A stretch of DNA of 64,000 bases, from contig JASGJH010000001.1 in assembly GCA_047601445.1 (NCBI GenBank), positions 7,008,001 to 7,072,000 of the forward strand. Direction: 5' to 3'. The notes below the pieces were generated by a model, which worked only from the letters and a program-made list of their open reading frames with translations, had not been told where the DNA came from and did no database searches. The stretch's first letter is position 1. Each line of letters begins with the position of its first letter. The stretch is from Myxococcales bacterium. Lineage in GTDB: Bacteria; Myxococcota_A; Polyangia; Polyangiales; DASUME01. A program made the translations under genes and the position numbers. Below are positions 1-64,000 of the stretch, one piece after another.

Positions 1-1
1 G

Positions 2-3304
<3,303 letters not shown>

Positions 3305-3309
3305 CGGCT

Positions 3310-3342
3310 CGGGCCTGGGCGCCCCGGAGCTGCCCAGGCCCG
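3310..3342 (+). terminator. GC-rich hairpin after the DUF4215 gene (no U tract)
   Basis: CGGGCCTGGGC-N11-GCCCAGGCCCG. Confidence 0.35.
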
Positions 3343-3442
3343 CAGTCGACCCCTCGAGCTGGCGATCGGCCGCGCCCCGGAGCCTGAAACGCGCCGGAAG
3401 TTTGCCCCCGATTGGGAATGGTGCTTTGGCTAGGGCTTGCTC

Positions 3443-3838
3443 ATGCTCGCCCAAGGCACCTTCGAGACCTCGACCTCCCAGGCCACTCCCTACGACTCCC
3501 TGGAGGGCGTGGTGTTCTCCCGCTCGCGCTGGCAGCGCCGCTTCACCGGCGACCTCGCTGGCGAGGGGCAGCTCGAGATGCTCGGCGCGCGAACCCCGAC
3601 CCCGGGTTCGGCCGGCTATGTGGCCCTCGAGCGGATCACCTGCGAGCTACACGGAAAGCGCGGCTCGTTCGCGCTCCTGCACACCGCGCTCATGGGACAT
3701 GGGCCCCGTACCCTGGTGATCCAGATCGTGCCTGACTCCGGCACCGGGGCACTGCGATCCATCCGGGGCAGCATGGAGGTGAGCGTGGAAGGGGGAGCCC
3801 GCTCCTATCGCCTGCACTACGAGTTGAGGCCGGCTTAG
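3443..3838 (+). CDS. DUF3224 family protein
   Basis: FTGDLAGEG, SAGYVALERITCELHGKRGSFALLH and IVPDSGTGAL motifs. Confidence 0.85.
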   Translation: MLAQGTFETSTSQATPYDSLEGVVFSRSRWQRRFTGDLAGEGQLEMLGARTPTPGSAGYVALERITCELHGKRGSFALLHTALMGHGPRTLVIQIVPDSGTGALRSIRGSMEVSVEGGARSYRLHYELRPA

Positions 3839-4022
3839 GGGTCTGTCCCAATTTCGGAGTCTGGGCCTGGATCGTACGCGTGCCCGTGCCCGCAAACGAT
3901 CCCGCTGGTTTGCAACTGGGTATCCCGTGGCTTGCAGGTCCGGGTCCGTAGCCAAACGGTGTGGCTCGCCGAAGCTCACTCGCTATCATGGCGTCAGGAC
4001 TACCCTACGGAAGGGAGCGCCC

Positions 4023-4580
4023 GTGGCCTACGAGCGAATGAGTAGCACCGAGCTGCACCAGGCTCTGCGAGACTCCAGCAACAGGGCCCTGTGTGCCGAG
4101 GACGCGAGCTTGCGTCTGCTGTTCGAGCTGCAGGTTCACCAGATCGAGCTGGAGATGCAGAACCGGGAGATGCGCGAGATGCGCGCTGAACTCGAGGCCT
4201 CCCGGGACCGCTATGCGAGCAGGTACGACTTCTCGCCGGTCGTGCTGTGCACCTTGGACGATCGCGGGGTCATCGTGGACCTCAACTTGACGGCAGCGGA
4301 GTTCTTCGGGCGAGAGCGAGAGTTCCTGCGGCGCCTGCCCATCACCGTATTCTTGAAGGACGACACGCTGCGCCTGTGGCAGCTGATGGGCGAAGCCGCC
4401 ACGACTGGCAGGCGAGTACGCGGCACGTTCAAGCTGTTGCTTGCTGGAAAGTCGCTCTCCGCGGAGTTTCTCTGTGTCCCCGCCGAGCGCGGGCACGGGT
4501 CGAAGAAGAACCGAGTGTTCGAGGTCGCCATCGTCGAAACCAAGGTCGTCCAGGAAGCGGTCGAGGTCTCCAGCGGGTAG
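4023..4580 (+). CDS. Stand-alone coiled-coil + PAS domain protein
   Basis: ELQVHQIELEMQN coiled coil, then YDFSPV...LD..G.I.D.NLTAA PAS. GTG start after AAGGGAG. Confidence 0.8.
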   Translation: MAYERMSSTELHQALRDSSNRALCAEDASLRLLFELQVHQIELEMQNREMREMRAELEASRDRYASRYDFSPVVLCTLDDRGVIVDLNLTAAEFFGREREFLRRLPITVFLKDDTLRLWQLMGEAATTGRRVRGTFKLLLAGKSLSAEFLCVPAERGHGSKKNRVFEVAIVETKVVQEAVEVSSG

Positions 4581-4663
4581 CCGCCAACTGGTGTCCGCCA
4601 ATCAGCCTGGGTCGTTCCTAGGCTCGAAGCCCGGGTGCGCCTCCTTCGGTCGCCGCGTGTGTC

Positions 4664-6646
4664 TTAGGTCCGACGGCTGCGTCGCCACCCGAACCACCAC
4701 ATCAAGCAGGCCGCCAGCAGCGCACCACCTTGGGGCAGCTCGTGGCCCGCTCCGAGCGTGCGACAGGCGCAGTCGCCGGGCGTCGAGGGCCGCACCGTGT
4801 CGTTCCCGAGGTTGTAGCCATGGTCGCCCGCGTCGCTTTCAATGCCCAAGTCGTCCGGAGCCGAGTCATCCTCGTCATCAGGCGTGCTTCCCGCGTCCGC
4901 TTCCGTGCCTGCATCGAGATCGACGGCGGGCACGTCGAGCGCACCTGGCAGCGAGCCCGCCGCCAACGGGATCACGAGTTCGCTCGGGTGCTCGTCGTCC
5001 GTATACAGCGTCAGCGTGGTGGCCACAGGCTTGGCCGAGACCAGCGGATCACCCACGTTGGGATTCGGCTCGTAGCGTGGGCTGCTGGTGCCCGACACGG
5101 CGATGCGCAGGGCCTGCCCCGGTGCGAGCTTCACCGCCATCGGTCCGAGCTGGATGTCGAAGCGGACGGGTTGGCCCGGTACGAGCGGCACGCGCTTGTC
5201 GTTGCCCGCCACGAAGCGACCGCGCCGTATGCCGTCGCTGAGCGCCACGGCTTTGCCCATCGCGGTGAGCACCTCCGCACGCACGATCACGTCGACGTCG
5301 CTGGTGGCGCTACTCGCCCACAAATGAAGCCGCAAATTGCCACGAATTTGCGTGATCTCCGTGACGGGCATGGAGGCCGCCACGAACACCGCGGGCGACG
5401 CGTCGAGCTTGGCTTGATCGAACGGACCCGCTGCGGTCGCGAGGTTGCCACCGCCCAGGGAGGCCAGCGGCGCGGCAGGGTCCACGGGCAACGCGCGCGG
5501 TGCGTCTTGCGATGGGGCCGAACCGAGTGCCCCCGACGATTGCACGAAGAGCCGCTTGTCGACGCTCTCGGGAGGAGGCCAGGTGCCGCTCTCGAGCCAG
5601 GTCCCGTGCGCCACGATGCGGGGCGTATTGTCGGCCGGGTCGTTGGCCATCTCGTCGGTGACTTCGGTCTCGTAGTAGCGAACCGGAGCGAACTGCGGTC
5701 GCGCGCCGTCCTGCGTGCACCAGCGCACGTAGGCGAGTAGTTCGTCGCCCGCCGCGGTGTAGGGCGCGTCCTCGGGGAACAGCAGCTCGCCCTGCGTGCG
5801 CGTGCCGATGCCGCCGTGGGTCCATGGACCGAGGATGAGGAACACGTTCTCGCGCGCCTCGGGTGCGGCATAGGTCTGCAACTCACGCAGCGCGCGCACC
5901 TCACTGGGCGCGAAGATGTCGAACATACCGCCGATGATGAACACGGGGTGCTTGACCTTGCTCATCTCATCGGTGGTCAGCGTCGCGTCGTCCCAGTAGC
6001 TGTCGCGGACCTCGTGACTCTTCCAGAGCGTCACCACATCGGCCGCTCCCAGATCCGTGAGCCAGCGCGTGCCGAGATCGGTGCGCCAGGCGCCGCCCGG
6101 AAAGAGGCCCTCGTACACGTCGTGGGTCGGCATGCCGAGGTGCGCGCAACGCAGGGCCTCGGGGGCATCACCCATGGCCATGAACTGCACGATGCCCTCG
6201 GCGGAATTGCTGTAGGTGGCGATGCGTCCGTTCGACCAGGATTGCTTCGTAATCCATTCCATGGTGGCGCGACCATCCACCTGGTCGTCGAAGAAGGGCT
6301 CGAAGGTGCCCTGGGAGTTGCCGCGTCCACGCACGTCCTGCGAGACCAGCACGAAGCCGCTGTTGACGATGGCCTGCGCCAGCGAGAAATCCACGCCGCG
6401 TCCGTAGGGAGTGCGCCGCAGCAGCACCGGCCGCTTCTCCTGCGAGAGCAGCGGCTGCCACACGTCGGTGGCCAGCGTCACGCCGTCGGGCATGGCCACC
6501 TGGACCGTGGTGGGTAAGGCCTGCGCGAGAGCGGGTGCAGGAGCGAGCGCGAAGCAAGCGAGCGTGAAGACACCGAGCGCGAAGCAAGCGAGCGCGAAGA
6601 CACCGAGCGCGGAGCAAGCGAGCAAGATAAGACGGCGACTAGACAT
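4664..6646 (-). CDS. CocE/NonD family serine hydrolase, secreted, with MYXO-CTERM-like anchor
   Basis: MPDGVTLATD, RTPYGR, QDVRGRGNSQG, WSNGRI, GPWTH. C-terminus CAC...hydrophobic...RRSRR. Confidence 0.9.
   Translation of the reverse strand: MSSRRLILLACSALGVFALACFALGVFTLACFALAPAPALAQALPTTVQVAMPDGVTLATDVWQPLLSQEKRPVLLRRTPYGRGVDFSLAQAIVNSGFVLVSQDVRGRGNSQGTFEPFFDDQVDGRATMEWITKQSWSNGRIATYSNSAEGIVQFMAMGDAPEALRCAHLGMPTHDVYEGLFPGGAWRTDLGTRWLTDLGAADVVTLWKSHEVRDSYWDDATLTTDEMSKVKHPVFIIGGMFDIFAPSEVRALRELQTYAAPEARENVFLILGPWTHGGIGTRTQGELLFPEDAPYTAAGDELLAYVRWCTQDGARPQFAPVRYYETEVTDEMANDPADNTPRIVAHGTWLESGTWPPPESVDKRLFVQSSGALGSAPSQDAPRALPVDPAAPLASLGGGNLATAAGPFDQAKLDASPAVFVAASMPVTEITQIRGNLRLHLWASSATSDVDVIVRAEVLTAMGKAVALSDGIRRGRFVAGNDKRVPLVPGQPVRFDIQLGPMAVKLAPGQALRIAVSGTSSPRYEPNPNVGDPLVSAKPVATTLTLYTDDEHPSELVIPLAAGSLPGALDVPAVDLDAGTEADAGSTPDDEDDSAPDDLGIESDAGDHGYNLGNDTVRPSTPGDCACRTLGAGHELPQGGALLAACLMWWFGWRRSRRT
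6544..6623. repeat. 30-bp in-frame tandem repeat (about 2.7 copies) in the CocE signal peptide
   Basis: Unit CGAGCGCGAAGCAAGCGAGCG(T/C)GAAGACAC, encoding repeated LAC(S/F)ALGVF(A/T). Confidence 0.85.
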
Positions 6647-6783
6647 TTGGGCCTATCTTAGACAGACCCCGGCGCGTGCAAAGCGGGGCTGATTGACATC
6701 CGAGGCCACTACGACGGGCCCCCGTGTCAGCCGGGCCCACGCACGAAATCCGCCGCCTTCGTGCTACAAGGGGCCCCACGTCC

Positions 6784-7800
6784 ATGATCTCCCCACGCCT
6801 GCTCCGCGCGTTTGGGCTCGTTGCGTCCTTCGCATGCGGTCCGCGCGTGGAGGTCCTCGAGCCCGACGACAGCACCGATGCGGGCGCCGAGCATGCCCTC
6901 GCCCCGCGCGACGCCGGACCGAGCGAGGAGCCAGCGTCACGGGACGCATCATCGGATCCCGAGCCTGCCCGCGCCCCAAAGGACGGCGGTGCGGCCGACC
7001 TCCCCATGGCGCAGGACCCCGAGTGCGATCTCCATGGATCGTGGATTGCGCGTCAGGCCAGCTTGAGTCGCGCGCTGGGCGCGCCGCAGGTGGCAAGTAC
7101 TTGGTACTACTTGGAGTTCGCGCAGGACGGCGATCAGGTGGTGGTGACGCGCCACTTCGACTGCGGGGTGGAGGTCCACGGCACGGTGCTCGTGCAGCTG
7201 ACCCCGGCCACGGTCCGCGCCTTCATCGCCCACAATCTCCAGGCCGGCCGCAAGGGGACGATGCGCAAGGCAGGAGCGCGCTGTGAGTTTTCGCTGGAGC
7301 GTTTCTGGAGCGTGCGCGGGGCTGACGAGCAGCGCTTTCGGCCGCAAAGCAACGCCGCCAAGCTGAGCATCCCGGACCTCGCCGCGAGCAATCCGTTGCC
7401 GACCAAAGACCACCTCGATGGTGCACTCGACTGGGAAAAGGACGGTCAGCTGGGGGTGGCCTGGCAGGTCTCGGGCATCGTGAGTGGCACGCGCAACACC
7501 GTGCAGCGCGACTGGACGGAGTGGTTCACGGACACCACGCGGGTGATCGCGCCGGCCAAGGACTGGAGCGAGGACCTGGTGGCGCGCGTACGGGTGGACA
7601 ACGAGGAGAACGTGCTCGAAGCGAGCTCGCCCACGGTGAGCTCGGGAGGTACCTCGGACAGCACGGCCGCCAACCATGTGACGCTGCGTTTCCTAGGACG
7701 GAATCCGGACGACTCGCGTGCCCAGGCGCTGATCGCGGACGATCCCTTCGAGACCTGCAACGCCATCCGTGAGGCGCTACCCGCGCTCGATGAGCTCTGA
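6784..7800 (+). CDS. Hypothetical lipoprotein
   Basis: MISPRLLRAFGLVASFA-C lipobox, DAG-rich linker, globular C-terminal domain. Confidence 0.7.
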   Translation: MISPRLLRAFGLVASFACGPRVEVLEPDDSTDAGAEHALAPRDAGPSEEPASRDASSDPEPARAPKDGGAADLPMAQDPECDLHGSWIARQASLSRALGAPQVASTWYYLEFAQDGDQVVVTRHFDCGVEVHGTVLVQLTPATVRAFIAHNLQAGRKGTMRKAGARCEFSLERFWSVRGADEQRFRPQSNAAKLSIPDLAASNPLPTKDHLDGALDWEKDGQLGVAWQVSGIVSGTRNTVQRDWTEWFTDTTRVIAPAKDWSEDLVARVRVDNEENVLEASSPTVSSGGTSDSTAANHVTLRFLGRNPDDSRAQALIADDPFETCNAIREALPALDEL

Positions 7801-8745
7801 GTGGAGAGGCATGTAGCGGGTTCGAGAGCGACCTCCAGCGAGGGCCTGCTAGACTCCGCCGGCATGCAAGGAGACCTCGTTGGTGACGCGAGCGCGGGCG
7901 CGACTTCCTCGGGTCCTACGCTTCGGATTTGGTCCAGCCATGCGGGCAAGCGCACGCTCGAGAAGCTCTGGCTCGCCTACACGCCGGTCTGGGGGGCCGT
8001 GTGTGGCGTGGTGATGGTGGGCGGCTTCGCCGAGACCTGGGGCGACTTCGGCCTGCTCTCGCTGGGCATGGGCATCGCGTTGCCAGCTGTGCTGCTCCCG
8101 CTCTGGGCGCGCACTCCGGAGGAACTGGGTCGCCCCCTTCACGAGAGTGCCAGCTTCAAGCTCTCCCTGTCGGTGTTGGCGTTCTCTTTCTTGCTCAACT
8201 ACACGCAGACGCCCTTCTTCTTCGACGTGCTGCACGCCCACTTCGGCTTCCACAGCACGCTGAACATCCGCAACAATCCCTTCTTCCTGTACCTCATGAC
8301 GGTGGCCTACTTCAGCACCTACTCGGTGCTGCTAATGATGGCCTACCGCGTCTCCCAGGCCCTGTTCGTGTCGGCGCCGCGTTTCGTGCGTATCCTGGCC
8401 GCTGGCAGCGCGTGCGTGCTGGTGGCTGCCATGGAGGCCGTGTTCAACGCCAACCCGTTCACCGCCCGGCTCTACTGCTTCGACGACACCGCCTTCGCGC
8501 TCTGGTTCGGCAGCCTTGCCTACGGCCTCTCCTTCATGTTCATCCTGCCCGTCTGGATCGGCATCGACGAGCGCCCGGGTGTGCGCACGCCGTGGTTCCA
8601 CGTGTTGGTGGGCGTGCTCGCTGCGGTCTACGCCGACTCACTCGCCCTCGACTTCCTGCGCTACCACGTGGCGCCGCGCTACACGGTGGTGCACGAGAAC
8701 GCCGTGGGCCTCCTGGACGTGGCCACGAGCTGCCTCGGGCGTTGA
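7801..8745 (+). CDS. Cycloeucalenol cycloisomerase (cyclopropylsterol isomerase, CPI1)-like membrane protein; start uncertain (ATG 7864 possible)
   Basis: Collinear motifs resembling plant CPI1: W....KR..E...L.YTP.W, FS...NY..T..FF.VL, A..E....AN, P....IDE, LD..R. Multi-TM. Confidence 0.75.
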   Translation: MERHVAGSRATSSEGLLDSAGMQGDLVGDASAGATSSGPTLRIWSSHAGKRTLEKLWLAYTPVWGAVCGVVMVGGFAETWGDFGLLSLGMGIALPAVLLPLWARTPEELGRPLHESASFKLSLSVLAFSFLLNYTQTPFFFDVLHAHFGFHSTLNIRNNPFFLYLMTVAYFSTYSVLLMMAYRVSQALFVSAPRFVRILAAGSACVLVAAMEAVFNANPFTARLYCFDDTAFALWFGSLAYGLSFMFILPVWIGIDERPGVRTPWFHVLVGVLAAVYADSLALDFLRYHVAPRYTVVHENAVGLLDVATSCLGR

Positions 8746-8832
8746 GTTGGGTCGTCGGGAGGGCAGGGCGCCTCCCGCCCGAAATGCCCATCTCGGCGAC
8801 CGCCTCGTTCGGCGAATGAACTGCACGGGCCT

Positions 8833-8847
8833 TCGCAGGATTTGCGC
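8833..8847. promoter_or_regulatory. Putative enhancer-binding-protein site (GCGCA-N5-TGCGC type)
   Basis: TCGCA-GGATT-TGCGC, about 40 bp upstream of the sigma54 element. Confidence 0.4.
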
Positions 8848-8888
8848 ATGATGGCGTGAAAATGCCGAAAACCGCCGAAATTCGACCG

Positions 8889-8904
8889 TGGCGTGAAGCT
8901 TGCT
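8889..8904 (+). promoter_or_regulatory. sigma54 -24/-12 promoter for hpf-CBS
   Basis: TGGCGT-GAAGC-TTGCT with correct GG-N10-GC spacing. Confidence 0.65.
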
Positions 8905-8916
8905 CTCCAGCCCAGC

Positions 8917-9267
8917 ATGGAACCCACTCTGCAAATCAACTTCCATGGCCTCGCCCATTCGGACGCAGCGGAGGCCCTCGTACGTGAACGAATGATCGAG
9001 CTGGCACGGGAGGGGCGACCTCTCACGCGCTGTCGCGTGACCATCGAGGCTCCGCACCGGCATCACCGCAAGGGCAATCGGTTCGACATCCATCTCGAGC
9101 TGCACGGCATGGGCGGGCATCGCATCGTCCACCGCAAGAGCTCCCATGAAGACGCCTTCGCGGCCATCCGCGACGTGTTCGACGCGGCGCGTCGCGGCTT
9201 GCAGGTTCGGCGCGGTCGTGGCGCAGACGCTGGGCACGGTTCGAAGCAACAGAGGTTGATGCCATGA
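8917..9267 (+). CDS. HPF/RaiA family ribosome hibernation protein
   Basis: LQINFHGLAHSDA, CRVTIEAPHRHHRKG, HEDAFAAIRDVFDAARR. Confidence 0.85.
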   Translation: MEPTLQINFHGLAHSDAAEALVRERMIELAREGRPLTRCRVTIEAPHRHHRKGNRFDIHLELHGMGGHRIVHRKSSHEDAFAAIRDVFDAARRGLQVRRGRGADAGHGSKQQRLMP

Positions 9268-9671
9268 AATCCATTCCGACCATCGAGAAGTACATGACGA
9301 CGAGCCCGCATACGATCGGGGTCGATCAACCTCTCAGCCAAGCTCACGGGGTGCTGCGAGAGCATCGCATCCGTCATCTGCCCGTGCTGCGGGGTGGCAA
9401 GCTTGCTGGCGTCTTGAGTGAGCGCGACCTGGCTTTGATCGAGACGCTGCGAGAGGTCGATCCGCGCAAGGTTGTGGTGGAGGAGGCGATGAACGCCGAG
9501 GTCTATGCGGTGTCGCCCAAGGCCTCGCTGGACGAAGTGGTGCGCGACATGGCTGCGCGCCGGTACGGCTGCGCGGTGGTGGTCGACAATCTAAAGGTCG
9601 TGGGCATTTTCACGGCGGTCGACGCTTGTCGGGCGTTCGCCGAGCTCCTTCAGCAGCGCCTGTCGCACTGA
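9264..9671 (+). CDS. CBS-pair domain protein
   Basis: YMTTSPHTI, IRHLPVL..GKLAGVLSERDL, YGCAVVV...VVGIFT. ATGA overlap with hpf. Confidence 0.9.
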   Translation: MKSIPTIEKYMTTSPHTIGVDQPLSQAHGVLREHRIRHLPVLRGGKLAGVLSERDLALIETLREVDPRKVVVEEAMNAEVYAVSPKASLDEVVRDMAARRYGCAVVVDNLKVVGIFTAVDACRAFAELLQQRLSH

Positions 9672-9709
9672 GGGGAGGCAACGGTAGGCGCGCGGGGCGT
9701 AGGCAAGCC

Positions 9710-9830
9710 GAGCACGAGGACGAGCACGAGACGCGAACGCCAACCGAGCCGGGCGACGCGAGCGTCATCCTTCGCGTCGCCGTGCTTGTTCTCGTGCTTG
9801 TTCTCGTGCCCGTGCTCGTGCTCGTGCTCG
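9710..9830. repeat. REP-like imperfect inverted repeat built of CACGAG/CTCGTG hexamers
   Basis: Arms 9710-9739 and 9769-9799 pair with several G-U wobbles, followed by a (CTCGTG)n tract. Confidence 0.65.
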
Positions 9831-9980
9831 CACGTGTTCGGTTTCACACCGCTCACTCACAGGAGCACACGCTCGATATGCCTCGCCAACGCCTTGATTC
9901 TCTCCTTCTCCGGTGCCGCACCCCCGCACGGGTACACCTCGCGGAGTGTCCAAGACTCAGCGAGCAAGAGAGGTGCACCG

Positions 9981-10511
9981 ATGGAGAAGCAGCCCGTCAA
10001 GAAGCCCAGCGCACGCAGCGCCACGCGAGAGCGCGCCCAGTCCGACTTTAGCCCGGAAGCGATCGAGCAGATCAGCGTCGCTCTCAACACGCTGCTGGCC
10101 GATACCTTTGGCCTTTACGTGAAGACCAAGAACTTCCACTGGCACTTGGAGGGGCCGCACTTTCGGGACTACCACCTGTTGCTCGACGAGCAGTCCGATC
10201 AGATCTTCGCCATGTCCGACCCACTGGCCGAGCGCGTGCGCAAGGTCGGTGGTCGCACGCTGACGTCGCTGGGACAGATGGCGCGGCTCGAGCGCATCGC
10301 CGACAACGATCAGGAGTCCGTGCTCGCTCCGGACATGCTGCGCGAGCTGCAGCAGGACAATCGCTCGTTGGCCGGGCACCTGCGCGAGGCGCACGAGGTG
10401 TGCGACAAGCATCAGGACTTTGCCTCGGCCAGCCTGATCGAGAACTGGATCGACGAGGCCGAGCGCCGCGCCTGGTTCCTCTACGAAGCCACCCAGCGCG
10501 GCGAGACCTGA
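9981..10511 (+). CDS. dps: DNA starvation/stationary phase protection protein Dps
   Basis: LYVKTKNFHWHLEGPHFRDYHLLLDEQ, DPLAERVRKVGG, WIDEAERRAWFL. GAGG RBS. Confidence 0.95.
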   Translation: MEKQPVKKPSARSATRERAQSDFSPEAIEQISVALNTLLADTFGLYVKTKNFHWHLEGPHFRDYHLLLDEQSDQIFAMSDPLAERVRKVGGRTLTSLGQMARLERIADNDQESVLAPDMLRELQQDNRSLAGHLREAHEVCDKHQDFASASLIENWIDEAERRAWFLYEATQRGET

Positions 10512-10867
10512 GCGGTCCGGGGGCAGGGCCGGAGGTATCCTGCAGAGCACCAAAGCCCTCGATTCGAGGCGTGTCCCTGTGCTCGCCCGTCCACCAGGGA
10601 TCACCTTGGCCTCGATTCCCTACATCCTCGATCGGTGCCGCTCGACCGAAGCTCCGGGTGATCAGGCGCGGCACACAACGTCCTCCCTTCCTGCGTGGAC
10701 GCAGATGCGTCTAACATTCCTAGAGCGGGGGCGCTGAACCGCGCGGCCTGAGCGAGTGGCTTCACCGATGGCGTGTGAGCTCGATCGCTCGCTCATGCCG
10801 AACCGCCGTGTACGGGCTGGTGTGTCACGGGCTACAGGGGTTCGCGGCAGAAGGAAGGGGTCGGGGT

Positions 10868-11965
10868 ATGGATGGTGCGCGGGCAGACTCCGTGAACGGA
10901 GCATCGAATCAGGGGTTCAGCTCGAAGCTTGCCCCTGGAGCACAGCGGTTCTTGTCCTATGCGATCGAGCACGCGCTCAAGTGCGGCAGACGCTCGCCCA
11001 GGGACTTCATCCGGCACTTCTCGCCCGCGACCATCATGAGCGGCCTGGAGAACGAGCCTCAGCTGCGCGCCAATATCTTGGTGGTGGCCACCGGCACGCG
11101 CATGAACATCGCGCTCAAGAAGTCGTCGGCCTCCTGCGGCAGTGACCTGCAGATCGCCCTCGACGAGCGCGAGACCGACGCCGACACGGTGGTCTCGCTG
11201 TTCGACCCGGACGACCGCGTGCGCTTCCTGGACAACCGCGCGCTGTGGACCTTCTTGACCGAGGGCCAGTTCTGGCAGGTCGAAACCAAGGAAGTCGGCG
11301 CGCACGCGCTGGCGTCGGCGCACATCAGCTATCTGATCGAGCGCGCCCTGGAGGATCACCTGCTCTCGCACCGCGACGTGGTGCGCGGCATCAGCGTCGA
11401 GGCGATGACGGAGTATCTGCCGCGCTCGGAGCTGCCCAAGATCATTGAGGCCGCGCTGCAGTTGGGCGACGCCAAGCGGCCGTTCCTCGAGCGGGATCTC
11501 TTGGCGTCCATCGGCATCCCGACGCTCACCGAGTACATCCCGTTGATCGCCATCTGGCATCGCGTGGTGGTGCCCTTCATCGCCGAGGCTCACGCCCTGG
11601 TGCGCAACGAAGATCCCGGGCCCAGCGAAGACACCTTGATGGAGCAGGGCTTCTTCCAGCGCGTGCGCGAAGCCGCCGCTGCCCAGGCCGCAGCCGCAGC
11701 CTCAGCGCCGCAACCCGCCGCCCCCACCGCGGCTGCCCCCACTGCGCAAGCGCCCGCGCCCGTCGCCAGTGCCCCTGGCAGCGTCCTCAAGCCCATCCCG
11801 CGTCCTGCTACGGCCATGCCGCTGTCGCCCGTCAAGAGTGCGCCGCGCAGCGAGGAGCGCAGCGTGGAGATCGACCTCGACGAGAGCGGCAGCGGGCTCG
11901 CCAATGCGCGCTCGCTGGCCAAGAAGCCGCTCAAGCGACCGGGCTCCATTCCTCCCACGGCGTGA
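10868..11965 (+). CDS. Hypothetical protein with Ala/Pro-rich C-terminal tail
   Basis: Long ORF with typical GC3 bias, helical N-terminal domain and low-complexity tail. Start uncertain. Confidence 0.7.
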   Translation: MDGARADSVNGASNQGFSSKLAPGAQRFLSYAIEHALKCGRRSPRDFIRHFSPATIMSGLENEPQLRANILVVATGTRMNIALKKSSASCGSDLQIALDERETDADTVVSLFDPDDRVRFLDNRALWTFLTEGQFWQVETKEVGAHALASAHISYLIERALEDHLLSHRDVVRGISVEAMTEYLPRSELPKIIEAALQLGDAKRPFLERDLLASIGIPTLTEYIPLIAIWHRVVVPFIAEAHALVRNEDPGPSEDTLMEQGFFQRVREAAAAQAAAAASAPQPAAPTAAAPTAQAPAPVASAPGSVLKPIPRPATAMPLSPVKSAPRSEERSVEIDLDESGSGLANARSLAKKPLKRPGSIPPTA

Positions 11966-12005
11966 CGTCGCACGGGCTCGTGGCGGCTCGCCGGGTGCGA
12001 GCGAG

Positions 12006-13001
12006 CTAAGGAGCGCTCCCGCGCACGCAGCGCACCAGGGCCATGCCGACGTCGTCTTCGACCCAGTTGTCGAAGCCCTGGTCGAAGCTTACCGTCCACA
12101 CGTCGTGCTCGAAGTTCGTCAGGTGCGACGAGGTCCAGTAGGCGGACGGAGCGGTCCCGGGAAACGCCTTGGGATCGATGGACGGGTTGGATTTGGTCTC
12201 GTCCACCAACGTGTGAAGTTCCTTGATGGTGGGCAAGCGGAACCCTTTGCCGCCGAGGTCGAGCTCGCGGCAGTACACCGCGGCGTCGTCCCATGACTTG
12301 GCGTCGAGCGGTGGGCTTTGCTGCCAGGTGAGCTTGGTGGCGGTGTCTCGGACGGTGGGGCCGGCGACCTCGAACTGACCTGGCGTGGCGTCGCTGCGCA
12401 CGCAGCGCACGCGGTGCTCTGCCGTGACGTCGTCCTCGAACACGAAGCCCGTGCCGAACTCGAAGTTCACGATCCAGGCCGCCGGGAACAGCTCGAAATA
12501 GGGCGAGGCAGACCAGAAGCGTTGGGCGGGCGCGTCCGGAAAAGCGTCTTCGTCGATCAGCGTGTTCGGGCGCGTGAAGTCCAACAGCGAGAGCAGCTCG
12601 ATGCGTGACGGCAGGCGAAAGCCTCCACCGCCGAGCTCCAGGGCCTCACAGAGGGCGCGCGCCTCGGTCCACGCGTGGGTGTCCGGATCCACCTCTCGTT
12701 GCCACTCGAGCCCCGTCACGAGATCGCGCACTACACCGTCCTCGACTCGATAGCTCTGTGGGTTCTCGAGGCCAGGTTGCGCGGGGTTGGGCATTTGCCA
12801 CGCGGCGCGGGCGAACAAGCTCGTCGGTAGCGCTCCGCCGTCGTACGTCTCGAGGTCGGGCAGATCCGGACCGGAGCTCGCTCCGGCATCTCGCGGATGA
12901 GAGACCGTGAGCGCGGCGGGCTCTTCGATTCCGAGCACCGCATTGCACGCCCCGGTCGTCAACGTGAGGCCGAGCGCCGCCGAGAGCAGTGCGGGCCGCA
13001 T
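12006..13001 (-). CDS. Lipoprotein with two DUF1566 (Lcl C-terminal) domains
   Basis: LTTGA-C lipobox. Two copies of V.D..T.L.WQ...W..A...C..L...G.RLP...EL..L...W....VRCVR. TGATG overlap with the upstream gene. Confidence 0.88.
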   Translation of the reverse strand: MRPALLSAALGLTLTTGACNAVLGIEEPAALTVSHPRDAGASSGPDLPDLETYDGGALPTSLFARAAWQMPNPAQPGLENPQSYRVEDGVVRDLVTGLEWQREVDPDTHAWTEARALCEALELGGGGFRLPSRIELLSLLDFTRPNTLIDEDAFPDAPAQRFWSASPYFELFPAAWIVNFEFGTGFVFEDDVTAEHRVRCVRSDATPGQFEVAGPTVRDTATKLTWQQSPPLDAKSWDDAAVYCRELDLGGKGFRLPTIKELHTLVDETKSNPSIDPKAFPGTAPSAYWTSSHLTNFEHDVWTVSFDQGFDNWVEDDVGMALVRCVRGSAP

Positions 13002-14071
13002 CAGAAGCGCCCGCTGACTTGGGCTCCCACGGAGCCTTGGAAGAGCCATGGGGACAGGTTCGCGCGTGCGCGTTGCTCGGCTTCCTTGGAGCCCTTGAGT
13101 CGCCACCACAAGAACGTCGCGAGCCCGCCCGCCGCGAGCGCACCGCCCACCGAGACGAGGATCGTGGCGTTGCGCGCGTAGTCTCGGGCTTCCAGGCGGT
13201 CGGCCCGGCCGTCGGGAGTGCACTGGTTGCCCACGCAATTGACGTCGGACACGTGATTGGAGTGCACGGCGCGCAACGTGTAAAGAAAGCTCGCGCTGAG
13301 CGCCACGCCGCCCGCGCTCATCGCGCTGATGGCGACCCATTCCACCGGCGAGCGGGCGGCCGGGCCGTGTTCCGAGCGGCTCATTTCGGGCACACGAGCC
13401 ACGCTGACCTTGGGTGCCTTGCGTGGTGTCGAGCTTGGCGGGGCAGGGCTCGCGGCTTGGGGAGCGGCTTCGGGCGGGAGCGCGGGGATACTCACGAGCT
13501 GGCTGTCGCCCTGCCCCGAGAGCACGAGCTGCGTGGTCCATTCTTGTTTGCCGACGGCTTTGGCGCGCAACCTGTGGGCACCGCCGTCCAAGTAGAGGCG
13601 CTTGCCCAACTGGCCTTGTTCCAGAGGCAGGTCATCGAGTTCCACGAGGACCTGGCTATCGCTGGGCGCGGACACGATGACACTCGATACGCGAGCCTCG
13701 AGGTCGGCCTCCTTCTGCGCGGCAGCCGCCTCGCGGTCGCGGCGCCCCTCCGCGGCTGCGCGGGCTTTGACCTCGCGATACGTGGAGAGCGCGCTCGCGA
13801 GCCTACCGGCGCGCTCGTAGCAGACGGCCAAGGCGAGGAGACATCCCGTCGCAGGCTCGAGCCGAAAGCTCTCTGAGAAGAGCGGACAGGCACGCTCGTA
13901 GTCTTCCTGTGCGAGTCGATCCTTACCACTCTGAAAGAGCTGCTCCGCGGTCGGGTCTTCGGCACGCGCGCGCCGCGGGCGTGCCGTGATCGTGACGATC
14001 AGCGTGAGCAGACACAGCACCATCATTACGAAGAGGTGCCAGCGCGGCATCGCTCGCGTGCTCCGGATCAT
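13001..14071 (-). CDS. Secreted TPR + PEGA-like protein with hydrophobic hairpin and C-terminal beta-strand
   Basis: AEQLFQSG...ACPLFSESFRLEPATGCLLALAVCYERAGRLASA. Ends ...GSVGAQVSGRF. ATGA overlap with the upstream gene. Confidence 0.82.
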   Translation of the reverse strand: MIRSTRAMPRWHLFVMMVLCLLTLIVTITARPRRARAEDPTAEQLFQSGKDRLAQEDYERACPLFSESFRLEPATGCLLALAVCYERAGRLASALSTYREVKARAAAEGRRDREAAAAQKEADLEARVSSVIVSAPSDSQVLVELDDLPLEQGQLGKRLYLDGGAHRLRAKAVGKQEWTTQLVLSGQGDSQLVSIPALPPEAAPQAASPAPPSSTPRKAPKVSVARVPEMSRSEHGPAARSPVEWVAISAMSAGGVALSASFLYTLRAVHSNHVSDVNCVGNQCTPDGRADRLEARDYARNATILVSVGGALAAGGLATFLWWRLKGSKEAEQRARANLSPWLFQGSVGAQVSGRF

Positions 14072-15789
14072 TCGCGTGTCTCGAAAAGGTTCGCGCCGAC
14101 GTCGCTCGCGGGGGGAGTGACCTCGGGTTGGGAAGACCGCGTTGCTTCGGGAGGGTCCGCTTCGCCGGACAGCGCCGCAGCATGAGCTCGGCGGTGCCGA
14201 CGCGGGGCCTCGTCGAGTCCGCTGGAGTGTTCGTCCAGCGCGGGTACTTCCTGGCGTCGATGATGCTTGGGTGGAGGAAGAGCGGAATCTGGTGGAGGCG
14301 CGTTCGCCACCGTGCCGACCGGGAGCTGCGCCAGCGCGGGTACGACTTTTGGCTCGGCCGTGGGCAGTTCCTTGGCGACCGCACCAATCGCTGCGGCAGG
14401 CTGTGCCTGGGCGACCACCGGCAATGCGGAGAGAGTTGGCTCGACGGGACGCGCGCTGAAGCCTCGCACGGCGAGTCCGCCCAGTACACCGAGCGTCACG
14501 GCCGAAACCAGCAGCCACTTGGAGTCTCGCTTGACCTCGGCGGCCCGCCCCGGTGCCAGGCTCGGAATCGGCTCACTGCGGAGCGGCTGATAGGCCCGCG
14601 CTGCCTGCGTCGCGGCGAGCTTGAGGGGCGGAGGCGTGGAGGGCTGGGCCTGCGCGGTGACGTTGTGTTCGACGGCGGCCTGGCTGACCTTGGGGCCGCT
14701 GCCCACCTCGACAGCCGCGGACTCCAGCTCCGCGGTAGTCCCATCGTCTTCGCGAAGCGCTGCGTGCTCCGCGGTCGGTTCGTCCGCGAGCTCCTCGACC
14801 CAACTCGCTTCCGCCGCTGCGACCTTCTCCGGCGGCACCGGCTTCGGGCGCTCCGACTCGGGATTCCGTTCACGTGGCGCGCGCGCCGCGGTCAGCGCGA
14901 ACGCCGCCAGTGGATTTCCTTTGGGTGGCGTCGACTCATGCTTGGCTTCGAGTGCCTCGTGGGTGACGTGCGCTGCGTCTTGTTCGAGTTTGCGGCCGAG
15001 CCAGGAGCGCAGCCGCTGGGCACGCTTGGAGGCCGCTTCGAGCCCTTGTTGACGTTGCCGAGCCTCTCCTTCTCGGACCACGCGCTCCTGCGCGACTCGC
15101 CACGGGCGATACCTGCGGGCGAGCTCACGAACGGACTCGACGCGTCCGTCGAGCACGCCCAGGTTGATGTCCGCCGGATTCTCGGCCCAGTGGTTGCGCA
15201 GCCACCAGCAATTGCTGCTGGCATCGTGCCAAATCAGATGGCCATCCTTGAGCACCTGGAAGGGCGTCGCGATCGCTCCACGAAAGCTGTAGCGCTCCTG
15301 GCCGCTTGCCCCCGTCCTCCACAGGGCAGGCGTGGCGAAGTCGGAGACCACGACGTCGTTGACGAGGTACGCATCACGCTCGGAGCAAGGCGAGCAGACC
15401 TCGATGATGAAGTCCACCAGCCCTTGATCGGAGCGAGGAGAATAGGCCGAGATGGTCCGTTGTCCGAATGGATTGACCAGCAGCTCGAGGCAAACTCGGC
15501 TCACCGCCAGCGACCAATCTGGTTTGAGTTCTACCTGGGCGTATGGCTGACCGTTCTCATCGAGGTGGATGCCTGCCCCATGTCCGAGCGAGGCTTGGGT
15601 GATCAGCACGGGCCAGTAGCCCACGGGCACGTCGTCGAGGCGCGGAAACGGGTCGACGGTGGCGCTGAGGGACCAAAGCGGCGCCAGGTCTCGGACCACC
15701 TGCTTCTGTATCGCCGCACTCACCCGTGCAAGATCCGATAAGTCTACGCCGTCCGCTTCGGGCACCAGGGCGATGTGTTGGGTGTTCAT
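14068..15789 (-). CDS. Bitopic membrane protein: degenerate HExxE metalloprotease-like N-terminal domain, Pro/Ala linker, TM, Pro-rich tail
   Basis: AAIQKQVVRDLAPLW, GIH...GQPYA, WSLAVSRVCLELLVNP, EVCSPC, V.VSDF.TP. TM WLLVSAVTLGVLGGLAV. Confidence 0.7.
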   Translation of the reverse strand: MNTQHIALVPEADGVDLSDLARVSAAIQKQVVRDLAPLWSLSATVDPFPRLDDVPVGYWPVLITQASLGHGAGIHLDENGQPYAQVELKPDWSLAVSRVCLELLVNPFGQRTISAYSPRSDQGLVDFIIEVCSPCSERDAYLVNDVVVSDFATPALWRTGASGQERYSFRGAIATPFQVLKDGHLIWHDASSNCWWLRNHWAENPADINLGVLDGRVESVRELARRYRPWRVAQERVVREGEARQRQQGLEAASKRAQRLRSWLGRKLEQDAAHVTHEALEAKHESTPPKGNPLAAFALTAARAPRERNPESERPKPVPPEKVAAAEASWVEELADEPTAEHAALREDDGTTAELESAAVEVGSGPKVSQAAVEHNVTAQAQPSTPPPLKLAATQAARAYQPLRSEPIPSLAPGRAAEVKRDSKWLLVSAVTLGVLGGLAVRGFSARPVEPTLSALPVVAQAQPAAAIGAVAKELPTAEPKVVPALAQLPVGTVANAPPPDSALPPPKHHRRQEVPALDEHSSGLDEAPRRHRRAHAAALSGEADPPEATRSSQPEVTPPASDVGANLFETRE

Positions 15790-15818
15790 TGTCTAGACCT
15801 CACGCTGCGCCCGCGTGG

Positions 15819-15834
15819 AGCACGGGACATGCCA
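15819..15834 (-). promoter_or_regulatory. sigma54 -24/-12 promoter for the 15789-12006 cassette
   Basis: Minus strand TGGCAT-GTCCC-GTGCT, about 30 nt before the ATG, which has a GAGG RBS. Confidence 0.55.
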
Positions 15835-15986
15835 GATGGGGCTCTCTGCGGATGCATGTTGCGCCGCAATCTCACGCTGATTTTTCCCGTTCACGATCCT
15901 CTCCCATCGGCTCGTCTCCTTCATCCCGTGACGGCCCCTAGGCTCCCCACGTCCGGCCCTGGCACCCAGGCCCGGTCCCGGGGACC

Positions 15987-16958
15987 TCAGCGCACACAGC
16001 GGACTCGATGCACGCTGTCGGCCGCGAACCAGGCGTCTGATCCATGTCCAAAGTCCACCGCCCAATGGAAATCGGTGAAGCGCGCCAGCGACGTCGCAGA
16101 CCAGTAGTAAGCTGACGGTTCACCCGCGAAAGCTTCCTGGTCGAGGGCCGGGCCGGCACGCGTCTCGTCTACCAGCGAATGCAGCTCCTTGAGCGTGGGC
16201 AGTCGCCAGAGCTCCTCCGCAGTAGCCAGACCCATGCAGTACGCCTCTGCGCCCGCAGCGTCGTAGGTGGAGTCGGGAGACTTCGTCTGCCAGACCAGGC
16301 GTGTTCCCGCATCACGAACGCCGTTCGATAGGGCCTTGAAGGGCGACCCTTGCGCTTGTGAGCCCCCGCGCACGCAGCGAACCGGGTGGAGTTCATCGAT
16401 GGACACCGGAAGTACGTTCGTGCCCGAGAATCCAAAGTCCACCAGCCAGGCTGTGCCTGCACGACCTGCCAGGGGCGACGCGGACCAGTAGCGGTCTGCG
16501 ACGAAGCCAGGGAACGCCTCGAGCTCGTCGCTCTCGCTGTTCTGATCGAGAGCTAGCAACGACACGAGCTCGATGCGTGCAGGGAGCCGAAACCCTCCGC
16601 CATCCACGGTGAGCGCCGCACAATAGGTCTCCGCATCCAGCCAGCTGCGTGGCGTGGAATCGGTGCCGGCTTGCCACTCGAGCTTGGTCACGTCGTCCCG
16701 GACGACGCCCTCCACCGGGCTGCTATAGGCACGTGGGTAGGAGCCCTCCGGGGTGCCGTCCGGCATGGGCCAGCGCGCCCAGGCGTAGGGCGAGGGCTGG
16801 AGTGCGAGCCCGCCGTCGGCGCTGGGGCCCTCGGCGGTCGCATGAATCAGCACGCCGGCTTCATGCTCGGGTGGATCCGGCAAGTCGATGCCGAGCATCG
16901 CGCTGCACGCGCTGGAGGCGAGCGAGATCAGCGTGATCGGGCCCCGTGCAGCACGCAT
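15987..16958 (-). CDS. Lipoprotein with two DUF1566 domains (paralog of 12006-13001)
   Basis: ASSA-C lipobox, W.MP, VVRDDVTKLEWQ, FRLPARIELVSL, two VRCVR ends. Confidence 0.88.
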   Translation of the reverse strand: MRAARGPITLISLASSACSAMLGIDLPDPPEHEAGVLIHATAEGPSADGGLALQPSPYAWARWPMPDGTPEGSYPRAYSSPVEGVVRDDVTKLEWQAGTDSTPRSWLDAETYCAALTVDGGGFRLPARIELVSLLALDQNSESDELEAFPGFVADRYWSASPLAGRAGTAWLVDFGFSGTNVLPVSIDELHPVRCVRGGSQAQGSPFKALSNGVRDAGTRLVWQTKSPDSTYDAAGAEAYCMGLATAEELWRLPTLKELHSLVDETRAGPALDQEAFAGEPSAYYWSATSLARFTDFHWAVDFGHGSDAWFAADSVHRVRCVR

Positions 16959-16977
16959 GGGTGAGGCCTGGGAGCGT

Positions 16978-19900
16978 CTACTCGAGGTTTTCACATTTGT
17001 CATAGGCGGGCTGCGGCTGCTTGCCGACCAGGGCGTCGCGCGAGAGGCCATCGAGATAGAGAAACACGGCAAAGCCGGCGTTCATCGCGCCGCGCAGGGT
17101 CCAGGTCTCGAAGTCGTCTTGCTTGATTCGGTTCTCCTCGGTGAGCCAGGTGCTGGGACAAATGGGCAGCGGGTTGTCGGGAGAGCGTGCGGCTTGCACT
17201 TCTTCCACGCGCGGCACGTTCTTGGGATCGGTCGGCCACATCACGCACCATGGACCCAAATTGCCAGTGGCCACACCGGTCACGCTGTTCGCGCTCACGA
17301 TGCCGCGCTCGTCGCCGACCAAGGCGTACGCGGGGTACGTTTCCGGGCGGTACCACGACGATCGTGCGTCCAGGTTGGACGGCGCGCTCTTGATCTTGAA
17401 ATCGCCATTGTCGTAGTAGATTGCGCGCACCGGCGGTCGAGTGCCCCAGGCGCACAGCTTTTGCCAGACTTCGGCGTCTGCGTTCGTCCCGATCAGTGCC
17501 GAGCCCGTGTAGTCCGTGCGCCCGCTCTGCACGTTGAAGATGGGCGCGCTGTTCAGGTTGTAGCCCAACGACTGCCCGCACAGGCTCTGCGCGATGGCCA
17601 ACATGTTGGCGGAGCCTGCCTTGGCCGGATAGTCACGCGACACCCCGAGCACGCTCACTGCGCCCACTACGTCGAGGATCGCGTTGGGGATCTGGCGCTG
17701 CGTGCCTCCGAGGCCCATCCAGGCCACGTAGCGGGCGGTCCAGTCGTCGTAGGTCAGACCCTCGGTGAGATACTTGGACAACCCGAACACGCGCTTGCGG
17801 TTTTCGCCGGGTGCCGAGGAAGGGCCGAGGATGCCCTCCTTGAAGTTGGCCACGCGGGCTTCGCCTCCGGTGAGCGACATCAAGGTGTCGGCCTGGCGCC
17901 CTCGCGAGTCGTACTTGGCGCCGTGGCAGTTGACGCAAATCTCATTGAAGACCATGGCGCCAGGGGACTGGTAGTACAGCGGATCGGTGGGCCTCGGAGT
18001 GGGGGTCTTCTTGTCGAACCACCACGGGCGCGTCTCGGGTGTCAGCGACGAGACGCGAGGGATGTCCTGATAGGTGCAGTCGTCCTTGGGCTGCCAGAGC
18101 CCGAACGGCACGGGGGTGGTCGCGAACGCGCGGAAGCCGTTGGTCAGGCGCGCCTGCTTGAGCATGCTCACCACCTTCTTCTGCTGCGGATCCGAGCCGA
18201 CTTCGCCGTCCACCAACACCGAGGCCCAATCCGTGCGCCGCGGATACCACTCGCCTGGCGTCTCGGTAATGTCCGTTAGCACCCAGTGCGCGTGATCGGG
18301 CACGCCGTCGTTCTTGAGGGAGGCGAACAGGCCGTCGACGCTCTGGTCGGAGTCGAGCTCCGCCTGCTTGCTCATGGAGGGCAGAGAGGAGTGATCGCCC
18401 GGCGTGAGCTGAGTACCGCCGACGTTCGGATCCAGGATATCGCTGGTATCGGGGCAATACTTGGTCGCGCGATCGGGGGACAGGAACAACAAGCTCAGCT
18501 CTGGGTTCTGCACCGCGAAGGTCTGGCGGTCACCCGGCGCGGTCTTGTCGATGCCGACTGCACCGCCCACGTGATAGGCAGTCAATCGTTGATCGGCGCC
18601 CGCGAGGGCATCCTGATAGCCGGGATCGCCAGGCTTGACCTCGGAATACAGCGTTTGACCTTCGGCGAGTCCGCCGGTGGACCAGTCCATTTTGAAGCAG
18701 ATCCCCGTGCAGCCCTCCGCGTCGTTCATGCGCGCCGGAATGCTGATCATCCAGTTGCCGAAGATCTCGGGCACACGGCAGTCGAAGCCCACCGAGTTCA
18801 TCGGCATGTGCGGGAACAACGCGTAGTCCTCTGCATAGGTGAAAGGACTCTCCACGTTGCGATAGATCAGGCTGCGCCAGGGCGCGACCATGTAGTAGCC
18901 ATTGAAGGCCCCGTTGCTGCCCGGGTAGCCCATCCACTTCTGCGCGTAAATCGAGCTGTTCGGCTGCTCCTCGTCGAACAGCCAGGGCACGATGTACGGA
19001 ATCTGCGATTCCTGCTTCTCGCCGCGCTTGATGCGCGGGCTCGTGCGCTCCAGAGGGAACTGGAAGACACCGCCGCTCTGTTCGTTCGGAAAGAAATCGA
19101 GTAAGTCCTTCAGCTCCGGGTTCTGCGTGGTGGGAAAGCCACGGGGGTTGTGGCAATGGGCGCAGTTCCCAAGCATGTAGCCCTGGGCCTTGAGCTCGTG
19201 GTCGTTGCGCGGCGGGCGCGCGCCCTGGGATTGTTCGAGCGTCTTGACCTCGTCAGGGCTCGAAAGGCCAGTGATGGTACCGTATTCGATCAGACGCTCG
19301 AGTTGCTCGAGCTCGTCTTCGCTGGTGTCCTCGTAGGTCCCGCCTTCGCCAGTAGCGCGCCGACGCATTTGCAGCGGTGTGAGCCCGAGCAGGAAGCTTC
19401 GGTTGTGGCTGCCCATGTGGCACTGGATACAGCGCTCGCGGCCGGGGATCGCGTAGTTCCGCATGGCGCCTGCTCTGAACAGCGCTGCCACTCTGTTGGA
19501 GGGCTCCTTGGCCACCACCTCGGCGGCTTTGACCTCGTTGGACACGTAGCTCAGCATGACGTCGCGAAACGGCTTGCCGTCGCGTAGCGCCCCCGTGACC
19601 AAGATGGCCTCGGTCTCCTCTTCGTTCCACGCATAGGTTCCGAATAGGGAGCGCGTCTCGTGGGACCCGTCCGGCTCGTCGGGCCCATCGGCGCGCACTA
19701 CGATCAGGCGGGTCTCGATCTTCTTGTAGCGCGCGTTTCCGTTCGCATCGATGACCTCTTTCATGAAGGTCTTGTACACGCGCGTGTTATCCGGGACGTC
19801 GAACTCCTGGGTCTTGGCGTCGAACGCCAGGGACTCGCCGCGCGGCAAGCGCAGATGGCGCATCTTGCGTGCGTTGTCCGAGAAGAGCGGGTAAGCGGGC

Positions 19901-20715
19901 GCGTACGAAAGCACGCCCTGGTGCGCCAGGACCTCGGAGTCGTAGCTGACGAGGTCCGTCTGATCCAAGCGACTGGGAAGCGCCGTGGCGGATGCGAAGA
20001 AGGCATCCTTGGCGTCCATGGAGCTCTCGTCGGTGGCCAGCATGGCCCGGTTCGGGAGGCAGCTGCCGATGTTGGTGAGGCTCTGGGCCACGCTCTTGCG
20101 GAGCACGTAGGTATTCGCGGGGCCTGTCGTGCTGTCGTCTCCCACGTACAAGAGATCACCGGGCGAACCGGCCTTGAACCACAGCTCGAGCAGTTGCGCG
20201 AGCTCGACCAAGGGGTCGGTCTCCGCACGTTCGGACCAGGGCTTGGCGTTCGACTGTCCTGGCGGCGGCATGTACTTGTTGGGATCCTCGGAGCGGATGC
20301 GCTCGAGGATGAGGGCCTGGCGTGAGCTGGTCGCCTCGGCGAACTCGCCTACGTCCTTGACCTGAAAATCTCCGCGGATGGTCTCCACGTGGCAGGCACC
20401 ACAAGCACCCTTGAAGAGGCCGAACAAGTTGCTCGTGAGCACCGCGCGCTGGCCGGGCTTGAGGTTCAGCACACTCACCACGTCGCGCGCAGGGACAGGC
20501 TCGGCGGACTGCACGCTGGCGCACTTGGCGACCTCGGGTCCGGGATCGGGGACCTCGGACTCGCCGTCATCCTCTCCGCCGACGCCGGCATCGAACACGC
20601 ATAGCTTGGCGTGCGCAGCGGGACGCTCGCGCGAACAACCCGCGGTCCCGGCCAGGCTCCACGAGAGCAAGAGCATCAGCGACACACGACGGAAGAGCAT
20701 TCGTGACATGACCAT
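16978..20715 (-). CDS. Large tetraheme c-type cytochrome lipoprotein with SO2930/HNE_0200-like diheme core
   Basis: TAG-C lipobox. CXXCH at 20403-20389 (CGACH), 19431-19417 (CIQCH), 19164-19150 (CAHCH) and 17937-17923 (CVNCH). Also PLFSDNARK.R, YKTF, IETRLIV, YAWN. Confidence 0.85.
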   Translation of the reverse strand: MVMSRMLFRRVSLMLLLSWSLAGTAGCSRERPAAHAKLCVFDAGVGGEDDGESEVPDPGPEVAKCASVQSAEPVPARDVVSVLNLKPGQRAVLTSNLFGLFKGACGACHVETIRGDFQVKDVGEFAEATSSRQALILERIRSEDPNKYMPPPGQSNAKPWSERAETDPLVELAQLLELWFKAGSPGDLLYVGDDSTTGPANTYVLRKSVAQSLTNIGSCLPNRAMLATDESSMDAKDAFFASATALPSRLDQTDLVSYDSEVLAHQGVLSYAPAYPLFSDNARKMRHLRLPRGESLAFDAKTQEFDVPDNTRVYKTFMKEVIDANGNARYKKIETRLIVVRADGPDEPDGSHETRSLFGTYAWNEEETEAILVTGALRDGKPFRDVMLSYVSNEVKAAEVVAKEPSNRVAALFRAGAMRNYAIPGRERCIQCHMGSHNRSFLLGLTPLQMRRRATGEGGTYEDTSEDELEQLERLIEYGTITGLSSPDEVKTLEQSQGARPPRNDHELKAQGYMLGNCAHCHNPRGFPTTQNPELKDLLDFFPNEQSGGVFQFPLERTSPRIKRGEKQESQIPYIVPWLFDEEQPNSSIYAQKWMGYPGSNGAFNGYYMVAPWRSLIYRNVESPFTYAEDYALFPHMPMNSVGFDCRVPEIFGNWMISIPARMNDAEGCTGICFKMDWSTGGLAEGQTLYSEVKPGDPGYQDALAGADQRLTAYHVGGAVGIDKTAPGDRQTFAVQNPELSLLFLSPDRATKYCPDTSDILDPNVGGTQLTPGDHSSLPSMSKQAELDSDQSVDGLFASLKNDGVPDHAHWVLTDITETPGEWYPRRTDWASVLVDGEVGSDPQQKKVVSMLKQARLTNGFRAFATTPVPFGLWQPKDDCTYQDIPRVSSLTPETRPWWFDKKTPTPRPTDPLYYQSPGAMVFNEICVNCHGAKYDSRGRQADTLMSLTGGEARVANFKEGILGPSSAPGENRKRVFGLSKYLTEGLTYDDWTARYVAWMGLGGTQRQIPNAILDVVGAVSVLGVSRDYPAKAGSANMLAIAQSLCGQSLGYNLNSAPIFNVQSGRTDYTGSALIGTNADAEVWQKLCAWGTRPPVRAIYYDNGDFKIKSAPSNLDARSSWYRPETYPAYALVGDERGIVSANSVTGVATGNLGPWCVMWPTDPKNVPRVEEVQAARSPDNPLPICPSTWLTEENRIKQDDFETWTLRGAMNAGFAVFLYLDGLSRDALVGKQPQPAYDKCENLE

Positions 20716-20807
20716 GGGATGCACGCGACCCCTGGCGTCGCTTGCCGCGACGTCAGGGGCGCTTTGGATGGACGTTTTCGAGCCCGGCGACATCCGCGAA
20801 GGAGCGG

Positions 20808-22706
20808 CTACTTTGCGAAGTAAGTGGCGTTGTCGAGCGAGATCTTGGGCGCGCTCGGGCTGTTGGCGTCGTTGCTGCAAGTCACGGCGTAGGGATCGAC
20901 GCCGGGCGCCAGTGCCAAGAAGCCGCGCTTCTCCACGGCCGCGTTCGCACGATCGGGACGACGCGAGTCCGTGTAGATGGCCTTCACGAGGTTCCACTGG
21001 GCATCGACCTGCTGCTGGGGCGTGATGGTCCCGGAGAGGGGGGCTCCCTGGTACGTGTACACGCTGGAGCTGCCGGTGCGGGATTCCGCGGACTCACCGA
21101 GGCTGTTGAAGCCCTTGAGGCTGCTCACGAACACGTAGCGCGAGAGGGCGTAGCTGCGGTCGCGGATCGTGGCGTAGTCGCTGGCGATGGGATCGTTGTT
21201 GAGGCTGAACACGCGCGGCTGGGTGACGCCCGCGGCAACCGTGTCCTTGTACACGGGCAACGCGCCGAAGCCGATGCTGTTGAGGTCGTTGGGTACGGCC
21301 GTGGTCAAGCACGCGACCTGCAGGTCCGAGGCAAGGGTCTGCGTGCAGCGCGTGGTGAACGGACGATTGCCCACGTTGGAGAGGCCGCGGTTGGTGGTGG
21401 CCAGGCGATAGAACGCGAGGGCCGGCGCGGTGGCGCTCGGCTTGATGTTGCCCGTGGCCGGATCGCGCAGAAACAGGTTGTGAACGCGCGGATCCTGCCG
21501 GCGGAACGCGGCGGGGACGCCGACGTTGCAGCAGCGCGACGCGGTGGGCAGGCCGTTGAAGGCGGTGTTGGTCTTGGCGCCCCACGCGATGGGCGTGTTG
21601 TCGCGGGTGCCGTCATCGCCGTTGAGCACGCCAAAGGCGGGCGCTGTAGAGGCCTGCGGAACCTGGCAGCCCGAGCCGAACTTCACGTTCCAGTTGAAGC
21701 GACGAGCTTCGGGAGAGTTCGGGTTCTCGAAGTGTGCGGGGACGGGGTAGCGGCAGTCGCAGCGCGTGAGATTGGAGAGCGTCGCGGGAGCTCCCGCGGC
21801 CAGGCCCGCGTATGCCGAGGCGGGCACGCCGAGGCTGGCCGACGAGGGGTCGATGGAGCTCGGACCGCCAGAGCACGCTTGGCCCTGGGCACCGGAGAAC
21901 TTTCCGAACGCAGCCGTGGAGGTACCGTTGGCGCCCGTGTAGAGATCGGGCAGGTTGTTGGAGAAGGTGGGCACCACGATGGGCAGCACCAGACCGAGCG
22001 TGCCGTCGGCCTCGGCGACCTGGTCGTTGGCGTCGGCGTAGCGACGGATCGGGTCGAGATCCTGGGCGTCGGTGCCGTTGCACCACTTCTGGTTGGTGCC
22101 GGGAATGCCTAGCAGGGCGATGAAGAGCTTGGCCGTCGCGCTCGCTTCACCGCGGCGATAGATGTGGCGGATCTGGGTGTTGGCGGGGACGCTCGAGCTG
22201 GCGAACAGGCTGCCGTAGTCAGCCGCCAAAGCGCGGCGCGCAGCGCTGTTGCAGTCCTGAGTTTGGTCGCGCAGATCATAGCCCGCGTAGAGCAGCGAGA
22301 GCGCGTTCTGCCAGGTGCCGTAGTTCGTGCCGATGGTGGGGTTGCCCTCCGGGAAGCGGTTCGGATGACCCACGTTCAAAATGCCATCGATGGCGAGCAC
22401 GATGTCTTGGGCATTGGGGTAGGTGCCGCACAGGCTGTCGCCGAGCTGCGCTGTGAAGAAGGCGATCACCTGGTTGCTGGTGGTGCTCTTCAAGGCCGTC
22501 TCGCCCGGGGTCTGACCGCCGCCCGCGTAGTCGAGGAACGAGCCGAGGTCCGCGTTGGCCGACAGCGCCGGATCCGCGAGGAACGCGGGCCGCACGACGG
22601 GCTCCCACGAGTCCGAGCCGGCCAGCCTGAGGAGCTGCGCGTCGGCCGCGAGCGGCACCGCGCTCAGCGCGGTCACCACGGAGATGAGTGATAGTCCTTT
22701 GTTCAT
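20808..22706 (-). CDS. Secreted divergent PstS/PBP-like substrate-binding protein with Cys-rich insertions
   Basis: Signal peptide; LRLAGSDS, YAGGG...GE, LAIDGI, YRRGEASATAKLF, SIGF, YALSRYVFV. Confidence 0.65.
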   Translation of the reverse strand: MNKGLSLISVVTALSAVPLAADAQLLRLAGSDSWEPVVRPAFLADPALSANADLGSFLDYAGGGQTPGETALKSTTSNQVIAFFTAQLGDSLCGTYPNAQDIVLAIDGILNVGHPNRFPEGNPTIGTNYGTWQNALSLLYAGYDLRDQTQDCNSAARRALAADYGSLFASSSVPANTQIRHIYRRGEASATAKLFIALLGIPGTNQKWCNGTDAQDLDPIRRYADANDQVAEADGTLGLVLPIVVPTFSNNLPDLYTGANGTSTAAFGKFSGAQGQACSGGPSSIDPSSASLGVPASAYAGLAAGAPATLSNLTRCDCRYPVPAHFENPNSPEARRFNWNVKFGSGCQVPQASTAPAFGVLNGDDGTRDNTPIAWGAKTNTAFNGLPTASRCCNVGVPAAFRRQDPRVHNLFLRDPATGNIKPSATAPALAFYRLATTNRGLSNVGNRPFTTRCTQTLASDLQVACLTTAVPNDLNSIGFGALPVYKDTVAAGVTQPRVFSLNNDPIASDYATIRDRSYALSRYVFVSSLKGFNSLGESAESRTGSSSVYTYQGAPLSGTITPQQQVDAQWNLVKAIYTDSRRPDRANAAVEKRGFLALAPGVDPYAVTCSNDANSPSAPKISLDNATYFAK

Positions 22707-22755
22707 TGCATTCCTACTCTCTGTTGAGACGTTTCCTTCGGATTGAACTCAGCGC

Positions 22756-23724
22756 CTACGGCGTCGCCACGAGCGGTGCGCGTCGCAGGCGACGAAGCGT
22801 GAACACCAGCAGCAAGAGCGCGCCGAGCCCGCCCACCGCGAGCCAGCGTGTGAGCGGCTGCTCGCCCAGCTCGTACAGGGCGCGTTGCCAGGGCGAGCTA
22901 ACCTCGGCGGTGACGCGCGCCATGACCTCGACTGCGTCTGGCTTCATGGAGCTATGCCGAGCACGCTCGACGATCTGCGCCGCCCCCGCATAGTCCTGCT
23001 CCTGCATGGCCAGCGTCCACTCGTAGCCGAGGGTCTTGGCCTGGTTGGGGGCCGTGCCGCGCAGCGTTTCGAGGCAAGCACGCAGGCGCCCCGTATCGCG
23101 CACGCGAACGCCGACGTCGCAACGCAGCTGCGCCACGAGCGTCGGATCCACCTTCGCCTGCTCGAGATGCTTCAGCACCGCATCGAGGTCGTTCAGGCGC
23201 GAGGTCGGCACGGCTCCCGGCTGAACCAACGCCAGGCGCACGTAGCGCATGTAGTCGTCCACCACCACGCCGGGCTTGGTCAAGGCCATGGCGCAGGCCG
23301 AAAGACCGCGCGCCTTGTCGTCGCCCTCTTCGTAGGCCTGGCAGAGCTTCGAGAAGCCTGCCGCGACGCCAGGGACCGCCAGTGTGATCGCACGCAGATA
23401 CTTGGCGGCTTGCGCATGATCTCCGCGTTGACTCGCGCGGTCGGAGCGCTCTGCAAGTTCCATCAGATAGTTCGCGAAATCGATCGGGGCCGCGTTGCGC
23501 TCGGCCTCGCTCGGCACGGCGATCTCGGCCGCGCCGTCGTCGATGGGGAAACCGGTCACGAACAGCGAGTCGCCCATCCGCCGGGCCTCTTCGGGAGACT
23601 CCGTGGGCAGGATCTGGGCGTTTTGGGCGCCCGACGAACTCGCTGACCACGCCTGGCAGAGCACGAGTAGCGGCAACAGAAGAGACCGCCAACGACGAAC
23701 ATCGATCGAACTGCGCTTGAACAT
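22756..23724 (-). CDS. Exported TPR-like protein with C-terminal TM anchor
   Basis: Signal peptide, helical repeats (GDHAQAAKYLRA...FSKLCQAYE), hydrophobic C-terminus followed by RRLRR. Confidence 0.7.
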   Translation of the reverse strand: MFKRSSIDVRRWRSLLLPLLVLCQAWSASSSGAQNAQILPTESPEEARRMGDSLFVTGFPIDDGAAEIAVPSEAERNAAPIDFANYLMELAERSDRASQRGDHAQAAKYLRAITLAVPGVAAGFSKLCQAYEEGDDKARGLSACAMALTKPGVVVDDYMRYVRLALVQPGAVPTSRLNDLDAVLKHLEQAKVDPTLVAQLRCDVGVRVRDTGRLRACLETLRGTAPNQAKTLGYEWTLAMQEQDYAGAAQIVERARHSSMKPDAVEVMARVTAEVSSPWQRALYELGEQPLTRWLAVGGLGALLLLVFTLRRLRRAPLVATP

Positions 23725-23740
23725 CGTGACATCACCTCAT

Positions 23741-24508
23741 TCAGAAGAAGCACTGCGTGGGGCAGAAGATTCCATCACCTTCGATCACCATCTCGGCGAG
23801 CCCGATCGGGTAGGTCGGATCCAAAAAGCGGTTCTGCACTTCTTTGATGCCGTCCATTTCGGCCTCCGAGGCCGCGGTGATCTCGCGCACACAGGCGCCA
23901 GCCGCGTCTGCGAGCGGTGTCGTCAAGCACGTGGTGGACTCCACGCCGGGGCCGCAGAGGCAATCGGTGAGGTACACCGTTCCGCTCTCGTCGGGTTTGG
24001 TGCATCCAGTGCGCCAAATGCACTTGAGCAGGTCAGTGCAGAGCACCGAGCGCTTGCGCCCGGCTCCGATGCCCATTTCAGCCTTGCCTTCCATGGCGAG
24101 GCACGCCGCGCGCGCGTGATAGTAGGCGCTCTCGGGATTGATCGTCTCTTCGCAGGACGCGCACTCGAGGGGATCGCCGAACGGTCCCTTGGTGGGGTCG
24201 TTCCCTGCGTCCGATCCGGCGTCGTCCTCGGACTGCGACGCGTCGATAGCAGAAAGCCACGATCCACCGGTGCCGCCGTCGAAGAACTCGTCGGAGACCA
24301 CGTCGGCATCCACCTCGGGGCTGGCGGCATCGCCCGCATCCGGCTTGCCCGCGTCCAGTCCGCCCGCATCGCTCGGCGGGAAGACACAGAGGGCTTGATT
24401 CGGACCTGCCATGGGTTCTGCACCACAGCCCAGGGCGAGCAGAGCCAGCCCGCTGCCGAGGCGCGCGACGCGAAGCGTGAAGAGGTGCCGGTTTCCATGA
24501 AGGGTCAT
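23741..24508 (-). CDS. Cys-rich lipoprotein (paralogous C-terminal domain with 24622-26016)
   Basis: LALG-C lipobox, DAG linker, C..CE...C...C..TGC...DC.CG.GVE.TTC...G.C...NRF.DPTY.IG. Confidence 0.8.
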   Translation of the reverse strand: MTLHGNRHLFTLRVARLGSGLALLALGCGAEPMAGPNQALCVFPPSDAGGLDAGKPDAGDAASPEVDADVVSDEFFDGGTGGSWLSAIDASQSEDDAGSDAGNDPTKGPFGDPLECASCEETINPESAYYHARAACLAMEGKAEMGIGAGRKRSVLCTDLLKCIWRTGCTKPDESGTVYLTDCLCGPGVESTTCLTTPLADAAGACVREITAASEAEMDGIKEVQNRFLDPTYPIGLAEMVIEGDGIFCPTQCFF

Positions 24509-24621
24509 CGGGAACAGAGGTGCCAAGCGGTGTTGGAGCTTCTCGCAAGGGGCCTTCCGGGGAAGGAAGGTCGCTCGCGAGAAGGCGCGACGCCATAGAT
24601 GACGTCGCGCTCAGGTATCGC

Positions 24622-26016
24622 TCAGGGCGCCAAGCAGACGTCGACGCACGAGAACTGGTCGCAACCTTCGATCACGGAGTCCGCTGCGCCGATGGCGTAG
24701 GTCGGATCGGTGAAGCGGTTGTTGATGTCGGTGATGCTCTCGGACTCCGCACCCGCGGCGACCTGCTGCTTGCAGGGACCGGTGGCGGCGGCGTAGGTCG
24801 AGCCGAAGCAGGTGGTAGGTTCGACGCCGATGCCGCAGAAGCAGTCGGACACGAAGATGTTGCCGCCGTTGTCCGGCGCTGCGCAACCCGAGGTGTGCAC
24901 GCAATCCAGGATCGCCTTGAAGATCTCGGCGCGTGGCTTGCCCGAATAGGAGTTGCCCGCGATGGCCGTACCGGAGCCCGTGAGCGCGAGGCCAGCGGCG
25001 TAGCTGTCCGGGCAGCTGGGTTCGCCGTTGTGTTGCTGCGTTTCGCAGGCGGTGCAAGCGGCGAGCGGATCGGGCGGATTGCCGGTGGTGGTTCCAGTGG
25101 TGCCCGTCGTGGTGCCGGTGGTTCCGGTCGTGTCCGTCGTGGTTCCAGTGGTGCCCGTCGTGGTGCCGGTGGTTCCGGTCGTGTCCGTCGTGGTTCCAGT
25201 GGTGCCCGTCGTGGTGCCGGTGGTTCCGGTGGTCGTTCCGGTGGTTCCAGTGGTCGTTCCGGTGGTTCCAGTGGTCGTTCCGGTGGTTCCGCCCGCCGTG
25301 GTCACCGTAATGGTGAAGGGATAGGGGTCGCTCGTCGTGTCGCCGTCCGACACCACCAAGGTCACCGTCGTGGTCCCGGTGGCCGTGCCCGTGAAGGTCG
25401 CGGTCGGGTAGCCCGTGGTCACATCGCCGCCTGCGCTGGAGGTCCAGGTGTAGGTCAGCGCGCCGGGCTGGTTGTCGGGATCGTTCGCGGTGGCGACTAG
25501 CTGTGTGGTGCCGCCGAGGACGACGCTCGGCTTCAACGTCACGATGGACGAGATGACCGGCGCCACGTTGGCGTCACCGTTGACCAGCAGGGAGCCGCCC
25601 GTCACCGCCGGACCGCGGAAGATCAGGTGTACCGAGACCGTGGTCTGGTTGCGTGCGGTGATGCTGAAGGTGGCCGTGCCGGCGCCCTTCGTGACCCCGT
25701 CGGTGGCCGTCGCCGTGAGGTTCAAGGTGTAGTTCTGGCCCGCCGGGATGGGGCTGATCACGTGGGAGAACGTGTTGCCCGTGCCGGCCACGGAAAACGT
25801 CCCGGTGAGCGGCGCGGCGAGGCCACCGCCGGTGATGGTATAGGCGACGCTGTCGACGGTGACGTTGCCCGTGACGAGCCGGAGCTCGGCGCCGCCCACC
25901 TCGTGCTGAGCCTGCTCGGCGCTTGCATCTTCGCTGCTGCAGCCAACCAGCCCGACGCTGCCGTACGCTGCGGCGAGCGAGAAGATGATTGCACTGCGGA
26001 TCGATCTATTCTTCAC
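24622..26016 (-). CDS. Lipoprotein with Ig-like domains, Gly/Thr repeat linker and Cys-rich C-terminal domain
   Basis: AAGGAGG RBS before GTG 26016; LVG-C lipobox; ATANDPD...LTYTWTS...VTLVVSDGD Ig/PKD-like domain. Confidence 0.85.
25081..25290. repeat. Tandem repeat encoding a (GTTTGTT)n linker
   Basis: Repeated GTGGT/GTCGT/TCCGGT units; protein TTGTTTGTTGTTT... Confidence 0.9.
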
Positions 26017-26142
26017 AAGTATCCTCCTTGCGAGCGTGCGCATCCGCTTGCCAGCGCACTCCAACCCGTTGCGCTGGGCGCATACGGACTCGAGTGCGTT
26101 GGTGTTGGCCGTCGCTCTTCGTCTTGCTGCGCCGAGCGCTAC

Positions 26143-26157
26143 GCAACCTGTGTGCCA
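26143..26157 (-). promoter_or_regulatory. sigma54 -24/-12 promoter of the lipoprotein-PstS-like-cytochrome operon
   Basis: Minus strand TGGCAC-ACAGG-TTGC, an exact match to the TGGCAC-N5-TTGC consensus. Confidence 0.8.
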
Positions 26158-26221
26158 TGGGAAGAGATGTGAGAATTGCCGTGAAAATGGCCTCGCTGTC
26201 GCCGAGGTCGGCGTCGCAGTC

Positions 26222-26298
26222 TGCTCATGAATGAGCAAGCTCTGCTGCTGACTGCTGATTGGTGAGCAATGCGATGTCCGATTGCAGACGCACTGACA
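26222..26298. promoter_or_regulatory. Three phased upstream activator sites TGC-N10-(G/A)CA
   Basis: TGCTCATGAATGAGCA (26222), TGCTGATTGGTGAGCA (26253), TGCAGACGCACTGACA (26283); spacing 31 and 30 bp. Confidence 0.65.
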
Positions 26299-26438
26299 AT
26301 CGCTCGCGTCGTCGAGCGATCTGCAGTCCCGGATCACGCGCGTACGTGCTGACGTCACGCCGTTAACGGCCCGAGCGCCGCGCTCGCTGCTGGAGCGTGC
26401 GTGGACTCGAACCTCGATGGTGTGCGCCGAAGGCCGCT

Positions 26439-27570
26439 CTACTTGCCGTCTTCCTCTGCACTCGAACGACGAGTGGTGCCGGCAATTTCGCCCTGTTCGA
26501 TCAAGCGCGCGCGAACCACGTTGCGACTCAAGCCCAACAAGCGCGATGTCTGGAGCTGATTCCTTCCGCAGTACTCGTGGGCCACGCTCACCAAGCGACG
26601 CTCGATGTAGTGATGGAGGTGTTCGATGTTCTTCTCGAACAGACGGTGCAGGGCCTCTTCGAGCAGCGCGTCGGCGTCGTTGCGCTCGATGAGATTCCGA
26701 CCCCTGCGCAGCTTCCAGCGGCTTCACGCTGCGAGGCGGCGCGGCTCTCCTGAGGTTCAGTTGTGGCTCGTCGATGCTGTCTCCATCACGCACGAGGACC
26801 GCGTGATGGATGACGTTCTCGAGCTCGCGGATGTTGCCTGGCCAGCTGTGCTCCAGGAGCGCGCAGCAGGCCGCGGGAGCGAGCGTGAGTGGACCTGCAC
26901 CCACGGCTTCTCCATAGAGATTCAGAAAGTGTTCGGCCAGCGGGAGAATGTCCCGGGGACGCTCACGCAGGGGCGGAACCACGACGCTGGCGACGCTGAG
27001 TCGATAAAAGAGGTCCGAACGGAAGCGCCCCGCCGCCACGGCCTCTTCCAGGTTGACGTTGGTCGCCGTGATCAACCGGAAGTCCACCGCCACGGTGGTG
27101 CTCGATCCGAGCCGCACGATTTCGCGTTCCTGCAGCGCGCGCAGCAGCTTTACCTGCGCGGCCATGGAGAGGTCGCCCACTTCGTCGAGAAAGAGCGTCC
27201 CGCCGCGGGCGGCCTCGAACCAGCCCGTCTTGGCGCTCGTCGCGCCGGTGAAGGCCCCACGCTCGTGACCAAACAGCTCACTCTCCACCAGGGACTCGGT
27301 CAGCGCACCGCAGTTCACCGCTACGAAGGGGCCGCCGCTGCGGTTGCTCAGGCGATGGACGAGCCGCGCCGCCAGCTCCTTCCCGGTACCGGTCTCTCCA
27401 CACAGCATCACGCTGGCGTTGCTCGGCGCCACCAGCTCCAGGCGCCGCAGCAGCGCAGCCGATCGTTCGTCGGCAAACAGCAGGGCTCGCGCGCGTGCGT
27501 TTTCACCCGTGGCAGGAGCCGGGACGGTGCGGGTCTGAGGGTCCGCATCGTCGCGGAATTTGACGGGCAT
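26439..27570 (-). pseudogene. SfnR-like sigma54-dependent activator without sensor domain; net +1 frameshift near 26700 separates the HTH (real lesion or sequencing error)
   Basis: [45 protein letters not shown]. The HTH (...[28 protein letters not shown]...) continues in another frame to TAG at 26441-26439. Confidence 0.85.
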
Positions 27571-27612
27571 GAGAGTTCGCATTCCAGACGGGGCCGGCAC
27601 GGACGCGCGCTA

Positions 27613-27628
27613 TGCAAGAGCGGAACCA
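27613..27628 (-). promoter_or_regulatory. Possible sigma54 promoter of the activator gene
   Basis: TGGTTC-CGCTC-TTGCA with correct spacing; a TGC-N10-GCA site lies at 27710-27725. Confidence 0.4.
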
Positions 27629-27780
27629 TCGTCTGCTGTCAGGTGCTCGACCGTAGGAAAGGAGCAGAAACTTCGATCGAAAGGATCCGGTTGGAGAAGA
27701 CATGGGCCGTGCCGGGGCAAGGGCAGACCTCTTCGCTTGTGGACAGTCAAGGGAAGCCCGTGACGGGCCAGGGGGGGGCC

Positions 27781-28800
27781 CTAGCGCAGCTCACCTGGCC
27801 GCCCGTGCTCGACCACGGGGGAAGACGGCTGAATCAGGTTTTCGTTGCGCGTTCTAAATTCGCGTCTCTTGCCGAACTGCTGAATGAACTTGGCGCACTC
27901 ACGGACATCGTCTGCAGTCACGTGCGCTGCCCAGCCGACCAGCATGATCCACTCGAACAGGTAGATGTTCATGGCGTACTCGATGCCCAGGTGAAGCATC
28001 AAGATGGCGAGCAGGGCCAGGCGTCGTGTCTCCCGAAACCACACGAGCAACGGAGCCAGGATCTCGAGCAGCAATGAACCCCAGGTGGTCAGCCGGGAGA
28101 ACAGCAAGGACTCACGCAGGAAGTCCGGGATGGGCCCGTGCATCGCGAAGTCGTCGAGGTGGAGGATGAAGTACATCGCGGTCCCCTCGCGCCACATCGT
28201 TCCGCTCAGCTTCTCCACGCCAGCCGACCACAGCAGGGCAGCCATTTGAACCTGCACCAGACGCAAGCACCAGCCATCCACTTCCGTGGCCACTGCAAGG
28301 CCGCGCCTGCGCCGCACGAACGCGTCCAGGGACCAGACCTCCGACGAGCGCATGAAGATGGTCAAGAACAACAGAATACGGAAGATCTTGTCGCCTCCGT
28401 CGAGGATCATCGCGTTGCGAAAGTCGAAGCTCACTGCCCACACGAACACGCAGATCGCTTGCAGTCGAGTCGCCGCGCCCAGCGCCAGTAAGACTCCCTG
28501 TCCGAGCGCGATGGCCCAACACGTCCAAACCACGTTCGGCGTGCTCGGCAGCCAGTCCAGCAGACTCAAGGTCCCTGCGGGGGCAAACAGCTTGCGCTGG
28601 GTTAGCGGGAGCACTCCGCCGTCGGTCCACCACATGTCCACGTGGGGGATGGCGAGCAGAAGGTCGAGCACGAAGAGGCTAGCGAGAGCGATGCGATGAA
28701 AGGCGAGCCGGCGTGCGTCCACCGAGGCGTGTAGCCAGCGGTCGAGGGCCCTTCCGAGCTCCATCAGGGCCGGGAGATCGTCCTGTGCACGAGCGGTCAC
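27781..28800 (-). CDS. HTTM domain (vitamin K-dependent gamma-carboxylase-like / SdpB-like) membrane protein
   Basis: FHRIALA, WTDGGVLP, RNAMILDGGD, WSLDA, LRLVQVQM..L.SAG.EKL.G..W.EGTA, LHLGIEYAMNIYLFEWIM. GTGA overlap. Confidence 0.88.
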   Translation of the reverse strand: MTARAQDDLPALMELGRALDRWLHASVDARRLAFHRIALASLFVLDLLLAIPHVDMWWTDGGVLPLTQRKLFAPAGTLSLLDWLPSTPNVVWTCWAIALGQGVLLALGAATRLQAICVFVWAVSFDFRNAMILDGGDKIFRILLFLTIFMRSSEVWSLDAFVRRRRGLAVATEVDGWCLRLVQVQMAALLWSAGVEKLSGTMWREGTAMYFILHLDDFAMHGPIPDFLRESLLFSRLTTWGSLLLEILAPLLVWFRETRRLALLAILMLHLGIEYAMNIYLFEWIMLVGWAAHVTADDVRECAKFIQQFGKRREFRTRNENLIQPSSPVVEHGRPGELR

Positions 28801-29381
28801 GGCAGGACCTCCACGTGAAAGAGATACTGATGAGGAAATACGGTTTGCCCGGGGATCGCGCGCCCGAAGTAGTTCGGTGCGCCCGGATTCGGGACGTCCC
28901 ACCAGTGACGGACCAGCTCCACCCGGGCCGGCACCAAACCCCGCTCGGGTCGTGCTAGCCGGGAGGCTGCGAAGCGAGCCAGCGCTGGCCACAACACACG
29001 CGAATCGTCGCGACGCAGCGCGTCCCACCACTTGGCGTGACGCCCCTGGAGGATTTCATCGCCCGCGCTTTGCTGCTCCCAGTCCGGACTCTTCCAGCTT
29101 CCGCTCTCGCCGTTGCGGAAGGTGACCTTGGCTTCGATCCAGGCGTTGGTGCGCTTGGGGTCGGGAGCAAAAAGCTTCCAGTCACCTTGCCAGAGTCCCA
29201 GTGGGTAGAGGACTTGGCCGCATAGCTGGCGCAAGCTCGTGCGCGCGGGGGAGTCACCGGGCAGAGCATCCTGCAGCAGCGCGCCCATGAGCAGCACGGC
29301 AAAGCCGTTGATTAGCCAACGCTCAAAGCGTGCCTTGGCGCCGCGCGCGAGCGAGAGATTCGCGAGTTCTGGGGTCGACAC
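28797..29381 (-). CDS. HTTM partner protein (DUF5819 / SdpA-like)
   Basis: N-terminal TM, GLWQGDWKLFAPDP motif, coupled to the HTTM gene. Confidence 0.7.
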   Translation of the reverse strand: MSTPELANLSLARGAKARFERWLINGFAVLLMGALLQDALPGDSPARTSLRQLCGQVLYPLGLWQGDWKLFAPDPKRTNAWIEAKVTFRNGESGSWKSPDWEQQSAGDEILQGRHAKWWDALRRDDSRVLWPALARFAASRLARPERGLVPARVELVRHWWDVPNPGAPNYFGRAIPGQTVFPHQYLFHVEVLP

Positions 29382-29394
29382 GCGCCCAGCGCTG

Positions 29395-29410
29395 AGCAAG
29401 CAACATGCCA
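29395..29410 (-). promoter_or_regulatory. sigma54 -24/-12 promoter of the DUF5819-like/HTTM pair
   Basis: Minus strand TGGCAT-GTTGC-TTGCT. Confidence 0.65.
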
Positions 29411-29467
29411 GGAGTGGCTAAGAACACGGCCGAGGGGGGCTCCGCCGAGCCCGGCACGCCGCGGAAG

Positions 29468-29803
29468 TCAGGACCCATTCGAACAGGCGCCGCGGTCGGC
29501 CCCCAGGGGCGGGGAGCAGTAGCAATGATCGTCCACGACGCACTGGCAGCCCGCCTTGACGTCCTCCGTGCAATAGCCCTCGAGCCAGTCGACGCAGGCT
29601 GCAAGCGTGGTGAAGTGCGTGGGGGTGTCACGGGCCGCGAGCTCCTCGTCCGTGGGACACTCGCCGTCGGGGTTCCAATACTCCCCGTCGACGCAAGCCC
29701 AGACGGGCAACATGCGCTGATAGCGCTCGCAGGCGCTCGGAGGGTCGTCTCCGCCGCATCCGAGCAGGGTGGCGAGCAGTGTCCAACCAAGGGCGCGCTT
29801 CAT
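29468..29803 (-). CDS. Small Cys-rich lipoprotein
   Basis: GGAGG RBS; MKRALGWTLLATLLG-C lipobox; 10 further Cys. Confidence 0.75.
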   Translation of the reverse strand: MKRALGWTLLATLLGCGGDDPPSACERYQRMLPVWACVDGEYWNPDGECPTDEELAARDTPTHFTTLAACVDWLEGYCTEDVKAGCQCVVDDHCYCSPPLGADRGACSNGS

Positions 29804-29967
29804 GTAATCGTGTGCCTCCCGGCCTTTGAAGCCGTGGGCCGAGTGTAAGGCACGTCTCTGGCCGTGGTGCGGTGGTCACCCTGGATGCGCATCGAGCGCG
29901 GGTCATCGGTTGGCCCGCGACCTGGCCACGGCCTAGCTGCGGAGCGGCTCGCGCTTATCTCTCTCTG

Positions 29968-31065
29968 GTGGCCAACGCGGGCGACCGGCTGGAACAGTTG
30001 ATTCGCGAGGTGTGCGACCGCTCCTCGGTGATCTCGTTCGCTGGTGGGTTTCCGGCCACCGAGACGATTCCGCAGGAGGCCCTGTCCCAGGCTGCGCTCT
30101 CGGCCGTGCGCACGCTGCCGCGGGTGGAGGCGTCGCTCCAGTACTGTTGGCCCGAGGGCAAGCCGGCGCTTCGCAAGTGGGTCGCGGCGCGCCTCGCGCA
30201 GCGCGGAGTGCGTGTCGAACCAGACGAGGTGATCATCACGGCGGGTGCGCAGCAGGCGCTCTCGCTGAGCTATCGCGCCTTGGGTGAGCCCGGCACGCGG
30301 GTGCTGGTGGATCCCATCAGCTATCCAGGAGCGCTCGACGTGATGCGCTCGGCTGGCGCGCAGTTCACAGAGGACCCAGCTCGCGCGCAGGTGGCCTATT
30401 TGATGGCGGGTGTGGCGAACCCGGTCGGCCACGACAGTCTGCCCGTGCATTGGCGGGTGCTGCGCGAGCGCGACTGTCCTCTGATCGTCGATGAGGCTTA
30501 CGCCGAGCTGCGCTTCGATGGTGCGCTTCCGCCCGCCCTGCTGGGCGAGGCGCGTGAGCGCGTGTTCCACGTGGGCACGGTGTCCAAGAGCATTTGCCCG
30601 GGCTTGCGTATCGGCTGGTTGGTTCCGCCGCCCTCCCGCCTGCGAGGTTTCCTCGACGACAAGACCCACGACGACCTGCAGGCCGGTACCTTCGCGCAGA
30701 CGCTCTTGAGCGGACTCCTGTGCCGCATCGACTACGACGCACACCTGCGCGGTGTGCGCGCGCTCTATCGAGAGCGGGCCGCATGTCTGGCGCGCGCACT
30801 CCAGCGAAGCCTGCCCCAGCTCGCCTTTCGCGCGCCGGAGGGAGGCTTCTCGCTCTATGCCGACACGGGGTGTCGGATGGAGGAGGTCGCCTTCTTCGAG
30901 GCCTGCGTGGCGGAGGAGGTCATCTACGACCCGGGATCCCGCTTCGTGGCGGAGCCGCGCGACACCGATACGCTGAAGCTGCGCCTGTGCTTCTCGTCGC
31001 TCTCGCCGGAGCGCATCGAGCGGGGCGTCGAACGCCTGGCGCGAGCCTGGGCGCGGGTCAGCTAG
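29968..31065 (+). CDS. PLP-dependent aminotransferase (class I/II, MocR/ARO8-like, no HTH); start uncertain
   Basis: VISFAGGFP, IITAGAQQAL, ANPVG, IVDEAYAEL, GTVSKSICPGLRIGW, LRLCFS. Confidence 0.88.
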   Translation: MANAGDRLEQLIREVCDRSSVISFAGGFPATETIPQEALSQAALSAVRTLPRVEASLQYCWPEGKPALRKWVAARLAQRGVRVEPDEVIITAGAQQALSLSYRALGEPGTRVLVDPISYPGALDVMRSAGAQFTEDPARAQVAYLMAGVANPVGHDSLPVHWRVLRERDCPLIVDEAYAELRFDGALPPALLGEARERVFHVGTVSKSICPGLRIGWLVPPPSRLRGFLDDKTHDDLQAGTFAQTLLSGLLCRIDYDAHLRGVRALYRERAACLARALQRSLPQLAFRAPEGGFSLYADTGCRMEEVAFFEACVAEEVIYDPGSRFVAEPRDTDTLKLRLCFSSLSPERIERGVERLARAWARVS

Positions 31066-31135
31066 TCCGCGCGAATCAGCAAAAATGCAGACCAAAGTGC
31101 TTGACCCGAACCGAGCCCCCCTGCATGGCAGGGTG

Positions 31136-33001
31136 ATGCGAGCAGGGTACGGTTGGAAATACGCGAGTTGGGTCATGGCCCTTACGTTGACGGCCTGTGG
31201 CTCGACCGAGCACGGGCCTCACGGGGAGAACGGCCCCGGGGACGCGGGCGAACAGCAGGATGCGGCGGCAGGCGGCCACGACGCGAACACGGGCGATGCT
31301 GGAGCGGACGCGGCCGCGGGAGATGCTGGGGATGAAGAGCTAGTGCCGGTGCCCCAGGCCTTGATCGACGCCATCGCGGCAGCCGCCAACGGTGGCGACG
31401 TGGACCTCGACGCGGACGGCGTCACGGACCTGTCGGTGACGGTCGAGGCCGATCGGCGCGTGGTGAAGGTGATGGTGGGCGACAAGGTGCTCTTGCTCGT
31501 GACCCGCTACTTCAATGGCACGACCGAAAAGTCCGGCGACTTCAACCTGGACGGCGCCGAGGACTACACCGAGCTCGAGCTCACCACGGCGGAGCTCTTC
31601 AGCCGACAGACCACCCAGGATCGCAACTACGACGGCACCGTCGACTTCCACGAGACCTACGAGATCAACATCGCGAACCGCACGACGCATACGCTGCGCG
31701 AGGTGCTCAAGGGCCAGGCCTTCGAGGTCGAGGTGGAGGGCACCAACGACACCGGCAGCATCAACGCCGGCAACGGTTGCAGCGGGGACTACCCGCTCGA
31801 GGATTCCGCGCACCTCACCGAGGTGGAGGTCGTGGGTGAGCTTCGCATCGTGCAGTGCAAGTACGAGAACTCCGCGGGCTGCGTCGTCAACACGCCGAAG
31901 GGAGCCTGCACGAAGGCCCAGGTGAACCGCATCCTCAGCGAGCTCACGACCATGTTCCACGACGAGATCGACGAGCTGAAGCCGGTGCAAGAGGTGGGCA
32001 TCGACGAGTCCAGCGTGGTGGAATGTCTACGCAAGCGCCAGGCGCCGTTCCTCGAGGGACTCATCAACAACCTGGCCAACGGAAAGGGCGCCAAGGGCGC
32101 CAAGGGCAACTTCAACGGCAGCCGTATCGCCTGTGGCGTGACCTGCTCGGCGGACTCGGACGTGCGCTCGCTGGGAAACACCGACTCGGTGGAGCGCGAG
32201 CGGGTCAACGTGAACATGGACCAGGACAACGGCGAGCTGCGCGACACGCTCTTGCATGAGCTGTTGCATTCGGCCGGCTACGACGGCCCACCGGGACACA
32301 ACGACGCCGACGGCAATCAGGACGACGCCATTTATGCCTGCTCGCGCTGGTGCACCGGTCGCTCGCTCAAGTCCACGGGCGCCGACGGCGAGTCCCACTA
32401 CGACATGGAGGGCATGCTCGACATGGACGACTGCTTCAAGTGCTCCGGCACCAAGGCCACACGTGAGGAGTGCTGCTTCGACAAGGTCACCTGCAGCAAC
32501 GGCTGCTGCGACCACGCGTGCGAGGCGGACGGCACCTGCAAGCGCGACCCATGCAACCCCGCGCTCAACGACGGCGACTTCTCGCTCTGCCGCCTGAAGG
32601 GCTCGAGCGACTTCGAGGTGACCGACGGAAGTGGTAGCTGCGCGACCAGCGTACGCTGGGTCTACGACAGCGTGAGCGGTAACAAGGTCACCTTGGTGCC
32701 TACGGGCACTACCGACTGCACGCTGATGACCGTGGGTTGCAGCGTGACGCCCCTGAGCGCAAACGTGCTCCCCGTAGACGGCCAGCTGGTGCTCGACTAC
32801 GGCACCTCCACCTATACGGGCGCGGGCCTCACGTCCTGGAACATCACGATCAGCTGCCCGGAATCACCGAGTTACGTGTCACCGTTCAAGTCGGGCTGGT
32901 TTGCCGCGCAGAACCCGCTGAGCTTCGTCTCCGGACAGCCCCTCAAGAGCAAGCTCATCTTGGAGGACGGCTCGGTCGAGTGGACCTTCGAGCCCAATTG
33001 A
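31136..33001 (+). CDS. Cys-rich lipoprotein with HEXXH zinc-metalloprotease motif and DxDxDG repeats
   Basis: LTA-C lipobox; DLDADG, DFNLDG, DRNYDG; TLLHELLHSAG. Confidence 0.75.
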   Translation: MRAGYGWKYASWVMALTLTACGSTEHGPHGENGPGDAGEQQDAAAGGHDANTGDAGADAAAGDAGDEELVPVPQALIDAIAAAANGGDVDLDADGVTDLSVTVEADRRVVKVMVGDKVLLLVTRYFNGTTEKSGDFNLDGAEDYTELELTTAELFSRQTTQDRNYDGTVDFHETYEINIANRTTHTLREVLKGQAFEVEVEGTNDTGSINAGNGCSGDYPLEDSAHLTEVEVVGELRIVQCKYENSAGCVVNTPKGACTKAQVNRILSELTTMFHDEIDELKPVQEVGIDESSVVECLRKRQAPFLEGLINNLANGKGAKGAKGNFNGSRIACGVTCSADSDVRSLGNTDSVERERVNVNMDQDNGELRDTLLHELLHSAGYDGPPGHNDADGNQDDAIYACSRWCTGRSLKSTGADGESHYDMEGMLDMDDCFKCSGTKATREECCFDKVTCSNGCCDHACEADGTCKRDPCNPALNDGDFSLCRLKGSSDFEVTDGSGSCATSVRWVYDSVSGNKVTLVPTGTTDCTLMTVGCSVTPLSANVLPVDGQLVLDYGTSTYTGAGLTSWNITISCPESPSYVSPFKSGWFAAQNPLSFVSGQPLKSKLILEDGSVEWTFEPN

Positions 33002-33010
33002 GGATGAGGC

Positions 33011-34198
33011 TCAGAGGTGTTGCAAGCTGCGCAACGCGATGCCGATGAGCCCCGCCACGAAGATCACCAGCGGCTCCGGCGCCTTCTTCAGCTTGAGCAG
33101 CACTCCAAGCGTGACCAGCGCGAGCGCGGCCGTGGGTAGATCCACGATGGCGCGCTTGCCTAGCACGAAGGCGGCGCCCGCGATGGCGCCCGCCGCAGCC
33201 GCCGTGACGCCCTGAACGAAGGTCGCCACGTGCGCGTTCTTGCCGTACTTCTGGTAGTGCGGCGCCGGGATGACCACGAACAGGTAACACGGCAGGAACA
33301 CGCCGATGGACGCCATGATGGCACCCAGTGGGCCCGCGGTGAGGTATCCGATGAACGCGACCGTGATCACCACGGGACCCGGCGTGATCATGGCGACCGC
33401 GACAGCGTCGAGAAACTGGCGCTCGGTCAGCCACTGGAAGTCGTTCACCACGCCCCCGTGCAGGAACGGCACGATGGCCAGGCCACTGCCGAACACGAAC
33501 GCGCCCGCCTCGGCGAAGTACCAGGCGATGCGCCACAGCTCGGATGCGTCGGCTGAACCGTGAACCCCGGCGGTGAGCCACGGCAGGCTGGGCGCGAACA
33601 TCAGCGCAGGGGACGCGGGCGTGCCACGAAATGAACGGACCGCCATCACCACCAGGCCCGAACCGAGGAAGAGCGAGAGGATCTCGGACTCAGTCCACGC
33701 CGTCACCAGTCCGCTCAGGCCGAACACGCCCCACAGCAGCTTGTCTTTGCCGAGCGTGAGCTTGGTGAGCTTGTGCGCGCTGCGACCGATGATGGCGATC
33801 ACCGCGGCGCCGATGCCGTAGAATGCGCCTTCCATCCAGGGCAGCCCGCCGAAGCGCAAGTAGAGCCACGAGAGGGCCAGCACCATCAGGAAGGAGGGCA
33901 GGATGAAGGCCGCCGAAATCAGGGTCGCTCCCAGCACGCCGCCGCGCACCCAGCCCAGGTAGATGGCGAGCTGTGCGGCGAGCGGCCCCGGGGCGAGCTG
34001 GGCGAGCGCGAGTCCATCGAGGTACTCCTGCTTGGTGATCCAGCGTCGATCCTCCACCAGATCCTTCTGCATGTAGCCGGCCAGCGCGATGGGACCGCCG
34101 AAGCCGAAGCTGCCGAGGCGCAGGAAATAGCGGACCAGGTCGCCGGTGGTGCACGGCTCCGCAACCGTTGCTGATACAGGTGTATCTTGAGTAGACAT
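33011..34198 (-). CDS. chrA: Chromate efflux transporter (long-chain CHR)
   Basis: FLRLGSFGFGGP, AQLAPGPLAAQ, FVFGSGLAIVP, AMITPGPVVITVAFIG. Confidence 0.95.
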   Translation of the reverse strand: MSTQDTPVSATVAEPCTTGDLVRYFLRLGSFGFGGPIALAGYMQKDLVEDRRWITKQEYLDGLALAQLAPGPLAAQLAIYLGWVRGGVLGATLISAAFILPSFLMVLALSWLYLRFGGLPWMEGAFYGIGAAVIAIIGRSAHKLTKLTLGKDKLLWGVFGLSGLVTAWTESEILSLFLGSGLVVMAVRSFRGTPASPALMFAPSLPWLTAGVHGSADASELWRIAWYFAEAGAFVFGSGLAIVPFLHGGVVNDFQWLTERQFLDAVAVAMITPGPVVITVAFIGYLTAGPLGAIMASIGVFLPCYLFVVIPAPHYQKYGKNAHVATFVQGVTAAAAGAIAGAAFVLGKRAIVDLPTAALALVTLGVLLKLKKAPEPLVIFVAGLIGIALRSLQHL

Positions 34199-34217
34199 AC
34201 GCTTGTGACATGTCTAC
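34161..34217. promoter_or_regulatory. Cluster of palindromes at the chrA/chrB junction (putative ChrB operator)
   Basis: GCAACCGTTGC (34161), GATACAGGTGTATC (34173), GTAGACAT-N11-ATGTCTAC (34191-34217). Confidence 0.5.
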
Positions 34218-35292
34218 GCTCCTGGCGCCTGGAGCACAAGTGACCGAGACCGACGCCCCTCATCATGCCGGCCTCGAGGCCGGCCACGCAGGCCCGCGCT
34301 GGCTGCTGCTGATCCATCAGATTCCGGCCGATCCCGCCTATCTGCGCGTGAAGGTGGGGCGCAGGCTCGCGCGCGTGGGTGCCTTGCAACTCAAGGGCAG
34401 TGTCTATGTGCTGCCCAACCTCGAGAACTGCCGGGAGGACTTCTCCTGGATTCGGCGCGAAGTCGTCGATGGTGGCGGCGAGGCTGCGGTGCTGGGAGCG
34501 AGCTTGCTGGAGGGGCTGACCAGTGCGGATCTAGAACGCATGTTTCGTGAGGCGCGCGCGGCGGACTACAAGGCGTGCGCCGAGCGCGTCGCGACCGCGC
34601 AGGCGCGCGCGCGCGCGTCGAAGGGACCGGGTGAGGGGCGTGAGCTCTCCCTGGAGCTGACACGCATCGAGGAACAGCTGGCCGAGCTCGAGCGGATCGA
34701 CTTCTTCTCCGCGGGCGACGTCGATGGACTGCGTACCCGGATCGCCCAGATCAAGGCCGCCCTCGGCCGCGCTCCGGCCCCCGTGGAGCAGACGGCCTCG
34801 ACCTACCAGGTTGCGCAGTTCCAGCGCCGAACTTGGGTGACGCGCGTGGGCGTGAAGGTCGATCGCGTCGCCTGTGCCTGGTTGATCCAGCGCTTCATCG
34901 ATCAGGAGGCCAAGTTCAAGTTCGTGGATCCCGCGAGCTATCGCCACGGCAAGCGCGAGCTGCGCTTCGACATGCCCGAGGCCGAGTTCACGCACGAAGG
35001 GGATCTGTGCAGCTTCGAGGTGATCTGTCGGCGCTTCGGCCTGAGGTCGCCGGGCCTCGTGCGCATCGGAGAGATCGTGCATGACCTCGACGTGAAGGAC
35101 GGGCGCTACGGCCACCCGGAGACCGAAGGGCTCAGGGCCATCATTCAAGGACTGGTCAACGAGCAAGCAGACGATGAGGCACGGGTGAGCACCGCCGCGG
35201 CGCTCTTCGATGCGCTCTACAGCTCTGCAGAGCGCGGAGCGGGCTCGCAATCGGCTTCCAGGAAGCGCAAGCACAGGGCGGGCGCTCGCTAA
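34210..35292 (+). CDS. chrB: Chromate resistance regulator ChrB (GTG 34240 after GGAG is an alternative start)
   Basis: WLLLIHQIP..PAYLRVK, IDFF, WVTR...KVDRVACAWLI.RFID, FDM..AEFTHEGD.CSFE, IVHDLDVKDG. Confidence 0.92.
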   Translation: MSTLLAPGAQVTETDAPHHAGLEAGHAGPRWLLLIHQIPADPAYLRVKVGRRLARVGALQLKGSVYVLPNLENCREDFSWIRREVVDGGGEAAVLGASLLEGLTSADLERMFREARAADYKACAERVATAQARARASKGPGEGRELSLELTRIEEQLAELERIDFFSAGDVDGLRTRIAQIKAALGRAPAPVEQTASTYQVAQFQRRTWVTRVGVKVDRVACAWLIQRFIDQEAKFKFVDPASYRHGKRELRFDMPEAEFTHEGDLCSFEVICRRFGLRSPGLVRIGEIVHDLDVKDGRYGHPETEGLRAIIQGLVNEQADDEARVSTAAALFDALYSSAERGAGSQSASRKRKHRAGAR

Positions 35293-35411
35293 TCGCCCGC
35301 TTCCGCAAGGAGACGAGGACATCTTCAGCTCATGGCTTGATCGAGGCAGCCTGGATGGGAAGGTAGGCGGGATCGTCCATACTGCGCGCGCTTCGCGCGA
35401 GGAGGGTTCCC

Positions 35412-35684
35412 ATGACCAAGGCTCACTGGCTGCTGGCGTTCGGCCTCACATCCATCGTCGCCGTGCCTGCACTGGCGGCGTCGACCCAAGTGGAGGCGTG
35501 CAAGGCGGAGTTCAAGAATGCGGGCTGCGCGCCGACCAACGAGGCCGAGGCCTACACGTGCATCGAGGGCATCGAGAAAGAAGGACAGAAAGACGAGGGG
35601 CTCTCCCATGCCTGCTACGAGGCCCACGAGCGCTACGAGAAGAAGATGCACAAGCAGGAGCACCACGAGCACGAGGACAAGTAG
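35412..35684 (+). CDS. Small secreted 4-Cys protein with His/Glu-rich tail
   Basis: GGAGG RBS, signal peptide, C-x8-C-x10-C-x17-C, tail HKQEHHEHEDK. Confidence 0.75.
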   Translation: MTKAHWLLAFGLTSIVAVPALAASTQVEACKAEFKNAGCAPTNEAEAYTCIEGIEKEGQKDEGLSHACYEAHERYEKKMHKQEHHEHEDK

Positions 35685-35734
35685 CGCGCTGACCCGCGCT
35701 TCCCTGCGGCCGCACGAGGCCCGTGCCGGCTCAC

Positions 35735-37918
35735 TCAGGCTGCCACGGACGGCAACGCCACGGTGAAGCATGCGCCGTGACCCAGGCCCTCGCTCTGCGC
35801 CGTGATGCTGCCACCGTGGAGTTCCACCAAGTGCTTCACGAGCGCGAGCCCGAGGCCCAGGCCATGTGAGCGCTCGCCGCTGCGCTGGCCTTGCTGAAAG
35901 CGCTCGAACACATGCGGGAGGAAGGCCGGGTCGATGCCGAGACCGTTGTCCCGGATCTCGACCCAGACCTTGTCTGCGTAGCGCAGGCCAATCTCCACGC
36001 GGCCCCGTTCGGGCGTGAACTTGATGGCGTTGTTGAGGAGGTTCCAGAAGATCTGCTGTAGGCGTCGAGCATCTCCCGAGACGCGAGCGGAAAGCTCGGC
36101 GGGTGCGAACGAGAGTTCGATGGACTTGGCATCGGCGCTGGGCCGCACGGTGTCGAGGGCGGAGTGCAGCACGGACTCGAGCTCGAGTGGCTGACGATCG
36201 AGCTCGAGCTTGCCACTCAGCACGCGCGACATGTCCAGCAAGTCCTCCACCAGCTGGGCCTGGGTTTGTGCGTTGCGCTCGATGACCCTGGTGGCGCGCT
36301 CGACGAGGGACCGCTCCATGCCTCGCTCGCGCAGCAGGGCCGACCAGCCGAGGATCGCACTCAGGGGCGTGCGCAGCTCGTGCGACACCAGCGCTACGAA
36401 CTCGTCCTTGTTGCGACTCTCGTCCTCCGCCGCGAGCTGGCTGCGCTTCTGGTTCTCGATGTCCGTGGTGGTACCGAACCAGCGGCTCACGCTGCCGTGC
36501 TCGTCGAAGCGCGGCTGGGCGCGCGTCAGGTGCCAGCGATACTCGCCGCTCCGCGCGCGCAGGCGATGTTGGATCTCGAAGGGGGTCTCGTGCTCGCGTG
36601 ACTCGCGGAAGCAGGCTTCGAACCGATCGCGGTCGTCCGGATGGATGCAGGAGTAGAAGGCGAGGGCGCGCGCGTCTCCCGCAGGCAATCCGCTGTACTC
36701 GTTCCAGCGCGGATTGAAGTACTGAAAGCGCAGGTCCGCGTCGGCGACCCAGACGATCTGCGGAGCCATGTCGGCCAGGGCGTGGAAGTGGTCCTCACTG
36801 CGCCGCAGGGCCTCCTCGGCCGCCACTTGCGCGCTGACGTCCTGAACGATGGTCACGGTGCGCTGTGGGTGCCCGCGCTCGTCGCGGATGAGCGCTGACG
36901 ACACCTGCGCCAACACGCTGCTGCCGTCTTTGCGTACGTAGCGCTTGCGAGCCTGGTAGCTGGGGAGTTCTCCGCTCTTCACGCGCTCGAAGCGGGTCCG
37001 GTCGGCGCTGCGATCCTCGGGGTGGGTGACTTCCACGAAGGTTCTTTCGAGGAGCTCCTGCTCCGCGTAGCCGAGCATCCTGCAGAAGACCGGGTTGGCC
37101 CGCAGGAAGCGTCCGCTCCCGGCGTCCACCTGCGCCATGCCCACGATGGCGGCCTCGAAGATGAGGCGGAACTGCTGCTCGCTTTGCTGCAGCTCGGCGG
37201 TGCGCTCCGTCACCTTGCTCTCCAGCTCGGCTCGGCTCTGCGAGAGTTCCTGCCGTGTTCGGGTGAGACCCGCGATGGTACGCTCCACACGCTCCACGGC
37301 GGGCTTGAACACGAGCAGCGCCTCCAACGCCAGCACCAGCAGCGTGAAGCTCGTCAGGAGCAGCTCGACCCTGCGCAGCGCGTGCACCTTCTGCTCGGCC
37401 TCCCACTGGTATCGGGTCACCACGCGGTCCATGGCCACCAGAAAGAGATCCTCCGCGGTCAAGATGGTGATGATGGGTGGGCGCAGGTCGCCATGTCCAG
37501 CCTGCGCGCGGCGCGCGGCGAGCAGCTGCTCCGCGGCGCGATCCATCTCGTGGAAGTGGCGGTCCGCGTCGGCGAACAACTGCGCCACGGCGGGGGTGTT
37601 GCGCCCCGGTAGGCCGCGCACCAAATCTCCTCGCTGCAGGCCAGCGTGCGCGCTCCGCCAGGCCAGAAGGGTTTGCTCGAACTCGCCCAGCGGTGCCTCG
37701 GCCGTTGGCTGCGCACCCATTTCGAGCGCGGTCTTGCTCAGGCGCTGGCTCAACATGCGCTGGCGTCCCGCCACATTGACCACGCGTGCATCGCTCTCGT
37801 GTCGCACCAAGGCGCTCTGGATCAGCGCCTGGCTAGTCAGCGACAACAGCGCGACCAAGCCCAGCGCGAACACGTAGCGCCGCGTCAACGCATGGGCTCC
37901 GGAGGCTTCTTGGGACAT
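35735..37918 (-). CDS. Sensor histidine kinase with NarX/PilJ-like periplasmic domain and two PAS-PAC domains
   Basis: P-box VNVAGRQRMLSQR; HPEDR/HPDDR PAS; VSHELRTPL; NLLNNAIKFT; DNGLG; GLGLGL. Confidence 0.92.
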   Translation of the reverse strand: MSQEASGAHALTRRYVFALGLVALLSLTSQALIQSALVRHESDARVVNVAGRQRMLSQRLSKTALEMGAQPTAEAPLGEFEQTLLAWRSAHAGLQRGDLVRGLPGRNTPAVAQLFADADRHFHEMDRAAEQLLAARRAQAGHGDLRPPIITILTAEDLFLVAMDRVVTRYQWEAEQKVHALRRVELLLTSFTLLVLALEALLVFKPAVERVERTIAGLTRTRQELSQSRAELESKVTERTAELQQSEQQFRLIFEAAIVGMAQVDAGSGRFLRANPVFCRMLGYAEQELLERTFVEVTHPEDRSADRTRFERVKSGELPSYQARKRYVRKDGSSVLAQVSSALIRDERGHPQRTVTIVQDVSAQVAAEEALRRSEDHFHALADMAPQIVWVADADLRFQYFNPRWNEYSGLPAGDARALAFYSCIHPDDRDRFEACFRESREHETPFEIQHRLRARSGEYRWHLTRAQPRFDEHGSVSRWFGTTTDIENQKRSQLAAEDESRNKDEFVALVSHELRTPLSAILGWSALLRERGMERSLVERATRVIERNAQTQAQLVEDLLDMSRVLSGKLELDRQPLELESVLHSALDTVRPSADAKSIELSFAPAELSARVSGDARRLQQIFWNLLNNAIKFTPERGRVEIGLRYADKVWVEIRDNGLGIDPAFLPHVFERFQQGQRSGERSHGLGLGLALVKHLVELHGGSITAQSEGLGHGACFTVALPSVAA

Positions 37919-38078
37919 CGCGCTAGCCCCTAGCTTTCGCCGAATGCGAACGTTCTGCATCGAGCCCAATCGCGCACGCGAACGCCCACTCTGGTGCATT
38001 GCCCGACTCGGCTAGCTCGGTACCCTTTAGCAGCAGTGCGCGGAGCCTCCAGGCTTCGCAGCCGAAGGCCAGGTATCT

Positions 38079-39935
38079 GTGATCCGAGCGGTCGTTGCGG
38101 TTTCCGTGCTCACGGGGCTCACCCTGCACGCCGGCATCGTCCATCTCTTGCTCTACGCGCAATCTCGCGGAAACCGCGACAGGGCGGACCTGTACTTTGC
38201 GTACACCGCGCTGCTGGTCGCCGGCTACAACCTGTGCTGCGCAGGGCTCTATCTGAGCACCAGCGTGGCGCAAGGCGTGCCCTGGTTTCGTGGTCAGGTG
38301 TTCTTCGTGTCGGGCGTCGCGGTCGCGTTCATGTACTTCTTGCGCGAATACTCCAAGGTATCCGTACCGCCCTGGTTTCGCAGGTTGGCCTGGCTGCTGC
38401 CCGTCATCGGCGTCACGGCCCTAGTCGAGCGTCATGGGCTGGTGACCACCGCGGAGGAGTCCATCAAGCGCGTGCCAGTGCCGCTCTTTGGCGAGGTGGT
38501 GTACTACGAGCCCGCCACGGGACCGCTCTACGACGCCTGGGTCGTCGGCTTGATCGTGCTCACGGCGAACTCGCTGCGCATGGCCTTTCGCGTGCGTAGC
38601 CACGGGGACCCCAAGCGCGCTCGCTTCATCCTGCCCGCGGTGCTGGTGTTCTCCTTCGGCGCGCTGCACGATGCTCTCGCGGGGAGCGGTGTGTTCCGCT
38701 CGGCCTATCTGCTCGAGTACTCCTGGACCAGCATTATCCTGCTGGCCGGCCATTCGCTCTCGCGCGAGCTGAACAGCGCGGCCGAGGCCAAACAGGCCCT
38801 GGCCGATAGCCGGGTGCGCCTGGCGCACGCGGAGCGCCTGGAGTCGGTGGGCAAGCTGGCGGGAGGTCTGGCCCACGACTTGAACAACATGTTGACCCCC
38901 GTGATCGGCTACGCGCAGCTTGCGTGCTTTCTGGCCTCACCTGGCTCCAAGCTGCAGTCCATCTTGGATAACCTGCTCTCGGCGGCCCACCGCGCCGCGG
39001 CGCTCACGCGGCAGCTATTGGCATTCGCGCGCAAGCAAGTGCTCGAGGTACAACCCATCAATCTCGCCGAGAGCGTGCAACAACTGCAACCCTTGCTGCG
39101 GCAGATGCTCCCGGAGAGCGTGCATCTCTCCATTCACGCCACCCCCGGAGTTCCCAACGTGGAGGCCGATCCCGGGCAACTCGAGCGCGTCTGGATGAAC
39201 CTGGTGGCCAATGCGCGGGATGCCATGCCGGCCGGCGGCGAGCTGTGCTTCGACGTGGAGCCGTGTGAGTCGAGCGGCGTGCAGGGTGTGGCCGTGGCCA
39301 TCTCGGACACCGGCTTCGGCATGACCGACGTGGTGCTCGAGCATATCTTCGAGCCCTTCTTTTCCACCAAGCCACGCGGCAAGGGCACGGGGCTCGGCTT
39401 GTCCACCGTGCACGGCATCGTGGAGCAGCTCGGAGGCCATATCAGCGTCGACAGTCGGCTCGGTAAGGGCACTACCTTTCGGCTCTTCTTCCCCAAGACC
39501 GACAAGGCACCACGCCAGCAGAAGGCGCCCTCGAACGCGCCCCCGCGCATGACGCGCACGGTCCGGGTCTTGGTGGTCGATGACGATCGCGCGGTGCTGG
39601 ACATGGTGGTGGAGCTCATCGAACACTTCGGCCTGAACGTCGTCACCGCGGGCTCGCTGGACGAGCTCAACCGCGTGCTCGCGCGCGAAGTCGAGCCCAT
39701 CGATGTGCTGTTGACGGATGTGGTACTGCCCGACACGGACGGCTATCACGTGCAGCACGTGGTGAATGCGTGCCACCCCACGGTGCCCTGCATCTTCATG
39801 ACCGGACATGCGGACGAAGTGCTCGCCCCGCGAGGCCTCCTGCGCAATCACATGGAGGTGCTGCACAAGCCGTTCTCCGCGCAGGAGCTGCTGGAGAAAT
39901 TGAAAGTGGCCATCGGTGAGTTGCGCTCCAACTAG
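38079..39935 (+). CDS. Hybrid histidine kinase/receiver with 7TM input domain
   Basis: About 7 TM; LAHDLNNML; NLVANARDAM; FFSTKPRGKGTGLGL; VLVVDDD...TDVVLP...MTG...KPF. Confidence 0.92.
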   Translation: MIRAVVAVSVLTGLTLHAGIVHLLLYAQSRGNRDRADLYFAYTALLVAGYNLCCAGLYLSTSVAQGVPWFRGQVFFVSGVAVAFMYFLREYSKVSVPPWFRRLAWLLPVIGVTALVERHGLVTTAEESIKRVPVPLFGEVVYYEPATGPLYDAWVVGLIVLTANSLRMAFRVRSHGDPKRARFILPAVLVFSFGALHDALAGSGVFRSAYLLEYSWTSIILLAGHSLSRELNSAAEAKQALADSRVRLAHAERLESVGKLAGGLAHDLNNMLTPVIGYAQLACFLASPGSKLQSILDNLLSAAHRAAALTRQLLAFARKQVLEVQPINLAESVQQLQPLLRQMLPESVHLSIHATPGVPNVEADPGQLERVWMNLVANARDAMPAGGELCFDVEPCESSGVQGVAVAISDTGFGMTDVVLEHIFEPFFSTKPRGKGTGLGLSTVHGIVEQLGGHISVDSRLGKGTTFRLFFPKTDKAPRQQKAPSNAPPRMTRTVRVLVVDDDRAVLDMVVELIEHFGLNVVTAGSLDELNRVLAREVEPIDVLLTDVVLPDTDGYHVQHVVNACHPTVPCIFMTGHADEVLAPRGLLRNHMEVLHKPFSAQELLEKLKVAIGELRSN

Positions 39936-40001
39936 CGGTCCTGGCAGTCGGCAAGGCAGACCTCGTACGTCAACGCGGACAAGTGAGCACCCGTTCTGAT
40001 C

Positions 40002-40121
40002 GTGTCCGTGAGCGTGGCCCTGGCCGTTGGCGCCCCGGTGATGGTGGCCGCGCTCGTGTTCGGGAACCAAATCGTGAAGGTGATCGATGCCGCCCGACGC
40101 TCACTCGTCTACGGGCGTTGA
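40002..40121 (+). CDS. Possible 39-aa single-TM peptide or gene remnant
   Basis: GC3-biased hydrophobic frame VSVSVALAVGAPVMVAALVFGNQIVKVIDAARRSLVYGR; no clear RBS. Confidence 0.25.
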   Translation: MSVSVALAVGAPVMVAALVFGNQIVKVIDAARRSLVYGR

Positions 40122-40219
40122 TCACGGCCCCGGCATCGTTCTAGCTCACGCGCGCGGCCACCATCACGGGCGCGCCAACGGCCACGCGCACGGCCACGCA
40201 ATGACCACGGCATCGCGAC

Positions 40220-40804
40220 TCATTGCGCGAGCGTAGGACAAGACGCCTTCAGCGCGGCCTGCAGCGAACACCAGCAGGTGCAGCTGCCGGGGCCGTAGCA
40301 GGGGTCGAGTCCGGTGTTGGCCGGGCAGGGTAGGCACTCGGGACGCTCGCCCAGGGCCGCAAGGTCCTGCTGGTCGTGGTAGCTGCAGGATGCGCAGGTG
40401 GGGCATGCGCCATCGCAGCCCACGGGCGCGCTGCTCGAGCGCACGTTGTACCAGTCGACGTTCGCTGCGGACGCGCTCAAGTAGGAGGGCTTGCCCGCGA
40501 CGTCATCGCGGCAGACAGCGCAGCCCGGATCGAGCGGCCCACGACAGCCTTGCAACGAAGGGGCCTTCCCCGCGCTCGAGGCGTCGGGCCCACCCGCGTC
40601 CGAGATCAGACCTGCGTCCGCGAGAGGTTCCTCGAGCGGCGGCTCGGAGGCACCGTCCTGGACCGAGATGGCTGCGTCGAGGTAGCCGGCGTCGTCGTGG
40701 GAGAGCGGAGAGTCGTCGCGGGCCTGGCCGGACGTTGCGTCTTCGGCGGAGCACGCGCACAGCCCGACCATGAACGCCAGTGACAGGAGCAGCGGGCCAG
40801 GCAT
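40220..40804 (-). CDS. Cys-rich lipoprotein
   Basis: GLCA-C lipobox, DAG linker, Cys-dense C-terminus. Confidence 0.7.
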   Translation of the reverse strand: MPGPLLLSLAFMVGLCACSAEDATSGQARDDSPLSHDDAGYLDAAISVQDGASEPPLEEPLADAGLISDAGGPDASSAGKAPSLQGCRGPLDPGCAVCRDDVAGKPSYLSASAANVDWYNVRSSSAPVGCDGACPTCASCSYHDQQDLAALGERPECLPCPANTGLDPCYGPGSCTCWCSLQAALKASCPTLAQ

Positions 40805-41287
40805 GTCTGTCCCATACACCCATCGTCTGCCCGAAAGGAAGCTTGCCGGGAGCTCTTCACCCGGGCTCGGTGTGCGTGAACTCGCGGCGATCCTGGTGAT
40901 CCCGAGACCCTTGACCGCGAAGCGGTAGCGCCCGCGACCGCCGCTCGGGCCGTGGCGCGGCTCACTGCGCGTGTCCAAAAACACCCCGAATTGACGTCTC
41001 GCCAGGGCCCGCAGGGAGTCTTGCGGCGCTGCGCGTGCGACATCTCTCCGGCTCGTACAAAAATCTCGCCCAGGCGTTCTTCAGCGTCGGCCAGCGCGCA
41101 TCTCGCGCTTCGAACTGCCAAAACGAACTAGTGTGCGTGCGCTCGCCCTCGCCGAGTTGCGTCAGTCGTCGCGATGCGGACATCCATGCGAGAGGTGCGA
41201 CCCTTCCCGCTTCGTGCACACGCTGCCACGGCGTGATGTAAACAAATCTTCGGTTAGCGCGGTTAATCCGCTTAGACTTGCTGCGCC

Positions 41288-43105
41288 GTGCTGGTGTTTG
41301 CGGAGTTCGTCCTCGATCCGAAGTTGTTTCAACTGCGTCTGCGGGGGGAGGTCGTCGCCCTCGAGCCCAAAGTGTTCGATGTGCTGCACTACCTGGTCAG
41401 CCACGCCGATCGAGTGGTGACGCGCCCGGAGCTGATGGCGGCCTTGTGGCCGAACGAGGTGGTCACCGAGGCCGTGCTGCACACCAACGTGAACCTGCTG
41501 CGCAAGGCGCTGGGACAGAAACGCGGTGACCGCTCGCCCATCGAGACGGTTCATGGACGTGGCTATCGGTTTGCCCTAAGCGTGAGCGTCCAGCCCGAGC
41601 GCGCGACTTCGTCCACGGGGTTGCGCTCCATCGCGCCGCTGCTGTCGAGGTCTGCGCCGCCGTCGCGCGAGGGCTCGCAGGAGGAGCTTCAGCTGGCCGA
41701 GCTCGATGCCACGTTCGTGGGACGCACCGCGCAGGTCGAGCGTTTGCTCGCGAGTTTGCGCGCTGCGCGTCGTGGGCAAGGTCAGATCTGCCTGCTGATC
41801 GGGGAAGCCGGCATCGGCAAGACACGTCTGGCTGCTCAGGCTGCGGCGATGGCGCGCGTCCTCGAGGCTGACGTATGGAGCGGTGTGTGCGCCGAGGGCA
41901 TGGGCACGCCCACGTTGTGGATCTGGCAGCAGGTCCTGCGCTGGGTCCTTCATGCCGAGGGACCCGAGGCGGTACGCCAGTGGTTGGGGCCGAGTCGGGG
42001 CGAGGTGGGCACATGGCTGCCGGAACTCGCCGAAGCAGAGGACCGGAGGGAGAGCGTGCGCGGTCAGGAGCAGGCCACCTTCCGCATGCTCGATGCGGTG
42101 CGCAACGTGTTGAGCCAGGCGAGTGCGAAGCGCATGCGCGTGCTGGTGCTGGAGGACATGCACCGCGCGGATCGGGCTTCCTGGAACCTGTTGCGCTTGC
42201 TCGCGCCTCAGCTCGAGCAGTGGTCGGTGCTCGTGATCGCCACCGTACGTGGGCGAGACGACATCACCATGTTCGAGCCGGTGCAAAAGCACATCGGGGA
42301 GCTCGCGCGCATCCCGTGCTGCCAGGCGCTCTACCTGCGCGGCTTCAATGCCGCCGAGAGTAGGGAGTTCCTGGCGCGTGCATCGGGGCAGCCCGTGGGT
42401 GAAGCGGAAGCCGCCCTCTTGCACGCCAAGTCGGAGGGCAACCCACTCTTTCTGCGCGAGCTGTGGGACAGCCTGGGCGACGCGCCGCTGGACCTCATGG
42501 CGCTGGCGAACGCGCCCGGATTCGAGCCCCCCGACGTCGTGCGGCACCTACTGCGAAGGCGCGTGACTCGGCTCGGCGAAGCCGTGCACCGCGTGCTCGA
42601 GGCAGCGGCGGTGTATCCCCATGCCTGGGAGGTGCGTGCGCTCTCTCAGGTCGCGGGCGTACCGCGAGAGCAGGTGCTGAGTGCCGTGGATGCCGCGATG
42701 CAACAGCGCCTGGTAACCCCGCTGCCCGGCGTGGAGACCTATCGGTTCACGCACGATCTCGTCCGCGATACCCTGCGCGCCGATCTCACCACTCAGGCCA
42801 AGAAGCGCTTTCACTTGCTGGCGGCCGCGGCCTGCGAGGAGGACCTACAGTGGCGTGGTCGGGACGGAGTGCGCGAGCTCTCGCATCACCTGTATCAGGC
42901 GCTGCCAGAGGGCAGCGGTGAGCACGCTGCGCGCTGGCTGTTGCGCGCCGGAAAGCTCGCCGAGCAAGCGGACGATCTCCAGGAGGCCACCCAGCTCTAC
43001 GGCATGGCGCGCGACGCGGTGCGCTGTGCCGGGCAACTCGACGGGGCGCTCCAGCGGGAGTTGGAGCAGGCCCTCGAGCGCACCGCTGCCGAGCCTGTGG
43101 GGTAG
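41288..43105 (+). CDS. Winged-helix (OmpR/CadC-type) + AAA ATPase (STAND) transcriptional regulator
   Basis: LEPKVFDVL..L...DRVVTR.EL...IETVHGRGYRF; GEAGIGKT; LEDMHRAD; SEGNPLFLRE; YRFTHDLVRD. Confidence 0.9.
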   Translation: MLVFAEFVLDPKLFQLRLRGEVVALEPKVFDVLHYLVSHADRVVTRPELMAALWPNEVVTEAVLHTNVNLLRKALGQKRGDRSPIETVHGRGYRFALSVSVQPERATSSTGLRSIAPLLSRSAPPSREGSQEELQLAELDATFVGRTAQVERLLASLRAARRGQGQICLLIGEAGIGKTRLAAQAAAMARVLEADVWSGVCAEGMGTPTLWIWQQVLRWVLHAEGPEAVRQWLGPSRGEVGTWLPELAEAEDRRESVRGQEQATFRMLDAVRNVLSQASAKRMRVLVLEDMHRADRASWNLLRLLAPQLEQWSVLVIATVRGRDDITMFEPVQKHIGELARIPCCQALYLRGFNAAESREFLARASGQPVGEAEAALLHAKSEGNPLFLRELWDSLGDAPLDLMALANAPGFEPPDVVRHLLRRRVTRLGEAVHRVLEAAAVYPHAWEVRALSQVAGVPREQVLSAVDAAMQQRLVTPLPGVETYRFTHDLVRDTLRADLTTQAKKRFHLLAAAACEEDLQWRGRDGVRELSHHLYQALPEGSGEHAARWLLRAGKLAEQADDLQEATQLYGMARDAVRCAGQLDGALQRELEQALERTAAEPVG

Positions 43106-43177
43106 ACTGAGGGTAGGCCTTCCTGAAGTTCGCAAGCCATTGGGCGCGGGGATCGTGGCGCAGTTCGTCGGCAACAT

Positions 43178-43385
43178 GCTCGTTGACTTCGACGCGGTCG
43201 GAGACGTGGACATTGACCGCGACGGCGGCGGTGTGCGTGGCCGCGCTCGCATCAGGCGCTACAGGTGAGTCATATCGGCACATGAACTTCAGCGATTGCC
43301 TGGAAAGTCAGAGTCTTCCGCTCACGCACGCCGTTGCCGATGGCGGTCAATGTCCAGGTCGCCGACCAAGCCGAGGTCAACGAGC
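43178..43385. repeat. Long imperfect inverted repeat (about 62-bp arms; REP/MITE-like) between convergent genes
   Basis: Arm 43178-43239 matches the reverse complement of 43323-43385 at about 80% of positions (shared GCTCGTTGAC and TGGACATTGACCGC). Confidence 0.8.
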
Positions 43386-43459
43386 GGGTTCCACCGAACC
43401 TCGCGCCCTGAACCCCCTCTCGTGCGGTGATGCCGAGAGGGAGCCCACTGCGCCATGCG

Positions 43460-46117
43460 TCACGGCAAGGTACCGCACTGCACGGCACCCTCGCGGAGTG
43501 AGTGGCCGTCCGTGTCGGAGTCGTCGGCCCAGAAGAAGGGCTTGGTCCCCGCCTGACACTCGGCTTCGCTGGCGATGGCGATGCCTTCGTTGGCCAGGTT
43601 GGTCATCCCCGCGGGCCTCTCGTAGGCCGCGCGCAGCGTGAACTTACCGTAGTCAGGGGAGCTCGCCCCTTCTTCCACCCGCAGGATGGTGGCACGGTTG
43701 CCGCAAGCGTCGTCGCAGTAGGACCAGAGTTGGCCCACTTCACGATCGAAGCTCAAGTCGATGCTCATGGGTTGGCCGCTCGCCATGCTAGCCACACGTT
43801 GGAAGGATCCGCTCACGTGGTCGAGCACGTAGGCGTAGAGGGTGCCCACACTCTCGAGGCCCACCAGGAACACGCCGCCCGCGTGATCAGGGTAGAACGC
43901 CGGATCGTAGGCTGCGCCGCGGCTCTCGTCGCGGAAGCCGTGCGCCACGAGGTACGCGTCTGGCACCCACGCGATGGCCTCCGCGCCTGTGTTGGCGCCC
44001 GAAGGCGGCAGGTCCGCGGTGAGATTCCATTCGTGGGTGGCCGTGAGGATGGTCGCGCTTCCCTCGGTGTCGAACCGCAGGACGCTGATGCGGCTCACGT
44101 CCTTGTTGTCGTTGTCACGCTCGGTCACCACGTAGACTGCGGAGGAAGCCCAGTCTGCTCGCGTCATGCCTTCGGCATCCGGTGAGCCTGCGCCGTTCGG
44201 GTAGACGAGGGTCTTTCCGCCGCCCCAGCCGTCGCTCGGATCGGGACTCCAGCCGGCGCCATCGGACTGCAGTTTCCACAGGACGGAGGGGCCATTCTGC
44301 ACACCCCACAGCGCGCCGGATTGGTTGCCGTTGGCTGGTTCGTAGGAGAGGCCGCTCAGGTTACTCGCGAAGGTCGTGTCGGGGTCCACCACCGCCGTGC
44401 TGCCGGCACCGGCCCAGGGCGAAAATGCGGGGCCCACAGCGCAGTCGTTGGCGCTGCCCTTGGTTGCGCTGGCGGTCGAGCCGAAGCTCCCCGTGCCATC
44501 CGGACAACGCCCGTAGGTGATCGCGGCGTGGCTGGTCCAGGCATAGGTATCGACGAGCCCGCCGCTCGGCGTGAACACGCGCGCCGCATCGGCCGAGCCG
44601 AGACCGAAGCCGAGCTGCGCTTCGTCCACCACCAGGAACGCGCCAGGTTGCAGCACCGCGCCGCTGTTGAGGGCGTAGGTATGGGTGTCGTCATTGTCCC
44701 TGACGATCCAGCCCGAGAGATCGACGGCCCGTTGTCCGGGGTTGTACAGCTCGATCCAGTCGCCGGGCGAGCCGTTGTTGGACTCCACCTCGTTGACGAC
44801 CACCCTGCAATCTGCAGCCGCGGCGGTGCAGGGCGGAGGCGGCGTGCAGTCGTTGGGACCCGACTTGGTGGAGCTCGTGGCGTTGCGGAAGTCCCCTGCA
44901 CCATTCGGGCAGCGCGCGTACGTAACGCCTGCGTGGGCCGTCCAACTATAGCTGTCGACCTCGTCACCCGTGGCATCGTACAGGCGTGCCGAGTCGGCAC
45001 CGCCCAGGCCGAAACCGAGCGCGCTTTCGTCTACGCTGAGGTAGGCATCGGGAGCGAGCACGCTGCCTTGGGGGAGCGCGTAGGCGTGGCTGTCGTCGTT
45101 GTCCTTGAGCACCCAGCCCGAGACGTCGACGGGTCGATCCCCGGCGTTATAGAGCTCGATCCAATCGCCAGGCACCCCGCCGCTGGATTCGACCTCGTTG
45201 ATGAGCACCTGTGCCTCCGAACCGCAGGTCAAGGTGTTGCCTGGCGCGCAGACGCCCGCACCACAGACATCGCCCGCGCTGCACGGGTCACCGTCGTCGC
45301 AGGCGTCGCCGTCGTCCAAGGTCTGGTAAAGGCAGCGCGCATCCTCGTCGCACAGATCGAGGGTGCAGCCATTGCCGTCGTCGCAGAGCGTCGCGTTGCA
45401 GCGACGTACCTCGAGCTCCAGAACCGGAGGCTGGGCGGCTTCCCGCGACTGGAACACGCCGCCGTAGTCGCCGAGCAAGCTGCTGAGCAAGAGCCAGCCT
45501 TCGTTCGCGACCTCACCTGTGAGCATGCGCTGCACGTCGCGGGTGACGTCGAGCTCCACGCTGCCGCGGTCTCCGCGCATCAGAAATGCCAACGCGCTGG
45601 GAAACGGCGTCCAGGGGTTCGGCGGTGAAAAGCCCATCGACCAGGCGGTCTCGCCGCTGCAGTCGGGAGCGCGATTGGATGCGTCGCCGTCCACGGCGCA
45701 GCTGAAGGTGGCCCCGAGCTCCGTCCAGGTCTGCGTCATGCGGTAGACCCCGAGCAGCGAGAAGAACGGCTGGCCCGAGGCAGGCGGCGTGAGGCGCAGC
45801 TTGGCCGACAGGACTTGATCACTCTCGCCCACCGCGGCCTTCAGGGCCGCGTTATCGAAGGCGACCAGCGCGCGCCCGTGGTCGAGCAGCGGACTCGTGC
45901 CCTCGTTCCGATCGGGGGCTCGCTGGTTTATCGACGTGTCCCGGGTCGCGACGAGGTCCACCAATTCGGGTGCTGGCACGCTCGCCAGGGCGGCTGCCGT
46001 ATCGGGGAGGCTGACCACCTCGTCGGATGGGGCTTCTGGATCGGCCGCGCACGCACTCAGCGCTGCGCCCAAGGAGAGCAAGGAGACTCGCACCGTTCGC
46101 ACCGTGTTACTGCGCAT
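43460..46117 (-). CDS. Lipoprotein: DNRLRE/CBM96-like domain, Cys repeats, two lamin-tail domains and a phytase-like beta-propeller
   Basis: LSA-C lipobox; DTSI...FD...SAKLRL...W.E...S.E...P.L; two (I/V)NEVES...DWIELYN; NLSGL, DAEG, GAEAIAW, NEGIA. Confidence 0.82.
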   Translation of the reverse strand: MRSNTVRTVRVSLLSLGAALSACAADPEAPSDEVVSLPDTAAALASVPAPELVDLVATRDTSINQRAPDRNEGTSPLLDHGRALVAFDNAALKAAVGESDQVLSAKLRLTPPASGQPFFSLLGVYRMTQTWTELGATFSCAVDGDASNRAPDCSGETAWSMGFSPPNPWTPFPSALAFLMRGDRGSVELDVTRDVQRMLTGEVANEGWLLLSSLLGDYGGVFQSREAAQPPVLELEVRRCNATLCDDGNGCTLDLCDEDARCLYQTLDDGDACDDGDPCSAGDVCGAGVCAPGNTLTCGSEAQVLINEVESSGGVPGDWIELYNAGDRPVDVSGWVLKDNDDSHAYALPQGSVLAPDAYLSVDESALGFGLGGADSARLYDATGDEVDSYSWTAHAGVTYARCPNGAGDFRNATSSTKSGPNDCTPPPPCTAAAADCRVVVNEVESNNGSPGDWIELYNPGQRAVDLSGWIVRDNDDTHTYALNSGAVLQPGAFLVVDEAQLGFGLGSADAARVFTPSGGLVDTYAWTSHAAITYGRCPDGTGSFGSTASATKGSANDCAVGPAFSPWAGAGSTAVVDPDTTFASNLSGLSYEPANGNQSGALWGVQNGPSVLWKLQSDGAGWSPDPSDGWGGGKTLVYPNGAGSPDAEGMTRADWASSAVYVVTERDNDNKDVSRISVLRFDTEGSATILTATHEWNLTADLPPSGANTGAEAIAWVPDAYLVAHGFRDESRGAAYDPAFYPDHAGGVFLVGLESVGTLYAYVLDHVSGSFQRVASMASGQPMSIDLSFDREVGQLWSYCDDACGNRATILRVEEGASSPDYGKFTLRAAYERPAGMTNLANEGIAIASEAECQAGTKPFFWADDSDTDGHSLREGAVQCGTLP

Positions 46118-46195
46118 GGTTCCCATCGTTTCGTTGGAGGGTGGTGTTCGAGGCACGGGAGCGTGGCGCGCACGGCCTGTGCCGCGCGCACCCCC

Positions 46196-47344
46196 TTACC
46201 GGGAGAAGCTGGTGAAGTTCAGAGGGGAGAGGGCGTTCTCGCTCGTCGTGTAGTAGCCAGTGGGTCCGAACGCGACGGACTCTCCCTTGTCTTCCACGGC
46301 GAGCTCCGCGTCGCAGGGCGTCACCGTGTCGAGCGTGTCGGCCACCGACATGCCCGGCGGGCGTGTCCAGTGCGTGGCCGAGTGCAAGCTGCGCACGATG
46401 ATGCGGGAGCCGTCCGCGGACATGTCGGCCGCGGTGATGGCCAAGTCGATGCCGATGCCGCCGTAGACCGTGGTGACCAACTCCAGCGTTCGCAGCGTGG
46501 CGGGCTTGTGGGGCGCGCTCAAGCGATACACCGTGTTGGGTCTGCTGAAGCCGTCCTTGGTGATGACGTAGATATCCTGGTTGGTGTCAACCATCACCGC
46601 CTCGGCGTTGAAGCGACCCGAGGGATACTGCATCGGGAAGTTCTCCACGCCGGTCAGCGGTGCGTTCACGAAGCTCTGGTCCTTGTCGACCACGGGTTCG
46701 GGCGCGCGGTACACGGTGACGCTGTTGCGTGTGCCCGAGTTGTCTCCGATGTCGCCGATGTAGAGGTAGGACTCGCCGGCCATGGGCCCCGGGCCCACCG
46801 CGACGTCTTCGATGTCGACGCCGCCGCCCGTAAAGCTGTAGGTCCCGATCAGGTCTCCGTGTGCGTTGATGGCGTTGACCACGGAGCCGTTGCCGCTGTC
46901 CTCGATTACCCAGAACACGCCGCTGTTCTTCCGGCTTACGGCCATGCCGGACACCTCGGCCAGCGAAGGCGCCGTCAGGTTGCAGATTTTCACCGGGGCC
47001 GCGAAGCCACACTTGGTGAGGTTCGTGGGGTGCTTGGGAATGGGCAGGCTGGGGCCTGCGTCGGCCGCGCTCGCATCGGGAGTCTCGGCATCTTTGGCGG
47101 TGCCGCCGTCGTCATCCTCCGGCCCATCGCCAGCATCGAGCATCGAGTCGGCGTCGTCGTCGCCGGGCTGATCCATGGCGCCATCGGGAGCGGTGACATG
47201 GTCGCCATCTCCCGCGTCGCGCGCGCCACCGAGGTGTCCATCGGCCTCGTGCAACGGAGGTTCGAAGGTCGTGCACGCCGCGACGAGAAACGGCGCGAGG
47301 GTCCGCGTCCAGCGCGACGGATCAGCGCAGCGAAGAGACGACAT
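46196..47344 (-). CDS. Lipoprotein with phytase/SdiA-regulated-like beta-propeller
   Basis: VAA-C lipobox; EVSGMAVS, EDSGN, DIEDVAVG, LYIGDIGDN, NAEAV, ITAADMS, GESVAF. Confidence 0.78.
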   Translation of the reverse strand: MSSLRCADPSRWTRTLAPFLVAACTTFEPPLHEADGHLGGARDAGDGDHVTAPDGAMDQPGDDDADSMLDAGDGPEDDDGGTAKDAETPDASAADAGPSLPIPKHPTNLTKCGFAAPVKICNLTAPSLAEVSGMAVSRKNSGVFWVIEDSGNGSVVNAINAHGDLIGTYSFTGGGVDIEDVAVGPGPMAGESYLYIGDIGDNSGTRNSVTVYRAPEPVVDKDQSFVNAPLTGVENFPMQYPSGRFNAEAVMVDTNQDIYVITKDGFSRPNTVYRLSAPHKPATLRTLELVTTVYGGIGIDLAITAADMSADGSRIIVRSLHSATHWTRPPGMSVADTLDTVTPCDAELAVEDKGESVAFGPTGYYTTSENALSPLNFTSFSR

Positions 47345-48119
47345 TGGACTCACCGGCCGTGGGGTTGGTGGGGCACAGAGCGTTCGAACCGTCCGGGATG
47401 CGACCGAGGGCCTCGCCGCCGTAGACACCGTTGTAAGTCACTGCGCAGATCACCTCGAGCTTGTCGTTGAGCAAGTAGATGCGCTCTCCGCCCGCCGAGA
47501 CGCCCCACTCGGCGTGCAGACACGGCGAGGGCGTGCCCGGGATGCAGTTCTGGTACAACAGGCCCGGGTTGGGCTCGGCCTCGGGCGGCAGGTTCGCCCA
47601 CAGATAGAGGAAGCGCTTCGGGTCGAGCACCGTGCCAGCAGGGATCACCGCACCTTCGGCCACGGCCGGCGCACCCGCGCTGTCGTCGGCGATCACGTAG
47701 CCCGAGATGTTCACGGGACTGTCGCCGCGGTTGTAGATCTCGACGAAGTCTTCACCTGATCCGTCGATCTCGTTGATCACGATGTCGGAGTTGGCGCACT
47801 CGTCCATCAAATCGATCATGAGCTGGCAGCTCTTTTCGCCTGCGTCGGGCGCCGGAGTGCTGGCGTCCGTGCCGGCGTCAGGGCTCGACGAAGAAGCGGC
47901 ATCCGATGAGGACGCGTCGGAGGCCGCGTCTTCGCCGGCGTCGCTCTTGACGAGTGGTGGGTTGCCCGCGTCGTCTCCCTGCTGGTGCGAGCCGGAGTCC
48001 GAAGCCTGCAGTGGGCCCTCGCTCTGGATGGGCTCTTCGAACACCGAACACCCGAGGGTGCCGGCACCGAAGACGGTCAACAGGAACAGGCGGGATGGAA
48101 GGGGACGCGACGAGCGCAC
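47322..48119 (-). CDS. Lamin-tail-domain lipoprotein
   Basis: TLG-C lipobox; VINEI...DFVEIYN...ISGY.I.D; GRIPDG; PTAG. Confidence 0.85.
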   Translation of the reverse strand: MRSSRPLPSRLFLLTVFGAGTLGCSVFEEPIQSEGPLQASDSGSHQQGDDAGNPPLVKSDAGEDAASDASSSDAASSSSPDAGTDASTPAPDAGEKSCQLMIDLMDECANSDIVINEIDGSGEDFVEIYNRGDSPVNISGYVIADDSAGAPAVAEGAVIPAGTVLDPKRFLYLWANLPPEAEPNPGLLYQNCIPGTPSPCLHAEWGVSAGGERIYLLNDKLEVICAVTYNGVYGGEALGRIPDGSNALCPTNPTAGESNVVSSLR

Positions 48120-48120
48120 G

Positions 48121-49761
48121 TTATTCTCCGAGCAAATAGGGATTTTTGTCGAGGGCAGGCTGAGCGCGCGGACTCGGTCGCGGCGCGCTCTCTGGCGCGA
48201 CCACGGGCGCCTGAGCCGCAGCTGGTGGTTCGGGCGCAGGGGTGGCGATCACAGGAGACGCCTTGCGTGGTCTCGGAGGCAGTGCTCTGGGCGAGCGCCG
48301 TGCGGTGCCTGGTTCATCGTCGACGCTCGAGGCGTGCGCGATAGGTTCGGGCGGCGAGGTGCGAGCCTCGTGGCGCCCGCCATCGACGCTTGAAGGCGAC
48401 GTCAGCGGATGCGGTGCGTCGGCCTCGCTCGCTTGGTGTTCGGTGACCACCACGGCGGGCTGCCCGAAGCTCGAGCCAGACGCGCCCTGGGCCATGGCCT
48501 GAGGTGCCGGCTCGCGGGACGTCACCGCGAGCAATGCACCCGCGGCGAGCGCCGTTGCGACCAGCGCGGCCTGCAGGACGGTGCGCGACTCCTTGGCGAA
48601 GGCGACCACCCCGGAGGAGCGTCCGGCAAACCAGCTATTTTCCGTGGTGATCCGTGGGCTCGAGGTGCTGCCGGTGTTGCCGGACTCACCGTGGAACCAC
48701 AGCTTGGGCAGGGACGAGGAGGGTGAGGTTCCGATCAAGCTGCGCTCGGCCTCGGTGACGGTGAGGTCGTCGCTCTTGGGGATATCGAGCAACCTACGGC
48801 GCCGCGCGGCGAGTTCTCCACCGCAGGTGGCCTTGACCCAGGTTGCCACGTCGCCTGGCGAGCCCAACAGTCCCTCGCGCAACGCCACGTCGCGCAGTGC
48901 GTCCGCGAAGGCCTCTGCCGACGCCCAGCGCTCGGCAGGGTCGCGCTGCAACGAGCGCATGATCACCTCGTCCAGCGCCGCCGGTGGCTTGAGGCCCACG
49001 CTGCTCGGGAGCGGGATCTCCGCTCCCAGCAGCGCGTGAACGGTGGCGGCGTCGTTCTCGCCGCGGAACGGGTGCACCCCGGTGAGCGCTGCGTAGAGGG
49101 TCACGCCTGCAGCCCACACATCGACACGCGCATCGACCTGGTCGGGCCCCCGCAGTTGTTCGGGTGACATGAACGCGAGCTTGCCCTTGTGGATGCCCAC
49201 GTCGGTGTCGGTAAAGCGCTGGCGCGCCTTGGCGATGCCGAAGTCGGTCACCCGGCACGCGCCGTCCAGCCCGAGCAGCAGATTGTGGGGCGAGATATCG
49301 CGGTGTACCACGTGCAAGACCTCGTCGTTCACGCCACGCAACGTGTGCACCGCGTGCAGGCCGCGCAGCGCGTCCAGCATGATGGAGACGATGGCCTTTA
49401 CGGGACGCTCGAGCGGACTCGCCTTGATCAGCTGTTGCAGCGAGCAGCCCTCGACGTAGTCCATTACCAGGTAGTACCCGTCGGCGAAGGTGCCGATGTC
49501 CATCACGGGTACGACGTTGGGGTGGTGCAATCGGGAGGCGATGTGGGCCTCGTCGAGCAGCATCATGACCGCGTTATGGTCGTCGTTGAGCTGCTGGTGC
49601 ATGACCTTGATCGCGAAGTAGCGCTCGAAGCCAGCCTGGCCCGTGCGGCGCGCCAGGTAGACCCGCCCCATGCCGCCACGCGCCAGCTCCGCCAGGATGC
49701 GATAGTCGCCGAGCAGGCGTTCCCTCTTCGTTCCCAAGTCGTCTTGACGTCGCTTCGACAT
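48121..49761 (-). CDS. Transmembrane Ser/Thr protein kinase
   Basis: AGGAG RBS before ATG 49761; LARGGMGRVY, AIK, HRDISPHN, DFG, SPE; TM; Pro-rich tail ending KNPYLLGE. Confidence 0.93.
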   Translation of the reverse strand: MSKRRQDDLGTKRERLLGDYRILAELARGGMGRVYLARRTGQAGFERYFAIKVMHQQLNDDHNAVMMLLDEAHIASRLHHPNVVPVMDIGTFADGYYLVMDYVEGCSLQQLIKASPLERPVKAIVSIMLDALRGLHAVHTLRGVNDEVLHVVHRDISPHNLLLGLDGACRVTDFGIAKARQRFTDTDVGIHKGKLAFMSPEQLRGPDQVDARVDVWAAGVTLYAALTGVHPFRGENDAATVHALLGAEIPLPSSVGLKPPAALDEVIMRSLQRDPAERWASAEAFADALRDVALREGLLGSPGDVATWVKATCGGELAARRRRLLDIPKSDDLTVTEAERSLIGTSPSSSLPKLWFHGESGNTGSTSSPRITTENSWFAGRSSGVVAFAKESRTVLQAALVATALAAGALLAVTSREPAPQAMAQGASGSSFGQPAVVVTEHQASEADAPHPLTSPSSVDGGRHEARTSPPEPIAHASSVDDEPGTARRSPRALPPRPRKASPVIATPAPEPPAAAQAPVVAPESAPRPSPRAQPALDKNPYLLGE

Positions 49762-49778
49762 CGTGTGAACTCCTGTGA

Positions 49779-50790
49779 TTAGAACGAGCGAGACCAACCG
49801 AGCAGCGCCCCGCGCTGCACGGGTCCCAGCGAGAATCGCTCTCTTGGGAGGTGCGTGGCTGCGGTCGTCTTGCTGCTTGCGGCGACCGTAATCGGTGAAG
49901 AACGCGAGCGTGGCAGTGGCGACCGCGAGGCCTGCCGTGACCCCGATCAGGGCATCGGTGCGCTTCTCCAGCGAGCGTCCGTTCTCGTAGTCCGCAGCCG
50001 CGGTGGGCGACTTGCGGTCGTAGTCCGCATGGGCGCTCTTCACGTCCAGACCTGACCACACAGTGAGCCCTGCAGCAGCCATCGTGAGCACGGCGGCCGA
50101 ACCCAGGTACCAGGCAGACAGCCGCTTGCGCTCGGGCACGCTCTGGGCGGGCGCGGTCTGTTCCGTCGACGTCGCGTCGGCGACCGCGCTTGGAGCCTCG
50201 AACGAGACCTCGGCCGTGACACCCGCCGCCAATGGCAAGTACTGCGCCGGCGCGTTGCCACCCTCGAAGGTCGCAGAAACATCGCGCGTCCCTGGTCGCG
50301 CGAACAGGATATGCTCCGATGACTGTCGTGACGCCGTCATGCGGCCGTCGATCAGCACGCGACAGTTCTGGCTGCAGCGCACGTGAAGCCGCGCGAGCTC
50401 GCCCTCGTTGGTCCGAAGGATCTCCTCGGCGAGGGTGCGCGAGTTCGGGTCGCCCGGCGCTCGCTCGAGCAGAGCCGCCGCGTGCGTGGCGGCCGTCGCA
50501 TTCATGCCGCCTTTTTGCGCGCTGCGCGCGGCACCGCGCAGCGCCTCGGTGGCCGGCGCAAGCTCGTCCGCCAGGGCGTAAAAGCTGGCCGCTTCCTGGA
50601 AGTCCCCACGTAGCTCGGCTTGTTGAGCCTTGCCGAAGGCCTCGGCGGCGCGGGCCACGTCGCGGGTCTGCGCCACGGCGCGCGCGCCGAGCGCACAATA
50701 GGCGAGGGCACACGAGAGCGCCAGGGTTCTTAGCCAGAGGTGGCCAGGGCCGAGTCGGCGATGCGAGGTCATCGAGAAGTCCTTTTGCAT
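49779..50790 (-). CDS. Secreted TPR + PEGA-like protein; net +1 frameshift near 49880-49830 displaces the native C-terminus
   Basis: AAEAFGKAQQAE..GDFQEAA; C...CRVLIDG; hydrophobic hairpin. The alternative frame gives ...FSLGPVQRGALLGWSRSF then TAA at 49781-49779. Confidence 0.8.
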
Positions 50791-50814
50791 GGGTCCATCG
50801 TGCGAACGCGGTCT

Positions 50815-51705
50815 TCAAGGGCAGGGATCGTTCTCGCCCTTCGGAGTGCCGTAGTTGGTGCGATCACCGTCGACCGTGGTCACCGTGCCGTAGCTCTTGG
50901 TGGAGAAGCACCAGTTGGCGCCGTCGTCGTTCTGGGTGCCATCGAGGGCGCTCGGTGAGAGCTGCAGCGTGTGGCCTTCGGAGGCATCGGGCTTTTCGAG
51001 GAAGCTCAACGCGCTGTAGTCGACCTTGTCGATGATGGTGCCCTTGCAGGCGATCACTGGAGAGTCACCGGAGCCCGACAGGCCAGACTTCGTGCCGTAC
51101 ACGACGTCGCTCACGAAGCCCTGCACCTCAGCCGTGAAGTCGACGCTGCTGAGCGCCAGGTAGGCGTGCGGTGCGATCGTGATGTCGGCGAATGCGTAGT
51201 CGGCGTCACCCACCTTGTCGGAGAAGGTGCAGTCCTTGAGCTGGTAGCTCACCGTGGCGCTAGGGTTGTAGATCTCGACCCACTCGCCGTCGTCGTCTTC
51301 GCCGGTGGCGGTGAACGGCGCCGCCATGAACTCCGTGATGATGATCTGCCCTGCTGCAGAGAGCGGCATGGTGCTCGGTACGGCTGCGTCCGTGCCGCCA
51401 TCGTCGCTCGCCGCATCTTGGTGCGCGCTCGCGTCGCGCTCGTGGCCCGAGTCGTGCTCATGGCCTGCGTCGAGGTCGTGGCCCGCGTCGAGCTCGTCGT
51501 CGACTCCGGCGTCGTCCCCGCTTGGATCGGGGTCGTCGTCCTGGTCGTGGTCTCCCGTCGACGCGTCGTGACCGGGATGGGACGACCCGGAATCGTCCTT
51601 GGGACTGTTGTCGAGGAGCGTTCCCTGGTGGTCTCCGTCGCCGCAGGCCGAGACGAACGCCGTCGCGCCTGTGATCAAGAACACCATGGTAAGACGTTGC
51701 GACAT
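50815..51705 (-). CDS. Lamin-tail-domain lipoprotein
   Basis: VSA-C lipobox, acidic DAG linker, IITEFMA...GEWVEIYN, IDKVDY, NWC...GTPKGEN. Confidence 0.85.
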   Translation of the reverse strand: MSQRLTMVFLITGATAFVSACGDGDHQGTLLDNSPKDDSGSSHPGHDASTGDHDQDDDPDPSGDDAGVDDELDAGHDLDAGHEHDSGHERDASAHQDAASDDGGTDAAVPSTMPLSAAGQIIITEFMAAPFTATGEDDDGEWVEIYNPSATVSYQLKDCTFSDKVGDADYAFADITIAPHAYLALSSVDFTAEVQGFVSDVVYGTKSGLSGSGDSPVIACKGTIIDKVDYSALSFLEKPDASEGHTLQLSPSALDGTQNDDGANWCFSTKSYGTVTTVDGDRTNYGTPKGENDPCP

Positions 51706-51777
51706 GCTTCATTCCCCTTTCGAACCGGAGCCGATCCCCGCGCTGTCGAAGGAGATTGTCGCCAAAGCCGGACAGGC

Positions 51778-51821
51778 TTAGCTCTGAGCCTTTTCTGATC
51801 CTTTTCTAAGGATCTCCCAAG
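51778..51821. promoter_or_regulatory. Four 11-bp-phased direct repeats upstream of the LTD/kinase operon
   Basis: Minus strand CTTGGGAGATC CTTAGAAAAGG ATCAGAAAAGG CTCAGAGCTAA, followed by a GACAAT -10-like hexamer. Confidence 0.55.
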
Positions 51822-51991
51822 GACCGTTGGCAATGTGCGCGCGGTGTGTATGCGCGCGTCGGTGCAGCTCGACCGGCGCCACACCGAATCGGAGAGCCAG
51901 AGTCTCAGGGGAGACGCCACGGTCAAGCGCGACGCACAAGGGGTGGAAGGCCGTGCTGGCGGAGTGGCCATCGATCAAGCTATGCCTCGCG

Positions 51992-52327
51992 ATGATCCCT
52001 CAGCTGATCAAGAAGACTGGCCAGGCCTGGAAAGTGAAGCTCGGCTTCGCGGCGTTGATCGGCGGTGATCTGGTGAGGCGCTACGGGAGCGGGCATCGTG
52101 GGCAGTTCCACCTGGTTCCCTTGGGACTGCTGCTCGGCCTCACGGGGTTGGTGTACGCCTGGCTCGCCGTGCGCGGCCACGCCTGCGGCGCTCGCTGGAT
52201 TTGGATGGCGATGAGCGAGCAGCCACTCAGAACCTGGGGAAAGTGGCTCTTCGACCTACAGGCGTGTCCACGCTGCGGCGTTGAACCTGCCATGCGCACG
52301 GGTAGCGGCTCCCGAGCCACACCTTGA
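51992..52327 (+). CDS. Small membrane protein with partial Zn-ribbon
   Basis: Hydrophobic segments, GHACG...W and CPRCG. Confidence 0.5.
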   Translation: MIPQLIKKTGQAWKVKLGFAALIGGDLVRRYGSGHRGQFHLVPLGLLLGLTGLVYAWLAVRGHACGARWIWMAMSEQPLRTWGKWLFDLQACPRCGVEPAMRTGSGSRATP

Positions 52328-52353
52328 GGTAGCTCCGCGCGTTCGCCCTCCAG

Positions 52354-52770
52354 CTATCCGCGCGCCACGCCCTCGGCGAGCTCGGCGTTGGTGAGCGCCT
52401 GGCCGTTGATTCCCCACGTTCCATCCACCGCGTGGACCACGCTGCACCAGATGTGCTCCTTGGGCTGGCGTCCACCCGATGCCTCATGCACGATCTGCGT
52501 GGCCTCTTCGATGTAGCCGCGCTGAATGGCGCGATCCGTGAAAGCGATGCCAGGCACCTTCCACTCGACGAAGACCACGGGGGTCTCCTCCAGACCCGAG
52601 AACGTGTCGCGTTTGGGCAGCACGTGGATCGAGCCGACCACGTTGGGGGTCATCACGCGGTTGCCGCTCAGCCCGTGCCACCTGAGCATGGCCTCGCACA
52701 ACCGAGTGAACGTCGCCTTCTCCGTTCCCGCAGGGAGAACGCCTTCTGTGACCGTGAGAGTGAGTGGCAT
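52354..52770 (-). CDS. Tautomerase (4-OT/cis-CaaD-like) superfamily protein
   Basis: N-terminal Met-Pro (catalytic Pro1), GAGGAGG RBS, VHAVDGTWGING. Confidence 0.8.
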   Translation of the reverse strand: MPLTLTVTEGVLPAGTEKATFTRLCEAMLRWHGLSGNRVMTPNVVGSIHVLPKRDTFSGLEETPVVFVEWKVPGIAFTDRAIQRGYIEEATQIVHEASGGRQPKEHIWCSVVHAVDGTWGINGQALTNAELAEGVARG

Positions 52771-52837
52771 GTTGGACCTCCTCTTGGCGTAAGGGTGCAC
52801 GGGGACCGGGCCATTGTGGCCCGTCCCGAATCGTCGT

Positions 52838-52906
52838 ATAACGATCGTTATCCACGATCTACATAACGACCGCTATCGTCGCAAGGAAAAACATAGCGAT
52901 CGTTAT
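52838..52906. promoter_or_regulatory. Three TetR operator palindromes ATA(A/G)CGA(T/C)CG(T/C)TAT
   Basis: ATAACGATCGTTAT (52838), ATAACGACCGCTAT (52863), ATAGCGATCGTTAT (52893), between divergent genes. Confidence 0.8.
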
Positions 52907-52922
52907 TTGTGCGGGAAGTCCG

Positions 52923-53525
52923 ATGAGAGAGAGCAAAAAAAGCGAGCAAACCCGGGCGCTGATTCTGGCGGGCGCGGGCCGCACCTTTCGCAGCCATGGG
53001 TACGGCGGGGCCGGGGTCGACGGCCTGGCCAAGGCGGCGGGACTCACGTCGGGAGCCTTCTACGCCTACTTCAAGTCCAAGGCCGAGGCCTTTCGAGAGG
53101 CGGTCCGTGTGGGCATGCACGACCTCGAGCAGGCCATTCGTACGCTGCGTGCCGAGCAAGGTGAGCGCTGGGTGGAGTCCTTCGTGCGCTTTTACTTGGG
53201 CGAGCGACGGACCTGCGCGCTGACCGAGAGCTGCGCGCTCCAGAGCCTCACGCCCGAGGTGGCTCGCGCCGATCCCGAGACACGGGAGGCCTTCGAGGCC
53301 GCGCTCCGTGCCGTCATCGACGCCACCGCCGGGGGCATGGACGGGGCAACTCCGAAGCAGCGTCGCAGTCAGGCCATCGTCATGTTGGCGGCTCTCTCGG
53401 GCGGAGTTTCCCTGGCGCGTGCGGTGAACGACTCGACGCTTTCCAAAGAGATCGCGGACACCATCCAGAGCTCCCTGCTGGGTGCCCACGAAGCCAAGTC
53501 TGGGTCCAAACGCTCCAAGCGCTGA
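52923..53525 (+). CDS. TetR/AcrR family regulator
   Basis: TRALIL...F..HGY...GVD.LAKAAGLTSGAFYAYFKSK. Confidence 0.93.
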   Translation: MRESKKSEQTRALILAGAGRTFRSHGYGGAGVDGLAKAAGLTSGAFYAYFKSKAEAFREAVRVGMHDLEQAIRTLRAEQGERWVESFVRFYLGERRTCALTESCALQSLTPEVARADPETREAFEAALRAVIDATAGGMDGATPKQRRSQAIVMLAALSGGVSLARAVNDSTLSKEIADTIQSSLLGAHEAKSGSKRSKR

Positions 53526-53539
53526 GACGGAACGAGAAA

Positions 53540-53561
53540 GGGAGGGCCCGCCGGCCCTCCC
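53540..53561 (+). terminator. Hairpin after tetR
   Basis: GGGAGGGCC-CGCC-GGCCCTCCC. Confidence 0.4.
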
Positions 53562-53660
53562 ACTTCGAACTTATGCCAGAGGTGGGGACTTGCCACAAGC
53601 CCCATATGGCGCCGTACAGTGCCCGGTCGCACAAGTTGTGACAGCAGCAAAGGGAGCAGG

Positions 53661-55154
53661 ATGCACCACGAATCCGGACGCAGCGTGATCGCGAAAGAGC
53701 ATGCGGTGGTGATCGTCGGAGGGGGGCCAACGGGCCTGATGTTGGCGGGCGAATTGGCCTTGGCTCACATCGACGTCGCCATCGTCGAGCGCCGGGCCAG
53801 TCAGGAGCTCGAAGGTTCGCGCGCAGGTGGCCTGCACGCTCGCTCCATCGAGGTGCTCGAGCAACGGGGCATCGCCGAGCGCTTCGTGTCCCAGGGACAG
53901 ACGACCCCGCTCGCGTTCGTCTCGCAGATCCCCCTCGACATCAGTGACTTGCCGACACGCCACCGCTACGTGCTCGCGCTTTGGCAGAACCGCATCGAGC
54001 AAGTCTTGGCCGACTGGGTCGCGGAGCTTGCGGTGCCGATCTACCGGGCCCAGGAGGTGAGCGGTTTCACGCAGCACGACCAAGGCGTCGAGGTGGAACT
54101 CGCGGGCGGCGGCTCGCTACACGCCGAGTATCTCGTGGGGTGTGACGGAGGTCGCAGCTCGATCCGCAAGCGAGCCGGCATCGACTTTCCGGGTTGGGAT
54201 GCGTCGACCAGCTACTTGATCGGCGAGGTCGAGCTGGCCGAGGAGCCAGCTTGGGGCGTCCGCCACGATGACAAGGGGACCTATGCGATCGGCAAGCTCG
54301 ATGACGGCAAGCGTGCGCGCGTGGTGTTGAGGGAGCCGCAGGTCCGCCAAGGCGACCAGCCCAACCTGCGCGACCTCAGCGAGGGACTCATCGCCCTCTA
54401 CGGAACGGACTACGGGCTTCAGCGCGCGACCTGGATTTCAAGGTTCACCGATGCGGCTCGGCAGGCAGCCTCGTACCGGAAAGGAAGGGTGCTCCTGGCC
54501 GGCGACGCAGCGCACGTGCATTCGCCCATGGGCGGACAGGGGCTCAACACAGGCGTCCAGGACGCCGTGAACCTGGGCTGGAAGCTCGCCCAGGTAGTCA
54601 AGGGAACATCGCCCGAGAGCCTACTCGACAGCTATCACGCAGAGCGACACCCGGTCGGAGCCCGCGTGCTTCGCACCACGATGGCGCTCACCGCGCTCAG
54701 CCGCGGGGACGCACGCACGGACGCGCTGCGCGACAGCATGGGCGAGCTGCTGAAGATGGACGAGCCGCGCAAGCGATATGCCGCGATGATCTCGGGCCTG
54801 GACGTTCACTACGATCTCGGCGCGGGACATCCGCTCGTGGGCCGCCGCATGCCCGACCTCGATCTGAGCACCGACACCGGTTCGCAGCGCGTGTTCTCGC
54901 TGCTGCACGCGGCTCGACCCGTGTGCCTCGACCTCGGCGAACCCAGCGCCCTGGACATCGCGCCATGGACGGACCGGGTTCGGCACGTGGAGGCTCGGTA
55001 CGAGGGCCCTTGGGAGCTTCCGGTCTTCGGGGGGGTGCCTGCACCGAAGGCTGTTCTGATTCGACCCGATGGACACGTGGCGTGGGTAGGCGAAGGCACG
55101 GACGCGGGTCTACGTGATGCCCTCACCATGTGGTTCGGAGCGCCGGCTGCGTAG
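53661..55154 (+). CDS. FAD-dependent monooxygenase (PheA/TfdB/Rox-like group A)
   Basis: VIVGGGPTG, GCDGGRS, GRVLLAGDAAHVHSPMGGQGLNTG.QDA.NLGWKL, LIRPDGHVAW. Confidence 0.93.
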   Translation: MHHESGRSVIAKEHAVVIVGGGPTGLMLAGELALAHIDVAIVERRASQELEGSRAGGLHARSIEVLEQRGIAERFVSQGQTTPLAFVSQIPLDISDLPTRHRYVLALWQNRIEQVLADWVAELAVPIYRAQEVSGFTQHDQGVEVELAGGGSLHAEYLVGCDGGRSSIRKRAGIDFPGWDASTSYLIGEVELAEEPAWGVRHDDKGTYAIGKLDDGKRARVVLREPQVRQGDQPNLRDLSEGLIALYGTDYGLQRATWISRFTDAARQAASYRKGRVLLAGDAAHVHSPMGGQGLNTGVQDAVNLGWKLAQVVKGTSPESLLDSYHAERHPVGARVLRTTMALTALSRGDARTDALRDSMGELLKMDEPRKRYAAMISGLDVHYDLGAGHPLVGRRMPDLDLSTDTGSQRVFSLLHAARPVCLDLGEPSALDIAPWTDRVRHVEARYEGPWELPVFGGVPAPKAVLIRPDGHVAWVGEGTDAGLRDALTMWFGAPAA

Positions 55155-55211
55155 CGCACCCGTGGCGCTCAAACCCGTGCAATGGCCCACCCGCCCCTCG
55201 GTCAAGCCTCG

Positions 55212-56948
55212 TCAGGGCACGTGAACGATCACGTCGCTGAAGTAGCGGGACGACGAGGAGGCGTCTTTGCAGCCCGTGCCGCTGATGAGGTGGTCACCCT
55301 GGTCGAACAGAACCTGGACGTCGTGGGTGTTGGGGTAGAGCACGATGGCTTCGGGGGCCGAGTCGCTGGGCGCCGTCAAGTCCTGCACGGGCACGGGCAA
55401 CTCCGTGGCCACGCCGCTCCACTTGAAGAGGCGGAAGGCGCCACCTTCGTCCACGATGCCGCCGAGGATCAACAGGGCGTTGTGCACCGGCGACCAGGTC
55501 ATCGCGCGCACACCCAAGCCCTCGAGATCCAGCAAGGTGGCTTCGCCGAAGCTGGGCGTGGCGCCGCCCAACACAGCGTCCGCGTTCAGCAGCGAGACCA
55601 TGATGGCGTCCGCGCCGGAGTGTGGGTTGCGGAAGCCGATCACGAGCTGGTTCGGGCGCTGCGCCGTGGGGAGCCAGGCCAGGCCTTCGATGTTGGTGCC
55701 GTTGACCTTGGGAGCGAGCGAGGCCACGGTGGCCTTGCTCAGCTGGGAGCTGTTGTTGAGCAGCGAGATGATGGTGGCGTCGGGCGTAACCCAGTTGGCC
55801 GACACGAGCATGTTGTCGAGCAAGGTGCTGGTGTAGCCGGCCGAGGTGATGGTGAGGCTCGGCGCGGCGCCCGAGATGTTGAGGCCGAAGAAGCGGTAGC
55901 GCGGGCGCTCGAGGTTGCCGTTCTTGTCGCGGCCGTGGGAGGTGATGCCGTACATGCGCGAGCCCACCAGGGCGGCGTCCTCGAGGTCAGCCTCGTCGCT
56001 GCTCGACAGACCGAGCATGCTGCTGATCTCCTTGGTCTGCACGGGCGTGGCGTTGGCGCCGCGCTTGTAGATCCGCAGCGTCTGGTTCTCGTCGTTGCCG
56101 TCGAGGAAGTAGGTCGCGTCGAGACCCACCGCGAGCGAGCCGTCGCAGGTGCCCTTGTAGTTACCCGGCGTGGGATCGAGGGTGACCTCGCCGCCACCGC
56201 CGCCACCGCTCGTGGTGTCGTAGCTGACGGTGAGCTTGGGCCGCTGAGACTTGGTGCCGTACTCACTCGAGCGGAACTCGAGGCGGTTGGTGGAGCTCGG
56301 GCCCACCAGGAAGAAGCCGTGGTTGGCGCTCGGGTTCGCGACCCAGTTCTGCACGACCGCGATGCCCGCGGCGTTCAGCGTGATGGTGTAGGTGCCCGTC
56401 GAACCGGCGGAGAAGCTGCCGAGTGCGGTCGTGCCGCGGTCGAGGCTGCCCGCGCCGCCAGCGACCTGCCAGTTGGACCCGGTCGCGTACACGTTCCAGC
56501 TCGCCTTGCTCTCGTCCCAGGTCTGCTTGGCCTCGTAGAGCGTGAAGGTGTCGGAGCTCTTGTCCGAGACCACCAGCGTGATGCTCGCGGACTGAACGGT
56601 AGCGGTGGTCGGAATGCTGGCGCTCACGTCCCAGAGAAGCAGGGCATTCTTGGCGTCGTCGCCGTCCACTGAGAGGGCCGTGTCCGTGCCGTTGGTGGTG
56701 GTGGGCGCGCTCGCTTCGAGCATGGTGTCGCGGGTGCCCGTGTAGCTCGTGCTCGGCAGCTGTCCGTCCTGGAAGCTCACCGAACTCACGAGTGCATCGC
56801 TGCTCCCCTGCACGTCCATCGGCTCGCTTTCCTGCGCCTCGGACGGCGTGCCTTCGTCGGACTCTTCGACCTCCCCGCAGGCCGGCATCGACAACAGTCC
56901 CCAGGCCAGGATCAGGCGCGCGATCTCACTCGAACGTACTTGCTTCAT
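55212..56948 (-). CDS. Lipoprotein with DNRLRE/CBM96-like domain and DUF3616-like beta-propeller
   Basis: MPA-C lipobox; FQDG...YTGTRDT, W.E..ASW, VQNWV.NP..NHG, SSE..RPKL; DLEDAA, ITSHGR, NIEGLA, IGFRNP, APEA. Confidence 0.82.
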   Translation of the reverse strand: MKQVRSSEIARLILAWGLLSMPACGEVEESDEGTPSEAQESEPMDVQGSSDALVSSVSFQDGQLPSTSYTGTRDTMLEASAPTTTNGTDTALSVDGDDAKNALLLWDVSASIPTTATVQSASITLVVSDKSSDTFTLYEAKQTWDESKASWNVYATGSNWQVAGGAGSLDRGTTALGSFSAGSTGTYTITLNAAGIAVVQNWVANPSANHGFFLVGPSSTNRLEFRSSEYGTKSQRPKLTVSYDTTSGGGGGGEVTLDPTPGNYKGTCDGSLAVGLDATYFLDGNDENQTLRIYKRGANATPVQTKEISSMLGLSSSDEADLEDAALVGSRMYGITSHGRDKNGNLERPRYRFFGLNISGAAPSLTITSAGYTSTLLDNMLVSANWVTPDATIISLLNNSSQLSKATVASLAPKVNGTNIEGLAWLPTAQRPNQLVIGFRNPHSGADAIMVSLLNADAVLGGATPSFGEATLLDLEGLGVRAMTWSPVHNALLILGGIVDEGGAFRLFKWSGVATELPVPVQDLTAPSDSAPEAIVLYPNTHDVQVLFDQGDHLISGTGCKDASSSSRYFSDVIVHVP

Positions 56949-57158
56949 GGATGTGGTTCCCCCTGCTCGGTCGCCAACGCGGCGCCCACGAGCGTCGGCA
57001 GAGGGTGCCCGGCGAATATCGCGGTCCGGTCACGATTGCGTGAGGTGTGCGGCTCAGAATGATCGCGTTCGCGTGGCGCCGAGACGGCAAAAACTGGGGT
57101 CGACCTCGAAATCTTCAGGTCCACGAGTGCGGGCACGCGTACGACCCGGATCGAAGAG

Positions 57159-57220
57159 AATACTTAAGTTTTAACTTGAACGATGGTGCCGAGCGATCCA
57201 ATACTTTAGCCTCGCCTAAA
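57159..57220. promoter_or_regulatory. Two putative ArsR operators upstream of doxX
   Basis: AATACTTAAG-N6-CTTGA (57159) and AATACTTTAG-N6-CTAAA (57200). Confidence 0.55.
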
Positions 57221-57259
57221 CAAATGAGGGGCCCTGAGCGCCCCCGGAAAGGACCGCCC

Positions 57260-57700
57260 ATGTCTGCCTTCAGCCAAGCCTCACTCCCCTCGCCCCGGCC
57301 CCTCGCGGCCCGCCTGCTCTACTGGGTGCCCACCTGCATGATCGTCATGGTGATGTTCAGTGGCGGCCTGATGGATGCCCTGCAGACCCCGCAAGCCATG
57401 GAGGTCTTCCGGCTGCTGGGTTATCCGGCCTATTTCGCCGTGCTGCTCGGCGTGGCCAAGGTTCTGGGCTCGCTGGCGCTGGTGGCCCCGGTGCCGCCCA
57501 CCGTGCGCGAGTGGGCCTACGCCGGGCTCACGTTCGACGTCTTGAGCGCCATCGTGTCTTGTCTGGCGGTGGGCAAATCGGCGGCAGAGCTGGGGTTTCC
57601 CTTCCTCGCCCTGGCCCTGCTCCTCACCAGCTACCTGACGTGGCGCCGGCGTAGCTTTCACGCCGCTTTCGCTCGTTCAAATACTTTAGTCATGGCTTGA
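57260..57700 (+). CDS. DoxX-like (DoxX_2) membrane protein
   Basis: LGYPAYF..LLGVAKVLG, EWAYAGLTF; AAAGGA RBS. Confidence 0.88.
   Translation: MSAFSQASLPSPRPLAARLLYWVPTCMIVMVMFSGGLMDALQTPQAMEVFRLLGYPAYFAVLLGVAKVLGSLALVAPVPPTVREWAYAGLTFDVLSAIVSCLAVGKSAAELGFPFLALALLLTSYLTWRRRSFHAAFARSNTLVMA
57680..57700. promoter_or_regulatory. Third ArsR-type operator just upstream of arsR
   Basis: AATACTTTAG-N6-CTTGA. Confidence 0.5.
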
Positions 57701-57716
57701 CCAAGTGCAGGCCGTC

Positions 57717-58094
57717 ATGCAGCCTGAAGTCATGAGGCAGACCGTCGTCGACCAAGTGTTCACCGCCCTGGGCGACCCCACCCGTCGCGCCATCGTGGAG
57801 CGGCTCGTTCAGGGCCCCACCTCGGTGAGCGACCTGGCCAAGCCGTTCGGCATCAGCTTGGCCGCTGTGATGCAGCACCTGCAGGTCCTCGAGCAGAGCG
57901 GGCTCGCACGTAGCCAGAAGATCGGGCGTGTGCGCACCTGCTCCATCGAGACGGCAGGCCTGCGGCTCGCCGAGCAGTGGCTCGAGCAACGCCGCAGCCT
58001 GTGGGAGCGCCGCTTCGACCGCCTGGAGGCTTTGCTCGACGAAGAAGACGACGAGCCCCCGAGTTCCCCCACCAGCAAGAGGAAAAAGTCATGA
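57717..58094 (+). CDS. ArsR/SmtB family regulator
   Basis: VFTALGDPTRRAIV, SVSDLAKPF..SL.AV.QHLQVLE.SGL..S.K.GRVRTC. Confidence 0.92.
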   Translation: MQPEVMRQTVVDQVFTALGDPTRRAIVERLVQGPTSVSDLAKPFGISLAAVMQHLQVLEQSGLARSQKIGRVRTCSIETAGLRLAEQWLEQRRSLWERRFDRLEALLDEEDDEPPSSPTSKRKKS

Positions 58095-58555
58095 GCGAAA
58101 ATTCCGTGGTGCATGGCACCTTCACGATCGAACGTACCTACAAGCACACCCCCGCCAAGGTGTTCGCGGCTTTTCACGATCCCAGGAAGAAGCGGCGTTG
58201 GTTCGCCGAGGGCGAGGGCTGGGAGGTGGAGGAGTTCAAGGTGGACTTCCGCGTGAACGGTTTCGAGACGAGCCGCTTCCGCTTCAAGGGCGGCCCCGAG
58301 ATGACCAACCACACGCTGTTCACGGACATCGTGCCCGATCGCCGCATCATCGTTTGCTACACCATGGCCGTGGCGGGCAAGCGCATCTCGAGCTCGCTCG
58401 GGACCACGCAGTTCATCCCCGTGGGATCGGGGACGAAGGTGATTTACACCGAGCAGGTCGTGTTCCTCGACGGCGCGGACGCGACCAAGGATCGCGAGGC
58501 GGGCAGTCGTGAGCTGTTCGAGGCGCTCGAGCGCGAGCTCAACCGCGAGGATTGA
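58091..58555 (+). CDS. SRPBCC (Aha1-like) family protein
   Basis: HGTFTIERTY...PAKVF.AF.DP..K.RWF, DFRV.G, DIVPDRRI, TEQ..FLDG. ATGA overlap. Confidence 0.9.
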   Translation: MSENSVVHGTFTIERTYKHTPAKVFAAFHDPRKKRRWFAEGEGWEVEEFKVDFRVNGFETSRFRFKGGPEMTNHTLFTDIVPDRRIIVCYTMAVAGKRISSSLGTTQFIPVGSGTKVIYTEQVVFLDGADATKDREAGSRELFEALERELNRED

Positions 58556-58558
58556 GCG

Positions 58559-59104
58559 CTACGCGAAGCGATGCAACACCGTGTAGCGCGTGCTGCGAGT
58601 CTCGCCGCTCGGCAAGGCGGCCGTGATTTCGAATACGGTGTTCGGGGGGAAGGAGGCGTAGTGCTTCTGGCAAGCCACCAACACCTCGCCTCGCGCGCGG
58701 TCGAACGGCGCATCGTGGACCTCGGTCAGCAGGTTGCCGCTCGCCTCGTCGTGGACGCTGAAGTCGACCTTGACGACGTCGGAGAGCTCGAGCCCCTGCA
58801 GTCGGTGGAGGAGGATGTCCACGTGGCGCGGGAACGTAACCTCGCGTCGCTCGCCCGGCGACATCGGGTTGTCCTCGATGCAGAGACCGCGCGCGTGCAG
58901 GGTGTCGAGCAGCGCGGGTGCGAGCACCGGAGGCAACAACTCGCGTAGTGATTGCGCGAGCTGGGCCACGCGGGCCGAGTGCTCGCTGCAGCGAACGCAG
59001 GCCATCAAATGCTCGTCCACGCGCTCGGTCTCGGCTTCGGAGAGGTCAGCGCTCCAGTAAGCAACCAAGGTCTCCCAGGCGAGTGGGGTACTACACGGAC
59101 TCAT
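58559..59104 (-). CDS. zf-HC2 anti-sigma-like protein (soluble)
   Basis: LVAY...L......VDEHLMACVRC (HxxxCxxC); ATGA overlap with the sigma gene; no TM. Confidence 0.85.
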   Translation of the reverse strand: MSPCSTPLAWETLVAYWSADLSEAETERVDEHLMACVRCSEHSARVAQLAQSLRELLPPVLAPALLDTLHARGLCIEDNPMSPGERREVTFPRHVDILLHRLQGLELSDVVKVDFSVHDEASGNLLTEVHDAPFDRARGEVLVACQKHYASFPPNTVFEITAALPSGETRSTRYTVLHRFA

Positions 59105-59748
59105 GCGTTCTCCCGGGGAGCGCGCGACGGCGGACCGAAGGCCGTGCCGCCATCCAGGCACTGACGCAGGGCATGGAGCGCTCGATGGCGAAGCACGCGC
59201 ACATTGCCGGCGCTGAGGGTCAGCGTGGTCGCGATCTCCTCGGCGGAGCGTTCTTCCTGAAAGGACAGCATCACCACCTGACGTGCGCGAAGCTCGAGGG
59301 CCGCGAGGCAGCGCATCAGGGCGGCGGTGTCCAACATGGCGAACGGCTTCACGACCAACTCCTCGGGTAGGTTCCCACCAGCGAAGCCCGCGTGCCCACG
59401 GGCGTAGCCGGCGTCATCGTCGCTCAGGAGGCCGGGTTGCTCGCGCTGGGCGCGGGCGCGCATGCGCTGCGCGGTGAGGCGACAGGTGCCGAGCACGAAG
59501 CGCTCGAGCTTGTCGTGTTGCTCGATGCTGCCGCGGCGGGCGGCTTCCAGCACGCGCAGGAGCACGAGCTGCACCAGGTCCTCTGCCAGGCCGCGCTCGC
59601 GCAGGTGCTTGAGGCCATAGAGCCGAATCCGCGTCGCATAGCGCGCACAGAGCTCGGCCTCGGCCGCGCGCGCGGCGGCAGCGTGTCCCGTGTCCCGCGC
59701 GCCGATGTGGCGCACGAGCTCCTCGTCTGCCAAGGCCTCCGAGCCCAT
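59101..59748 (-). CDS. ECF RNA polymerase sigma factor
   Basis: DEELV, AEDLVQ, CL..L..R.RQVV.L, SAEEIA..L.LS.GNVRV.RHRAL..LR.C. Confidence 0.9.
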   Translation of the reverse strand: MGSEALADEELVRHIGARDTGHAAAARAAEAELCARYATRIRLYGLKHLRERGLAEDLVQLVLLRVLEAARRGSIEQHDKLERFVLGTCRLTAQRMRARAQREQPGLLSDDDAGYARGHAGFAGGNLPEELVVKPFAMLDTAALMRCLAALELRARQVVMLSFQEERSAEEIATTLTLSAGNVRVLRHRALHALRQCLDGGTAFGPPSRAPRENA

Positions 59749-59797
59749 CACCTCGCAACGCTAGCACGCTTGCCCTCGTCAGCCTTCACGGGAGCGT

Positions 59798-60535
59798 TCA
59801 GACCCTGAGGGCCCCGGCCAACTCCCGCAGCAGCCGCTGGCCATTGCCGCGGTAGCTGCTGCCGTGCATCAGGGCCAGCGTCGTGGGGTTGGTGGTCGCG
59901 AGCTTCTCGAGGAGCGACTGGGTGTGGCTTCCGAGGACCACGGAGTCAGGCATGGCGCGCCGCATGGCCTCGGCCGGGGCCAGCACGTCCGCCTCGGTGA
60001 GCGCGGGCAGCTCGGCGCCCGCGTGGGTGAACAGGTCGCCGCACAGGAGCGTGCGCTCCGTGGTCTCGAACAGGTAGCCACACTCCCAGTTGTGGGGAAG
60101 GTGCGGCGCGTCGAGCCAGCGCACCTTGCGGCGTCCGAGCGAGAGTTCGGCGCCGTCGGCGAGCCCGAGTGCGGGACGGTCGGCCAGGTCGTTGACCGAC
60201 ACCATGGCGGCGATTTGACTGCAGACGGCTTCGGCGCGGGGCGCGGCACGCAGCCAGTCGTTGAGCGAGCCGCACTCGTCGGCCTCCACGTGGGAGAAGC
60301 CCACGTAGCGCAGCTTCTCCACGTCACCGAGCACATGCACCACCGCCTCGCGGACCAGTGGGAACATGCGGCGCGGGCCGGTGTGGAAGAGGAGGGGGGC
60401 GTCGTCGACCAGCAGGAACTGGTTGAACGTAAAGCCCCCGGGCATGACCGAGGGCGGCACCGGGGTGCTGATCCGGTAGAGATCGGGCGCGATTTCTTGA
60501 ACGTTGGTGCCTGTGTTCGGGTTCGTGATGGTCAT
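59798..60535 (-). CDS. MBL-fold di-iron protein (FprA N-terminal / ODP-like)
   Basis: FNQFL, LFHTG, FSHVEADECG, PHLPHNWE, LLCGDLF, MHGS. Confidence 0.85.
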   Translation of the reverse strand: MTITNPNTGTNVQEIAPDLYRISTPVPPSVMPGGFTFNQFLLVDDAPLLFHTGPRRMFPLVREAVVHVLGDVEKLRYVGFSHVEADECGSLNDWLRAAPRAEAVCSQIAAMVSVNDLADRPALGLADGAELSLGRRKVRWLDAPHLPHNWECGYLFETTERTLLCGDLFTHAGAELPALTEADVLAPAEAMRRAMPDSVVLGSHTQSLLEKLATTNPTTLALMHGSSYRGNGQRLLRELAGALRV

Positions 60536-60781
60536 GCGGTGGCTCTCCTCATCAGAGTCGTGCAGGGACCGAGCCGGTTGTTACAGCGCCTGGTCTCTTT
60601 TTCCCAGGACGAGGATCTTGCCGTGACGGCAAGCACCGGGTCGCTCCCAGCGGGGCACTTGTCCCGCGCGCACCCACGTGTGGCCACGGCGCCCGAGACC
60701 CAGCTGAACTAGCGAATTTGCGCTGCAAAAAGGGCTGATTGGGGCTGAACCTGCTCGCGGAGGTCCCGGTACGAACGGCCC

Positions 60782-62062
60782 ATGTCGTATTTCCGTACTC
60801 AAAATTCCCTCAGTCTTTGTCTCGCTTTCGCGCTCGTCGGAGCGTGTGCGACAAACGATTCAGGTGCGCCGAGTGAAGGTTCCTCCGACAACGGCGACGG
60901 ACAAGACCACCTGATCGATCCCGCGACGGGCGACGATGACTCCGATGCTTCGGACGACCCCGAGAGCTCCGGTGACGGCGACGCGCCGACCGATGAAGGC
61001 AGCAACGCGGACGCCGGCACGGATGTCGGCACCGCGCCCCGTGACGGCGGGACCAAGCCGCCCACCGGTGGCAGCACAACTACGCCCAAGCCCGACGCTG
61101 GGACGGGCACGACCGTGGCCGACACCATGTACGTGAAGGGCCGTCTGCTCTACACACCCTGCGGCGAAAAGATCGTGCTGCGCGGTGTGAACCATCCGAC
61201 GCTGTACATCGATCGCGCCGGCGCTGCGCTGCCCGAGATCGCCAAGACCAAGGCCAACGCCGTGCGTCTTTTCTGGTACGCGAACAACGGCGTATCGATC
61301 ACCGAGGCCGAAGGGGCCATCAAGAAGGCTATCGAGAACGGCATGGTGCCAATCCTCGAGATGCACGACGCCACCGGGCCCAGCTCGTGGGGCCAGCTCA
61401 GCTCCATCGTGTCCTACTGGACCAGCTCCGAGGCCGTGGCGCTGATCAAGAAGTACCAGCACCGCATGATCGTCAACATTGCCAATGAGGCGGGGCCCGA
61501 GGGCGGCCAGAACTACGACGACTTCGAGTCCAAGTACAAGGACGCCATCACCAAGATCCGCAACGCGGGCATCAAGGTGCCGCTGATGATCGACGGCAGC
61601 GGCTGGGGTCGCGACTCCGAGGTGCTGCTTCAGAAGGGCCCGAGCCTCGTGTCCCACGATCCGCAGCACAACATCCTGCTCTCCTGGCACTCGTACGACT
61701 CGATCAGCCGTCAGCAGATCGCGGCGGTGTACGATCGCGCCGTGAAGGCCGACCTGCCGCTGTTGGTGGGTGAGTTCGCGAACAAGTCGCCCAACGGCGG
61801 CTGCGGTCCCGTCATCGACTATCTCGGGATCATCGGCGAGGCCCAGACCCGTGACATTGGCTGGCTGGCCTGGTCGTGGGGCGACAACAACCCCGGCAGC
61901 GTGTGGAACACCGACTGCAACGAGTTCGACATGACCAGCACCTTCTCCTTCGACACTCTCCAGAGCTGGGGCAAGGAAGTGGCCGTGACCGATGCCAACA
62001 GCCTGACCAACAAGTCCGTGCGTCCGGCCTCGTTCGCCAAGACCACCGCGACCTGCAACTGA
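60782..62062 (+). CDS. Glycoside hydrolase family 5 lipoprotein (beta-mannanase/cellulase-like)
   Basis: VGA-C lipobox; RGVNH, ANAVR, HDATG, VNIANE (acid/base), H.Y, VGEF (nucleophile), WLAWSW. Confidence 0.9.
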   Translation: MSYFRTQNSLSLCLAFALVGACATNDSGAPSEGSSDNGDGQDHLIDPATGDDDSDASDDPESSGDGDAPTDEGSNADAGTDVGTAPRDGGTKPPTGGSTTTPKPDAGTGTTVADTMYVKGRLLYTPCGEKIVLRGVNHPTLYIDRAGAALPEIAKTKANAVRLFWYANNGVSITEAEGAIKKAIENGMVPILEMHDATGPSSWGQLSSIVSYWTSSEAVALIKKYQHRMIVNIANEAGPEGGQNYDDFESKYKDAITKIRNAGIKVPLMIDGSGWGRDSEVLLQKGPSLVSHDPQHNILLSWHSYDSISRQQIAAVYDRAVKADLPLLVGEFANKSPNGGCGPVIDYLGIIGEAQTRDIGWLAWSWGDNNPGSVWNTDCNEFDMTSTFSFDTLQSWGKEVAVTDANSLTNKSVRPASFAKTTATCN

Positions 62063-62083
62063 GCAACTGAGAAAGGCACGTTG

Positions 62084-62121
62084 AACGCGCGGGGGCTGAG
62101 TGCTCCCGCGCGTTTTCTTTT
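62084..62121 (+). terminator. Rho-independent terminator
   Basis: AACGCGCGGGGGC-TGAGT-GCTCCCGCGCGTT followed by TTCTTTT. Confidence 0.8.
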
Positions 62122-62157
62122 CCGTCGAGGTGATGGCGCCGCGTGGTGGGGTGGCGC

Positions 62158-63999
62158 TCAGGTGCTGGTGGCGTGCGCTGCGGGTGCTGAGTTGGGGAGC
62201 TCGTTCGTGAGTCCTAACCACTCGTGCGCCCAGCGCAGGACCTTGGCGTTGTAAGGGACGACCTCGAGGAAGCTGGCGCGTAGTTTGGGGTCATCGATGC
62301 GGCCCGCGCGATGGAGCACGAGCGCGTGAGCTTCGCGCAGCTTTTGCTCGGCGACTTGCGGTTCCTCGGCCGCGAAGAAGCACTCCGCTTGCACGAGGAG
62401 AAAGAGAATGGCGTACGCAGGAAAGGGAATGGCTAGAAGGAAGACCTCCAGCGCTTCCGCGTCCTTTCGCGCGGCATGGACTTGCCTGTTGGCTAGTTTG
62501 ATCTCCGCGGCCATCGCCAGAGTGTAAGCTTTGGCGGGGGGTGACACCGCCATCGCCGCCGCTTCGTCGCATAGAGCGAGCGCTCGCGTCTGGTCGCCCA
62601 TCTTCGAGTAGAGCATCGCGAGGTCCGAGGTGGTCCAGGCGTTGTTCTCCAGCATGTCAGCCTCGCGGAAAGCGGTGACGGCGTGAACGAGCAGCCGCTC
62701 GGCTCGCGCATAGTCGAGACCTTGCAGAGCGACGTAGCCTTGCTTTTCAAGGAAGAATTTGTGCTCCGCTGGGTTGCTCTCGGGATGCTGCATGGCTTGT
62801 TGAGCCCAGGATTCGACCGCAGCGTAGTCACCTATCTGCCTCGCCGCCTCTGCCAAATAGCAAAGGGAGGAAACCTCCTCGTGCGCGGCGCCAGCCCGCT
62901 GAGCCCAGGTGAGAGCAGTCTTGGTGTGGGCTATCGTCTGGGCGACGTCGCCGTGGGCGTCTGCAACGAAGGCTTGCAGCGTAACCAATGCATGCTGCGT
63001 GCGCGGTGAGTATTCCGGCTTCGGAGCTCCTACTGCCGCGGTGAGGCGCAGCGCTAGTTCAACTTGGAGGTCAATGAACGAGTTGTAGGCTACGAGGCCA
63101 AGCGCGATGAGCTGCTCGGCATCAGCTTCGCGGTGGCATGCCTCGGCTAGCATTTCCTCCGCGATGACTTCGGTGGTGCCGCGGTCTCCGTCACGCATTG
63201 CCTTGATAGCCATGACCTGACTCGCGCGCCACCAGCCGGGTGCGCCCGTCGGCAGCCCTTGATGCGCCAGCCGCGCCCAACTGGCCGATAGCTCGTGGCG
63301 GTCGCGCCAGGAGAGAGCCTCGGCCACCATCGAGCACAGTTCGAAGAAGCGCGAACCTTGTGCGCCGCAGGTTTTCGCGCTTTCTCCGAGCCTGATCACT
63401 TCGTCGACCGCATGGGCCTCGAAGGCTCGCATGGCTGCGGCCACGTAGGCTTCCGCAGCGCGTCGCAGCTCTCCGCCGAGTTCGTAGTGTTGGGCGAGCA
63501 GCGCGGACTCGGTGTCGCCGCGCGACGCCAGCCAATGGGCAGCGAGTCGATGGGCCAGGGTGCGCTCGGAATCGACGAGCAAGGCATAGGCGGCATCGCG
63601 AACGAGAGCGTGGCGAAACACGAAGCTCCGCACGTCCCCGCTGCCGCGCTCGAAGAGCAGCTCCTTGTCGACCAATACGGCCAGCCAGCCCTCGAGATCC
63701 AGCCGCCGAGCTTCGGTGCCTAGCAGGGATTCGAGCCCTGAAAAGCGGAACTCCTGCCCGAACACGCTGGCGATGCGCAGCACGAGCTTGGCATCCTCGC
63801 CGAGCGCGTCGAGGCGAGCCTGAATCGTGCCGAGGACCGTGTCCGGCAGTTCCTGCGAGCGACTGCCCGAGGAATCGCTGCGGATCAGCTCCTCGAGGAA
63901 GAAGGGATTGCCATCGGCGCGCTCGATCAGCCAGCGGCGGCGCTCGGTGTCGAGTTGGGTGGGTAACGCCAAGATCAGTTTCTCGCATGCCTTGGCTCC
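62158..63999 (-). CDS. C-terminal part of a STAND AAA-ATPase + TPR protein (typically kinase-fused); 5' end outside the window
   Basis: ADGNPFFLEELIR, LPDTV...IQARLD.L, ASVFG, F.FRHALVRDAAY, I.DP.LR.SFL..VP.N. Frame open to the window edge. Confidence 0.88.
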   Translation of the reverse strand, partial: GAKACEKLILALPTQLDTERRRWLIERADGNPFFLEELIRSDSSGSRSQELPDTVLGTIQARLDALGEDAKLVLRIASVFGQEFRFSGLESLLGTEARRLDLEGWLAVLVDKELLFERGSGDVRSFVFRHALVRDAAYALLVDSERTLAHRLAAHWLASRGDTESALLAQHYELGGELRRAAEAYVAAAMRAFEAHAVDEVIRLGESAKTCGAQGSRFFELCSMVAEALSWRDRHELSASWARLAHQGLPTGAPGWWRASQVMAIKAMRDGDRGTTEVIAEEMLAEACHREADAEQLIALGLVAYNSFIDLQVELALRLTAAVGAPKPEYSPRTQHALVTLQAFVADAHGDVAQTIAHTKTALTWAQRAGAAHEEVSSLCYLAEAARQIGDYAAVESWAQQAMQHPESNPAEHKFFLEKQGYVALQGLDYARAERLLVHAVTAFREADMLENNAWTTSDLAMLYSKMGDQTRALALCDEAAAMAVSPPAKAYTLAMAAEIKLANRQVHAARKDAEALEVFLLAIPFPAYAILFLLVQAECFFAAEEPQVAEQKLREAHALVLHRAGRIDDPKLRASFLEVVPYNAKVLRWAHEWLGLTNELPNSAPAAHATST

Positions 64000-64000
64000 C

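Follow-up and report, generated by a model that had tools for sequence, protein, structure and literature searches.

What six exported proteins without a transporter of their own might be doing behind a sigma-54 promoter is the question raised by this locus. The window analysed is the whole stretch of 64,000 nucleotides, and in it six closely spaced genes, all on the minus strand, follow one another with intergenic gaps of 113, 16, 49, 98 and 19 bp, as the first-pass annotation had described. They encode a lipoprotein with an Ig-like region, a Thr/Gly stalk and a C-terminal 12-Cys domain (24622..26016, lipobox in the sequence); a lipoprotein with a single 12-Cys domain 40% identical to the first (23741..24508); an exported TPR-like protein with a C-terminal membrane helix, here called TPR-TM (22756..23724, TPR matches sub-threshold only); a secreted PstS-fold protein with large inserts (20808..22706), whose family profile matches PstS 4omb at E 3e-12; a tetraheme lipoprotein cytochrome of 1243 aa with four CxxCH motifs (16978..20709; TIGR03806 E 1e-31, below cut-off); and an Lcl_C (DUF1566) lipoprotein (15987..16958; PF07603 E 8e-43). 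It was also correctly noted earlier that no ABC permease or ATPase is present, none of these families being matched among the 14 window proteins scanned; PstC, PstA and PstB were not found among these 14 or among 63 neighbour proteins of the module, and the two pst operons of the genome both lie apart from it. The reading tentatively preferred here is that the operon is a myxobacterial PstS-fold and P460-type tetraheme gene set, making a sulfur-starvation surface coat that would catch a sulfur oxyanion, with the cytochrome as its oxidative maturase.

Among 44 non-redundant cytochrome loci the PstS-like gene was found in 43, the 12-Cys domain in 43, TPR-TM in 37 and a signal peptidase in 34, and an Ig region is present in 39. 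Across 301 genomes of the class the cytochrome and PstS-like genes each occur in 21 and together in 20. A genome scan with the single protein returned nothing, one with an alignment gave matches. The PstS-like, cytochrome, 12-Cys lipoprotein and TPR-TM genes travel together, and the neighbourhood comparison proposed with the original suggestion of an undescribed, co-inherited envelope system has borne it out. The six genes are almost certainly one copy of a real, conserved module of uncultured Polyangia. No description of the module was found in print, subscription papers lying outside the coverage, and literature on Polyangia PstS or multiheme cytochromes held nothing relevant by title and abstract start. 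The Lcl_C gene, once counted as a core part, is a local addition outside the core, with DUF1566 at 0/130 non-redundant loci. The signal peptidase gene lies immediately after the cytochrome gene in 64/94 cases, and no dedicated signal peptidase was found in the window's genome. Signal peptides rich in Gly show a visible but mixed association with the dedicated peptidase. Of the smaller partners, the Ig and Cys lipoprotein is likely an anchor and TPR-TM likely an assembly factor. Aligned, 69 12-Cys domains had neither a PDB match at E<=5 nor a Pfam family in common, and no fusion of the Cys domain with the cytochrome was found. A second copy of the module in the same genome (C1:2,591,000-2,605,000; PstS-like paralogue at C1:2,596,376) looks phosphate-type, with five copies of a Pho-type element between its genes against none in the window.

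The character of the window copy is best seen in its PstS-like protein. Most members of the family resemble PstS (TIGR02136; 4omb, 4q8r) in having GSDT, GGGS, SR and RxxxSGT, but they differ in being double the size, in their disulfide-rich inserts, in the lack of a linked permease and often in having their own signal peptidase. Phosphate-contact residues taken from PMC5381212 and mapped by motif on to the family alignment (n=69) were S in 65, T in 60, S in 59 and R in 69 sequences, with SGT at 59/64/63, and most family members keep phosphate-type pockets. In the window copy the pocket has S33, Q65 and A190, GGGS has become GGGQ, PMSR is replaced by FFTA and SR is absent; three phosphate-contact positions are lost, with Gln and Ala in place of phosphate-contact Ser and Gly, and Asp32 of GSD is retained. 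The mature chain contains no Met and 12 Cys against family medians of 6 and 28. Among 1181 genome ORFs of 500-800 codons, 4 match the absence of Met over its 603 residues. In the four close homologues the Met counts are 0, 0, 0 and 1 and the Cys count is 12, and the pocket changes are common to them, giving five proteins in all at 62-75% identity. The way in which the phosphate contacts are lost is repeated in other Met-poor lineages. Eleven of 218 family members carry Gln at the GGGS serine, of which ten are sulfur-poor and the eleventh has 0 Met; the other 207 are neither Gln-type nor sulfur-poor. The Gln-type members fall at three separate positions of a midpoint-rooted FastTree tree, suggestive of three origins, and one of these lineages has only 0-2 Cys. 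One Gln-type locus (L084) includes a serine acetyltransferase, a rhodanese and a family 2A encapsulin with a cysteine desulfurase; the same encapsulin family adjoins L043, where the residue is Ala and no Met was seen beyond the leader. A PhoB-like regulator, below cut-off, lies beside the Gln-type gene of L038.

Judged by these features the window copy is probably a sulfur-starvation copy, and the case for a sulfur oxyanion as its ligand is evenly balanced. The first-pass annotation had proposed a sulfur role and had found it hard to square with a high Cys content. That content holds in two small lipoproteins only, whereas the PstS-like protein and the Ig-Cys protein contain less sulfur than their relatives (0 Met and 13 Cys in the mature Ig and Cys lipoprotein against 5 and 40 in its paralogue). 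Composition and pocket convergence independently support the sulfur role of the window copy and also remove the paradox. Recurrent replacement of Ser by Gln would also make the family a natural experiment in switching a PstS pocket from phosphate to another anion.

The regulation of the operon also bears on the sulfur link. SfnR of Pseudomonas putida and P. aeruginosa is a sensor-less sigma-54 activator of organosulfur-scavenging genes under sulfate starvation. The activator upstream of the operon (26439..27570, minus strand; PF00158 E 3e-66) is likened to it by architecture and clade neighbours: the AAA+ domain begins about 35 residues in, the N-terminal sensor is absent, and the clade adjoins SsuE, SsuD, SfnB, SsuA and cysteine-desulfurase genes, among them genes of msu/ssu type. 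It differs in preceding a surface-protein operon and in being frameshifted in the assembly, a break overlooked in the first-pass annotation, with the AAA+ domain in one frame, the HTH in the next and the break near a GGGG run at 26704-26701, whereas an intact paralogue at 7.41 Mb (C1:7,407,215-7,408,474, 62% identical) has the classical neighbours and adjoins an SsuE reductase. The AAA+ frame is stop-free into the first lipoprotein, forming a 992-aa ORF (24622-27600); a fusion protein of this length was rejected, as the ORF spans the promoter and the HTH sits in another frame. The closest relative of the activator among the 120 matches listed is 69% identical, no close orthologue was found, and none of these matches was placed with the contigs of the four closest PstS-like homologues. 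An SfnR-type HTH occurs at 0/130 module loci. The activator is a local feature outside the core module, and the idea of an SfnR regulon as a general property of the module, most of whose members have phosphate-type pockets, is not supported.

The frameshift bears on the suggestion that this is a decaying copy, in which the activator is broken and the pocket has drifted and no longer binds; this would account for the departure of the pocket from the family consensus. The six operon reading frames are, however, all open, the pocket changes are kept in five proteins across that range of identity and repeated in other lineages, and the frameshift coincides with a homopolymer run, the assembly being a single contig; decay is considered very improbable.

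The sigma-54 promoter reported earlier is present as TGGCAC-N5-TTGCG (26142..26157, minus strand), a sequence match of which 33 similar sites are listed in 9.5 Mb. A putative -24/-12 site of the activator gene itself, TGGT-N7-TTGC, was seen in the sequence at 27614..27628 (minus strand), by comparison with the -24/-12 consensus. The phased enhancer sites that had also been described fare less well. A box pair 22 bp apart (26270..26304) resembles the family's tandem enhancer, ranking 90th of 9.5 million genome positions with a matrix built on 56 boxes that precede the PstS-like genes of relatives. A palindrome TGCTG-N6-CAGCA with one mismatch (26253..26268), of a type found beside SfnR-like genes, is perfect in 6/10 other SfnR-like loci, but the window copy ranks 3804th by matrix and both matches are weak. 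The intact SfnR-like locus of the genome has no perfect palindrome, a genome-wide search for an SfnR regulon showed no enrichment (5/494 sites against 7 and 2 at control spacings), and the operon promoter is also similar to the enhancer of another activator clade, one not found in the genome. In relatives the PstS-like gene has its own promoter and tandem enhancer, with a -24/-12-type element before it in 39/63; the strict sigma-54 consensus gives 3/63, and the variant pattern was derived by eye from the same sequences, which makes 39/63 partly circular.

The second main component, the cytochrome, is well modelled (pLDDT 89, pTM 0.88), in contrast to the PstS-like protein folded without an alignment (pLDDT 30). 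The model divides it into a heme 1 domain, a P460-fold heme 2 domain and class I-type hemes 3 and 4; four CxxCH motifs are found in 119/120 homologues, with a conserved Met near each of the three other hemes. The heme 2 domain (residues about 242-451; 19359..19986, minus strand) includes K313 (codon 19771-19773), E332, R334 and CxxCH at 427-431. In one fold search ranks 2-18 (17 entries) were all P460/c'-beta, the best match having Z 5.9, rmsd 4.0 and 128/144 aligned, and an independent wide structure search gave 6hiu at Z 5.7; the scores are moderate but extend over the entire domain, values to be read with the caveat that Z-scores <8 may reflect merely a common arrangement. By hhalign against P460 (probability 86, E 5e-6) K313 falls on the invariant P460 Lys column, which by position count would correspond to Lys106 of 6amg, given as the cross-linking residue in PMC11928373 (Table 2). 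This Lys occurs in 30/30 SO2930-type domains and, among 120 family members, in 98%. As regards a distal proton-accepting carboxylate, both E332 and R334 are invariant, with a strand register against Glu96/97 that hhalign leaves ambiguous by two residues. Used by itself, the narrow profile of the family gave a poor match to P460 (probability 0.8 global, 34 local), Foldseek on the cytochrome returned no match at E<=0.001, PF16694 had no match in it at E<=0.1, and the ESM Atlas gave a cluster of its own kind only, with no P460 row. The heme 2 domain is P460-like, outside PF16694 membership, and going by the models very probably has the P460 fold; the Lys313-heme cross-link would on balance be expected to form.

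With the P460/c'-beta proteins (PF16694; 6hiu, 9hrk, 2je3, 6amg, 7s5o, 7ead) the domain shares a beta-sheet fold, a C-terminal CxxCH and the Lys of the DGTxxVKE column, but it forms part of a 1243-aa lipoprotein that has long inserts and three further hemes, whereas known P460s are small, mostly dimeric monoheme proteins that oxidise NH2OH, and the cross-link alone gives no activity (PMC11928373). The possibility that the cytochrome is a hydroxylamine- or NO-handling P460 enzyme, merely co-regulated with a surface protein, is suggested by the fold and the Lys position, but the insufficiency of the cross-link counts against it. The 63 neighbour proteins scanned contained no nitrogen-cycle family, and co-regulation is a poor explanation of a near 1:1 pairing with the PstS-like gene, leaving this reading decidedly improbable. 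No literature pairing P460 with Myxococcota was found. In sequence the cytochrome is a distant relative of the SO2930 family (TIGR03806; 110 bits, where the curated cut-off is 313), the likeness lying in the region of hemes 2 and 3 with shared P-x-x-T-x-x-x-K-x-F and ETR motifs, and it differs in its two further heme domains and its other gene partners. From Lys position and fold the SO2930 family is itself predicted to belong to the P460 fold. Heme P460 has so far been described for a few small proteins and for hydroxylamine oxidoreductase. The SO2930 family is present in 30/61 genomes sampled from the phylum, and assigning it to the P460 fold, with the cross-link Lys invariant, would make a large set of unexplained cytochromes testable by spectrum; no function of SO2930 itself was found in print, beyond one localisation table (PMC4837345).

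An MbnH-like role had also been envisaged for the cytochrome, and both systems do pair a heme enzyme with a secreted binding protein as its possible target of modification; MbnH is, however, a bCcP/MauG diheme protein and MbnP is rich in Trp and has a WxW motif (PMC11951088), and neither the bCcP/MauG sequence nor the WxW target is seen here. No MauG/CcP family was matched in Pfam, NCBIfam and PDB sequence searches, and the P460 fold was found instead. MauG, MbnH and HAO do not appear in the fold-search listings; for the bCcP/MauG fold there was no more than the match of a single domain to YhjA (Z 4.4), in a whole-model search that covers parts unevenly. A Trp column conserved at 83% among 220 sequences is Tyr in the window copy, which appears to have no conserved Trp as a modification target.

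The earlier proposal that the bound anion is the substrate of the cytochrome, which here would mean the binding protein passing thiosulfate, sulfite or an organosulfur anion to heme 2, would suit the tight PstS-like/cytochrome pairing, the sulfur re-tuning of the subunit and the open P460-type site predicted. The candidate pocket residues D278, K282, K313, E332 and R334 are, however, identical in phosphate-type and Gln-type loci, only one surface column being common to the latter, and the sameness of the pocket argues against turnover of the bound anion. Most members likely bind phosphate, an anion that has no redox activity under the conditions of the cell. Direct oxidation is considered improbable. 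Redox mobilisation, in which the cytochrome, a heme barrel and small cytochromes trade electrons with extracellular iron minerals or organic matter and free adsorbed phosphate or sulfate for capture by the surface binding protein, would allow one cytochrome to serve both anion types. A barrel-like protein, presumably resembling Cyc2, with an N-terminal A(Y/F)P-x9/10-CxxCH (27/32) occurs in 21/44 loci and small cytochromes in 13/44; the heme 1 domain is closest to FoxE (Z 6.8, wide structure search); and a monoheme domain is fused to the PstS-like protein in 5/150 representatives, an arrangement that suits electron transfer more than it does maturation. The 1243 residues nevertheless contain only four hemes, the Met near three of them suggests high-potential acceptors and not to a mineral-reducing chain, and the heme-bearing barrel was not found in the window's genome, so that mobilisation appears rather unlikely.

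Under the preferred reading of a matured surface coat, the SfnR-like activator would turn on the sigma-54 promoter when sulfate is scarce. The PstS-like protein would be the abundant subunit, which the Ig/Cys lipoproteins, helped by TPR-TM, would keep on the outside of the cell; there it would concentrate sulfate, thiosulfate or a sulfonate for importers encoded elsewhere. GC3 of its gene exceeds that of the cytochrome in 60/61 loci, and PstS-rich appendages of Pseudomonas aeruginosa are a precedent for surface display under starvation (PMC2242829). Heme 2 is predicted to be a five-coordinate P460-type site with the Lys313 cross-link and Glu332 or Arg334 on the distal side, and the other three hemes, each near a conserved Met, to export electrons. 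In the weakest step, the substrate of the cytochrome would be one common to phosphate- and sulfur-type copies, most simply the module's own secreted proteins, with disulfide formation or a cross-link as the chemistry. Signal peptidase, DsbA-like, PPIase and GT41 genes recur at the loci, a context related to maturation, whereas, in view of the lineage with 0-2 Cys, forming disulfides in that subunit cannot be a function common to all copies. A maturase for the surface coat is a doubtful assignment taken alone.

A wider and still more speculative picture is of a Polyangia surface polymer of PstS-fold subunits with its own peptidase and P460-type maturation, re-tuned from phosphate to sulfur oxyanions at least three times by Ser-to-Gln change with loss of Met and Cys, displaying cargo (RHS shells, cytochromes, lectin-like domains) by subunit fusion, and with SO2930 as a widespread P460 branch; as a whole it is unlikely to be right in every part. 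In 12/150 representatives other domains are carried by an N-terminal PstS-like protein, which, like its own promoter and tandem enhancer, speaks for it as the abundant subunit. The module may be a main soil-myxobacterial route to phosphorus and sulfur.

Beyond the Lcl_C gene lies a co-oriented accessory trio (12006..15789, minus strand; 14068-15789, 13001-14071 and 12006-13004) encoding an uncharacterised 573-aa protein with 0 mature Met, a TPR protein and a second Lcl_C protein. The first two of these genes occur at 3/130 and 6/130 loci and the trio is only loosely linked to the module; a paralogous trio (C1:2,568,409-2,572,331) lies near the second module of the genome.

The module to which the six-gene operon of the window (15987-26016) belongs is real and conserved, and apparently undescribed. 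Among 7995 candidates scored, 314 homologues of its tetraheme cytochrome were found at E<=1e-20, those with names coming from Polyangiales, Polyangiaceae and Polyangia, and scans with the homologue alignment gave 290 related genomic stretches and 254 metagenomic ones. From these the best 79 and the best 80 loci, respectively, were kept; the 159 reduced to 130 non-redundant loci, 44 of them flanked on each side by 7 kb or more. Counted in these 44 with module-gene profiles built from the same loci, the cytochrome was accompanied by the PstS-like protein in 43, the Cys-rich protein in 43 (confirmed with a domain profile) and the TPR-TM protein in 37, which bears out the co-occurrence that the first-pass annotation had put forward as a check. 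An Ig region was present in 39, a membrane-extended signal peptidase I (TIGR02227 above cut-off) in 34, a barrel-like protein with CxxCH in 21, a sensor-less sigma-54 activator of a different kind in 16 and small cytochromes in 13. Two supposed components fall outside the module, as neither Lcl_C (DUF1566) nor an SfnR-type HTH occurred in any of the 130 loci. Of 301 genomes of the class, 21 carried the one main gene, 21 the other and 20 both; for each gene 19 of the 21 carriers belong to one family of 46 sampled and hence are not independent. The literature covered, which excludes most subscription journals, yielded neither an account of the module nor any mention that SO2930-type proteins (those with TIGR03806 cytochrome domains) have a P460 fold.

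The signal peptidase has a multi-helix N-terminal extension and lies directly behind the cytochrome (L058:13602-14741 and 63 other loci). The barrel-like protein (L043:18796-19989, L086:17581-18735 and others) carries A(Y/F)P-x9/10-CxxCH right after its signal peptide, has no Pfam match, and resembles Cyc2 in this motif. Neither gene was matched in the source genome with these profiles; at the module locus the peptidase is present in one of five congeners. Five to six loci (L104:1167-1760, L127:18287-18820, L069, L082, L067) hold paired small membrane genes, one of each pair exosortase-like by eye (RGCDA motif) and without a Pfam match.

Within the window all six genes that had been claimed were found, on the minus strand with short gaps; as read from the sequence four begin with a lipobox, a fifth has a signal peptide that can be cleaved off, and the sixth combines a signal peptide with a membrane helix at the C-terminus. 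The proposed sigma-54 promoter was located by its consensus at 26157-26142. The sensor-less activator upstream is frameshifted in this assembly, a single contig of 9.5 Mb: its AAA+ frame stays open across the promoter and on into the first lipoprotein, forming a 992-codon ORF, and the HTH lies in the next reading frame, the break falling near a four-G run (26704-26701). The stretch 27781-29399 (minus strand), directly upstream of the activator, contains an HTTM-domain gene (PF05090, E 2e-14; SdpB-like, below cut-off) and a DUF5819-like gene with their own sigma-54 site (29410-29395, minus strand); none of the 130 loci has this pair. A 638-aa lipoprotein with 25 Cys and a HELLH zinc-protease-like motif (31085-33001, plus strand) has no paralogue and no convincing family match.

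The PstS-like family (665 clusters at 50% identity, E<=1e-30) has a profile that matches PstS structures (best 4omb, E 3e-12), and most members keep GSDT, GGGS, PMSR and RRxDxSGT. These were assigned, by motif correspondence, to the phosphate contacts of C. perfringens PBP-1, namely Ser11-Thr12-Ser13, Ser41, Ser59, Arg125 and Ser129-Gly130-Thr131 (PMC5381212). The window's protein carries GSDSW, GGGQ, FFTA and RRGEASAT instead, changes common to four homologues of 62-75% identity. A low content of Cys and Met usually marks sulfur sparing. The window's PstS-like protein contains no Met and 12 Cys, the medians for the family being 6 and 28 (197 sequences); only 4 of 1181 genome ORFs of its size are without Met, and in the Ig-Cys lipoprotein Met and Cys number 0 and 13, compared with 5 and 40 in its paralogue. 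The depletion is absent in the small Cys lipoprotein, TPR-TM protein and cytochrome. Such a composition has been read as sulfur sparing (PMC8557817). Gln stood at the GGGS-serine column in 11 of the 218 members with a residue there; ten are poor in Met and Cys, the eleventh (L038, with a PhoB-like neighbour) has 0 Met and 20 Cys, and the other 207 have neither trait. In a FastTree of 222 sequences the Gln group of the window and a second one (0-2 Cys), with five members each, are both monophyletic (support 1.0) and nest within different clades. One locus of the second group, L084, also contains a serine acetyltransferase, a rhodanese and, paired with cysteine desulfurase, an encapsulin of family 2A, a type induced by sulfur starvation; no sulfur gene was present among the scanned neighbours of the other four loci. 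L043, with Ala at this column, has a family 2A encapsulin nearby. The sulfur link suggested by the first-pass annotation is therefore likely for the window's copy, given its composition and GGGQ.

The source genome holds a second module at C1:2.59-2.60 Mb. Its region (2,591,000-2,612,000) contains two tandem Ser-type PstS-like genes, three Cys lipoproteins, GT41, a lipoprotein with a TonB receptor and Pho-type promoter elements. The Pho-type element GT(C/A)AC-N10-TA occurs in 8 copies around this module, 5 of them intergenic (384 genome-wide), and in none in the window; the exact element is absent upstream of both pstS genes, one of which has similar 11-bp repeats. Phytase-like and 5'-nucleotidase-like genes, named by eye, lie near. 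The genome thus appears to carry one phosphate-type and one sulfur-type copy.

Few genomes of the class (5 of 201) have SfnR-like activators, which adjoin SsuE, SsuD, SfnB, SsuA and cysteine-desulfurase genes; Pseudomonas SfnR has been grouped with msu genes (PMC8234197). At C1:7,407,215-7,412,042 an intact SfnR-like activator, an SsuE with neither Cys nor Met among the 160 residues counted, and a binding protein poor in sulfur form what is likely the genome's true organosulfur regulon. Two SfnR-like activators elsewhere (L199:571-2721, L200:616-2619) form in-frame fusions with an SsuA-type sulfonate-binding domain. A -24/-12-type element, its pattern read from the same upstream sequences in which it was counted, lies 33-103 bases upstream of the PstS-like gene in 39 of 63 relatives (shuffles 0.9), with boxes like TC(C/T)GA-N-AATCGRA, often paired at 20-21 bp, in 36 of these 39. 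At the window's promoter lies such a pair, a weak one (rank 90), next to a copy of TGCTG-N6-CAGCA that has one mismatch and ranks only 3804. This palindrome is without mismatch at 6 of 10 other SfnR-like loci, of which two are near-identical orthologues. Within one family GTC(T/C)W-N6-WRGAC recurs 5' of Gln-type PstS-like genes and beside SfnR-like genes (L084:7494, 7592, 14928, 15342, 20660, 21365; L144, L148, L060, L086, L204, L205); the window has one copy, at chance level. The GTC(T/C)W-N6-WRGAC palindrome is likely a sulfur-responsive repressor site of the Rrf2-like type.

The cytochrome model (residues 59-1243, alignment of 63 sequences) reached pLDDT 89 and pTM 0.88, and Foldseek returned no match at E<=0.001. 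In VIA-align the heme 1 domain matched FoxE (Z 6.8) and the heme 4 domain matched class I cytochromes (ActE, Z 6.0). For residues ~242-451 the match was with cytochrome P460 and c'-beta (6hiu, Z 5.7, rmsd 4.1, 129/143 aligned); ranks 2-18 of a second fold search were all of the P460/c'-beta family. Because these Z-scores are moderate the P460 match was put to a sequence test. The narrow family profile matched P460 poorly, and a deeper one with ~30 TIGR03806-type domains added gave probability 86 and E 5e-6, placing NTRVYKTF on P460 DGTxxVKE. The aligned P460 Lys is invariant in 19 P460-family sequences and by count is Lys106 of Nitrosomonas AL212 P460, the heme cross-link residue (PMC11928373, Table 2). 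Of 120 homologues 98% have K313, as do 30/30 SO2930-type domains, and E332 and R334 are likewise kept. For the other three hemes, conserved Met 147, 635, 654, 998 and 1036 are candidates for the sixth ligand. The cross-link alone is insufficient for hydroxylamine oxidation, and the passages searched make no mention of fusion or diheme P460 forms (PMC11928373). In the source genome there are 16 TIGR03806 matches and at least nine further SO2930-type domains, the Lys being kept in the seven examined.

The candidate pocket (D278, K282, K313, E332, R334) is the same in Gln-type and Ser-type loci, which points to a substrate probably common to both. In the favoured reading the cytochrome would oxidatively mature the module's own secreted proteins, with the same logic as MbnH-MbnP (PMC11951088) but a different chemistry. 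Redox release of mineral-bound anions ranks second, because of the heme-barrel, the small cytochromes and the fusions of PstS-like proteins to a C-terminal monoheme cytochrome c (P0146, P0177, P0213, P0241, P0259). The PstS-like protein is likely the abundant part of the module, since its GC3 exceeds that of the cytochrome in 60 of 61 loci, its gene has its own promoter and up to several tandem copies, and it serves as N-terminal carrier in 12 of 150 representatives (RHS/YD shells, RCC1, Phi_1, FGE-like, propeller, monoheme). In P. aeruginosa PstS occurs on appendages under phosphate limitation (PMC2242829). Fusions of 960-3400 aa join an N-terminal PstS-like domain to RHS/YD-repeat, teneurin-like, RCC1, Phi_1, FGE-like or propeller regions (P0148, P0229, P0252, P0234, P0244, P0236, P0138).
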